Shown here piece by piece: positions 1 to 64,000 of a stretch of DNA of 64,000 bases (position 1 is the stretch's first letter; each line of letters begins with the position of its first letter). The stretch comes from Carcharhinus longimanus (taxonomy: Eukaryota). The DNA is taken from the NCBI GenBank assembly GCA_030264375.1, contig JASCQW010000177.1, forward strand, positions 5,952,202 through 6,016,201, in the 5' to 3' direction. The position numbers were made by a program, and so were the translations under genes. The notes under the pieces are model-generated. The model was not told where the DNA came from. It saw nothing but the letters and a program-made list of their open reading frames with translations, and searched no databases.

Positions 1-241
1 AGAGGGGGACAGACAGACAGACAGTGGAGAAAGTGTGTGTACAAGAGGTGAGATATTGAGCACGTAAGCTTGCTCGTGGAAAAGGCGCGGAGAAGCAAGT
101 ATGTGCATGTGTGAGTGAGAGAAAACTGCAGCTCTCCAGCAGCACTCCTAATAGTAAACAGATGCGAAAGTAGCATTGCTCCTCTCATCAAAATGACAAA
201 AAGGGCAAGACTAGAGTACTTTGTTGAATAAGAAAACTTAT

Positions 242-316
242 TTATATATACACACACGCATATATATATATATATATATATAAAATATATATATATATAT
301 ATACACACACACAGAC
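242..316. repeat. Compound (TA)n/(CA)n microsatellite
   Basis: Dinucleotide runs directly visible. Confidence 0.95.
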
Positions 317-392
317 ACTTACAAGAAATAAAAAATACTTTTATAAATTTGTTTTTATAGAGGTTTAGCTTCAATGTAGTAAGAATGTTTCT

Positions 393-439
393 CAGGGGTT
401 CTGTCAATTCCATGGTTTGAAAAGTTTGAGAACCCCTTG
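393..439. mobile_element. Tiny hAT/Charlie-type MITE remnant
   Basis: Inverted ends caggggttct ... (ttt)gagaaccccttg resemble CAGGGGTTCTCAAA-type TIRs. Confidence 0.45.
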
Positions 440-589
440 CCTGTGGATGCTCAGTGACTTAAATATACACAGAGGTTGGGAGAGAATTCACAGAAATGGG
501 GATCGAGTGGCAAAATGGATTTGAAATAGAAGGTGATCTTATTGAATGGTGCAGAGGATTGAGGGGCTGTATGGCCTATTCTTGCTCCT

Positions 590-1650
590 ATTGTGTTGTT
601 ACAGTGCTCATTTTATTACTGCTTTTAGAGTATTGTATACAGTTTTGGTCCCTTTACTTGAGAAGTGATATATGCATTGGAGGTGGTTCAGAGGAGTTTC
701 ACTAGGTTAATTTGAGATTAGGAACTCAACTTACGAGAAGGAATTGAGCAGTTTAGGCCTACACTCCCTGGAGTTTAGAAGAATGAGAGGAGATCTAATT
801 GAGGTGCACATGATAAGGAGGATTGACAAAGTAGATGTGGAGAGGATGTTTCCCTTTGTGGGACAATCTAGAACAAGAGGTCATAGTTTAGGATAAGAGG
901 ATTTAAAACAGACGAGGGGAAAATTACTTCTCTCAAATGGTTCTGAGTTTGTGGCATTTACAACCCTAGAGTGTGGTGGATACCAGGACTTTGAGCAAAT
1001 TTAAGGAAGAGAACAAAGAACAAAGAAAATTACAGCACAGGAACAGGCCCTTTGGCCCTCCAAGCCTGCAATGATCATACTGCCCGACTGATCTAAAACC
1101 CCTACCCTTCTGGGGACCATATCCCTCTATTCCCATCTCATTCATGTATTTGTCAAGACACCCCTTAAAAGTCACTACTGTATCCACTTCCACTCCCTCC
1201 CCCGGCAACGAATTCCAGGCAGCCACCACTCTCTGTGTAAAAAATCTGCCTCGTACATCTCCTTTAAACCTTGCCCCTCGCACCTTAAACCTATGCCCCC
1301 TAGTAATTGACTCTTNNNNNNNNNNNNNNNNNNNNNNNNNNNNNNNNNNNNNNNNNNNNNNNNNNNNNNNNNNNNNNNNNNNNNNNNNNNNNNNNNNNNN
1401 NNNNNNNNNNNNNNNGAAAAAGCTTCTGACTATCCATTCTGTCCATGCCTCTCATAATCTTGTAGACTTCTATCAGGTCTCTCCTCAACCTCAGTTGCTC
1501 CAGTGGACAGATTATTAATTAGTCAGAGTTTGAAGGGATATGGTGAACAGGCAGGTGAGTGATGTTGAGGCTGAAATCAGACATGACCACATTAAATGGT
1601 GGCGTAGACAAGGATCTGAATGGCTACTCCTGCTCCTGGTTTTTATGATT
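590..1650 (+). mobile_element. CR1 LINE 3' fragment, interrupted at about 1011-1505 by an inverted CR1
   Basis: Encodes degenerate LEYCIQFWS, RRMRGDLIEV and RTRGHS motifs; resumes after 1505 with gacagatt...aagggatatgg...aatggc and a CR1-like tail. Confidence 0.85.
1011..1505 (-). mobile_element. CR1 LINE 3' end nested in opposite orientation (contains an N gap)
   Basis: ORFs MRRDLIEVYKIMRGMDR and RFFTQRVVAAWNSLP; (TTCTTTG)n tail at 1011-1027. Confidence 0.9.
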
Positions 1651-2199
1651 AAAGGAAAAAAACAAAATCCCATTTGGAAGTTTTCTGGATTGTTATTGTC
1701 AATTTCAGCAGTCCTTCAAAACTACATGCAACCATACCAGAAAAATCACCTCACACTCTGACCCCATTGGTGTTATACTTTTTAGTATGCATTTGGTCAA
1801 GAGTTATTTGATGCCAGTTATTGCAAAATATAATGATAGTATTTGTGAGAAATCAGGGGAAAATCCTCAACTTTAGCAAAGCAATTACTACTGTCACCTA
1901 GTACAGAGTACCCCATGCGGAAGAGAAATTGAACAAGAGATTGGGAATACAAGTTTGCTTTGTTAACCAAAATCATCTGTAAAGTCAGGTGTCATGAGTA
2001 TGTGTTAGTTCTCCTTTTCAAGTGAGTGATCACGATCCTATTATCCGTAGAAGTGAGTGAGGACAAGAAAGGGATAGGATTTCCAGCGTTAACCCTGTGG
2101 TAAATGCCATCAGGGCTCTCAGAAGACCACAGGTCACTTTGGGCCTTTACCACAAGTAACCAGAGGTTTTGAGAGAAGCAAAAATAAATAAAGTAACCT

Positions 2200-2635
2200 G
2201 AGGAGCATACAAGGAGCGGCTGGATAGACTGGAACTTTTCCCCTCAAGTGTTGGAGACTTAGGGGTGATCTGATAGAGGTCTATAAAATGAGGGACATAG
2301 ATCAGCTAGGTAGTTAGTATCTTTTCTCAAAGGTAGGGGAGTCTAAAACTAGAGGGCATAACTTTAAAGTTGAGAGGACAGATACAAAACGGCTCAGAGG
2401 GACTATTTTTTCACACAGGGTGGTGAGTGTCTGGAACAAGCTGCAGAGGTAGTAGTGGATGCGGTACAATTTTGTCTTTTAAAAAGCATTTAGAAAGTTA
2501 CATGGGTAAGATGGGTATAGAGGGATATGGGCCAAACGCAGACAACTGGAACTAGTTTAGGAGTTTAAAAAAGGGCAGCGTGGCAAGTTGGGCCAAAGGG
2601 CCTGTTTTCATGCTGTAAGCCTCTTTGACTCTATG
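2200..2635 (+). mobile_element. CR1 LINE 3' end
   Basis: RLRGDLIEVYK, KTRGH and FFTQ.VV..WNKL motifs, followed by a gggcc...gggcctgtt...tgactcta tail. Confidence 0.88.
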
Positions 2636-3789
2636 AAAAGCAAACCACAATGCAGGGGTATCCTCCAGAGCACTAAGAGCAAGCCAAAATAGCCAAACCT
2701 TCAATTTAGGCCAATGTAACACAATTGAAAGCAATAGCTTTCTCTATATATTCCTCCTTTGCAAGACCTTACTCTATTTTCTAAAATTATCTTAACAAGG
2801 AAAATGCAATATAGGTTAAAGTTTCCTGGTGTGCTGAGAATTTTCCCTTTGTGAAAATCTAAAGAGAAAAGAAGCTTAATAATATGGTATTATATTTATG
2901 CTGTAAAGCTGCATTTATTGGTCGACCCCCAATTCCTGGGCTACCCAATGGCTTCCAAAGCAATACAAGGCAGCATTAAAAGTTCAGACTGTAAAGTGGA
3001 TCAGGAATCAAGAGACAGTAGATAGCGGATGGGTTACATTGTCCGGCTGATGGACAATTTTAATCAGTTGAATATTTGTGTCGAACATCTTTAGTATCTC
3101 TTTTTCCAATGACAGTCCACGAATTACCCGATTTATTGAATTCAATTTCACAACTGTGACCACTAGGTCAATAACTCAGGATCACGGTCATTACATGAAT
3201 GTCCAATCATTACATTAACGTCCAATCAGTCTGGAATCAAAATGCACGTGCATGCTTTGTTAGTGGTCAATACTATTTTGTCGTTAATGGGGCGGCAGGT
3301 AGTATGTAAGGAACATTTTCTCCAACATCTATCCAGCATCATCTCAAACTTCAGAGTTACCAACAGTGAGAGGACACAGTGGTTTCTTCACACTACCTCA
3401 AATGTTAAGGTAGCATAGGAAGCATGAATCACCAATAAAGCAGAATGCAGACTTCGGTGTTAAGTTAACATTACCATGTTCACTCAAACTGCAATCCAAT
3501 ACTCTGCTGGCTGCACACGGGAGTTACAAGCTTATCCTTCAACCCAGATTAGCAATGTTTCACTGTATATGAAAAGTTACTTCAACTGACAGAGTTTTTC
3601 AATCAGGTGCTATCCCACTCACAGGCTGACCTCGTTTGCCCTCAGCTTCCTAAAATGCTCCAATGAAGGTCAGTATAAGTTCAGGGAAAAGCATTATCAT
3701 CTTTCAATTAAGTACGTAATGGTCTTCTAGACTTAATTTTAGTTCATGCATTGCTTTTTGTTTTCAGGTGGCAGATGTCGTGGATAATT

Positions 3790-4005
3790 CTGTTTTCCCA
3801 TTTACCCCACTCCTACACCTCTTTTCATTACTTGATTCATTAACATCCTCCCTACCTTGCAGCATCCATTTTATCAGACAGTTTTTTGTTCATCTTTCAC
3901 TCCCTGTCCCTGCCTCAGAACTTATTTAAAAACAGTCACATCTGTAACTTCTTCCAATTCTGACTAAAAGACAAAAGATGAAAAGTTAACACTTTCTCCC
4001 ACTAC
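3790..4005 (+). mobile_element. Degenerate Penelope-type terminal (pLTR-like) fragment
   Basis: Pyrimidine-rich tract ending ttctgactaaaag...atgaaaagttaac, an eroded form of the CTGANGA...GAAACGTTAAC motif recalled from shark Penelope-like ends. Confidence 0.45.
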
Positions 4006-4199
4006 ACAAAAATTCAGGTATGACACCATCTATCAGTGGGTTGCTTTTTCCAATCAGTCACACTGTGCACATGACGTGTGAAGTCTGTCTGTTGATTGGG
4101 CTAAAAAGCAACAGGGCCACTAAAAATATTTTCACATTTATAGGAGCAAGCATGAGTGCTACAATCAGAACCTGATCAAATCCAATGCATGTAGTTATT

Positions 4200-6920
4200 T
4201 TGACGCTTTGGTCACAAGTTTATCCTGAAAGTATCTCCTCTTAAGCAGTCTCTCAGGCTCGAGTACGACTTGCTTCCATTTCAGTCCAATGGTTCTGAGA
4301 TCATGCATAATTTGCAGACTGTCATCTGTAGGGCAGATTGTGCTTATAAGGTCAGAAAGATGACTTGTTTGGAAGTTTGCACACTCCCGGCACCTTAACT
4401 TCACCTTGGTGCATTCCCAAAGTCTCAAACTGTTCAGCACCTTCCCAAATGAACCTTTTCCATTTCAGTCAATCACTTGCTTCCCTAAGTCAGTGAGGAT
4501 ACCTGACCTCGTCAGGGACATTTTTAGGGCATCATGAAAGTATATCTGCTATCCCCGTGACTGAGTAAGAGCTTCAGGACGCTGGTTTCAAACATTCAAA
4601 CTGAGCTGGATTTGAGTGATTGACACTTGATGTTAAGCATATTGGCTTGAGACAGGATGTTGCCGTTGGATGCCTTTCTTTCAGGGGAAAATCCTGTGAA
4701 GGAACCATTGCTTTGAGGTGCCTGTGCTAGGTTTTAATTCTTTAAAGGATAAGAGAGCCGCAGGGCAGCACAGTGGTTAGCACTGCTGGCTCAGCTCCAG
4801 GACCTGGGTTTGATTCCTGGCTTGGGTCACTGTGTCTGGAGTTTGCACATTCTCTCCATGTCTGTGTAGGTTTCCTCCGGGTGCTCCGGTTTCCTCCCAA
4901 ATATGTGGGGGTTAGATTGATTGACCATGCTAAATTGCCCCTCAAGTGTCCCGGGATATGTAGGTTAGAGGGATTAGTGGGGTAAATGTGTGGGGTTGTG
5001 GGGATAGGGCCTGGGGTGGGACCATTGTCGGTGCAGACTTGAGCTGAATGGCCTCCTTCTGCACTGTAGAGTTTCTATGATTCTATATGCATGAAGATCA
5101 CTGTTGCCCAATAAGCAATATCCTTAATCTCTTGGTTTGAGATTCTGGCCCTCCAATACCTTCTTAGCGGCTAAAAGGCTGAGCTGGAACTTTGTCATCT
5201 ATGTCAGCCTTTGTCAAGGGGAGGCTCCCAAGGTACAGAAAATGGTCCAGATTCCAGGATCTCACCATTGATCTTGCTTAAAAGAGGGAAGTGCTGTGCT
5301 GTGGGAACTGGTTGGAAAAGTTTCTTTGATTTCTGGCTATTTAGTGAAAAGCCCATTTCCCATGCTTCTGAGAAGGAATTGACAATGACCTGGTGCTTAG
5401 TTTCAGCGAGCAGAGGCAAAAGCATCATCTGAATACTGAAGCTCTGTGACTGCAGATGGAGTGACTCTGGTTTCAGACTGAAGGCAGCACAGATTAAACG
5501 GCTTCCTGTCTGTGCTACTGTTGATTATCTCCATGTCCAGCAAACTGCTCAGACGTGAAGCGCATTATTACACTAAGGAAGGTGGAGCGAAGCGTAGGTG
5601 TGATGACACAACCTTGATTGATTCCAGTCTTCAAAGTTCTGTTGGGAGAAACATGGCTTGCATATCACCACAGATCGGCGAGAATGGTGACAAGTTGCCC
5701 CAAACACACAGATGCTCCATAAGCCTTCACAGTCGACAGAGGCAAAGGTCTTTGTGAGATTGATAAAAAGATTTTGTAGCAGGTGGTCCTGTTCTTCAAA
5801 TTTTTCTTGGCATTCGCTGCACTGAAGATCACATCACCTCAATGGGTGAAAAATGCACTATGATTATGAAAGGAGCTCTTTGACCGTTGGGAGGTAACAG
5901 AGGAGGATCCTTGTGGGAATCTTCTCCCTGGTAGATAGCAAGTAGACCTTCCTATAGTTACGTCAATCAGATTCATCACCCTCCGTGAATACAGTCACAA
6001 TCACAGCATCCCTGAAATCTCCCTATTCTTCCTGGATGATGGGTAGGAGATTGTGCACATGCCAGCAATGTATCTCTTCAGGCTTTCAGAATTTCAGCAG
6101 GAATTCCAACTGCTCAAGAGGTTCCCTTGTTTTTCAGCTGTCAAATGGCGTTCCAGTCCTTGGTGGTGCCAAGGCAGTGCTGAACAGGTCAGAGGAACAG
6201 GAATCAAGTTGAATTATTCAAGTCAAAGATGGTCTGGGTGAGGTATTCTTCAGAATCTTCTCTCGCGAGTACCATCTACTTTCATTTTCTTCATCAGAAG
6301 TGCCTGTGCTATAGGTAACCATGACAAGGCACAGATTGCTGGTGAGTGCGATTTCCCATGCCATTTCTGCCCACCATTTGTACTTTTAGTTTGGGGATTT
6401 TATATTGTACCGTTCTGACAATGTTGGGTCCCTTTAAGAGCGAACCAAGACCAGCTTCAGAGTGAATTGAGAGCAGGTAATGTTCATTGAAGCTTGTACT
6501 TAAGTGCTGGGTTTTAACTCCCAGTTGAGGAGTTGCTTCTGAACAGGCAGTGGACCCAGGAGGGTAAAGTGGAAACCAGTCTTTGTACTGGACCATCGTT
6601 TCACAAAAGAATAGTTGTGAACTATCCTCTAATTCAGTAAAATGGATATTCATCAATTTAACAACGTTGCCTTCAGATGGTAGTAGAAGAAAGCTTCTAC
6701 TCACGCTGGATGGGGTCCTGTATCTGTCATTTTAGTCAGACCACTCACAATGTTATCTGGCAGAAGCACCAGGGGCCTCCCTAAAGCACTTGATATGAGA
6801 AATCTTTCCCTCAGGATTCACACAATGGTGAAGCCCAATACCAAAATAGTGCAAGGAAAGTATGTCTCCAGGTCAACATTTCAATTTTGCCTGCACTGTC
6901 TGGAGAGCGCATAGATATTC
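4200..6920 (-). mobile_element. Decayed RTE-clade LINE (EN-RT remnants), interrupted by a SINE
   Basis: Minus-strand remnants DAVIVTVF, NYR..LL, DVIFSA, F.NLTK.F, G.NQGCVITPTL and ELQYSDD, plus a C-terminal CPT zinc-finger-like stretch; many stops and frameshifts. Confidence 0.8.
4757..5086 (+). mobile_element. tRNA-derived HE1/V-SINE-like shark SINE
   Basis: A-box-like gtggttagcac, B-box-like gggtttgattcc, core gtttgcacattctc...ggtttcctcc, and a CR1-like tail (ttctatga)n. Confidence 0.9.
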
Positions 6921-7289
6921 TGAAAACAATTGGTGAATACTTTCAGGCCACTTAATCACCAGCCTAAGAGTTAGCTCAACATTAACGAGCAAATCTCCTG
7001 CCTACTCCAAAGTTAATGGTGAGTGGGTCATTTATTACTAATAGCAAACAATAAGTCCAGCAGCTGTCAAAACCAGTTATTACAGAGCATCACTGAATTT
7101 CAGTCCAAACTTACAAACACTTGGCAGTAGTTTCTAAGTAGCTCCAATACATGGATTAGTCTTTTTTTTTTAAGATCAGTGGCTCCAGAGACACAAGCCA
7201 GGTTAGCAGCCAAAAACACACACCACAAATGCAGGACAGGGGACAGCAACATCCACAAACTCATTCAACCGTGTACATTTATTAATAAA

Positions 7290-7810
7290 AAATCCAAGAC
7301 ATGTCAGAACCATTATAGGACAAAATTTGATGAGTTGCAGAAGGAGATATCAGGACAAATGGTCAAAGAATACAGGTTTAAGGAGTGTGCTAAAGAAGGC
7401 ATGTGAGGTAGAAAAGCAAAGAGGTGTAGGTAGAGAGGGCATTCCAGGGCTTGCGGGTCTAGACAACTGAAGGCATGGCCACCATAGTGCAGGAATTAAA
7501 ATCAGGTTGCTTAAGTGACCAGAAAGAAAGAACAGATATGGTGATGGGGGAGATTACAGAAATAGAGATTTGAAATCAAGAAATTGTTTGGTTAGGGACC
7601 AGTTCAACTCAGTGAGCACAGGGGTGATTGATGAGCAGAACTAGGACACCAGCAAAAGCTTTAGCTGACTTCCAGTTTACGATGGATAGAATTGTGGGAA
7701 ACCAGCCTGGAGTGCGTTGAAACAGCCAAATCTACAGCCAACAAAGCCATCGAGAGTTTCAGCAGATGAGCTAAGATGGGTGCAAAACGAGGCAATGTTA
7801 AGCAGATGAC
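7290..7810. mobile_element. Old LINE (L2-like) fragment
   Basis: ggtttaaggagtg..., gagggcattccagggcttg, aactgaaggcatggcc and gatttgaaatcaag are typical of antisense L2-type 3' regions; highly decayed. Confidence 0.5.
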
Positions 7811-8330
7811 AAAGATTCTTGGCCAATTAGACAGAGATGTTTAAAATAATGAAGGGTGACAGAGGCTGTTTTCTCCCCGAGAGGTTAGCAGGCCTAATGA
7901 CCAAGTTGTCGGCTCACGCTGTGTGTGAATGCTCTGCTTTTAAAAGAGTGTTTTATGTGTAATGGGCTGGGCAGGTCATCATGGCATATGAAAGGCAAGT
8001 AAAATTGATGGCCAATCTGGACCAGGACTAGTTTTGATCAGCTAAAGATGTCAGAGGGGAATTTTCCAAAGTTTTTCTTATTGATATCAAGGATTTAAAA
8101 CATCATTTTTTGTTGTCTCATTCATGATTGCTGATGAGTATATGGCATTATAACAATATGGAGCAGTTCTTCTTTTCCTATAAAGGCATTTTGTCCTTTA
8201 CTTGGCTAATCCTACACTAAATGACAATGAATCCTAATCAATTTGAATTGGTTTTATAAATTTGGAACTTCCATCGCATTGCAAAGTCTCTTTCATAAAA
8301 TCCCAGGGCATTAGAAGCCTTTAGACCTCA

Positions 8331-8457
8331 GGTGGAATTTACCCATCCTGCCCACTACAGGAATCGTAATGGGCAGGGCACGGACCATGCAAAGTTGTGG
8401 TGACCTTGGGCAGGATTTTCCAGTCTTGGGGTGAGCAAGGCCGGAAAATCTCACCCA
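8331..8457 (+). mobile_element. ~125-bp MITE (Harbinger-like ends), copy 1
   Basis: Ends ggtggaattt...aaaatctcaccc; aligns along its length to the reverse complement of 20183-20309. Confidence 0.7.
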
Positions 8458-8687
8458 TCGAGTTAGCACCAACTCTGCCCAGGCCTTATCCCTGTGACCA
8501 CCACATTTACCATGACTAATCCCCCTAACCTATACAACTTTGAATACTAAGGGACAATTTAACATAGCCAAACCACCTAACCTGCACAGAATGTGGAAAC
8601 GCCACACAGTCACTCAAGGTGGGAATTGAACCCAGGTCCCTGGAGCTGCAAGGCAGCAGTGCTAATCACTGTACCACCATGCTGCCT
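8458..8687 (-). mobile_element. HE1/V-SINE-like SINE, internally deleted
   Basis: The reverse complement begins ggcagcatggtggtacagtgattagcactgctgcc...gggttcaattccc. Confidence 0.85.
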
Positions 8688-11065
8688 CCCCCCTGAACTT
8701 TCCTAATGAAAGATGGAGTCACTGCAGTGCATGAAGTTAAGAGGAACAATAACACTGCCACGTGCCACAAGAGGTACCGCAAGATCAAAATGAATTAGGA
8801 TTGAGCACACAAATCAAGTCACCCTTCACAGCTTCTCCAAGCAGCTATTCTTAATGTTTGAGCACCAATACCAAGGGTTACCTGCCAGTGATCATACCCA
8901 ATCCTCTGTCCACCTAACCTCAGAACATGCCAACTTTATGGCTGGAGTGACTGGAAAGTAAACTGGAGCAAGAACATTGGCTGCTTTTTAACCATAAATA
9001 GGCCAGGAGCAAGAAGTCGTAAGAAGCATTCTTATCATCACTCAGAGGCAGAATGAAACGTAGGCCTGAAACTGAAACTAGAAGACAAGTAAAAATTTTG
9101 CACAAGGCTGCATTAAAATACAAATCTCAAAAAGCCACACAGATCTTGAGATTGTGTTCTAACTCATGCTTCTGAATTTGTGTTGTGTTTGGTAGGGTTC
9201 AGATTTAACACGAAGACTGAAAATAAACCTATGTCTTATTGGATAACTGTTTTGCTGGATGAGGCTGGATTTCCAGTCTTCAACTGATTTCAGTTAGATC
9301 AACTGTTAGTGTACTAAATTATCCTAATAGGTCTGATCGATACCTTGGGACCGCCAGTGATGCATAAAGAGTCAGTGCCCTCAGGGAAGTGAAAAGAGGA
9401 TTAAGACAAGACAAGCAATATGATGCTTGTGAAATCCAAATTACACAGTACCTCACTGCCCTGATTTCATTTCCAAAATGCCACAAATTATTCAGAATTT
9501 TGCAACATCGAAGGCTACCAGATAAGCTACAGTTACCAAGGAAACAAGTTGTCTGATCTCACTAGTTCCAAATAAACAAGAGTGCAATTCTGCAACACAG
9601 CATACAAAACTATGCAGAATGCCTCAAACAGGCTTTGACTGGACAACCCTATCTAAAGAAAAGATAAACTTCAACCTTCGAAACAACTCCCAAGTCAGTG
9701 AGTGACTGTATCGCAATGATAACAGGAACAATGAAATCAGTCAGAAGTTTCATTAGCTTATGACCAGCCACCTGTAGGGAGTGAAAAATCAGGAGTGGAG
9801 GATGAAAAACCTGGTGAGATAATGCATCATAACTCTCTGCTAAATAGTGCAACTTAAATTCAATATGAAAACTTCAAGGAATGTTTAGCTCATGATGGAA
9901 ACAGTCTGTAGACATACTGAAAAGGAAAACTGGGGTAAAGGTTGCATCACACAGACTTGAAACATTCATCCCTTTAAATACCCACAATGAGAGCTGCAGT
10001 CTATAACAACCATTAAGAGTGAGAATAAATGATTTTGTGGCCTTAGGAGGCTGTGCATCAAACGTGGGTTGCTTCATAAACTCTTCAAAACATCCAATGT
10101 TGGCCAAACAAAAGTGCAGTATAAATGCTTTTAAAGTGCAAAAGCTGAAAGCATACCATTTCCATACCACAATGACAAAAGATGCACTGTCCGTAACTTG
10201 GCCCAATATTACTTTTCCCTGGGATGCGGGGGAGGAAGAAAGAAAGGAATATGCTTTTATCAAGCCTTGGTTATCATACTGTTGAGACCGGGACATGAAA
10301 TTCTCTTGTGTTACCAGATGTGCAAATCATTCATTGCTGGTTTCGTGAAAGAACCAGAGGGAAAAAAAGCAACTTCAATTCCAATCAACTCAGTTTGGTA
10401 AAACAGACAAGGCTCTGGCTCAGTGCATCATTAGTCTCTTACTTTATGTAAAATATTTAGATACAAGTATTGCCGTATTAGCAAGGATCATCATTACAAT
10501 TAATTGATTACATGAATTTTAACTCTGATTCAATTTGTAGGAGAGGGTGCTTTTCCTGAATTAATAAGACTGTTCATTATAAAGGGTAACAGTACCATGT
10601 AGACTTATTCATTCATAGTTCAGTTTCAGGAAATCAAAACATCTTACCCCCACCTGCAATTAAATCATTTGAATGAAAAAGAAGTACCATGTTAGCTTTG
10701 GTACATAACCAGAAATAAACATTTATTTTTTAAATCACTTTCAACCCAGTGAACCAAATTAATTAGATTTACCACCATACCTCTCAACTGTACTGTTTTA
10801 AAATCACTGTGCCCCAACAGGAAGCTTCACCACTGAGCCAAGTAGCAACGCAGTGCAAGTAAAATGAGCCAACATGGCGATTCTACAGATGCCACACTGC
10901 CTCCAAACTAGAGCCTGAATTCCAGCATTCAACATGTTGCAGTTTGAGAGGTATGTGCACCGTAAAATCAAGGCTATTTATTATATGTACGAACAAATTG
11001 ACTTTAGCCTTGACCCCAGCCTATTTTGCCTAAGGATCTACTTCACAAGGTTGCACTACACCAAC

Positions 11066-11185
11066 CTTTTCTGCCTGGTTTCTTCCCAGAGCTCAGCTGG
11101 CCGCTAACGTCATGTAACCTGGTATCCAGCTCACTCTTCGAGTCTAGCTGGAGGTCATCGTTCGATTTCCCTGGGACTTTTTTCA
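11066..11185 (-). CDS. brd4: Post-ET coiled-coil exon of BRD2/BRD3 type ([40 protein letters not shown])
   Basis: gctgtttgcag|TG AAA ... AAA G|gttggt; 120 nt, phase 1-1, in frame with exon 10. Aligns to BRD3 ...[35 protein letters not shown] (from memory). Confidence 0.88.
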
Positions 11186-13939
11186 CTGCAAACAGCATCA
11201 CACAACAAGATTTGGACCAAACACTTTGGTACCGGTACACAGGTACAACACAGTGAATAAAATTACTCTAGTTTGGCACGTGGGATCAGATGCAAGGTTT
11301 CTGCAAATTTAAAAAGAAAAAAGAAAGAAAGCAGCTGTAGGAAAACAAAAACCCATTCACAGTTTGTGACTGCTCTTGAAGGCCATCAATCTGAAGAGAA
11401 TTTTAACAAATATTGGGAAGCATATGGATTTTGCAATAGCGAGGTCAGAGTCTTTTACTGACAGATTAAATCACTTCAGGGTAAAAATATAGGGCTCAAT
11501 TCATTGCTAGTGACCTCAGTTGTGCTGCTGTAAACAGCTGCGTAGGGAAAACCAGGCCAGAGGCTAGAGTAATCCCTGGTTGCGGCTTCCAATTAAATTA
11601 CAAAGGACAATATCAAATGTAAGCTATAGCCAGCAAAGGGGTTTCTCAAGGATTCTGGAACAGAAAAGAAAATTAAAACTATCTGCTCCTGCCACTTAAA
11701 ATATGAGACCAAGTAAACCATTTCATTTTAATAGCTTCCCCCCCACACACCCCACCCGATGGCAAGAGTATAGAAGACACAAAAGCCTCCACAGCCACCA
11801 TAAACCAGCTGTCACAAGGGCCAGCGAATTCCATGCTCTCCGAGGAAGTATTTAGTATTTCCCCACAGTGACACAGTTGATATTATGAACTCAGCACTGT
11901 GAGTGACAAAAGCCCCACCAAGTGGCATGACAGAAACTGTGATTCAGTACACCACCTGACTTTTTGTTGGGCATATTATTTTCCCTGCAGGCAATCACAA
12001 ATATCTTCACACACAAATGGTTTTGCACAAAGACAGGTTTAATATTAAATCATGACATCACTACTCTGCAATTAGCGAATTTTGCAAAATTACAATAAAA
12101 AATTCAATTTCACAGGAAGAGATAAATCAGGTTCAACATTAAAAAGGAAACAGTGTACCTCTGAAAACCAGCTGTTGCTTTGACCCCTGGTTAAGAAGCC
12201 CAATAATGTCATTGCTCCACCCGTGCATGCCCATACACAAGTGGAATATGATAGAACAGAGCAGATCATTTACCATGATCTGTAAATGATCACGCCCAGT
12301 GCAAAAAAAGTTCAAATCATCTCCTAGCAGGGTAAGAACACCACATACAACACAGAAGAACAAGATACAGAAGAACAGATCACCCAAATCATGTTGGTTT
12401 AGAACATAACAGAACCCATTCAGTTAGAGATGTAATGAGAGGCATTTTGTATTAGTAATCATGTTCACTGTCCCAACACCATTATTTTTGCACTAAACCC
12501 TGTAATATTAATCTACAAACCAATTAATGGTCTAGCTTATTTATATATGCTCAAATTCTCAAAAATGCATTTTTCTTTTTAACAGCATGGAGAGGCACAT
12601 TTCCTCAAGTACTGAGTGGTGCACAGAAAGTCCCTTACCCAACCCAACCCCATACATACAATCTCAAATGTGGTTATCAATGGCCTTTATGGCAAAATTC
12701 ACAATCATAGCCTGGAGTTGCAAGAACCGAGTTGTGTGTGTGGAATCTTAAATGTTTGAGTGTTTAAAAGTCGCCTTCAGGGCAGGAGAAAAATACTGTG
12801 GCCTGGGAGCTGGAAGGAACCCCAAACCACAATCACTAATAGACTCACAGATGTTCAATGATGTTGTCTGCCAAAAAAAAAGAGCATGTGAATTCCAAGC
12901 CCAGTCACACAGCCTCCGTCAAATCATTGGCATGGAAAACACCAAATTAACAAGCAGCTGGTCAGAGTTGCTCCATTTTCCCCCTACAGGGATACAATTT
13001 TTATTTTTAAGCACTTGTCATGTGGACAGTACATTTAATTTGGAAACGCACATGAACACTCAGTTAGAATCGAGGTGTGCAAGGCTGTTGACCCACAATT
13101 TTCCCATTTCTATTTATTTCTCATTTCACATAAATAAATAAACTACATATTTTGTGAAATTTTTCAGATGGTGACTTTGCTTCAGACAATGGCAAAAGAT
13201 GTAATATGGCATGACAGTTTCAAAGAGAAATGGGGGGAGAAAAGCGAAGGAAAAAGGTTGAGCATTTTGTTTGTTGATTTTATTTTAGTCAAGCTTATGA
13301 AAACCAAGCCTAATTCCACAATCCAATCCTAAAGAATGAGCTAATTTTGAAAGCAGCCATTGTGTACAGATGCTACACAATTTTATACAGCAGTCATCTC
13401 AGGCCCACAACTGCAAGAGTTGCGCTCTCACTGTTCACATGATTAACACTGACCAAGTGCCATGTACATGACTACGAATGGTGTGTATGCATTCCTGCCT
13501 TGACAAGATATTAGGCTGGCTGGGGCATCACCTCATGGTTCTGATTAATATGCAGCAGAAACCAATTCAACTACAATTGATCTGAATTTTTTTGCGGGGG
13601 GGGGGGTGGTTTAAAAGAAGTTGTTTCCCCTCAAATATATTCAATTACAATAATGTCCTATGCACTTAAGACCAACGGCAACACTGAATAGAAATCCAAG
13701 AGATTTGATAACCTCAATTATCTTCAACAATTTCCCCTACAAGTTCCAAGAAAAATCTACACAGTCAGCTAATGGTGCAGTGGCAGTAATGTGTTGGTAA
13801 GTGGGGACACAGACTTGGCTTTGCAGCTGTATCCACAGTGAGAATCCAACCATTACCAGGCATTCTGGATGGTGCAACACGAGTAGGCAAAGACGGGAAG
13901 AAAAAGTAACGTGAATAATCTTGGAACATTCATACGCTC

Positions 13940-14082
13940 CACAAAGGCAGGAGATTGATAGGTTATTTTGGACAAAAGAATCAAGGGATATGGAGATAGG
14001 ATTGGAAAGTGGAGTTAGATCAATCATGATCTAATTGAATGGCTCAAGGGACAGTATGGCCTACCCTGCTGTTTCTTATGTT
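13940..14082 (+). mobile_element. CR1 3' tail fragment
   Basis: aatcaagggatatgg...gatctaattgaatggc...tatggcctac...tcttatgttc. Confidence 0.7.
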
Positions 14083-15259
14083 CAACTTGGATCATAAAGA
14101 GAAGGGTTAAGTAATAAGACTGGGAACCACATGGAGTTGCATTCTACCATCACTGAAATTTGGGGTTTGATGCACCCTGGATGGATGGGCTTAAAGTCCC
14201 TCCTATCATTGCTCAAAACAAAATTAGTTTCTGTAGTTTTGACTCTCAGTTGATACAGGCCCACAAGAACAAAATTAGCTATAAATTGGTAATCTCAAAG
14301 AACACAAAGATAATACATGCAGATTCTGAAGCTGCAGAGGACTGATTTGAAAGTAAATAAGGAGAGTTTTACTCTTCATCTGGATACATACGAATTAGAA
14401 GAATTTGATGTTGACCCTAAGTTTTAACACAAAGGGTCCCATTCCTCTGCATAAGCATCTCCTTCCACATCAGCACAAAAATGTGAAATTTAATTTTAAA
14501 TTTTTATTCGTCAGACAAATTAAATCTTCGATTTCCTGACATGTTTATGGCCAGACAGCTGAAAACTTTTGGAAAACAAAATGGGATGCACCTTGCAGAG
14601 AGCAGCAGCAAGATTAAATTTGATTTTAGGCTGGTATTTGTCCAGAGGGAGTTTTTGAAATAGACTTTTACTGTAATTTCTCTGGACCTTTGGGCTCAAA
14701 ATTCATATAACTAGACGAAACTTTGGGCCAGTCACCTCTAACCTTCAATCAAACAGCACCAACATTTCCATAATTTGAGATTCATTAGTTGCTTGACAGC
14801 AATAACCAATTCTGCATTTGGCCATGTGCAATAACTTAATCTGATTTCCAGCACAGCCAAGTTTTTGGGCCAGAGGAAGCTTCCAATTCATTTCTGTGGG
14901 TCAACATCGTTTACTACCTATCCTAAGGTATCTACCTATCTTTTGTATTATAGTGCAATAAAATATGTGCAACTGCATAAGCTAAACACACCAAGTAACC
15001 TGGCCATAGAATGCTGCAAGTGAGATCGACAGAAATTAGTTTGTCTTATTTGAGACAAATGCTTGCTATGTTATGAAAGGTCAGCAGCTTCCCTCTGCAT
15101 TTGTGTTGATATTTGATGCTGCATTTTTCAACTAGTTAATCTAGTTTGAATATTTGGCAAGCGCTGCTCCAAATTTCCACATAAAAGATTAGTAAAGCAT
15201 CTCAACACTACCAAATAAGCAAGCATGTAGTCAGAGTGCACATTTCTCTGCATCAATAT

Positions 15260-16010
15260 TACAAGCCAATTGATTCATTTTGGTAGGAAGAACTCATGAC
15301 ATTACAGATATAAAGTAAAACATACAAATCTAAAGGGGGGGGGAAATAAAGAGCAGAAGGGCAGGCATGCATGTGCATAAATCATTGAAGGTGGCAGGAC
15401 AGCCTGAGAGCAATTTATAAAGTAAAACCCCCGTCTTGGGTTTTATCAATAGGGAGATGAGTACAAAAGCAAAAAAAGTTATGAAATATTGGTCTGACTT
15501 CAACTGAATATTGCATCCAGGTCAGGGTATGACAATTTAGGAGGAAGGATGTGAAGACATTAAAAAGGTGCATTAAAAATTCACAAAAAAGGCTGCAGAG
15601 GCTGAGGACCTTCCGTTACGTAGAAAGACTGAAGATATTGGGATGTTCTTGGAAAAGTGACAGTTGAAAGGAGATTAGATAGAGCCATTCAAAATCATGA
15701 GGGTCTGCAAAGACATAGATAGGGAGAAACTGCTCCCATTGAAATGGCTGAGTACAAAAGGACCCAGGATTTAAAATAATTGGAAAAAGAAGCAATGGCA
15801 ATATGAGGAAAAACTCTCATGCAGCAAGTGGTTAGGATCTGAAAGTCAAGACAGGGTCAACTAGGGCTTTCAAAAGGGAATAGGATCCTATGCAAAGGAA
15901 ACGTTGCCAAACTTTACTGTGTATGATAGACAGGAAATGGCATTAACTGAATTGTGCCTTCAGCAGGTGAGCAAAGGCATATGAGCTGAACATGCTACAG
16001 CCATTCTCAT
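15260..16010 (+). mobile_element. Decayed CR1 LINE 3' region
   Basis: Remnants of QLEYCIQ, KDVK.L, LKGD.IE.FKIMRG and VVRIW. Confidence 0.75.
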
Positions 16011-16179
16011 TCAATGAGCCATTTTCTTCCCACTCTTTCCCATGTCCTTCTATCCTCTGGATTTCTGAATTGCTGTCACCTTGCCTGTGCTAGTCAATGT
16101 CACCCTATTAGCCACCTATCCTAACTGCAACAGCTACTGTCTTACAGGGCCAATTTGCAAGCATTAGGAAATACGAAAT

Positions 16180-16900
16180 GCAAAACCTCACAGTACTTTA
16201 TTTTTCAAATTGTGTTAATTTATCAGACAGATTTTATACCTTTCCTACCACAAATGTTAAGCCCACTTGTTTATTGTTCCCAGGATTAGATACACCTCCC
16301 TTTTTGAAGATAGGAATTACACTTGTTACTCAGAAGTCCTCAATTCCTTTACCAATTGAATTTTTGTACGTCAATACCCTTATTTCAAATGTCAAGTTTG
16401 TATTTGAGCATCGGTGCTCTGGATGGGGAAAAATTTGCAAAACTGGGTTTAGATAGATATTAGATATTGGCATATCATTTAGGCCAGACTGTAAATCTTC
16501 ATGATACTGCCTTCATAGATTTTGACCATGTGTAGATGCAATCAATTTGAACACGACACTGGGATCTGAGGCTTGGGATGTATTTCTTATTTCTTCCGAT
16601 CTTAACTATCGTACTAGCCCTCTCAACTACTACCACATTTTCTTTATTTCCTTAACAGAAATTGTGGCAAAATCCCAGTCAAGCATCTTTATCCTTTCAC
16701 TATCACCTGCTGTGTATGTGTCTTGGAGGTCCTAAACTTAATTAACCTTCTGTTACTGATGTGCTGATACCTCACCCATTTCTTTTTGTAATTTTTTAAC
16801 ATTTTCATTTCACGTTCATTCTTTGTCTTCCTAAACTCATTCTTTATGTGCTTTGTGCATGCCTTCTTCATTAGGTTATCCAACTCCATAAATGCTCACC
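16180..16900 (-). mobile_element. Very old CR1-like fragment
   Basis: ccctttttgaagataggaattac (minus strand: VIPIFKKG) and Lys-rich helical remnants. Confidence 0.5.
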
Positions 16901-17186
16901 TAACCTCAATGACTAGTCAAATGACTCTTCCTATGTGTGGTACGCATGTGTCTGGAGTAGATGGTCCAGATATTCCCACCTTCCACTCCAGCTCAACAAC
17001 CTTCCAGTTGAATGACTTAAGTCACAAGCAACTTCATCAGCGTCTCATTAAACTCTCACATTCTGCAGTTTCAACAATGCCTGAGCTCCAATAATCTAAA
17101 TTTATGCATTTATTTACAGTAGAATCTATATTTCTAGAGACAACTCATTACTTTTTAAATGCTACATGATTAACAGATATTGTTTG

Positions 17187-17292
17187 CAATAAAAACCAAA
17201 GTGCTGGGGAAAATACTCAGCAGGTCTGGCAGTATCTGTGGAGAGTGAAACCGAGTTAACGTTTTAAATCCAATATAACTCTTCTTTGGAAG
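17187..17292 (-). mobile_element. Penelope-derived terminal repeat with an eroded hammerhead-like core, running into an N gap
   Basis: Minus strand ttccaaagaagagttatattggatttaaaacgttaactc...cagacctgctgagtatt...cagcac; related ends at 49128-49290 and 51805-51880. Confidence 0.65.
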
Positions 17293-18945
17293 NNNNNNNN
17301 NNNNNNNNNNNNNNNNNNNNNNNNNNNNNNNNNNNNNNNNNNNNNNNNNNNNNNNNNNNNNNNNNNNNNNNNNNNNNNNNNNNNNNNNNNNNNNNNNNNN
17401 NNNNNNNNNNNNNNNNNNNNNNNNNNNNNNNNNNNNNNNNNNNNNNNNNNNNTTAATTTCCAATTAATAATTAACTTATAGCTGACAGATAATTTCCCCC
17501 AATCCTTATTCATCAATTCCCATAAAAGTTGCCCCTTTATGTACTGAATAGTCAGATACGGTGCATGTAAGTAGTTGAACAAAGCCTTTCATCGCCCAAG
17601 CTCTGCTGCTCTTCCCTGTGTCAGCTAGAACAGTTTGCTAAATATTCCCCCATGTTGTTTTAAATCCTCTCCCTGGGCCTTTGCTTTTGGTGGATGGCAA
17701 TGAAGTAGACATGGGTAAGGAAGGCTGGGACTTCACAGTTAAGATGTTGGCAACTGATACATCAGCCAGTATTTTTAATTTGTGATAGCGCTGTATGCAA
17801 ATTTCTGGTTACAATTCACCAAGATATACCATACAGAATTACAAAAATCTTGAGAGGGGGAGCACGACCATTCTAGCTATCAGACCCACAATGGTGGTGG
17901 TGTTGCGGGGACGTGGGGAGCGAGCAATGATACATCTGGAAAGCAGAAGAACATTCACTGTGACATCTCCACTGTTGAGCAAACAGGAAATAGTCACTAG
18001 CTGCCACGCACAAGAACAACTCATTCTGGCAAGACATGGGGCAGTTGCCACAACGCTTTATTGCACCTACTGCTGCAGAGGATAGGGAGCCAAAGGAAAA
18101 CAAAATAAAGGATTTCTGAAACAATGAAGCAGCAACTTACAGCATTACAACATGCAGCAATGCTGCTCATGTTTCACCTTCATTACTGAACATAAAAGGT
18201 AATATTCTGGAGGGGTGGGGGTGGGTGGAGTACGCGCGGTATCATGTTTATTAAAAATGGAAGACTGCGCTCAATAGATTCAAACTGTCCACTGAAGAAG
18301 TAAACTCATCTAGTTATCAGTTACTATACACAAGGGATTGAAATTCAGTACAGAAAACTACACAGTCTGATACCACTGGCACTAATTTCTGACATGTTTC
18401 TTAACAAACCTCCATTAATCTTTGCTTAAATTACTTCCAACCATAAAATACAGTCAATCTTCTCCTCAGGCACACCTCTAGTGTTTTCTGCTTTTACTTC
18501 TGAGTTTACTGTTTTTACTACAGCATTCGCAAGTTTCTTATTTTAAGCTAATAACTAGTCACTGTTTCAACCAACCATTCTTGGCACAAAGATAGTGCAT
18601 TGACAACACAGAATGGCAGCGACATGGCTTAGGGCCAAAAAAGAAACTAGCATCCGAGAAACAAGNNNNNNNNNNNNNNNNNNNNNNNNNNNNNNNNNNN
18701 NNNNNNNNNNNNNNNNNNNNNNNNNNNNNNNNNNNNNNNNNNNNNNNNNNNNNNNNNNNCACCTTGCAGTCAGGAAATAGCATATGGCATGGTAAGTGGA
18801 GAACAGTTTTAGTAAAGAGAGGGAATGACTGATATATTAAGAATGGCTTGATTAGATTGTGCACATGAATCAATGTACAAATTTTTCGATCAATTTTATA
18901 TAGCGAGGTGACGATCAATTATTTTTTTTTAATCCGCGAGGGCTA

Positions 18946-19416
<471 letters not shown>

Positions 19417-20182
19417 TTAAGCTGAACAGTCAGAGACTGAGGAGGCAAATGAAGGGATTTTTAATGGGAGCCCCATTCCCTCCAAGAACCACCTTTATGC
19501 ATTATAAATTATAGTTATAAGTAGCCTCAAAATAGATTTTTCAGATGGAACCCCCTCCTCCCCCATTCAAAGTTCTCAACAGCAACCAGAGTCTGTATCC
19601 AACAGTCCTCATTTTCACTGCACTTCAGGAATTCAGATCTTCTCTGCATATTTAGAGCAGGTCTGGAAGTATGACAACCTGACTGTACCTAAACTAAGCA
19701 ATGACGATCACATTATTAGTAAGTGCAGCACTTCTTTGGTTACTTGTTGAATAACTGAGGGGGCAACAGGACAAAAGCTGGCCAAATTGCATTTGTCCTG
19801 CTTTGTGTGGACAGGAGATACCTGCCAATTTTCCACCTTAAGGCTAGGTCTAGAGCATATACTTCCTGAGCAACTGCCAGAATTCTTGTCAGGCCACACG
19901 GTCTTTCTAGTACTCACGTTTCTTGATCTCATGTGAAGTGCTACCCCCTTTTTAATTCCTGATGCATGTTTAGAGCACACCCCCAAATAGGTAGCATTCC
20001 TGTCTTTACATAAAGTTCTTCAATTCTGGCTGCCACCTTATAGGTATCAAAACTTACAGATACACTCACATGACTATACTTCCGTTGGCTGCACGTTGCT
20101 CAAGACACGTGCTGTTGTGAAGGATCCTATGTAAGTGAAAGTCCAATGGAATGTTAAGATACATCTAGAACATCCACACCCT

Positions 20183-20309
20183 TGGTGGGATTCTATGGCC
20201 TCGCTTGTCCTGAAACCATAAAATCCCACCCGAGATCAATGGACTTTCCCGTGGTCAACCCCTCCACTGCTCCGATTACCATAGTGGACGGGACGGTAAA
20301 ATTCCAGCC
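20183..20309 (-). mobile_element. ~125-bp MITE, copy 2
   Basis: Ends ggtgggattct...aaaattccagcc; homologous to 8331-8457. Confidence 0.7.
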
Positions 20310-21562
20310 TGAATCACACAACCCCAGCATCTAAACACTTGGAATCAGAGTTATTGCTTTTAACATGTGTTTAGTCTGAAGTTACAAGACCACTGAGCAA
20401 TCATTGACAGGTTGAAAAGCTTTCGTCCTCCAAGACAGACACTGAGTATGCGATCCATTCAATGACATTGATATGGCATCAAGTTGACAAACTCAGCTCC
20501 ACAATTTACGACCAAATAGAGTTGGAATTTAGAATGTGGTCCTCTAGTTGGTCTATCAGATTCATGAAGCATGTATCAACCACTTACTTTCCAGGAATTG
20601 GCAATGTAGACAAATTAAATAAACTGTTTTGTTTGCATACATCCAAGCCCCTCTTACCTTTACTTACATCTATCAATGAAGTTACTCGAGTCAGAACTGA
20701 TTACTTAACTGAAAGAGATGATTGCTATTCTCATGGGGTCTGCAAAGTTGTCAAAATAGGGGCAGAAAGAGAAAAGAACCTACCCATGTGTTTCATTCTT
20801 GGGCACTGCCTGGCCAAAATCGCCCTTGCTATCAGCAATAGCAAATAGGATCCATTGTGAATGTAGCTGTTTGGATCACGGCTGAATTCTGCATATCCAG
20901 GTGTCTCTACTGCAACATCTTCAGTTAACAATCCAACATAGGTATCAGGGTCAAACTGAGACCACACCAAGCACCTCTACCCCAAGGGTCTGAAAGTTTC
21001 CACTGGAGACATGATTCATCCTTTAATGGTGGCACCCACAAGCAACCAATGCCTCATGCGCACACCTGACTAGGAGGTAAAAGGATGAAAACCTCAACTG
21101 TTTCAGAACATGGAATGAATCGCAATTGATATTTTACTGCAGAAAGGCAACTGGTGTCAGGAACTTCCACACTGAGTTTAGTACCAGTTTCTTCCCTTGG
21201 AACAGCCATATGCATTGGAAAGCAGCAAAGTTGGCAGAATATGAACCAGAGTTCAGAACTCAAGTGATGCACTACCAGTTGGCCAAAGCAGACAGATTAT
21301 GGACTGAAAACTGTACATGTTAACAGGCTTCACAAAACCGTGAGTGGAGAGCATGTTTTCTACATCAATTAGCTCTCAAAGAACTTGCATTAAAAATTAA
21401 AAAGGACAATATCCATAAATACTGCTCTCCCCTTGAATGGGAATAATGCAATTTGTAGACCACTGAAGCAGAAAACTGTACAGTTGACAAAAGTTTGATT
21501 TTGAGTTAACCAATATTTAAAGTTTTTCCTAAATGTGTAACCGGTTAAGTGAACAGAATTAC

Positions 21563-21777
21563 CTGGTATTTGCATTGTTCTTCTTTGATTTTTTTGGCTG
21601 TTGCTCCTTAACTTTGCTCTTCTTCTTTTCCTCCACATCCTCTTTCTTTTTCTTTTCCTCCTTCTTGTCTTTTTCCTTCTCTTTCTTTTTCTCTTCTTTC
21701 TTGTCCTTTTCCTTTTTCTTTGGTTTTGACAGTTGTGGTTGGGAGAGGGCAGCCAGCTGCTCATGCACCGCTTTCAA
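21563..21777 (-). CDS. brd4: BRD4 exon 9: motif B and Lys/Glu-rich BID region
   Basis: ccacacag|TTG AAA GCG ... ACC AG|gtaatt; 215 nt, phase 0-2; [13 protein letters not shown]. Confidence 0.96.
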
Positions 21778-23370
21778 CTGTGTGGTACAAAATTATGCTC
21801 ATCAGACTTAATTACAGTTCCCTTGAACCAATGCCGAACCCAAGTGAAACAGTTTGCATGCACTTGCCATAACACAGCTGTTGTTTCACATTTATCTGCC
21901 GGGAATCGATGGGTACAAATACACACAAAGGTCAAGGGGGCCAAGAAATACTTTTTTTTAAAAAATAAAACAATTTGTACTCTGACATTATCAAGCATTG
22001 CAAAGGTCAGTTATGACACAGATCAAATGCAAAGCAGAGCACCTCCTACAATATTCTCTCATGCTCACAACCACACAGTACATTTCTGCAATGGCTTGGT
22101 CAAAAGAACTGCTCTAATATCATCTCCCTACCATAAGGCGTGTACAAGGGATACCATTTCCTCTTTGCATATTCAACATTTAATATGTGACAAAGCAAAA
22201 AATCCCGAATGTCTGCTATCATTTAATTCAACACTTTTCAGATAAGATAGCTAATCTTTGTAGTTCTCAGGAGTACTGCACTTATTCCGTTGGCTTCTCA
22301 GAATAAATGCCATCAAGTCATTCCATAAGCACCATTCAGCGCATCAATGTTAAAAACTACAATTTACTTACACAATTAGGGACTGTTGCTAAGCATTCTT
22401 ACCTGTTCTCTAGCTAAGACGGCCAGCCTCTAACATTGTATCTGGCTTTGCCCTTGACTGCCATAACTTGCCTTCATCCCATTGGACAAATAAAATTGAG
22501 GCCAAACATCCAAGTTAATAACTATTCTTAGGTGGACACATTCATGTGCTCCACTGGATTAGTACATATTCAAGATTAAATGTGGTCAACCATTGCTATC
22601 ACAAAAGATAGACTACAATTAAATGCCTCATCAAGTGGGATGGCACCAAAATGTCACCACCCACGTTGCAAAGTTTCAAGATGGATTTATTCATAAAGAG
22701 AAGCGTGGATGTGAGAATAAGCAGAGGATTTGACCTTTGAGTAAAATGCAATATTTTGTGTCCACAGTTTTAACCTTAAGTCACAAACACACAACTATCA
22801 GCTCAAGTCACTCATGATTAAAAACACTCGGCAGAAATTTAGTCTAAAAAGGGCAGCAGATTCAGAAAGTATCTCAACCAATCCAAAGGTAAAATCGTAC
22901 ATCAGTTTCTACACATTTCAAGATGACAATTATTGATAATTTGTTCTCCAGCAGAGTGGATAAAATCAAGGCTGCTTGAATTCTGAGCTCAAAGCAGTCC
23001 CTAAGATTGCAGTTTAGATTAGAAGAGAAGAAGAGGCCCAGGTGTATTACATTGTTCATGATGGATATCAACAATATCAATACTGGGGCATTGATAACCT
23101 GCATTGAATGCCACCACTTTGGACTCCAAATGATCTTACCAAGGCTAAAGAAACCGCCAAATTTTTAACCAATGAATTGCAGTGGGAAGTTCAGTCAATA
23201 TGGTGACTCAGCATAAAATTTAAAAATGCTTTCCATGTAAATTCAACCATTTTGTTTCCATTCAATTAATCTGATGTAATTGCAAGATGCTATGCACAAA
23301 ATTAGCCCACATGAAGTCGGCCATTATGCATAGAGATCGTCCTCTTAAAAAAAATTTTAAAGCAATATAT

Positions 23371-23656
23371 GGCGCGGCATAGCGACGAGCACTGTTGCCT
23401 CAGTGCCAGGGACCCGGGTTTGATTCCCAGCTTGGGTTAATGTCTATGTGGTGTTTGCATGTTCTCCCCTTGTCTGCATGTGTTTCCTTTGGTTTCCACC
23501 CACATTCTGAAAGATGCACTGATTAGGTGCACTGGCCATGCTAAATTCTCCTTCAGTGTACCCAAACAGGTGCCGAAGTGTGATGACTAGGGGATTTTCA
23601 CAGTAACTTCATTGCAGTGTTAACGTAAGCCTTACCTGTGAAACTAATAAATAAAC
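23371..23656 (+). mobile_element. tRNA-derived V-core SINE, second tail type
   Basis: Same head and core as the HE1-like SINE, but the tail is gggattttcacagtaacttcatt...ctaataaataaac; sister copy at 49293-49575. Confidence 0.85.
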
Positions 23657-24029
23657 TGCAACTATAACTTGTTTTCTGTGATTTTAAGGTATTTGAATGT
23701 CATTTAGATTAGCAACAAAAATTATTCAAGATTAGAGAATTTTGGCAGTATGAAAAGGACACAGCTACTTTATAGTGCAGGTAGGAAACTTTCTGAAGTG
23801 TTCCAAAACATTTCTACTATTCTGCCACCATGAGTTCAGCAAAGTTTTTCTGACCAATTGACCTCTGCTTAGTTGGAAGGGAGATTTCACAATTATTTGA
23901 GAGTCCAGTAGGATTGGATGCAATGAATCAAATCAGCTCCAAACTTCAATTCACCATCTAGCCCCACGTTCATTTTGTTTTCAACTACAATTTGATAATT
24001 ACACTTCTTGTCTCATTATAGCTTTTATC

Positions 24030-25080
24030 CATTGGGCAAATGGAACGGAATTCCAGGAGTGAGATGGAAGTGACTACTCTTGACACCGAGGCTGCATTTG
24101 GTGAGTGCAACATCAAAGAATCCCATCAAAATGGAAATCAGGGAGAAATCATTCCAATAACTGGAGTCATACTTTGCACAAAGGAAGATGGTTGTAGCTG
24201 TCATCATAGAGTCCCTCAGAGTGGTGTGCTGGGCTGCTTCATAAATTTCGTTCCAATGCAAGATCAGAAATAGGGCTGTTTGCTAATAATTTCAGTTTTA
24301 GTACCATTCAAAATTCCTTAGATGGAGGTACTGCATGCCTTACGTACAGCAAGATCTGGACAACATTCAGACTGGGGAGGAGTGGCAAGTGACATTCATG
24401 CCCCAAGTGCCAGACAACTAGCATTTCCAACAAGAGAGAATCTAACCATCTCCTCATGATGTTCAATGGCATTACAATGTTGAATCTCCACCAAACTCCT
24501 GGTATCACCACTGACCAGAAAGCTAACTAGACCACCCATATTAAATACTGCAGCTATAAGAGCAAGTCAGAGGATGGGAATTCATAAGAAACTCATTTCC
24601 TGACTCTCCAAAGTCTGTCCACCATCTGCAAGTCAGGAATGTAATGGAATACTCCACTTGTTAGATGAGCATAGCTCCAAAAACTAGAAGCATGACACCA
24701 AAGCAGAAAGTCACTTGATGGATATCCTAACTACCACAAACAGGGTCAGGAGCTGTATGATGTACAAGATGCTCTGCAGCAATTCTCCATGTCTTCTTCA
24801 AAAGCACTGTTCACCCCGTGACCTCTTCCATCTCAAAGGATAAGGGCAGTGTACGCACCGGAACACTATCACCTGTAAGTTCCCATGCCACACGTGATCC
24901 CAAGTTTGAACTATATAACTATATATTGTTTCTTCACCTGTCAATGGGTCAAAATCCTGGAACTTCCTCCCTAACAGCATGGTGAGAATACCTACACCAC
25001 ATGAACTGCTGTGGTTCAAGGTGACAGCTCATCACCACCTTTGGGATGGACATTACATGCTGGCTTTCGTAGCAACACGC
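24030..25080 (+). mobile_element. Decayed CR1/L2-group LINE 3' half (RT remnants)
   Basis: LD..AAF, VPQSGVLG and FA(N/D)(N/D) remnants, then a 3' region with aaaatcctggaacttcctccctaacagc...gtggttcaag...caccacc. Confidence 0.75.
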
Positions 25081-26353
25081 TGAATGTATGAAGCTCTTTT
25101 CTTAATATCAAAGCCCTGAGGGGGAAATAACTCAATGCAAATGGGTTTCAAGCCCATAATTATTCCAATTATACATTTGATCAAATTTGATAGAACCCAA
25201 CAATATATTTAAGCTGTAATCAATTATATAAATAGGAATTAGATCAAAAATGTGTTTGGCCTAGTCTTAACATTTGTTCTTGGACAGTTTTCCATGGGTA
25301 CAATCCAGTGTCCCATCCTCGACTACAATAAATTCAGGCTGTTAGGGATAATGTTTTAAATACCATCATAAAAAGCAGATTTATGGAAAACAGTGTATGA
25401 GAATAAGGATTGGAATCAAAAGATGCTGACAGAACAGTCAAAAAAATTGAAGTTACAGATATGTTTGACTCCAAACTTTTAAGAACCAATCAAATAAAAG
25501 TTGGGTTTCAATGGTGATATGAGAGAAAGTCGACATGAAAGGATTATAAATGAAACAGAGCAGGGAGAAGTGATCAGGGACATCATTGCTGTGTGCGGTT
25601 AAACAGCGATGCTCATTAGTTGAGCTGCATGGCCTATTACTGTTGGACTTTAACCTGGTATTGTGCGACTTTTTACATGCCCATTACTGTGTCACAATTT
25701 GTTTGTAGCACTGTGCAATCCAAGCAAGTGTGGGGAGCCCTTGTTAAATCAGGCAAAGGTGTGGGATGAATAGAAAAAATGAAGTTGCCTCAAATTTAGA
25801 GTACAGTACTTGCAGGTGAAGACAGCATTTCCACATGAACATTCCAGCACCCTGTGCTAAAAGGTCAAAACATCCAGAGTAATCAGCTGGGAAGGGAATT
25901 AGAAACATGCAGAAAATAATGGAGTGTCAAATAGGCAATGCTATCAATAATTCAGCTAGCACAGAGAGCCAATTTCAAATAGTTCATAAACACCGGATGC
26001 AATGGCACTTTTAACCTGCGGAATATTTGTTATTGTAAAGGTATACATACATTTTAGGGAGAAAAAGTATTCAGAATTTGAGTCTTTTACCAAAGCTTGA
26101 TCTGAGAACATTCATTGATCGTTAACAATATAATCATAAGAATATGTGCTGCTAATAGCGATCATTGTACTTTGCAGTTATTAAAAATTCCTCGATTTAC
26201 ACAAAAAATTGTAACTCATTTACCGTTAGGAAATTATTTCACAGCTGTTTATTTTCTGTACATTCACCTGCCTAAAATAAACATACAGGTATGGTGAATG
26301 CCAGGTATGAAAATCTACCTGCAATCGCTTTATTTCTACACCTTGAGTAGTAC

Positions 26354-26560
26354 CTGTTCTTGAAGTTCAGCTAGCCTCTGCGCCCGCTCCTCCTCAGAAT
26401 CATCTGTGCTACTGTCACTATCAGAAGAACTGTCACTGCTGCTGTCACTCGAGGACGAGGATGACACCTGGTTGGTCGGAGGCGGCACGGGAGGAGGAGA
26501 TGGAACAACTGGTTCAACAGGCTCATCTGGCATTTTTGCAAAACGCATCTCAAACACATC
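26354..26560 (-). CDS. brd4: BRD4 exon 8: end of BD2, Ser-rich NPS phospho-cluster and start of motif B
   Basis: tctttccag|GAT ... CAG|gtacta; 207 nt, phase 0-0; [14 protein letters not shown] ... [24 protein letters not shown]. Confidence 0.97.
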
Positions 26561-27789
26561 CTGGAAAGAAAACAAAAATTCCAAAAATATGAAAGCATAC
26601 TTCTGCCTCCTTGATGTGTTTTGGTCTACAAGGTTGCATTCGGGAATGCAGCTTTTTTATACGCCGTATATAAAAGGGTGACAAAGTAATTCACAATTCA
26701 ACACATTGGTATTAAGCCTTGACCACATTATCACCACATAGCAAGTATACTGCTCTTCAAATTCATCATTTACCACACAACAAATCCTCAACTTAAGATG
26801 TCAAGGTGAAGCATTTTCTCACACAAGCAAAAAGAAACTAGACAGCAAGTTGAGCCTGCCAATATCACTTCCTTGAGCGGTTCGCTTGTCAGTAGAGGTA
26901 ACCTCTGCTTCCTGTGGTTGGGNNNNNNNNNNNNNNNNNNNNNNNNNNNNNNNNNNNNNNNNNNNNNNNNNNNNNNNNNNNNNNNNNNNNNNNNNNNNNN
27001 NNNNNNNNNNNNNNNNNNNNNNNNNNNNNNNNNNNNNNNNNNNNNNNNNNNNNNNNNNNNNNNNNNNNNNNACAAAGGTTGCAGTGAGCACACTGGTGCA
27101 AATTATCTCTTAATTGGAGACTTAGCACCAGTTAGTTTAGAAAAGCAGTTTGGAAAGCTAATTGCTATCCAGGTTTTCCTAGGCTGAATATATGGAAGAC
27201 TGTTGAAGCTCTAAAACATGTGAATTTAATGTAGGGTGATGTTGCCTTAAGTACTGTCTCTCATTCAGTTTTATGTCTTCCTTAATGATTGCTTGTGCAA
27301 GAAGTAATCATAACAGTTATACTAAAAGGAAACTATTCACTGCATTGTGCTTATTTTAGTGGGTGATCATCAACTGGGCTTGTGTTCTAACCCAAGTTCC
27401 CTATTGCTTTCCCATATAATTTTAAATTCTTCCTTTTCAAATACGCTTCACTTTATAGTTCTTACATTCCACATCACAATAATCTCAACGATCCCTCTTG
27501 CTCATTTGTTACCAATTGGCCAGTGGAAATAATCTGTCACTATTTATCTTTCATACTTTTAATATCCTATTAGAATGATCCTCAACCATTTCTTTTTCAG
27601 TTAACACAATTTTCAATCATTCTTTATGACTTTTGATTCCCAGTTCCTTAAGTGTTTTACTAGTGTCCCCTTTTCACAGCTCTTACTGTAGCATAAGCAG
27701 AAACAAACACCATCTTCCACTGTCTCCAGAAAAATAGCAGGTAGTAATTCATCATAATTAACTTACACTTTCATTTACAATGATTCAAT

Positions 27790-28200
27790 GTGTGAAGATA
27801 CATTTATTTGTCATCGTTCACATCCTCAGGATCTCCCAAAGTGCTTTGCAACCAAGCCATTTGTTTTTTAAAAGAGCAAACAGAGAATACAGGTAAAAAG
27901 AGCAATTTGCACAAAGTAACATTCTACCTACAATAAGATAGACTTTGAATGGTATTAATGGAGGAAAAATTGTTGGCGAGGTATTCTTGTTTCTCTTTGA
28001 ATAGAAACGTGAGATTTTAAGTCCAACTGAGTGGATTGTTGAAGTCACCAATGTATGATCTGAAAGATGGCATCTCTTACAATGGAGGTGAGTGTCAGTA
28101 CGAACTGTCAATCTAAAGTCTTTGGGTTGTCAACTTGAGTCTCCGGATGGTATCATGAACCTTCCATCACAGCAGCATGAGTGTGATCACTGAGTCTATA
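27790..28200 (-). mobile_element. DeuSINE/SacSINE1-like SINE, degraded
   Basis: cacatcctcaggatctcccaaagtgctttgcaacca tail and ctgaaagatggcatc 5S-related segment, antisense to 41055-41458. Confidence 0.65.
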
Positions 28201-28400
28201 TCGATACTTCAACTTCCAAAATCATTAATTTTTTTTTCAACTCAAGAATGTGAATTCACAACAAAGAATTAGCAGAGTTACCTTCATTCTATCAAACCAG
28301 TTATCTTTAAACAATTTACATTTATAGAGCATCTTGAAGACGGATTAACTAGCAGGCTTTACAGACCAATGGACAAATTCATTGCAATTCATCTCTTTCA

Positions 28401-28544
<144 letters not shown>

Positions 28545-31500
28545 CTAGAAGCAAGACAGGAGGAATGTCAATACTCATAAGATGTTTTGTGAATTGTAAG
28601 CAAATCATTTAAAAACTATTAAATATTTTAAAGTGCCTTTTATCAATACTGTTGGGACAAGGGAACGATTTCCAATCAAAAAGACAGTCACAAAAAATTC
28701 TGGAGGGGGAACTTAGAGTTAAGATCTAGGCAACGGGTCCTCAACTGTAGGCTGGAATTTAACTATATCAAAACTATTAGAATCAGTGTACCCAACAAGG
28801 ATCTACAATTCCAGAGCAACAGCATAGGTCAAATACATGGATGGGAAAGGTTTAAGTGGGATAGGGGCCAAACACAGGCAAAGGGGACTAGTTCAGTTAA
28901 GGAAATCTGGTTGGCATGGACGAATTGGGCCAAAGGGTCTGCTTCTGAGCTGTACATCTGACTCTAATCGCATGATCTGACTGAATCCTTTCAGATAGTG
29001 ACAATATAGCACAAAACAGCATGCTGCTGACTCAATATTTTTAAGGCTTTTTAAGCACTGCATTCTTCAGTAGAGAATGTGGTTCTAATTTGAAATGTAA
29101 AAACTGTATCTCTTTATACAAATTAGCTTCACAAACAGCAGACAGAAATGCACAAAACAAGATTCTCTCAATACTACCCCAGTATTCCTCTCCTCGCATA
29201 TAAAGAAATATCCAACGGTGTCTTTCCCTAAAGTTCATACAAAGTGCATTATGCAAAAGTCTCACTTCAATTAACCCATTTTACTGCTTCAGTGCTCTTC
29301 ATAGTCTCAATGTTTTGAAACACAGAACGAAAGGCTCTAGAACAATGGTCCCTTCCCCTCCTCCCACACCCAAAGAAATTCTACTTAGCTTCATGAACTA
29401 CAACTAACTACCTCTTCCTTCTCCCAAATGAAGCACAATGTTTGCTAATGACACCCACATGTTCCTAAAATGTTAATACAAGGTCTTTACAGCCTTCCCT
29501 TGCAGATATAATCTGATAATTCAATGCTGCATGGAACATTAATTTTCAAGCTACATAACAAAGACCTGTCTGAGAACAGAAGTGATATTTATGCATCTCC
29601 CAGTGCTACTTGCAGGTCCCCAGCTGACAAAAGTTATGAACAATTACCTATTCTATGCCTTCCCCTCTTTTCGATATCCCTTTCTTGCCTCTCAAGTCCC
29701 GATGTTGGTTTACCACCTTTCCCTTCATAAAAGGCAGCACATGCTGCCCTGCTTCATCAAAAATTGAAAACAAGGCTCTGAGGAAAGCCTTGTATTTTTA
29801 GTGCATTGTTCCAGACTTCAGGATATCCCAAATCACTTTACAACCAATTAAGGTCTCTTGAAGCGTAGTAATTGTAGTAATGTCGTAAACGATTCAGCCA
29901 ATTTGCACACAGCAAATTAGAGTGATGCAATAGCAGTTTATCTTCAGAAAGTAGAAATTCCCAGTACAGAGACATGGACTCCATTAAATACCCACATTTA
30001 AATATCCTGTCTGTATTTCTGAACAACTGAGCACATTGTTATTGATATAAAATGTGAAATGATTAATTCCACGGAGGCACAAAGGGCCTGTGAAATGGTT
30101 GTGGTTAGCCAATAGGACTACTAGAAAGTAATAGATTTTAAAAAGTGAATTAAGATTTTTTTAAAGTTTGGGTTATGTTATTCATTGGCCAGCAAGGTTG
30201 ATAGTTATACTTTGCCAGCCAGTCATGTCATTACTGGCTGGCAAAATTGCTCAAAGCAACATTTTACTTATAAGTAGATCTCAAACAAATATACAATTAT
30301 GAAATAATTTAGTGATGGATCATTTGTTCCAAATTAAGCTGAGACGCACAATTTTGCAACACTGGGGCATTATAGAAAATTACCAAGTAAACGCCACTTG
30401 ATTTCGTAAGTAAACTATCAATCCAGCTCACAACTTCAAACATTTGAAAGACTATATTTCAGAATCAACAGACAACCATGTGAACCTTCAAAATACGATA
30501 CAACATCCAATGTAAAGCCTAAATGAAATCCAAAAAAGCTTCAGAGTGCTTCATCTCCCAGAATGAATATGCGTAAATGACAAAGTCCAAGTTAGCAAAA
30601 CACTCCAGTCTTTTATTCCAGCATCTGCTGGGTTGATGGTGTGTACGTTTACTCTAACCCCTCTCCTTTCTCATTTTTTGATTCCTGAATCACGTGAAGA
30701 TTCAGTTTATCGTACAGCTTAAAACACACTCCCACTCTCCCAAGTTTCATTTCACTTCTGTACTATTCCTCCACCTAGACTAATATCTGGTCTGAATTGT
30801 ACTCTATTACACTTCAGCCATTTCAACATTCTCCATCACAGGTGAGGCTATTAACATCACCTTCCACATGCAGCAAATCAATGTTTTATAAAAAGCCAAC
30901 ACAAGAACAATGGGTCAAATGGCCTCTGTGTTGTACAAGAACATCATTTTTCAGACTTCACCAAAGTCCAAGTAATTGCTCCTGAAATAACCAAATTTCA
31001 AATTTAACCCTCAACTCTCTGCAATGGGTTGTGATTATATAAATGAAAAAAAGATTTAAAAAATGCAAGGCATGATATTAATTCATTAATGATTTTGAGG
31101 ACCTTAGCAGTTAATTCTCTAGTCTTCTCATCTCACACAAGATTTAAATGGCACAACAGCCTTGCCATTTTGTTCACCACAAAAGCAAGCCAAAAGCACC
31201 TCGAGGGAGGAGCATTGAAAGCAGAGGCATCAAGAATAGGATCAAAATAGTGTAGAGGCAGTCAAGAGACGAAGAGCTAAAAAGCACTGAACTGAGTGAG
31301 ATCAAAGATATGAAATCAAAGCATCTCCAAGAAGTATCCCAAAGTCTGTGCTGTCTTTGTAAAACAGCTGCAAGTTGCAAGCATTTGCATTTGTTTTAAA
31401 TTTGAAACTTCTAGGCTGTAAAGGAGACTGGCTCACAATAAAAGCAATCTTCAACAACACCACAATCCAGCTGGTTAAACCATTCTCACACAAGCCCAGT

Positions 31501-32427
31501 AAGAAAATCATCCCATGTAATCAAACTACAGAGCTACAAGCTACACTCAGTGATAAGTCTGCAATGCTCATATCTTGCAGTATGGTATTAAGACTTACAA
31601 CACTGAAGTGAAATGGCAGATCTGTGGTGTTCAAGTTTAAAAATAAATGGAAGCAAACAATTTTAATTGTAGAGTAAGATCAGTTAAATTTTCAATTACA
31701 TGCACTTGATTATTGCAAATACACATTTTGATGCTCACAAATAACATACTTGCACTGTGAACTGTTTCAAGTATTCATGCCATTTTCTTAATTGTGGCAT
31801 TATCTAATGAAAGCAAACTGTAAAAAACCATATTATCACTGATTCTCACCCAGAATTCATTAGAGAAAAAAATCTACTGTACTTAATGCATTTAAGGTTA
31901 TACTGGGATTCTCTGCAACACAGGAGATATGGCTCAAATCATTTGATAGAACGAGAAGCATCAAAAGGGTATGTATTCAGGGAAAGTAGAAAAGAAAGAA
32001 TGGAAACAGAAACAGAGAGATAACTATGGAGGTTTTTTTGCTATGTTTGGCATTGTCGCTATCGCAGAATTTACAGTCTGCTACAGAACAGTAATGGCAC
32101 AGATAATGTTACCATGCCACAATTAAATTATTCATAGATTTGAGTTTTATGATTACAGGATCAGTAGCTCTTTTTGACAGATTCATTGACTAACAAACTC
32201 GTGCATTTTCAATCGATGAAAGTGATAGCTACCTTCTCCAGCAATCTTGCAATTTTAAGACCTTTAAATATCTTAGTGATGTTCCCAAACAATCAAATAT
32301 TATTCACGTTCTGTTCCAGTAGCTTTGTTACAATCACTGACTACCAGCAATCACTTCACCCATCTGATTGTCCTGCATTTGAGGTCATCTCAGACCAATG
32401 CCAGTAAAGGCAGACAATAAGCATCAG

Positions 32428-32712
32428 CGAGCACCCACAGTGGTTAGCACTGCTGCCTCACAGCACCAGGGACCCGAGTTCAATTCAATTTGTGTTGAGT
32501 TTGCATGTTCACCCTGTATCTGCGTGGGATTTCTCTGGGTGCTCCAATTTCCTCCCAAGATGTGCAGGTTAGGTGGATTTGCCATGCTAAATTGTCCATT
32601 GATTAGCCTTGGTAAATGTGCAGGGTTATGGTGACTGGAGGGGACTGGGTGTGATGCTCTGTCAGTGTCAATGGGATGGATGGTCTCCTTCTGCGTTGGA
32701 GGGATTCCAATG
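32428..32712 (+). mobile_element. HE1/V-SINE-like SINE
   Basis: cagtggttagcactgctgcctcacagcaccagggacccgagttcaatt...gagtttgcatgttc...gccatgctaaattg. Confidence 0.9.
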
Positions 32713-33488
32713 AATAAATGGCTCATTTTTTTCAATTTGTGAAAATGCAGCCTTTAGGTTTTTAATCACAATTAATACAAATGAATAATGCCATGGGAAT
32801 AAATCACATAACTGATCCATAGTCAACATACCCCTTGCAGCCATGTTTGGTGGTCAGAACACTTGATAATGTTTTTCAGAATTTCCCCAAGGGTTTAACT
32901 ATGTAGCACACGGATGGCTAGTGGGTTAACAAAAACACAACTACCGAACATAAAAATTCATCTCAAAACTCACATCCGTAAGTAACTAGGAAATCTAGGG
33001 AAAGTTGCTCAAGCTGTGACAGCAATATGCAACATGAGTTTCTGAAAGGAGAACAGAGACCTAGTAACACTTACCTTCAAATCTATTCTCAACCTCTGTT
33101 GAACTGTTGAAAATTTACAATTTCAAAAGCTGCGTAACAGAAATAGAACAGCCTAAAAACTAATTTATTTAATTTCACAAGTGGTTCAAACGATATTTGT
33201 TCCGAGTATCCAATTACATTCCAATGTAATACTCTCATTGCCAGGTTTGTCATTCTTGTAGAGGAAAAATATGAAGAAATTGCTCCCTGGAACCTCGGTA
33301 AAACTTCGACACATTAGAAATAGAATTGGATGTGGTCAGTCAACCCAAATAGGTGTCTTCAATTAAAGGCAGATGGAATTCCAGGAGGTAATACAGCCCT
33401 CAAAACCATCAATAAAATCTATCTCGCCTTTTCCAGTTGACATAAATTAGTAGTTGTTTGGTAGTACACAACTTGAGGAAAACAATAC

Positions 33489-33837
33489 ATTTTTTGTTGA
33501 AGCCATTTATCTTTCACTCCTGAGGACATCCGCAAAGATACAAATTTGTACTGTTCAAGAAGAATGCACGGATTGGCAAGTAGTCTTACATTGTTAAATG
33601 TGTTGCCATGGAGAATGCACCAGTTGATGGCAGCTGACAGTTAACTTAAACAATGCTTAGCAATTAGCGGTCAGTCACCAACTGGTGCATTCTCCATGGC
33701 TACACCGCTGACAATTAAAGTCCACTTGCCAATCAATCAGCACACTCTTGTCATGCAGCCTAATTTGTTGATTTCTCTTGGATTGTATTTTTGAGAGTGT
33801 TCTGATGAGTGCAAGATAAACAGCTTCAACAAAAAAT
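33489..33837. repeat. ~350-bp imperfect palindrome with hammerhead-like motifs near both ends
   Basis: Ends attttttgttgaagc / gcttcaacaaaaaat; perfect 22-bp inner inverted repeat 33605-33626 / 33679-33700; gattggcaagt / acttgccaatc; CTGATGA at 33802. Confidence 0.9.
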
Positions 33838-33887
33838 CTTTTATTTTCAGTAATAAATCAGTGGCAAAATTTTGTCCACAAGCTCAC

Positions 33888-34162
33888 TAGAATCGTAGAA
33901 TCCCTATAGTACAGGAGGCAGCCATTCGGCTCATCGAGTCTGCACCAACCACAATCCCACCCAGGCCCTATTCCCGCAACTCCACGTATTTACCCTGCTA
34001 ATCCCCTGACACTAGGGTCAATTTAGCATGGCCAATCTACCTAACCCGCATATCTTGGAAGGAACCTGGAGAACTCTGAGGAAACCCACACAGACAATGG
34101 CCCAAGATTGGAATTGAACCTGCATCCCTGGCACTATGAGGCAGCAGTGCTAACCACTGTGA
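33888..34162 (-). mobile_element. HE1/V-SINE-like SINE
   Basis: tagaatcgtagaatcc tail through ggcagcagtgctaaccactgtg head, in reverse orientation. Confidence 0.9.
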
Positions 34163-36355
34163 AACCTATTATTTAAAGGCTGCGATGTTGGCTGGGGAAA
34201 TAAAGTGGATATTTTCCCCCATGAATTTAGGCCTCATGACATCATGTCCAGTGCTTCATAAATATTAAAATGCACAAACACAAATGTGTTAAGATGGTTT
34301 TCCTATTCTGGCACTGTGGCAGTAGGCTGAATGGTTACTCCCATGCCTTACTGATTTGATTCTGTCTATTAATTTTGAAGGCAAAGTAAGTAGACTGGCT
34401 GACTTTAAAAACTGCCCACCTTAAGCACATCCTAGTTATCTATTTTTCACCTTATCCAATTTGCCCATTACCTTTGTCTTTCCTGTGACACTTGTAGCAT
34501 CCTCCTTTTTTGTAAAGGCAATATATGCGTACCTGCTTAGTGCTGATGCTTTTATGTAAAACCAGTACTTAAATAAACTGTAGTGCAAAGGAATTTCATG
34601 ATTGTGCTGATAAATTTGATGCTGCTGAAATCAAGTGCAATCTTCAAACTTTTTAAATTTTGCTGACTTTCTCCTATTTCAATTGACTCCCAGTTTTTTG
34701 ACTCACCAGTCCAAGCACTTCCTAGCTAGTCACACAGACCAGTTATCTCACCCGAACACTAGCAAAGATGCCTGGATTCAATCTCATACTCGAACTCAGC
34801 ATCACCTCCCAAGATTTGGAATGTTATAGAATCAAGGGCAAGGTTAAAAATAAATTCAAAGAGCAGTGAATAAATCAAACCAATACCGTCCGCTCAATAA
34901 AGCTTTTGCACTGCCACACAAGTGCACTGTTCCAAATACACACGTTGATTTGAGTCGACATCAAAATGAAATTTGCATTAGATTCAGATACTAATCCGTT
35001 AGCAATTTAATGCTTCATTGCCTCAAACAACCTATGCAAAAAAATGACCAAGCTCATTAATAAGGCAGATGGAGAAAGCATATTACATTTATCAAATTGT
35101 AAATAAATACTGTAATGACTTAACTACTGCAATCTTGCTACAGATGTGCGCAAAAGTGAACCTAGTGAGTAGTAGTGGGATTAACCTATTGTATTATTTG
35201 GTTTTGAACACTAAAGGATTCACTTACTACAGTTGATATATAACATTCAGAACTCCAAATTCATGCATTTCTCATCCTGTCATTTCTAAAGGGAGGGCAT
35301 GTGCCGAGAGAAATCAGATAATAATCAGCTTTTATTTGGAATCAGGGCTAAGGCTAGACTGTGGGCATCATTCTCGGATTGTCATTTACAAACACACATG
35401 AAGACAATGTTAGATGTAGCTCATCATTAACCCTCAGTAAGACGATATCACACGACAGTTTTTCTGCTTCACAAACCAGACTGACTACAAAGTGGCCAGT
35501 CGCGCTTAACTTCTCAAGTCGAAATAAAACCCACACAGCAGTCATCCGTTCAATATTCTCTTTATAAGCACTTATTAAAAAATGGGAGGAAATTCCTATT
35601 TTGGTAAAGAAAATTAGGATGGGGAACCAAAAGTAAACCATACTTGTGACTTACCAATTTCTTTTGTGGGCAAACTCGAAATACAAATTTAATATTCACA
35701 AACAGTTCAACTTTCAGTTAAGATTTAGGGTCAACAGGGGTTAGGAGCGCTTGCTAAGGCACTTGATGCAATGCATAAAGTTTACTGAAAATTGCACTTA
35801 ATCCAATTACTTTGCATGAATGAATAAGGTTGTCTTGGTTGTTAAACAATGGAACTCTTGGCCTCTGTGATTACCTGATAGTTTGTAGTTCTTTTCATTT
35901 TAAATTCTTACTCTCTTCAATTTTATCAATTTCAGATCATGCATTTATAAACCTCTGCTGACGAATATAAACATTAAGAAAGTAATTTTAAGTATTAGTT
36001 TAATAATCTGAACAGGACCTCAGACCAGTGGAGGTCAATGCCAAAAGGTAATAGGAATTCAAAACCCTTCTGGGTGCAATCTAGTCTTTGTACAGACTAC
36101 ATACATGCGCTTTCGAAACCAGTGTATTGCAAGATACATCAAGGCATCATCCGGTGCAATTTAAGATGGCTTTGCTTGGGACTACGCCTGCATAACGTCT
36201 CAAGGCGTACAATGTAAAGTGTCACTTAATATTTCATTAAAGAACCAATGAGATATAACAGACCTCAAAAGGATCAACAGAGGACAGATTCAATGGTGCT
36301 GTACAATCCAAGCCCTAAAGTTACAGCTACAAGAGACTGTAAGGTATTGGCTTAC

Positions 36356-36778
36356 TTTAATAGTACTGAGATCCATGGGATGTTTAATAATGTCGTGATA
36401 ATCGTGGAGTCCCAAGGCTTCTACGTCCACAGGTTTGTAGAAGGGCCAGGCATAGGCTGCGTGCTTCTTGGCGAACATTTCCTTGAGAATGCCAGTGCAG
36501 TACTTCAACTGTTCTGAAACCTTTCCACTGCCAACCACAACCCCAACACCTCCACCGCCACTACCTACAACCCCACCACCTCCACCCCCACCCTTCTCCA
36601 GATGTTGCTGCTGGGAGTCTGGCATTTCTTTCTTAGCCGGTTTTGGAGGTCTGCCGCTTCGAGATGGAATCTTTGCAGGTTTGGGTTCAGTCATTAATGG
36701 AGAAGACTCTCGACTCTTCACGGCAACATTGGTTGTTGGAGTTGTTGTGTCAGCTTTCCTTTTCACACCCTTTTTATG
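36356..36778 (-). CDS. brd4: BRD4 exon 6: motif A ([13 protein letters not shown]), Gly/Val insertion and first half of BD2
   Basis: ctctctccaag|CAT ... AAA|gtaagc; 423 nt, phase 0-0; [24 protein letters not shown]. Confidence 0.97.
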
Positions 36779-37586
36779 CTTGGAGAGAGAGAGAAAAAAA
36801 TGCATATTAAGTCCTGAACATGCCATCCTACTAGACATTATTAGCCAAACAATGCATAATGTGAAATAGACTGAAGGGGGGAGATATTAATATAGTTTAT
36901 CCTTGTGACTGGTGAAACAAACATTCTACTTTAAAATGTTCCTCTTTCGTGACAAAACTGAAAGCTTCTAAATTCTGACTGCTTCATGGAGAGGAAGGAT
37001 ATCACAAGTCAACTTTTGATAAGTTAGAAGCACAACCCAAGACAAAAGCAGATGTCAACCATAACCACACCTGGCGGACAGACATTGTCTTAAAAGCTCA
37101 CAATTTTCACAAATTGTTTCAAATGCTGCAATGCTAAGTCAGATACAGCAAAAGGAATTTAAAATACGATGACATGGTTCCCGAGAATTCCATGGGGAAA
37201 TTGCTCAGAAGTAATTCACAGTACACTCTTAGCTTAGCGAAGTACTTTGGCCTTGATTTTTTTTTTGATGTTCCCATTTTCATTAGACCTCTCACTCAAC
37301 CCAATGTCTGATCGGAAGCACTAATGATTAGTCTTCCATTGTGGGTAATCAGGAATACTACAAAAAAACTTGGCAAAGTTCTTGGTTAAAACCTATTTTT
37401 AACCAGCAGCTGGTCCACTATTCGAGAAACACTCAAGTACACTTTAAAAAACGTTGGGGCTGTGTATATTTATCAAAGATTGTACTGATTTCTCTATATA
37501 GATTTGGACCCAAAAGATTACAGCCTAAAAGAAAGAACAACACAGGGAACAAAAACTAGGGGAGAAGCTACTGAAAGGTCATCTAC

Positions 37587-37894
37587 CTTTGAAGGCTGTG
37601 ATGCTGTCGTCATTACTGTCGTTGGCGTGAGGGTCGGCATTGGGGGGGCCGATGTATGTGGCGACACGGTCGTTGTGGGTGGCTGGACAATCAGGTCAGG
37701 CGTTGCAGGAGGAAATGACTGGGGTGTGGGCGCTGGCACCGATACAGAAGGAAGCTGCGGCTGTGGTGGTGGCGGCTGAGAGGCCTGGGGTGTCCGCTGG
37801 GATGGCGGTGGCTGCTGCGTCTGTGCTGGTGCCAAGGGTGGCACGGTTGTCTGTGTGACAGTCTGTACAGTTGACATGTTGGGTTTAGACTGAA
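37587..37894 (-). CDS. brd4: BRD4 exon 5: Pro/Gln/Thr-rich inter-bromodomain linker
   Basis: tttcatttag|TT CAG ... AAG|gtagat; 308 nt, phase 1-0; contains FPPATPDLIVQ, similar to human FPAVTPDLIVQ. Confidence 0.93.
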
Positions 37895-40226
37895 CTAAAT
37901 GAAAACAAAATGACAATGTGTATTAAATATAACTGATGGATGTCCAACTCCAACAAGAGAAGTACACAACCACAGGCTAACTATTAACATCCAGAATATA
38001 CCACTTATTTGTACAAAACACGTCAATATTTAGGAAGAAAATCACTGATGCCATCCTTTTAATTAGTCATTACGACACTTCAACATACATTTAAGTCTCA
38101 AATTATGAGAAGTGTAGCAGTAAAGAGAGAATTGCTGATATGCAAAGGCTTAAAATCACTCATGACTACACTGTGCACATTTAAATGACATAAGCAGCCA
38201 ACATACGGGTTGCAAGTTTTAAACCTCCTGGCATTTTTGAATTAGTGAAAGAAATGCAGTCTATAATCCACTCAAATCAATGCTCCTTTGAACATATTTC
38301 TTAACACCTTATTGCCAGGTCTAGTTTGATGGACCTCCTCCTCTGAAGCGTTAGAAGAGGAGAACGAAGGAAGCAAGCGAGCAACATTTCAGAAGCTTAA
38401 AACAGAACATGTCTGAACAATTTTTCTGATTTTAGTACAAGATCTTGCAACTTTTAAATCCATTAATTCAAATTAAGAGGGCCATATTTAGTACAAAACT
38501 CATGTGTGAAGTACAGCAGTCTACCAGCGGATCACAAGTCAAAAGGGAGTATAAAAATGTTACCAGTGGGTTTCAAAGTCAAAGTATGATGTGCAGCTGA
38601 TAGTTTTGCCAGGTTTTGTTTTTGGTCAAGGATTCTACTACGAGCATTTAATTAAATCTCGTGCCAGTGACGAACATTGATTGTCAAGTAACATTCAACT
38701 AATACCCGGACTCAAAATATTGCAAGTAGATTGAAATTCATAACATCAGCATGTCTCTTCCACATGCGAGCGACTGAGTTTGCCTGTTCAGGGGAATATA
38801 AAATTTAGTGGCAGCATTTAAAAATGACATAGCACTGCCATGGCACCATAAACAACATTTAACCCTCATTGAGCCTCCATGTACATTAACTAGCAATTTA
38901 CCTTGTGCCATTTGTGATACTTTTGTGTGCAAAACTCAACTGTTGCTTCACTAGAAAAAAATGACAGCACTTGAAATAATTAACTGGCAACAATGCTTTG
39001 TAATGGTCTTAAGATGTGAAAGTGCAATACACATGTAACGTATTGTCTTTAAATATTATGTACCACAGTACTCTTGATTCCTTCTGACTTCTTGGGAGAA
39101 CATTGGCATGACTAACATTATGCAAATATGCTTTTGGCATTGTGCCAAATTCTGCTAAAAGAAAGCATATGGAAGCTTCCAGAACAAAAGGGCATGTGGG
39201 AAAACGCACGGATATGGTCCTGTTCCACTCTAGGAGTTTTCTTACGTGAATGCCAACTTTTAAAATATATAAATTAAAGCCACTGACATACAACCAATGC
39301 TTTGGTACTTTAACTTCAACTTGAAAGACCTCAGCATTGGTCATGTGAAGATTGTTCCGTAATGTCTGAGGAAAGCAGTAAATCCTCTTAACAATCACTG
39401 TCAATATAAACATGACCACAATACTAAATGATGCTTGGAGATATTACAGCTCTGTACCATGTTCAGCAATCCTGTCTGCTGATAGATCAGCACTGGCAGA
39501 TCGGATATGGCAGTAATCTGATCCCACAGTACTGTTATTAGGGTCTTGCATGAGTGTGATTCAGTCTAGTCCTCTGATGGGGCCTACTTAAGGGGGTAGG
39601 TTTTCAAATTCTCCATGATCTAACCAACAAATTATTTCAAGACCTTCATCCACAGTTTCTGACGTGCAGAAAACTAAAGCACAGGTTTTTAAAAAAAAGT
39701 CTCAGATTTCCATACACTGCAAAACTGCACAAGTTAGAGAAAGCTATTTATGGACATGCCATTCATAAATGGAGTTGCCTGCCAATTTTGTATCAAATAA
39801 ATGGTATGCTCATTGGTAGGATGCTGAATTTACAATTGTCTGTTTAATCTTAAAGGTGAGAATGAATGGATGGTCTTAGCAGCAAAAGGCCAAGAGATTT
39901 TTGGTTCGAAATATTGAATTTCTGATCAATTCATACTGGAAAAAAAATCAACTAAATAATAGTATTCCAGCATTAGATTACTTTCATGATTTATAAATTG
40001 CATTGTTGGGATTTAAAAGAATGGCAGAGATTGTACTACTTGTGATCAGCCATGCTGCTTACCAAATTACAAACCTACATGCAGTGAGATTTCTCAGCCA
40101 GGTCTCTGACTTGCTCAAGAACTCATCAGGTTTAATGACCTCCAAAATAAGCCACAGAGAAATCCACAACTGGATTCTTCTTAGTTGTCTGGAATGCCAC
40201 TGTACGTGTACACAACCCAAATTGCA

Positions 40227-40545
40227 GGGCAGCATATGGCACAGGGGCTAGCACTGCTACCTCACAGTGCCAGGACCTAGTCTCAATTCCCGGCTTGGGT
40301 CACTGTCTGTACAAGGTTTTCACATTCTCCCCGTGTCTGCGTGGGTTTTCTCCGCATGCTCCGGTTTCCTCCCACAATCCAAATATGTGCAAGTTAGGTT
40401 GATTGGCCATGTTAATTTGCCCTTAGTATCGGGGGACTAACAGGGTGAACGTGTGGAGAAATGGGGATAGGACCCAGGTGGAATTGTTGTCGGTGCAGTC
40501 TTAATGGGCCGAAAGAATCCCTGCAGTGCAGGAGACCAATGATTC
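40227..40545 (+). mobile_element. HE1/V-SINE-like SINE
   Basis: gggcagcatatggcacag...tagcactgct...ggcttgggtcactgtctgt...ggtttcctccc. Confidence 0.9.
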
Positions 40546-41054
40546 AAATTGAATGAACCAACAACTTACATTTATATTGCACCTTTTAATAGAGCATCCC
40601 AGCCAAGGTGTTTTGTAAGAGCACTAGACAAAATGCAACCCCTAGCAACAGAACAGGGTTCCAGCAGGAAGCCAAAAGCTTGGATGGAGTGCTAGGTTTT
40701 GAGTATTTTACATGAGAGTTGCAAGGTATCCTTATTCAGATCCATGTTTAACTAAATATTGGACACAATCAAATATTGTCCACAAGTTACATTTCTATAA
40801 TGACATGTTTACCTGCAGCCATCTTAAATCGGTTTTGTGGCCATTTCCACAAGTATGATCTTATGGTCTGGAACATCTAATATCGTCATGCTTGCAGTGA
40901 GCCAACAGCCCGATGTCTTCTAACCACAGTTTAGAAACATAACATTCCTTAAATATTGCATGTACGTGTTCACATGCATAAGGAAAGGGACTTATTTTTT
41001 TGGAGAACTGGTTACAAATTCAGTGTCTATTTTGTGTTAGCCCTGTCTCAAAAG

Positions 41055-41458
41055 TTAGTAGTGCACTCTCACCTCGAGTTAGAAGACTGTGGGTTCAAGT
41101 GTCACTTCAGAAACATAAGCACAAAAATCTAATGCTCTTGAATGTACTGAAAAGAGATGCCAACTTATGAATGAGACATTAGGCAAGACCACACCTGCTC
41201 TCAGGTGAATGTAAAAGATACTGTGGGCACTATTATTTTGAGGAAGAGCTGGGGAGTTGTCACTGATGTCCTGGTCAACGTGTATCCCTTAATCAACACG
41301 AAACAGATCATATTGCCGTCTGTGGGAGCTTGTTTGCACATCCTATTTGCCACATTTCCTCAAGCAGCTAAGGCACAAATCATACTAAATTGGCTGTAAA
41401 GTGCTTTGGGGGCATCCTTAGGTTGTGAAAGATGTCATTCAAAATGCAAATTTTCCTT
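41055..41458 (+). mobile_element. DeuSINE/SacSINE1-like SINE
   Basis: tRNA head (cactctcacc...gtgggttcaagt), Deu-core-like gaagagctggggagtt...gtcctggtcaac and L2-type tail ttggctgtaaagtgctttggg...gtgaaaga. Confidence 0.75.
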
Positions 41459-42079
41459 TCAAATCTCTCCAGTATGGAATAAAAGAGAAAAATAAATTTG
41501 TTACTTCCTGATGAATGTCTGTGGCAACAAGGTTAGATAATCAGTCATACACAAATGAAAATTAGGAATTCCATGAAGTTGGAGCATGCAACAGAATATT
41601 CTCCACCAGGAAGCATGATGTGTGGAACCAATGCTTGCATTAACATGCCGTTTACGGCAAAACAAAAATGGAGTAGAAGATAGCGGAATTCAAATTTAAA
41701 ACAAGGCATTAAATAGCCAGCAAAAGATTACAACAATAAATGGCAAGGCCAATGTTAAATAGTTTCTTCTAGATGCTCATTAACCTATTGTGCTGTTCTA
41801 TGCCCTTAAGGTAATTATATTTATATTGAAAGTATTCACAACTGTTACCAATATGCTAATGGTATTGGCACTTTGGAATTTCAATTCATATCACAAATCT
41901 GGTTTCTGGGCACCAGTTTGTAGTCTGCTACTAGAACGTGGGGTAAAATATTTCTTAGCAGCAAAACGCACTTAATTTGGACATATTAACAGCTTTGACA
42001 AAAACTTGACCGTTTGTTCCACATTTTTATGAGTCAAGGGCAAATTTGTGTTCCTGGTAGCTGAACAATGGGCTACCTT

Positions 42080-44010
42080 CATAAAAGGGATGGTTCAGGC
42101 ACAGTAAAGGTGTGTTCATTCAAAATGAAAGGTAGGACAAACAAAGCCAGAGCTCCCTGGACAACAATTAAGATAGAAAACTAAGATAAAAAGAGAAGGT
42201 GTGCTTGTGATAAGTGTTGGCTAGAGAACACAATCAAAGACCATGCTAAATACTGAAGGTTCAGAGAAGTGAAAAAGCAAGCAGCTTATATAAAAGGTAA
42301 TCCTATTCTTCTTTAGGGACAAATAGCAAAAAGGTGGCAAAAAACGAACTGGAGGGCTGACTAGGGACAAAAAGGGAATTTACACATCTGAATTATTACA
42401 TGAATACTTTGCACGTGTCTTTACCAAAGAAGATACAACCTAGTCCATGGAGAAAGAGGACATTCAATCACTAGGGTGATTTAAAATTGGCATGGAGGTG
42501 GTCTGTCTGTAGAGCTGACAAGACACTGTGACCAGATGAGGTGCATCCAAGGATATGGATGGAAATCGAGTGGAAATTGCAGAGGCATTGGTGATAATTT
42601 TTTAGTCTTCCTTAGACTCAAGGGTGGTGCCGGAGGTGCTGGAAATTGCAATCATTGTGGCCTTTGTTCAATCAGCCCCGCAACTGCAATCCATTCAGTT
42701 TAACTTCAGTGATAGGAAAACTTAGACAAACTATAATCTGCGATCAAATTGATAGTGACATGGACAAAGGCATGTTAATTGTGGAGTGCCAGCATGGATT
42801 TAAGGAAAAATCATGTTTAACTAAGTTTCATGAAGTCACAGAGGAGGTTTAAAAGGGCAATGTTGTTGACGTGGTGTACATGGACTTCCAAAAGGCACTT
42901 GATAATGCTGTACAGGAGATGTGCTTATGGAATAAGAGGGCCGGTGGCAACATGGATAGAAAATTGAGTGAATAACATGAAACCAAGAGTAATAGTTAAG
43001 GACTGGAGGAAAGTTTGTAGTGGAGTTCCCCAGCAGTCAGTATTGGGACCCTTGCTTCTCCTGACATACATTAATGATCTAGACCTTGATGTGCCAGGAA
43101 GAAGTTTAAAATTTGTAGATGTGACAAAACTTAGAAGCCTTTTAAATTGTGGGGAGGATAGTGCAGAACTTCAAAAGGACAGGCAAGCTGGTGCAAAGAA
43201 TGGATAGGTGGCAGGTCAAGTTCAATGCAAAGAAATCAGAGGAACATTCAGACAGTTTAAAATAAAAAAAGGTACTACTCTAAAGGGGTTGCAGAAGCAT
43301 AGGGGCCTGGGTGAATACGTACACAAATCATTAAAGGCTCTCAAACAGATTGGGAAATCAGTTGATAAAGCACACCGTACCATAGGCTTGTTAATAGAGG
43401 CATAGAGTGCAAGAGTAAGGAGGTTGCATTGAAGCTGTATAAGATACTAATTAGATGTCAGCTGGAGTGTTGCATACAGTTCTAGGTACCACATTTTAGG
43501 AAGAGCGTGAAGGCATTGGACAGCATTGAAAAATGGTTTATGAGAATTATTCCAGGATGAAAATTTTTAGTTATGAAGATAGATTGGAGAATTTGGGCTC
43601 TTTGCCTTGGGGGAAATGCAGCTGAAAGGAGATTTGATACAAGTATTCAAAATCACAAGGGGGTTGGAGAGAGCAGATGGGGGAAGGATCTCATGAAAGG
43701 ACGAAGAATGAGAAAGAAAAGATTTAAAGCAACTGATAAAAATAGCAAAAGTGATGTAAAAAGCATTTTTCACAGAGTGGCTAGGGTCTGGAATGCACAG
43801 CTGAAGTGCTGTTTAACCCAGGGAAATGAGAAAATGTGGTGGAAGCAGGTTTAACCAAGGCATTCCAAAGGAAGTGACTATTTGAAAAGAAATAATCTGC
43901 AGGGTTCTGGGGAGAAGGAAGGAGAATGGCATTAGGTGAAAGGGTCATATGAAGAGCTGATGCAAAAATGATAGACTGAATGGCTTCATTCTGCACAGTG
44001 ATAACCCTTC
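42080..44010 (+). mobile_element. Decayed CR1 LINE ORF2 (RT to 3' end)
   Basis: SLTSVIGKL, CQHGF.KSCLT, DVVYMDFQKA.D, SGVPQQSVLGPLLLLTYINDLD, KFVDVTKL and RVARVWNA, with stops and frameshifts. Confidence 0.92.
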
Positions 44011-44231
44011 AATTATACAAGAAATGCATTTTCACCACCACTCAATAGAATTACCATGCTGAACAGCTACTTTCAAATAATCTTTACAGTTGTTTTTGAC
44101 AGCAGTAACCAGGAGCTAGTAGTCATCATCCCAGTCTTTTTTTTCTGGTCTTAAGAGCATGTTTTAAGCGTTATTAACTACATACGCCAGGTTCACACAA
44201 TTTTTTGAATGCCCTAAATTAAATCTACACT

Positions 44232-44535
44232 TAGAATCCGTACAGTGCAGAAGGCTGCCATTTGGCCTATCAAGTCTGCACCGACTGTCCGAGACCTTAA
44301 CCCCATAATCTCACATTATACCCCACTAATTCCCCTAACCTATACATCTTGGGACACCAAGTGACAATTTAGCATAGCCAATCCATCTAATCAGCACAAC
44401 TTTGGACTGAGGAAATCATAGCAGCCAGAGAAAATTCAGAGAGACAGACAGACAAGAGAATATGCAGTCACTCAAGCCCAGAATTAAATCTGGTCTCTGA
44501 CTTTGAGGCAATAGTACTAACCACTGTGCTACCCT
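44232..44535 (-). mobile_element. HE1/V-SINE-like SINE, degraded
   Basis: tagaatccgtacagtgcagaagg tail through gcaatagtactaaccactgtgc head, in reverse orientation. Confidence 0.8.
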
Positions 44536-45177
44536 AAAAACAAACACCAGTATGATCATCAAGTCCCTATGCTTCAGAAAGATCATGCCGCAGCAGCATA
44601 ATCAAGTGACGGGCTTTACATTCAAACTGATTCAAAGAATTTTACAATGCTACCCCATCAGTAATACTTAGTAAAATTATCACAGAGTTAATCATAGCTA
44701 GCATCAAAAATATAGTGGAATTATGTGCACAGTCTCAGATTTGCATTTCATCTGCATAGCATTAAATGGACTCCAGGTGCCTTAGAGGAAAACACAAGTT
44801 CACTCAGCAACCATTTCAGAACTGCACTGGAAAAGAATTTGAAGCAACTGGTGTGTAACCCAAGGAAATGAGAAAATGAGTAAGGAGAAAAAATAGAAAC
44901 AAGTACAGATGGTTCAATAGTTACCAGCATCTTGAGACACAGAAACATATTAAACTTATTCATTCATAACTCTCAATGTGTCCAAACTTCAATGTTATCT
45001 ACAAATTTAGCACTGTTGCAGTAATATCAGAGAACTCACAATGATGCTACATGTCCAAAATGGAAGTCAGTTAACACTCCCAAATCAGGGAACAAATACA
45101 CCAGCAAAGCAACAGCTCTTTGCAAGCTTGAATATCTCAGCCTCTACTCCAAAGATGATAAAGGACAAAACATGTAC

Positions 45178-45316
45178 CTGCTTCTTTCCTGCCTCTACCC
45201 CGTGATCCTTTGGTAGGCTGTATGGGTATTTCAATCTCTTCTTGTGGCATCTCCGAAATTTTCTGAAGAAAAATCTTTTCCAAAGCTTCTGCCATTAAGA
45301 CTATGTCATCCCCTTG
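45178..45316 (-). CDS. brd4: BRD4 exon 4: end of BD1 ([46 protein letters not shown])
   Basis: Not in the ORF track; translated by hand. tttacag|CAA ... GCAG|gtacat; 139 nt, phase 0-1. Confidence 0.96.
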
Positions 45317-46334
45317 CTGTAAATTAAAGAAAATACATATTATCCAGTAACTATGATTTAACTACAACAATAAAGCGAAAACAGTGAGAGTATTAGTTCT
45401 GAGTTTTGCAGTTGAAAACAAAACAATGAATGGAAACTGACTGAAGTACAATTTAGATCCTTTAACTTTGTTATATGGAAATGAAGCCAACTAAGGACTT
45501 TGAACACAAGCTCTTAATGAAACACGGCCTTGATTTGGCAATGTGCCCAAAAGTTTAACAGAGGTTAGTCCCCATAGTTGGAAATGTGAGCTTTGAAAAA
45601 GAAGCGATGGTGGTGTTGGTAAATCCATGGCCTGGAGTGGTGGCATTGAGCCAAAGAAATTGGGACGAGCCAGAATTGAATCAATGCTCTATGCTAAGTT
45701 TACTAACCTCACTAAGGGTAGCAGCAAGGATGCTATTAATGGCCTTATAAAGGATAAAGGAAAAATATCAGAGAGACAAAACAGCTAATTTATCTCAATC
45801 TAGCAACCTACATTTGAAGTTAATTGTATGGACATCTTGTGGACATCCTCTGGTAAAATAACCTGTTAATACTCTACAACTAGACCCCAAAGAATGGTCT
45901 GGATGTTACTCCACACTCTTGAAACTGTATCAAGAAGAAATTGCTCTTTCAATTCAAGAAAGACAATTGTGAACAATTCAGCTCAACTCTCAAAATGCCT
46001 CCGCCCCTAACATACCAGCAGGATCATTTCTCTTCATTTATTTAAACAAAACAGATGTTTCAGTATGGGAACCAAAAAACATTTTATAGCTAAGAAAGGA
46101 AAAGCAAATGGTTGCAGCATGCATGTACATACTTAAATTGCAAATTAGTATTTACATGAGGTTAAGCACAGTAAAACTAATATTCTTCTGTTAGAGTTGA
46201 AGAGACATATTACACAATGTGCTTCTTTCTCATGCCATTTCAAATACTTCGAATGAAACATAGTTACAGGCCATTCATCAAGTTCTTCTGGCTGTAGTTC
46301 TTTCTTTGCTTCATTTCATTAAAAGACAAAAAAT

Positions 46335-47100
46335 TCTCAAATCACAGCAAAAGATGCTGCCATTCAGCCTATTGTGCCCAATGACCCCAGTCCATATGCC
46401 ACTTCGCCACTGAATTGCACCTCTCCTTTGCAGTTATATATCCAACTTCTTTTTGGAAATTGGTAGTGACTCTGCTTCCTCCACCTTTTCAGGCAATGCA
46501 TACTAGATTGTAAAATAGTTCTAACATCCCGCCACCCTCTCCCATGGCCTTTTGCTAGTTATCTTAATCGCACCCTCTGATTACCAACTCTTCCACAAGA
46601 GGAAAAACGCGCTCACCATCTACTCTTTCAAAACCCCTTTTAATCTTGAAGGCAACTAGCCTGCTCCAAGGTCTTGTTATCTTTTCAAGGTAACCAGAAA
46701 TGGATGAAATGTTTAGCAGGAGATACTTGCTTGCTTTGGTATTCAATGCCTCCATTTATAAGGTCAAAAGGTTCCATATATTTCAAGTCCTACCACCAAT
46801 ACAGCTGTTATTCTTTACACCAGGATCCGTGGTTGTAGCCCCTTATAATAGTTTCAATTTATATTGCCTCTTCTTTTGTGCCTTCCAAAATGTTATCACT
46901 TTATACATCTTATTTTGTACATCATGTTAGACCACTTCAACTGTCTTCAACAAATTATTTTTGATGTGTTTCATTGTTTTACATTTTGAAGTTACATGAC
47001 ATCTCAAACTTTTAAATTAAGCCCCCTAAACCCAAGTCCAAGTCACTTCTGCATGCCTGAAACACCAACCATCCTAATGAATGTAGTCCTTTTGGGAGAA
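46335..47100 (-). mobile_element. Decayed CR1 3' region
   Basis: Minus ORF AFKIKRGFERVDGERVFPLV and tail gccattcagcctattgtg. Confidence 0.7.
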
Positions 47101-49127
47101 ATCAGTTTCTCCCCGGACATCAGACCTTTTAAGGTTTACTGCTCCATGACAGAGAACCTGTACTGTACAATTCGAGGAATAGTTAGGTGCTCAAAAACAG
47201 CATTCAAGCACACTTCCCTTTATGATGACTAGTGGAAGATTACCATGTAATGTGTATAAACTGTTATACATACTTCTGACTTGTACTGTATTAAGAATCA
47301 GAGACATAGGAACCTCCACGTTTTGCTAGTTGTCAAGTTAATTTTGGCCAAAATAATTTAATAACAGAATGAGATTTAGTCAACTAATAATGATTGAACT
47401 ATTATTCTCTGCTTTCTACAATAAAACACCTTTTTTGCACTAACTTTATCTTGCCTCAGTTCAAATGACTGGATAATTCAAATAATGCCCAAGTGTCAGG
47501 CCGTTGCAATATATGTAGCTTGCTTGATATGCAAGAACATTTAACATCTTAAATAAAACCACGCTCACATTACAAGTGAGCTTGAAAGCCATTTCAAGGA
47601 GAATGTATGTGGAGTTGCACTGATCATAATCTTCCCTTGGAGTTCACTGCCAACTCCAGAAACAAGTCAGAGACAGACAGCAGAGACCTAGAAGGCACAC
47701 TACTTTTAACAAAACTCTCCAAAGCAATATTACGTATACCATTAGACAGTCACAAGAAAACTTCGACTATTTAAAATCTCACTCATCCTGCAGCGCTTAA
47801 ACAAACTGCAAATGATTTTTTGCTGCAAATGCATTATTGGTTGCTTTTCCAGATAATTCTATTCTATCCCCTCAAGAAAATAATCAACACAAGGTCACTT
47901 CCATGGCTCTTCAGGAGAATGGAACTGAAAAGCATCAAACAAAGCTGTTTGCATTTACAGACTCATCTCTGAACTACACACAAGAGGTTTCTCTTCAAAC
48001 AGCAGGTCTCATTAATGAGTCATAATTATTATCCAACCAGCAGCATGGTCAACCTTAGCAGCTGAATCTGTATTTATCTTTCTCATTCAGCTTCAATTCT
48101 TAGTGATCCGAGCACAAGCTCTCATGATACCCTCCACAGACAGCCATTCATGTCTGAAATTACAGTTAATCCAATTCTATTCAATGTATCCAACTTCAGG
48201 CATTTGTGTCTTCAAACCTTACTCCAACTACATATTGCTAAACTTCTGCTCGTAGTTAGGATCTGTAAAGTTTTTGCTAACGTCAACTTGTTTTGAAGTG
48301 AACCAGCAGAAACAAAGCTCTGCATCTTTTTTTAAAAGAAACATAATTGTCACAACTTTTTGCACAAGATAAAAGGCACATTTGACCCCAATGCAACATG
48401 TGAAACATCACAGTTTCATTGTGTCCCCACCGAAAACTTGATGTCAAAGCCGTATGGATTTCCAGGACACTTCAAGAAATAGCTTCTTCTACAAGCACAG
48501 TTTCAGTCTTCAGCTAATGGCACAGATTCCATGATAGAATTCAAAACATTTGTTCCTCAGGAGATATAAAGCAGTGGTCTACAAATTGGCACCTCAATGA
48601 AATTATTTGCTGCTACCTGAAGGAATCTCATTGAAAGCCTAAATTTTCTGTTGTGAAAGCCAAGAAACAAAATTCATCCAAGTGATCACCAGCTCTCCAG
48701 TTCCTATGTTGGTCACTTTGGCTCAATTGGCCAAAGATCTGAATGGAACTGTCAGAAGACAGCCATTTTAAATATGAAGGGCAACATTTTCTTTTCACAT
48801 TTCAATTGCTATTCTATTTATTGCATGCACTATGTTCCAAAATTCTAGATTTGTCAGTTAACATACATATGGATTATTTTTGAATTTTAAAAAGCACAAA
48901 ATGACAATTTTAATCATGATCCAGTCTAGCTAACTGTTTAATACTACAAAATAATTGGGAATATAACTGTCCAAATTNNNNNNNNNNNNNNNNNNNNNNN
49001 NNNNNNNNNNNNCCAAATTCTTCTTTCCCTGTTATTTTGCCTTGCTACACTAAAGCACAGAACAGATCCTGTACAAGTGTCATAATTTAGATAGTCATAC
49101 GGCCTTCACAAACAATATTGGAGCACT

Positions 49128-49290
49128 AAAAATGCTGGAAATACTCAGCAAGTCAGGCACATCTGGGGGGAGAGAATGAATGCCATACATAAATCATTGG
49201 CACTGTTTATTTCTTCACAAGTAAAGCCTGACCGCCAAATAACATTTCCTGGCTGATTTGATTTCCCCACTCATATCAGCAGTATTTAGT
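49128..49290. mobile_element. Penelope-derived end in a head-to-head (inverted) arrangement
   Basis: aaaatgctggaaatactcagcaagtcaggc ... gcctgacc...atttcctggc; the same end as at 17187. Confidence 0.5.
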
Positions 49291-49292
49291 TT

Positions 49293-49575
49293 TTAAGTTT
49301 TATTTGTCACAAATAGGCTGACATTAATGAAGTTACTGTGAAAATCCCCTAGTCACCACACTCTGGTGCCTGTTCAGGTACACAGAGAGAATTTAGCACA
49401 CCAATGCACCTAACCAGCACATCTTTTGTATTGTGGGAGGAAACCGGACCGCCCAGAGGAAAGCCACACAGACACGGGGAGAACGTGCAGACTCCGCAGA
49501 CAGTGATCCAAGCCGGAAATCAAACATGGGTCCGTGGCGCTGAGAGGCAGCAGTGTTAAGCACTGAGCTGCCCCA
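49293..49575 (-). mobile_element. tRNA-derived V-core SINE, second tail type
   Basis: Reverse complement homologous to 23371-23656. Confidence 0.88.
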
Positions 49576-49800
49576 ACTTTGGCACAATGCTGGACTGAAT
49601 ACAAAGTGCACTCATCCTGAAGCAGAAATTGTTGTCAATCTGATAATTCCACTCAATCTTAGAGGCGTTTCCCATCTAAGTTTACACACGAAGATGAACG
49701 GCTTGGGAGAAGTGCTCAATCATACTGAGCTATCATACTTCAAACTAAACTAAATTACTTAATTTAAGTTTCTCATCCTTTTACTTACAACATGATTTTA

Positions 49801-50091
<291 letters not shown>

Positions 50092-50461
50092 TCACAGATA
50101 GCCAGTCAGTTTTTCCCAAACTGTTTATCTACACTGGTTGATGCAGTCAATGCAGAAATTAATCCCATAGCTAGTGTGGGCAAACACAGGCAACCGTACG
50201 CAGAATTTCCATACGGCAATTTCAATGTTAAATGCTAACAAAGCCAAATGAATTAATTAGCTACAGTATTAATTGCCATTCAGTACATATGTATTTGTTA
50301 TTGCTTGCATAGAATACAGACCCTACTCGAAGTTTAAATTAAAAAAACAATGCCGTGTTTAGTAACTTTTAAAGAGATAATGTTTCCATATAAATGATGA
50401 AGAACATGCTTGCAAGTCAATACAATATGCAGAATACAGGATTCTACAGATACTGCAACGT

Positions 50462-50740
50462 ACATAAGAACATAAGAAATAGGAGGAGTAGGCCATTCGG
50501 CCCATCGAGCCTGCACCAACCACAGTCCCACTCAGGTCCTATCCCCCTAACCCCATACATTTACCCNNNNNNNNNNNNNNNNNNNNNNNNNNNNNNNNNN
50601 NNNNNNNNNNNNNNNNNNNNNNNNNNNNNNNNNNNNNNNNNNNNNNNNNNNNNNNNNNNNNNNNNNCTACCCCCAACTCCATGCCCCCTAACCTTCTGTA
50701 ACAACCTTTTGTGCAGCACCTTATCAAACGCCTTCTGAAT
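50462..50740 (-). mobile_element. SINE tail and CR1 RT fragment around an N gap
   Basis: acataagaacataagaa tail; minus ORF QKAFDKVLHKRLLQKVRGHGV. Confidence 0.75.
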
Positions 50741-50799
50741 AAACAGAAGCTGTGGCACAAAGTTTGGATACTTAAATTGTGTGCGTGTCTGTGTCTGTG

Positions 50800-51178
50800 G
50801 GTATGTGAGAGAAACAGCATGCAGTAACATCACTGGACTAGTAGTCTACAGGCCCAGCCAAATGCCCTGGGGACGTGGATTAAAATCCCACCACCACAGC
50901 TGGTGGAATTGAAGGTCAAATAAATAAAACATTTAGAGCTGAATAGCTAGCCTCAGTAATGGTGACCATGAAATGACCATCAATTGTGGTGATACCCTTT
51001 GGGAAAGGAAATCTACCATTCTTACCTGTGACACCAGAATCAAAGAAATGTTGTTGATTCTTAACTGTTCTCTGATATGGTCTAGCAAGACATTCAGCTC
51101 AAGGACAATTATGCATGAGCAACAAATGCTGACCTTGCCACTCAGCAGTGTCCCAAATCCATGAAAGAATAAAAAGAT
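50800..51178 (+). mobile_element. Interspersed repeat with a tRNA-like head (SINE-like)
   Basis: cactggactagta...aaatcccacca...gctggtggaatt...aggaaatctacc...cccaaatccatgaaagaataaaaa. Confidence 0.55.
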
Positions 51179-52179
51179 AGTCAGAGTTTCTGAAACTTTT
51201 CAAATTCCTTTCTCCCCAAGTGTTGATTAGTCATATGTTCCAATTTCAGGAAGTTGGCACAATATCAGGAAAAATAGAGAACTGCTTTCCTCATTGAATC
51301 AAACCCGGCAATTTCCCAAGATTCAAAAATGTATTTCTTTATTTGGCCCCATGTCTGTAGAGTTGGGAAGGACTGCAATATTAAAAATATTTACAGGGAA
51401 TAAACAGCTGCATTTGCTCTGCTCACGCTACAGTATGACCAGTTTAAAGTAAGATAAATGGTGAAAAATCCAATTTAGTCAATCCTCACTATGCATACTG
51501 ACATATTTAAATCTTGTATTATCAAAGTTATTCTGGCATGTGAAAAATGTTTACACTTCAGTGGTATTACAAATTCAGGTTAACTTTTCCATACTCAAGC
51601 CTATAGACTAGAAAACTTAGCCTGGAGCTATCAAGGCCACAAGACAGATGCTGAAATCCATTAACAAAACAAGTCTTTAATATATAGGTTGTTGAAACAG
51701 CTATTATGAAAATGTCTTAAGACTTTACACTTAAGATATTCAATCAACGTAGGACAGTAAACAAAGCCAACATCAAACTATATCACAGAACAATTAGAAT
51801 ATTTTCTGAAGGACCATCAAAAATGTTAACTTCCGTTCACTCCACAAGCACTGACTGATCTGCTATGGTTCTAGCATTTTTTTTTGAGTACACACTTTCT
51901 GGCCACAAGACAAGGGAACAAAAATGATATGCAACAGATCAAATCAGAGGCTGTAGAATTACCAGTCTCATATGTTCATATACCAGCCTACAGAAAGGCC
52001 TCAATAACGAAGGTTTGGACTTAAGTGTCAGTTAACACCAATGAAGCATTAAATACTGAGAATAGCGAGAGCAAGTCCAGTTGAAACTTTTGTAAATTAT
52101 AACCACTGACAAGTCTCTCATCGTATGAACATGTCTAGGGGATTACCACTCACCAGATGTTTAACTGCCCACATCTGCA

Positions 52180-52690
52180 CAATGGCTATAACAGCAAGGC
52201 ATTGGGCAGGATAAGTGGCTTGCTTCATGACTATAAGACCTCACCAGCAACTACAAGGCTCAGAAGTGTGAACAAGTAATCACCATTCAGTAGGGCAACT
52301 ACAGCTCCATCATGCTGTACAAAGAAACTTGCTTGAACGCCTGCCACCACGCTCAATATCTCCTCTCTGTTAGTAGTATGTAATGCACCTGTAAGTACAA
52401 TCTGTGATGCACTATCACAATTCACCAAAGTTACTTCATCAGCACCCAGTTCCCTGCAAGCTAATGACGGAGTATGAACATGATCAAAGTCACACACTAT
52501 CCAGACATGGACATAAAGTTATTCTTTCAAAGCAATTAGATCAACATTCCAGAATTTAATACCAAACACCATTGTGGAGGCACCTCAAGGGTTTCAGTGG
52601 TTCAAGGAGGAGATAGCCACTTGCTTGAAACTACTAGCAATGAGCATACAGTCTTGCCAGCCTTACTCACACACTAAGAACAAAAAAACT
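52180..52690 (+). mobile_element. Decayed CR1/L2-group 3' fragment
   Basis: Colinear with the 3' part of 24030-25080 (acagctcca..., gtggttcaagg, ...aagaacaaaaaaa). Confidence 0.6.
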
Positions 52691-54619
52691 TCCTCCACAG
52701 CCAAGTCAGTAGATGCACTACTCAGTACCAAAGCTATGCAGGCCTGCAAGTTGTATCTGGACATGTGTTCCTAAGTCTGCATTTTTGAGACAAGATGAGT
52801 GAAAATGGGGATGCAAAGGTTTTATATTTTGTGGTCTCACTAAAATTTGCCACATGACCCAATATAAAGCTGTTGTATACACTGCCCAGAAGACATCCAT
52901 CTACCCTGCCCAACTCACATTTCAGACAACTCATGTCACTTTATATTGCATTTAATCAACAAGTCATCTTTATTATTTTTCAGAAAACACAATTTGGCAA
53001 TACATTTTTGCAGCACATTGCAATTAACAGTTAAAGCTTTAAATTCAGAGATTGTTACGCTTAAAACAGATTATGCATTTGTGAAGTTATTTGCCATAAG
53101 ATAGTTTTACAGCAGATAATGCTGCAAACGCATCACTTATTTAAATATAGTCATAACAATTTTACAAGTGTTGCAATATCAAATTATTTACCCAAGTATA
53201 TTTACCAAAATTTCAGTAAAAATGCAAAATAGATTGTTCAAATCTGTGCAGTGCTGCACTGACATAAAAACAGCATTGAATTGCTTTTCATAAGTGGTAT
53301 TACGAGAACGTACAAAAGCTAGTCTGGCCTGTCCAAGGATGAGTTCGTAAATAATCTCAAGGTAGCTCAGCAATTAGATCTTGTGGTTTTAAAGTGACAC
53401 ACCTACACCAGAATTGCAGAATACTAGAATTTACTGCAAAGTATGAATCAGCATTCCTCCAAAACAAATGAGGGCAGCTCCAAAATATCATCTTAGTAGA
53501 ATTTGACAACGTATATCTACTGTTAGAAAGTTATGAGGGGACAACAATCCAGACTTCCCATTACTGCAGCACTGGTTTCACCAGTCCACTGGCCAGTGTA
53601 TCCCTCAAAGGCCATTTTATATTGCTGCAGTTCACACTCTCAATATTGTATTCCCTGTCACTGCGGTCTCCATCGGCTGGACACAGTTTCTATTCCTGTG
53701 TTGAATCTCTGATTGAGTGAGTAAAGAGGCAGAGTCAGAGGCTCTGGATTCAAGTTCCACTCTAGAACTTGGGATGGCCACAGAAGCTGCATTTATATTG
53801 TGGCCAAACAGGTTATCAGCCTACAATTCCTTCCAATATACCTGATGCTGGGCAGTAAAGGCGAGAAAGTCTCCTGGTCAGTCGGAATCTACAGAAGGTA
53901 ACATTAAAACACTGCAGTATCTTGCCAAACGTAAACACAGACCAGTGTGTGTTGCTGCTGATGCTCTTGGGGCACAGTAGCTGAGGAGAGAATCTCTGCT
54001 TTAGGTCACCAGAACCACGATCATGTAAGCTCAAATCTTTTAACTAGCTGCCATGCTGTACTCAGCAACAATATTATAACAGCTTTAAATAATACATCAG
54101 TGCAACATATCTAGTGCAGCAAAAATACTGGAACACCATGCTGATGAAAAAGAAAAAAATTTAAAAAGGGGTTAAAAAAATAAGGTGACTAAATATGCTT
54201 ACAACCAGTTTGGAAAAGTTATGCAAAGGCATAGTGGACAAGCTGAGCCTTGTGAAAACCGTGTGGCTGCAAGACACTGGAACAAAATTGAAGTGAACTC
54301 CAACAAACACATACATGAAGAATGATCCTGAAGTAAATACCAGGAGGTTTGAAAAATACAGAAAATAAGGTATTTGTAGAAGTGGTTTAAACATCCCAAG
54401 TCATTTTGCAGAAGCATAATCAAACAAATAATGAGACAGCCAAAGGAGGGTACATCTGATGGCCAGAGTTTTGGAATAGTGGCTGCTTTTAAGCAGGTTT
54501 TTTTAAAAAAGGAGAGAAAACGTGGGTCACATGATGCAAGTGTCAGAATAGTCCTGATTCTGCATGCTCTGGCACTGCTCATTTTAAAATCGTTTACCCT
54601 GATGCACAGCTCATAATCA

Positions 54620-57600
54620 CATTATCTTAAGAGTGTACACTCAGTGCTGTGTCCTTGGAACATTTTTGGGGGAGTATTAACGAAAGAATACAGAGTGTTG
54701 TCAAGAAAGTTTGTGGTTAAGGAGCAGTCAGAGATACCCAGGCAGAGCTGAGCCCTCAACATGGTGACCTGGCGCTCTCAAAAGCATTCAGGAGGTGACT
54801 GCAAACAAAGCTATAGATGACAAACTCTGTTTTGATACAGAACATTGAACCTCAGTCGGATGAACTGAAGAACACTGGTCAGGGGCTCAGTGAGGCGGAA
54901 GATAGATGAGGTGCAAGATTAAATTCTCAATGCTGAAAATGCGGCTTCTTTCTTTGGAGGTTCGACTGCAATCCTTAGAGAATCAGCTGCCTCATATGTC
55001 AGATATCCAGATTTAGGGAAAAAAAAGGGTCCTGAGAAGAATATCCCTCTGATTGGTTTTCCAGAGAACTGAAGGCAGGTTCCCAATTAAATTTTTTGAA
55101 GGCTGGCTGCAATGTTTTTTAAACTGCAACACAAAGGCAGGCTGGATCAAGCGTGAAGAGGTACAAGTTATTCCATCCGCGAAGCTCAAGTACAACCAAT
55201 GTTTACCACCTCTCATTGTATGTTTCTCATGCTTCAGGGTCCGCCAGAGTTTGAGATTGTTAGGCATGGTGGGACTTGGCTCAATGACAGGGTGAAGGTC
55301 TTGTTCTTCCAGGATTTCTCAGCAGCAGTACAGCAAAAACACAAAAGGTTTTCAATGCAGTCAGGAAGCATTTGAAGAATTTTGGAAGATTTTAGTATGC
55401 CCGGCACTATCCTGAGGGTGACCTTTGAAGGGTCTGTTAGGGCATTTGACGAGCCTGCAGAGACTTCAGCTTTTTCGAAACAGTGAAAAGCAATGATTGA
55501 GTCCTTATTAACCCTGTACAGTGCCACCTGTATTTTGTGTTGATCCTATACTGTGCCTTTTCACATTGATGGGGACAATTCTGTGACAGAGCCACGAGGT
55601 GAATGTCGCCAAATATCCTGTTTAGAGTCATATTCTGCAGCTGTTCGTTAATCCTTGAACATTGCTTCTCATTGCATTTTTTTTTAAATTGATCCTGCTA
55701 CATGATTTATCACATTTCTTGGGGCAATCCTACGAGTGAGCATGCTAGCAAATCTTCACTTCTAATGTGCTGATAAGTCCAAAGACATTCATTTATCCTC
55801 TCCCTCTTATTTCATCTCTTCATTGGTCTGTTATATGATTTACCACGTTGATAGGGGAAGTCCTGCGAGTGAGCATGCTAGCAAACAGGTGATTATCCTG
55901 ATACGGAGGCAAATTTCGCCAACTATTCTGCTTAGAGTCATATTAATCACTGAACGTATCCCCTCTAATTCCATCTCTTAATTGAGCCTGTTACGTGATT
56001 TATCAGGTCGGTAAGGGGCAATCTTGTGTGAATTTTCGCTTGTTTTCCTGATACGCCCAGAAATATTCATTTATCTTAATGGAATGCATTCTGCGACATA
56101 CTTCTTGTTCCTAAGAAATGTGTTTTGTAGGTTGTGCAGTATTAGAGCTGTGCAATTATCTATTTTCTCATCTTGTAATCCTGGTACATATAGAGGGGGA
56201 GCGGGAGAGGCTTCCGTCGGTGTGCACCCAAGTATGGCAGTTAAACACCTGTATTAATATCATATCTTTTGTGGCTCAGTTGCCATGGGGCTGGTGTATG
56301 TCGATAATGCACGTCTATGGTCCCCCGACTATCTTTATGATCCTCCATTTTACGGCCCCCAATTATTCCTTTACTGGTAATTTTAATTATCACCTGACTA
56401 CACTAATTGACAAACTCCGTTACAAGGAACCCTCCAACACATTAAGCTGAAGCACTGGGTTTAGCTTATTTGATTTGATTTATCATTGTCACATGTATTA
56501 ACAGTAAACAGTATTGTTTCTTGCGTGTCATACAAAGCATACTGTTCATAGAGAAGGAAAGGGGAGAGTGCAGAATGCAATGTAGCTAGGACATAGAGAA
56601 AGAGCAACTTAATGCAAGGTAAGTCCATTCAAAAGTCTGACAGCGGCAGGGAAGAAGCTGTTCTCGAGGCAGTTGCTACGTGACTTAAGACTTTTGTAGC
56701 TTTTTCCCCATGGGGTGCATGAGATCCTTGCTGGCTGGCTGCTTTTCTGAGGCAGTGGGAAGTGTAGACAGATTCAATGGATGGGAGGCTGGTTTTCTGG
56801 ATGCGGAGAACTTTGCATCCCAGAGATTAAAAATTCACTTTCAGCCAAAGATGACCCTTGAAGTATGAGATGAATTCATGATCAATCAGATGACTCCTGA
56901 ATTTAGGTAATATTGTGATCTCTGACTATGCTTGTCTCTTTTTAGAATTTCTTCTCAAAGAGATCCTACCTTCAGTCCAGGTCCTAGGAGATTTGATGTA
57001 TCTTTACTTAAAGATCACAAATTCATCTCATATTTCAAAACCAAATTTGATGCTTTTTATTCATTTGCTTTTTCTGATATGAACTCCTCTATTCTGTGGG
57101 AGGCCTGCAAGACCTTGGCTAGAGGTTTGGTCATCTATTTTCAGCCAGAAAGAGGCGTTAGTTAATAAGGGCCAAAGCAGCAGTTTGAATTCCACTTAGC
57201 TGAACTGGAGAGGGTGTACAGTAGGAATTCTTGTCATGTGAAGCTGAAGAAAATTAGTGTAGTTAGGGCATTTTTTAATCGACCCAGCGTGCAAAGGGGA
57301 GTTTGAGATTTGCCATGCAGAAGTTGCACGAATTTTGGAATAAACATTAGGTTTTTGGCTTTTCTTACTAGGAAGAAATAAAACTCAAGTGATGGGCTTT
57401 GAGGTTGTTTAGGTCTGAAAGCTTATAAGAGCTTTTATGCCAGTCTGTATTGGCATGACCTTCCAGTTAGATTGCTTGCATTTAATACTGGGTCTCCCAG
57501 ACAAAAGCATTAGTGTGAATGAGAAGAGGCTGTACAAAATCCTACCGTTTGCAGCATGGAGAAAAATCCTTTGCTCATGGATTAGTAATAACCCCCCTTC

Positions 57601-58037
57601 AATTCAGAATTGATATAAAATTTATTCTGGAATGTATATCAATGGAATTCTTGACTTCTTTATTTTGAACTAAATTGGATACATTCAGTAAAAGTAAGGC
57701 TCTCTATCTTAAAAATTCTCGGCTTGATATTGCCTAGTTTACTCCTACACGGTTTTCCATAAGCTTTGCGGTTGTTACTGTTATCCTGCAAGCTTGGTTG
57801 TGCGCTGCAGAGCCAATAATGGGTGTATCCTGATCCTTGGATACATATTCTTTTACTACTTGTATAGTGGGAAGCACAAGATACAAATAGGCTGAATCAA
57901 CTGGGTTGGTAACTCTTTTGTCTTTTCCCTCTTCCCACATGGACTTGTTTGAAAATGTTCTTGCAGTACTGTACCAGAGTTTGTTGCGTGACTTGTATAA
58001 AGTGAAAAATACATTTTTGAGGATTTTAAATAAAAAA
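54620..58037 (+). mobile_element. Decayed L1-clade LINE (ORF1, spacer, endonuclease, deleted RT, probable 3' end), antisense to brd4
   Basis: ORF1 remnants KNI.LIGFPE..EG..P.KFFEGWL and KVLFFQDFSAAVQQK; ORF2 remnants HVYGP, GNFN, RTLHP, ISD and SLLKD..F...ILWEACK..ARG; A-rich end near 58030. The 3' part is less certain. Confidence 0.8.
56462..56800 (-). mobile_element. Rex/Babar LINE 3' end nested in the L1 endonuclease region
   Basis: Nearly colinear with 59095-59435 (aagtccattcaaaagtctga...gggaagaagctgttct). Confidence 0.85.
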
Positions 58038-59094
58038 GGGAGGAGTGAGTATCCGAGAGTAACCAATGCACTTCACTAAATTTATTTCATTATGACAAAT
58101 GATGCAGCACACTAATGCACAAATATTTTAATTATATATTTGACGGAAGTTTTATATCAGTGGTTTTCTTGAAGAAAACGTCTTCCTTTCCAAACTCATG
58201 TTAAATAAATCTTTAGAGCAGAACCGTTTACCATTAATTACCATTACAACAAATTAAGAATTATCACAAGCCATTTGCATTTATTTGCTCTGACGATGCT
58301 AGCGAGACATGAATAATCAATTGCTCAAGTTGAGTGTTCCCAATACTTACACGTCCATGCTGTGTCTGTCAACATCTCTAATATCTTAGACTAGAAAGCT
58401 CATATATACACCTAGACTGCACACAACATTCACTCCAAGGTCTCAACACCACTATTTGCATTTCAAAAGATGTTTCTTCTCAGCGGCAGGAAAGCTTATT
58501 CTAAAATAACATCCTTGCACATTTCTATTCCACACCCATCCCCACCACAACCTTTCTGGCAACCATTCTAAGCTCCCCCTCTACATGGCTTGCACAAGCA
58601 TAAAATAATTCATCCGAGAAAGACGCATACACGCTTGCTTTGCACTGCTGCTCAGGCTCATGAGCTTGCCATGTGGTGAATCACAAGCCAAACTTTTAAC
58701 TCCATCAAGGTGATGCCGCAGATCCACCAGATCACAATCCATCTCAACAACCAGCAGTTGAGGGACTTTAGTAATGCATCTTTTTAATAGAATTTTAAAT
58801 TTCTATGGGGTCCTAAATTGGGTTATTATACTGGAACTAAGATTCTTGCCTTTGTATATCTTCAAGCTATTACTTTTGAATTGCAGCCGCTGTTATGTAG
58901 GAAAATACGGCAATCTATTTGTTACATCCCACGAATTGTGAAGTGTGACCAGTTAACATTTGATTACAGGAACCGCAGAAACTCTGGTCTTCGACTAGTA
59001 CAATGCAATCTTTTATATTTAACCATCTCAACTGAAGACAGCGTTTCCAATAATGCAACAATGCCTCAATGCTACAAGGGGAATCATGGGCTGA

Positions 59095-60405
59095 AGCTTT
59101 GGTTTATTATTTTCACAAATATGTAGTAAAAAGTATCTTTTCTTGAGCTATACAGACGAAGCATACTGTACAGAGAGGAAACGAGAGAATGCAGAATGTA
59201 GTGTCATAGCTAGGGTGTAGAGAAAGGTCAACTTAATGTGAGGTAAGTCCATTCAAAAGTCTGATGGCAGCAGGGAAGAAGCTGTTCTTGAATCAGTTGG
59301 TACATGACCTCAGATTTTTGTATCTTTTTCCCAATGGAAGGTGGTGGGAGAGAGAACGTCGGGGTTGCTTGATTATGTTGGCTGCTTTTGAGGCAGCAGG
59401 AAATATAGACAGTGTCAATGGATGGGAGGCTGGTTTGAATGATGGACTGGATTTCGTTCATGACCCTTTGTCGTTTATTGCAGTCTTGGACAGAGGAGGA
59501 GCCGTACCAAGTGTGATACAACTGGAAAGAATGCTTTCTATGAAGTTGGAGAGAGCTGTAGTTGTAGTCATGCTAAATTTCCTTTGTCTCCTGAGACAGT
59601 AGAGGCAGTGGTGGGCTTTCTTAACAATCGATTCTGTTTGCAGGGACCAGGACAGGTCGTTGTTGATCTGGACAATGAAAATCAAGCTCTCGACCATTTC
59701 TACTTTGTCCCCATTGATGTAGACAAGGGCATCCCTCCACTGTGCTTCATGAAGTCATTGACTATCTCCTTCGTTTTGTTAGGCATCGAGGGGAAGATTG
59801 TTGTCGTCGCACCAGATTCTCTTTTTCCTGGGTCTTGTCTTTGTTTGAGATCCAACCCAAAATGGTGGCATCATCGGTAACTTGAAAATCGAGTTGGGGG
59901 GAACTTGGCCATAAAGTCAACAGCGTATAAGGAGTATAGTAAAGGGCTAAGGACACAGCCTTGCAGGGCACTGGTATTGAGGATGATCGTGGAGGTGGTG
60001 TTGTTGCCTACTCTTACTGGTTGCAATCTGGGAGTTAGGAACTCTAGGATGCAGTTACAGAGGGAGGAGACAAGCCCCAGGCCACAAAGTTTGATGAGTC
60101 TCATAGGAATAATGGTGTTAAAGACTGAGCTGTAGTCTATGAATAGGAGTCAGACATGGGTATCTTTGTTATCTAGGTGTTCCCGAGTTGAGTACAGGGC
60201 CAGGGAGATGGCATCTGCTGTGGACCTGTTGTGGCAATAGGCAAACTGTAGTGAATCCAGGAAGTCTGAGAGGCAGTAACTGATTTGTGCCTTTCAAAGC
60301 ACTTCATAATGATGCATGTCAGAGCCACTGGACATTAAGATACCATGATAATGGTCATCATCTTGAAGCAGGTAGGGATCTCAGGTTGGTGTAAAAGAGA
60401 GGTTG
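59095..60405 (-). mobile_element. Rex1/Babar-type LINE 3' half
   Basis: Minus ORFs [67 protein letters not shown] and FIESILSSCIT. Confidence 0.88.
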
Positions 60406-60593
60406 AAGATGTATTCTTGGCTTTTGCTCTGTCAAGACAAACTGACACTTACAATAGGTTTAATTTTAATTGGAGCCATGGGGCTATTACAGTTAGCTTC
60501 AAATCACTGATCAAGGACTTCCAATATTTGCTGACCAGTTACTGCTGCAGAATGTGAATTTCACATGGAAGGAAAAGGTACCCCGTCCCCCAC

Positions 60594-60617
60594 CCCACAC
60601 ACACACACACACACACT
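60594..60617. repeat. (CA)n microsatellite
   Basis: Directly visible. Confidence 0.9.
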
Positions 60618-61231
60618 AATGTCCCTATTTGGTCAAATTGTCGATACCAAAGCGCACTCAAAATAGCTGGCTGGTGAGGTACTAGAATGTAGTCACAATT
60701 CCAACAAATCACTGACCAGAAACTGATCACCACAAGAAAATTCATCAGGGTTTCTTTAAAAAAAAACACCTCTCTAAATTGCATTCATCCTCTCTAGGCG
60801 AAGTCAATAACAGGGGAAACTTCAGCTGATGTCAATCTTGACCCTGTTGCACATTCATCGTGTCATGAAGCACCAAGCCTCTACTTGTCATCTTCTAACA
60901 ACAACAGAAAAATGTAGTGCAATTTCATGTTCTTCATCAGCCATTGGGAAAAGGCACTGGACACTAGGTACTTCCCTTGCAAGACTGAGTGCAAGAGATT
61001 ATGCATGAGGAAACAAGAATCAATGGCAGGACAGATCAAAGTGGCTTATTTTCATTTTGCAGAGGGAACTGCCTGTGAGCAGGGAACACGCATGGGTGAT
61101 GGAGAGAAGTGGAAAAGGGTGCAATAAATATTTATTTAAGTTTAAATTTGATAATTTCAGATTTTTCTGTAAACTTTCGCTGGTAAAAATAAAGCAAATG
61201 GGTAAATTCAAAAGGAAAGCAGGCAACTTAC

Positions 61232-61516
61232 AGGCAGGTTTAGCTTCACAGCATCCACAGGCTGTTGGAAAGGCCAAGCAAACTGATGTTTCCATATCGT
61301 CTTCAGGAGCACTTTTGACAGGAACTGCAACTGATTCGTCAGCCGTTTGGATCGGTTAGGGTTGGATGTTTCAGGAGGGGGTGGATTGCCGATTGCATTA
61401 CTTGGTTGTTGGGGCTGGGCTTGTGACTGTGTTGAAGACATTTGTGTGCTTTCTAGGCCATCCCCCATCGCTGGTAATTTTCTTAGTCTCTTCCCTGGAC
61501 CACTTTCACTCGACAT
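61232..61516 (-). CDS. brd4: BRD4 first coding exon (exon 2): N-terminus and start of BD1 ([21 protein letters not shown])
   Basis: ATG at 61516. Acceptor ctcattgcag| puts the exon start at 61550; donor CCT|gtaagt at 61231. 285 coding nt, phase 0; WPF shelf intact. Confidence 0.97.
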
Positions 61517-61530
61517 ACCATTGATCACAT
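61483..61530 (-). promoter_or_regulatory. Start-stop uORF (ATG TGA, 61530-61525) plus a 12-codon out-of-frame uORF (61521-61483) overlapping the brd4 start
   Basis: The minus strand reads ATG TGA TCA ATG GTA TGT CGA GTG AAA GTG GTC CAG GGA AGA GAC TAA; the main ATG is at 61516. Confidence 0.6.
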
Positions 61531-62282
61531 TGTAGACCTCACCTGGTAACCTGCAATGAGAAGAGAGTGGAATTAAAGATTTGACATTCCATGTCTATTA
61601 GATATCCAAGGCAAACTGTTAATGAATCTCCACGCATTTGGCCTAGATAGAGGTATTAATGAATTAGCCATCGAATACCAGGAACCTAGATGCATCGCCA
61701 GGCACTGTAGTTTCAGGAATTAAAAAAAGTCAATTGCTCAAAGTATGGCTTAAGTGCCAGCTCTCATGTTTACACCCAAAAAGATACCAGTCTTTCTTAA
61801 TTTTGGTGTTCTGCACACACTGCTTGTAACTGAACACAACCCCTGCCTCTCCAGGATTGCCCAGGTATTCCATCTAGTCAATTTGTGTCATCACTGGAAG
61901 TACCACACAGAACCTATCTGCCCTAATGAAACTGTTGCTTCATGAAACAAACAGCTTTTGGTAAAAAGGGAGTGGAGGCAATTTGCTTCTCTTGCCCCAA
62001 AGGAAAGTGGACACATTTTTCATTCATTCTCCACTGAACAATTAAAACAGCATCTATATACGCAAGCATGCGCACCCAGCCACCCACAGTAAAGGAGCAT
62101 TTAACTACGTTACAAGAACAATTTAACAGAATTACATATCACTGTCAATATTTAATGACAAAATGGAGCCACTAGTACAGAAGTCATGCTATCATATTGT
62201 TTATTAATCATTTGACAAGGCTGATAGTACAATGGTGTAATACAGTATTATGCATATTGTGTACGTCCTTGAAACAAAGACA

Positions 62283-62685
62283 AGTATTTATTTTGCACCT
62301 TCCACAATCATAGGATGTTCTAAAGCCAATGAAGTAATACTGAAGTCTATTTATTATTTTAATGTAGAAAATACAGCAGCCTAAGCTGCACACAGCAAAT
62401 TCCCACAAACAGGAGCACGATAACGATCAAATAATGCGTTTTTGCAGATATTGAATGAAGGACAAGTATTGGCCCAATGTGCAAGGGATAACTCCCTTAG
62501 TCTTCAGAGTATTGCAGATTTTTTTTAAGCATTCACACCAAAGGGACAGAGTGCTTCAATTTAATGTCTCATCTGAAAAATGGCACCATCAGTGCAGCAA
62601 ATCATGCTTTTTTGCTTCTGGGGTGGAACTTGAACCCACAATCGTCTGACTGGGAGGCAAATGCACTACCAACTGAGCCACAGCT
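62283..62685 (-). mobile_element. DeuSINE/SacSINE1-like SINE
   Basis: Reverse of the 41055 family: cttgaacccaca, tttaatgtctcatctgaaaaatggcacc, ttggcccaa...aactcccttagtcttc. Confidence 0.75.
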
Positions 62686-62945
62686 AATAATTAGGACAGC
62701 AATAGGATGTTTTTATACAATGGAATTCCATCCAGTTCTCCCTTGTTTGATATTAGAGTTAGCAAGCCCTTTCAAGAAATAACAACAGAATCACATACGT
62801 CTGAGAAGTATTGTCCATGGATAAGGAAACTTATTTTGCTATATTAGTGGGGAGAAGAGGGGAAAGGATCTGATGTCCATGCTCTCTCTTTAGGACAGGA
62901 ATAGCATGAAGACACTCATCCAAAGCAGGAACTGTGCAACTATAA

Positions 62946-63939
62946 CTGCCTATGAACAGCACTGTGAAAGATATAAGCTCTCAATCCATTTTAACAGTAC
63001 TAATACAAATTCCCAGAACAGAGCTCAGGAGAATTTGAAGGCAATAAAACGGTGATCCAATTAGAAGTAGCAGAGTAAAAAAGGATGGTTACTAAGCAAT
63101 GGGAATGAAATTGCATTCTCATGGGACTATACCTTAATAGCATCAATATGGTGGGGGGACTATACTGTAATATTATCAGTATGGTGTTTGGGGGGGGGGG
63201 GGGATAGACAAAAATACTGTAAAGCAGGTGGACTTGCGCAATTCCTGTTCCTCCCTTCCTGCAGTGTGAAGCAAGCTGTTGTTCAGGTCATAATGGATTT
63301 CAACTCGTGACTGGAGAATTGCAATTACACTAATGAATATGCATGGTGCAATTCTCCCATGACTATTAACTTTTAAAAAGAAATTCAAACTCCCAGTTAT
63401 TAATTGAAAGTAACTGCACCACAAAACTTCATGTTTTAAACCAAAAAAAAAGCACAAGAATTAAACAAGAACACAACATGCTTTGTAAACCCTTATAACT
63501 TGAAACCCAAAATCTCACCAGGCCGCTTCCTGCTCTGTTTCCAATTCCACCCAAGTGTTCCTCTAGTCATTACATGATTTTTAAGGATCCTCAGGATCTT
63601 CTCCTGGATCAAAGCCAAGTGCGCCACAGGAATTTAGTTTGACTCTTCAGTTTCCAAGTCTGCCACTTAAGACTCCCAGAACTTTGCGATGATTCTAGTG
63701 TCAATCGATTGCTTCTGCTAGCTTTACCAGGAAGATCTGATGATATTAATTCCTTGTGCATTTAGACTTTACATTCCAAGCATGGGCCCCTCTGCCTATG
63801 AAGAGAACAGTGAAAGATACAAGCTCTAACCCATTTTACCAGCCCTGAAACAAACATTCCCCTGGAAGAGAGCTCAGGAAAATTTGAAGGAAAAATAGGA
63901 TGGAGATCCAATTAAAAGTTGCAGAATAAAAAATGGTTT
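62946..63939. repeat. Diverged ~145-bp direct repeat pair (62946-63090 and 63792-63939)
   Basis: Shared blocks ctgcctatgaa, gtgaaagata.aagctct, agagctcagga.aatttgaagg and gatccaatta.aagt.gcaga.taaaaaa. Confidence 0.85.
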
Positions 63940-64000
63940 AGCCTGTGCTCTCAAATCTTTGATCTGGGAAATTACACAAATAATTTATGCCCTCATGAAG

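Follow-up and report, generated by a model that had tools for sequence, protein, structure and literature searches.

The BRD4 gene of Carcharhinus longimanus appears to have kept the ancestral coiled-coil (CC) exon of the BET genes. Splicing still joins this exon into the shark BRD4 mRNA, and it is likely a cassette. Its presence overturns the general statement that BRD4 lacks a CC. In the window (the whole 64,000-nucleotide stretch analysed here), this post-ET exon lies on the minus strand at 11185–11066, spans 120 nt in phase 1-1 and has a frame that is open throughout; the acceptor AG occupies 11187–11186 and the donor GT 11065–11064. The BRD4 exons and introns of the window described below are on the same strand.

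Identity and structure of the gene

Two bromodomains and an ET domain are present at the locus. The tblastn exon map placed the first bromodomain in three exons (45221–61552; tblastn limits ~61552–61232, ~49995–49858 and ~45325–45221) and the second in two (28416–36781; tblastn limits ~36781–36356 and ~28559–28416). The ET-domain exon (18954–19240, 287 nt) matched the Pfam BET family (PF17035, E = 1.1e-29) and ends at 18954 with a GT donor, from which a GT-AG intron of 7,768 nt (11186–18953) leads to the CC-type exon. The initial annotation had described a clean 120-nt phase 1-1 exon 7.8 kb past the ET exon; both this exon and the peptide it had given were confirmed. The SEED exon lies outside the window (L005:3556-3434), across an intron of 17.5 kb from the donor site of the CC-type exon (11060–11065), and downstream of it are long-tail exons and a C-terminal motif in L007–L009.

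Sequence comparisons identify this gene as the BRD4 orthologue. The tail exons in L007–L009 match gecko, newt and gar BRD4, the last exon matches Pfam BRD4_CDT (PF17105, E = 6.8e-12), and separate BRD2, BRD3 and BRDT loci were found in the same genome. In an ET-only tree (28 rows, 88 columns), gecko, newt and horse BRD4 were closest to the shark ET, and the branch parting all BRD4 rows from the rest had a support of 91/96, which is under the star threshold of the tool. A check of NOTCH3/AKAP8 synteny detected a Notch NOD domain on C177, the contig that carries the window, 6.2 Mb away and assigned to Notch only. As to the genome itself, the CC and SEED exons of its BRD2 differed by 0–1 residues from those of eight of eight named sharks, and by 2–5 residues from ten of ten named ray proteins, which identifies it as that of a shark.

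The BRD4 SEED exon retains a GGPSR-type motif that is shared with BRD3 and with invertebrate BET proteins but altered in bony-vertebrate BRD4, so that the region adjoining the CC-type exon is ancestral as well. Separately, three unnamed proteins (P0004, P0281 and P0282) showed 98% identity to the ET exon and ran ~70 residues into the intron (window:18946-19416); the window's own frame past the ET exon stops after 3 residues. These proteins are likely to be intron-containing contigs of a relative.

Homology to the coiled-coil exons of other BET genes

By sequence, length and phase, our comparisons show the shark BRD4 exon to be homologous to the CC exons of BRD2 and BRDT in this genome. These are likewise 120 nt long in phase 1-1, with the GT donor at the equal place; the BRD3 CC exon was not found in the genome and probably falls in the assembly gap that makes up most of that intron. 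The BRD4 peptide is identical to the shark BRD2 and BRDT CC at 21 and 20 of 40 positions, respectively (50–53%), and BRD2 and BRDT share 27 of 40. A CC profile built from 90 CC segments of non-BRD4 BET proteins matched the BRD4 peptide with an E value of 1.9e-11. When the same profile was run against 4,430 stop-free frame segments drawn from the window and eight loci, the BRD4 exon was the only segment under E = 8 (E = 2.2e-10). Taken together, the profile score and the single match argue against a chance resemblance. No second CC-like exon was detected by profile or search in the window or in L005–L007 (L005 has a 2.2-kb gap), and Pfam contained no family matching the BRD4 exon or the BRD2 CC.

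Splicing of the exon into shark transcripts

All six sampled words of the exon were present in 20 of the 24 sequencing runs listed (10 organism codes, 10 studies). None of these runs is recorded as RNA; the contigs are shown to derive from transcripts by spliced GT-AG joints across 7.8 and 17.5 kb. Contigs from eight of the 20 runs were aligned, four on the SEED exon and four on the ET-to-exon stretch, the runs having been chosen for containing the exon's words, which biases the sample to high identity. Loose ends of contigs joined the 3′ end of the exon to the SEED acceptor in four of four runs, and contigs bridging the upstream intron joined the ET donor to the exon (11185-18954, GT-AG) in three of four; the X10 contig additionally carried the SEED start at the far end of the exon. 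In the mRNA, the exon thus follows ET directly and precedes SEED. One or other inclusion junction was seen in seven of the eight runs, from seven organism codes and six studies. The BRD4 exon is spliced into shark transcripts, and of the three junctions that the initial annotation had proposed to count, the two inclusion junctions were found. Four added runs of organism A without the exon's words, and run X15 without an alignment on the exon, speak neither for nor against this.

The splicing data also bear on the origin of the exon. The exon is highly unlikely to be a dead relic or to have been copied later from one of BRD2, BRD3 and BRDT through exon shuffling or gene conversion, even though, of the three shark CC exons seen, its peptide has diverged furthest. 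A dead relic, an outcome that the initial annotation had named, is ruled out by the spliced junctions on both sides, which are in frame, and the exon is conserved across organisms. As for a copy, the exon sits at the ancestral position and its nucleotide identity to the two paralogues (73/120 and 79/120) is no closer than theirs to each other (80/120), which argues against a recent transfer.

A retrocopy was also considered as the origin of the joined contigs and rejected as unlikely: the peptide search of the genome matched only the BRD4 locus and two paralogues. In the intron between ET and the exon, interspersed repeats at window:17209-17290 (four of four runs) and window:15290-15870 (three runs) were abundant in transcript contigs. 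Low-depth intronic contigs of run X7 aligned with high identity at window:12085-13469, upstream of the exon, and represent either pre-mRNA or conserved intron sequence.

Contig geometry and probable alternative splicing

With 120 nt in phase 1-1, the exon is symmetric and preserves the frame, so it could be removed without a frameshift. In runs X10 and X18, the exon formed a contig of its own of 177 bases, in which its 120 letters stand between 30 from ET and 27 from SEED; the ET contig ended exactly at 18954. We simulated word graphs for eight mixtures of isoforms with a word length of 31 letters, which agrees with the observed 30-letter overhangs. Inclusion together with ET-to-SEED skipping was the only mixture of the eight to yield 177/30/27, in which the count of 27 SEED letters follows from the ET exon and the CC-type exon ending in the same three letters; read-through with a retained intron gave 178/30/28. 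From this geometry in two of the eight runs, we infer that the shark BRD4 exon is likely a cassette. The cassette proposed in the initial annotation thereby gains indirect support from the 30/120/27 pattern, alongside the symmetry of the exon and both inclusion joints; no ET-SEED record appeared among the contigs listed, where such a contig would be <60 bases long.

The exon could instead be constitutive in practice, with the bubble arising from low-level mis-splicing, a reading that overlaps with the other alternatives discussed here. Contigs of X8, X5, X13 and X14 continue through the exon unbroken, indicating that skipping is absent or minor in these four runs, and in X10 the depth of the exon contig equalled that of the long ET contig (16.1 vs 15.3). 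In X18, however, the exon contig reached a depth of 161 vs 393 in the adjoining ET contig, a ratio of ~0.41 by what is a rough measure, and the identical contig geometry recurred in two studies. We therefore regard constitutive inclusion as distinctly unlikely and retain the cassette as the preferred reading.

Run X7 displayed a further pattern, 29/120/151, which fits none of the eight models, with an exon contig depth of 18 vs 81. Its ET contig reaches one letter into the exon (window:18953-18954). This geometry suggests another continuation that starts with T and differs from both the SEED exon and the intron.

Conservation of the exon and RNA-level features

Compared with the window, the most distant run, X10, showed 1 difference in the 120 nt of the exon and 27 in 289 of the ET exon (Fisher p = 0.0009). 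The corresponding values were 0/120 and 8/289 for X7 (p = 0.11), and 0/120 and 3/179 for X18 (p = 0.28). Pooling gave p = 5e-6, with non-independent rows and a contrast that is inflated by picking runs that contain the exon's words. Among the X10 differences listed for the ET exon, 12 of 13 fell on the third codon position; as the ET differences are mostly of this kind and the exon is nearly invariant, the silent sites of the exon appear unusually still. Little synonymous change is generally characteristic of regulated exons. It indicates constraint at the RNA level and is, alone, no proof that the peptide matters.

The 25 nt of the acceptor region (11186–11210) are UG/GU-rich, with 11 such dinucleotides vs 0 at the ET acceptor and 4 at the SEED acceptor. 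Folding of the exon with its flanks gave no stable RNA structure (z = −0.92), and the inverted repeats around the exon amounted to six short pairs, none of them notable. Two other candidate traits were discarded: CpG richness (5 in 120 nt), in which the ET exon is equal, and a weak donor site, the same donor hexamer being used by a bromodomain exon.

A predicted remodelled helix in the encoded peptide

To describe the peptide we used AlphaFold models of 41-residue peptides, which are single-sequence and weak (pTM 0.31 and 0.43). The BRD4 peptide was modelled with a helix at residues 17–32 (16 residues, mean pLDDT 73), compared with residues 9–31 (23 residues, pLDDT 84) for the shark BRD2 CC, and in this single-sequence model it falls short of an unbroken helix some three heptads long. 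Residues 9–16 (window 11139–11162), which form the first half of the ancestral helix, are non-helical in the model, Glu and Lys having given way to Asp, Asn and Ser, whereas the second half (residues 17–32 of the 41-residue reading, window 11091–11138) is helical and keeps its conserved face. The replacement of helix-favouring E/K residues by D/S/T/N, noticed at the outset, was borne out by composition: Glu and Asp number 1 and 5 in the BRD4 peptide, but 5 and 1 in its shark BRD2 and BRDT counterparts.

The distribution of the changes follows the same division. Among columns at least 85% conserved in 88 homologues, the first half retains one of six in shark BRD4 and the second half 10 of 13 (p = 0.04, for a split that was picked after the models were known). 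Eight core residues of the BRD4 peptide were found in none of the 88 homologues. On a helical wheel of the second half, four of these never-seen residues lie at 60–160 degrees, and 10 of the 11 kept residues lie between −160 and +40; the kept face comprises the seam residues Leu, Leu, Val and Leu, flanked by Lys, Glu, Arg, Asp and Gln. The LxxRLxDVSGQL core is retained along with the four hydrophobic seam positions of the second half. Additionally, the peptide contains three S/T-x-x-D/E sites, which is the CK2 consensus, vs one in each paralogue. The description of the exon as eroded thus applies to the first half of the helix, which is lost in the model, and less well to the second, where one face is changed and the other intact; it fails for the exon as a whole, which is more conserved in nucleotides than ET. 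The change reads as a remodelled and now frozen segment rather than ongoing decay.

These data allow another interpretation, in which the exon is kept for splicing control elements and the peptide, having lost its binding function long ago, separates ET from SEED as a tolerated spacer. The nearly frozen synonymous sites beside a drifting ET exon, the UG-rich acceptor, the eight unprecedented core residues and the ability of bony vertebrates to manage without the exon all agree with it. On the other hand, the second-half changes are concentrated on one side of the helix and leave the other side untouched, as expected from selection on the protein, and neither a stable fold nor a notable inverted repeat was found. 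We consider retention for RNA-level reasons possible, though rather unlikely.

Distribution among BET proteins and probable loss from BRD4

We collected 129 BRD4-type ET ends and dropped 17 that were cut off, read into an intron or carried a non-SEED insert. The remaining 112 spliced bony-vertebrate BRD4 proteins are gene models, form a redundant set (61 cluster representatives and 51 cluster members) and span alligator gar, ~50 teleost entries, newt, lizards and mammals, X1 isoforms included. The CC was absent from all 112, in each of which ET runs straight into SEED; similarly, human BRD4 isoform C (PDB) matches bat BRD3 only as far as the end of ET. By contrast, the CC motif was present in 91 of 103 other BET ET ends, hagfish, lamprey, arthropods and ribbon worm included. 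The 12 without it were mostly cut or intron-reading models, together with two nematode repeats and two diverged copies.

The occurrence of the motif in other BET proteins down to invertebrates supports the view that the CC exon is ancestral to BET genes. The initial annotation had proposed such an origin, with a loss from BRD4 in another lineage, and had named presence in most vertebrate BRD4 as the finding that would remove the novelty; the counts favour the proposal, and the loss extends beyond mammals to gar and teleosts. The CC was likely lost from BRD4 once, on the bony-vertebrate stem, as judged from a sample outside which the BRD4 of coelacanth, lungfish, bichir and sturgeon lie. Neither a full-length BRD4 from a cartilaginous fish nor any BRD4 assigned by name to a ray or chimaera came up in the protein searches, in a collection where cartilaginous-fish BRD2 is present, and two open reading frames of the window were not in that collection by exact sequence. 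The exon may already be contained in automated shark annotations, in which case the novelty lies in its recognition and evolutionary reading.

Teleost BRD4 proteins (P0180-P0232) show two-residue differences at the ET-SEED junction, for instance among carp proteins, which suggests that splice sites lie 6 nt apart at the place of the lost exon.

As for the other end of the protein, of the 32 invertebrate-type proteins retrieved in which the C-terminal motif is present, 30 have the CC motif as well, and shark BRDT has both a CC exon and a long-tail exon. The CC and the C-terminal motif both look ancestral, with reciprocal losses since.

Observations at other BET loci

When the donor of the BRD4 SEED exon (L005:3434) is read through, a Gly codon is followed by a stop. 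The letters are the same in BRDT and BRD2, which terminate there, and BRD3 terminates at that position too (L004, L025 and L019). A contig of X13 reads through the SEED donor, and the stretch immediately after the donor is covered by contigs of X5 and X14. These observations suggest a short isoform of shark BRD4 formed by read-through, with BRD2 and BRD3 representing the fixed short form of an ancestral gene that had long and short products.

An ET exon on contig C109 (L002) encodes a protein identical to skate BRD2, with unrelated sequence before it; no CC was found within 30 kb downstream, and no flank is common to L025. The BRD2 locus itself (L025, on contig C81) has an assembly gap where the ET exon belongs. 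The C109 exon is either a misplaced assembly piece or a partial second copy. BRDT and BRD2 sit together on the 103-Mb contig C81, at 13.8 and 85.3 Mb, along with two Notch NOD domains at 75.3 and 95.9 Mb; the human BRDT and BRD2 genes occupy separate chromosomes.

Discussion

We propose a model, held with a little more credence than doubt, in which inclusion of the exon adds a half-length amphipathic helix capable of partial or weak contacts of the BRD2/BRD3 type, and skipping restores the familiar BRD4 layout. The peptide would serve as a binding helix of reduced strength next to ET, switched on and off by splicing, its first half unfolded and the hydrophobic face of its second half retained. 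The inclusion form may bind a subset of the ET-CC partners (TFIID, PAF and CK2 in mammalian BRD2 and BRD3), or bind them more weakly, with the two new mid-peptide sites of CK2 type as possible modulators. The skipped form, which some samples probably contain, would have the ET-to-SEED layout of bony-vertebrate BRD4. Historically, the exon may have become optional in the jawed-vertebrate ancestor or in the shark line and was then presumably dropped on the bony-vertebrate stem.

A stronger version, in which the inclusion form is a fully working BRD2/BRD3-type coiled coil that unites TFIID/PAF and P-TEFb recruitment in one protein, a task for which the long BET proteins of invertebrates seem to be built, is unlikely. 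The preserved core, all four second-half seam positions and the co-occurrence of CC and C-terminal motif in most of the invertebrate-type proteins retrieved speak for it, but five of the six conserved first-half columns are altered and the modelled helix is seven residues short of its BRD2 counterpart.

Returning to the weakened helix, it is conceivable, and we suggest tentatively, that shark BRD4 is a splice-switchable hybrid: a working remnant of the BRD2/BRD3 initiation module (TFIID/PAF/CK2) plus a P-TEFb-binding tail on one chain when the exon is included, and an elongation-only protein when it is not, with the division becoming fixed through the skipped isoform on the bony-vertebrate stem. 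If so, sharks preserve an intermediate in the division of labour between BRD4 and BRD2/BRD3. The shark gene is a BRD4 with both modules, which dates the loss of the CC after the split between sharks and bony fishes, and it suggests a route from sequence change through optional splicing to deletion. The exon may also serve as a natural half-mutant, the first half of the helix being changed and one face of the second kept.

Werner et al. reportedly described, in 2020, an ET-CC (ETCC) module of mammalian BRD2, BRD3 and BRDT. Like that module, the shark BRD4 exon stands between ET and SEED and encodes the core motif; it differs in belonging to BRD4, in being likely optional and in its changed first helix half. 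The CC exons of shark BRD2 and BRDT share its 120-nt phase 1-1 structure, while the shark BRD4 peptide has two more CK2-type sites.

Among the openly accessible papers that our literature search covered, supplements excluded, none described a CC exon in the BRD4 of sharks or other fishes. Two reviews give the CC as absent from BRD4 and describe the mammalian CC as cooperating with ET in scaffolding PAF and CK2 (PMC11939847, PMC10055343). According to a recent preprint, a C-terminal fragment of human BRD2 that includes the CC is needed for TFIID binding, the deletion concerned removing this fragment and not the CC alone, and BRD4 bound P-TEFb instead; its authors propose that BRD4 gained a P-TEFb domain and then lost its initiation function (bioRxiv 10.1101/2025.09.20.676678). 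The human BRD2 fragment holds the homologous CC right after ET, and the binding described there is that of human BRD2 only.

The C-terminal motif is noted in Drosophila FSH-L in a further paper (PMC5133849). Invertebrate long BET proteins of the fs(1)h type and shark BRDT resemble shark BRD4 in having CC and C-terminal motif on one protein, and differ from it in that their CC is canonical. Bony-vertebrate BRD4, in its long and short isoforms, is alike in the type of its ET, its proline/glutamine-rich tail and its C-terminal motif (PF17105). Unlike shark BRD4, it has the CC segment in none of the proteins surveyed, and its ET-to-SEED junction is the layout of the predicted shark skip form.
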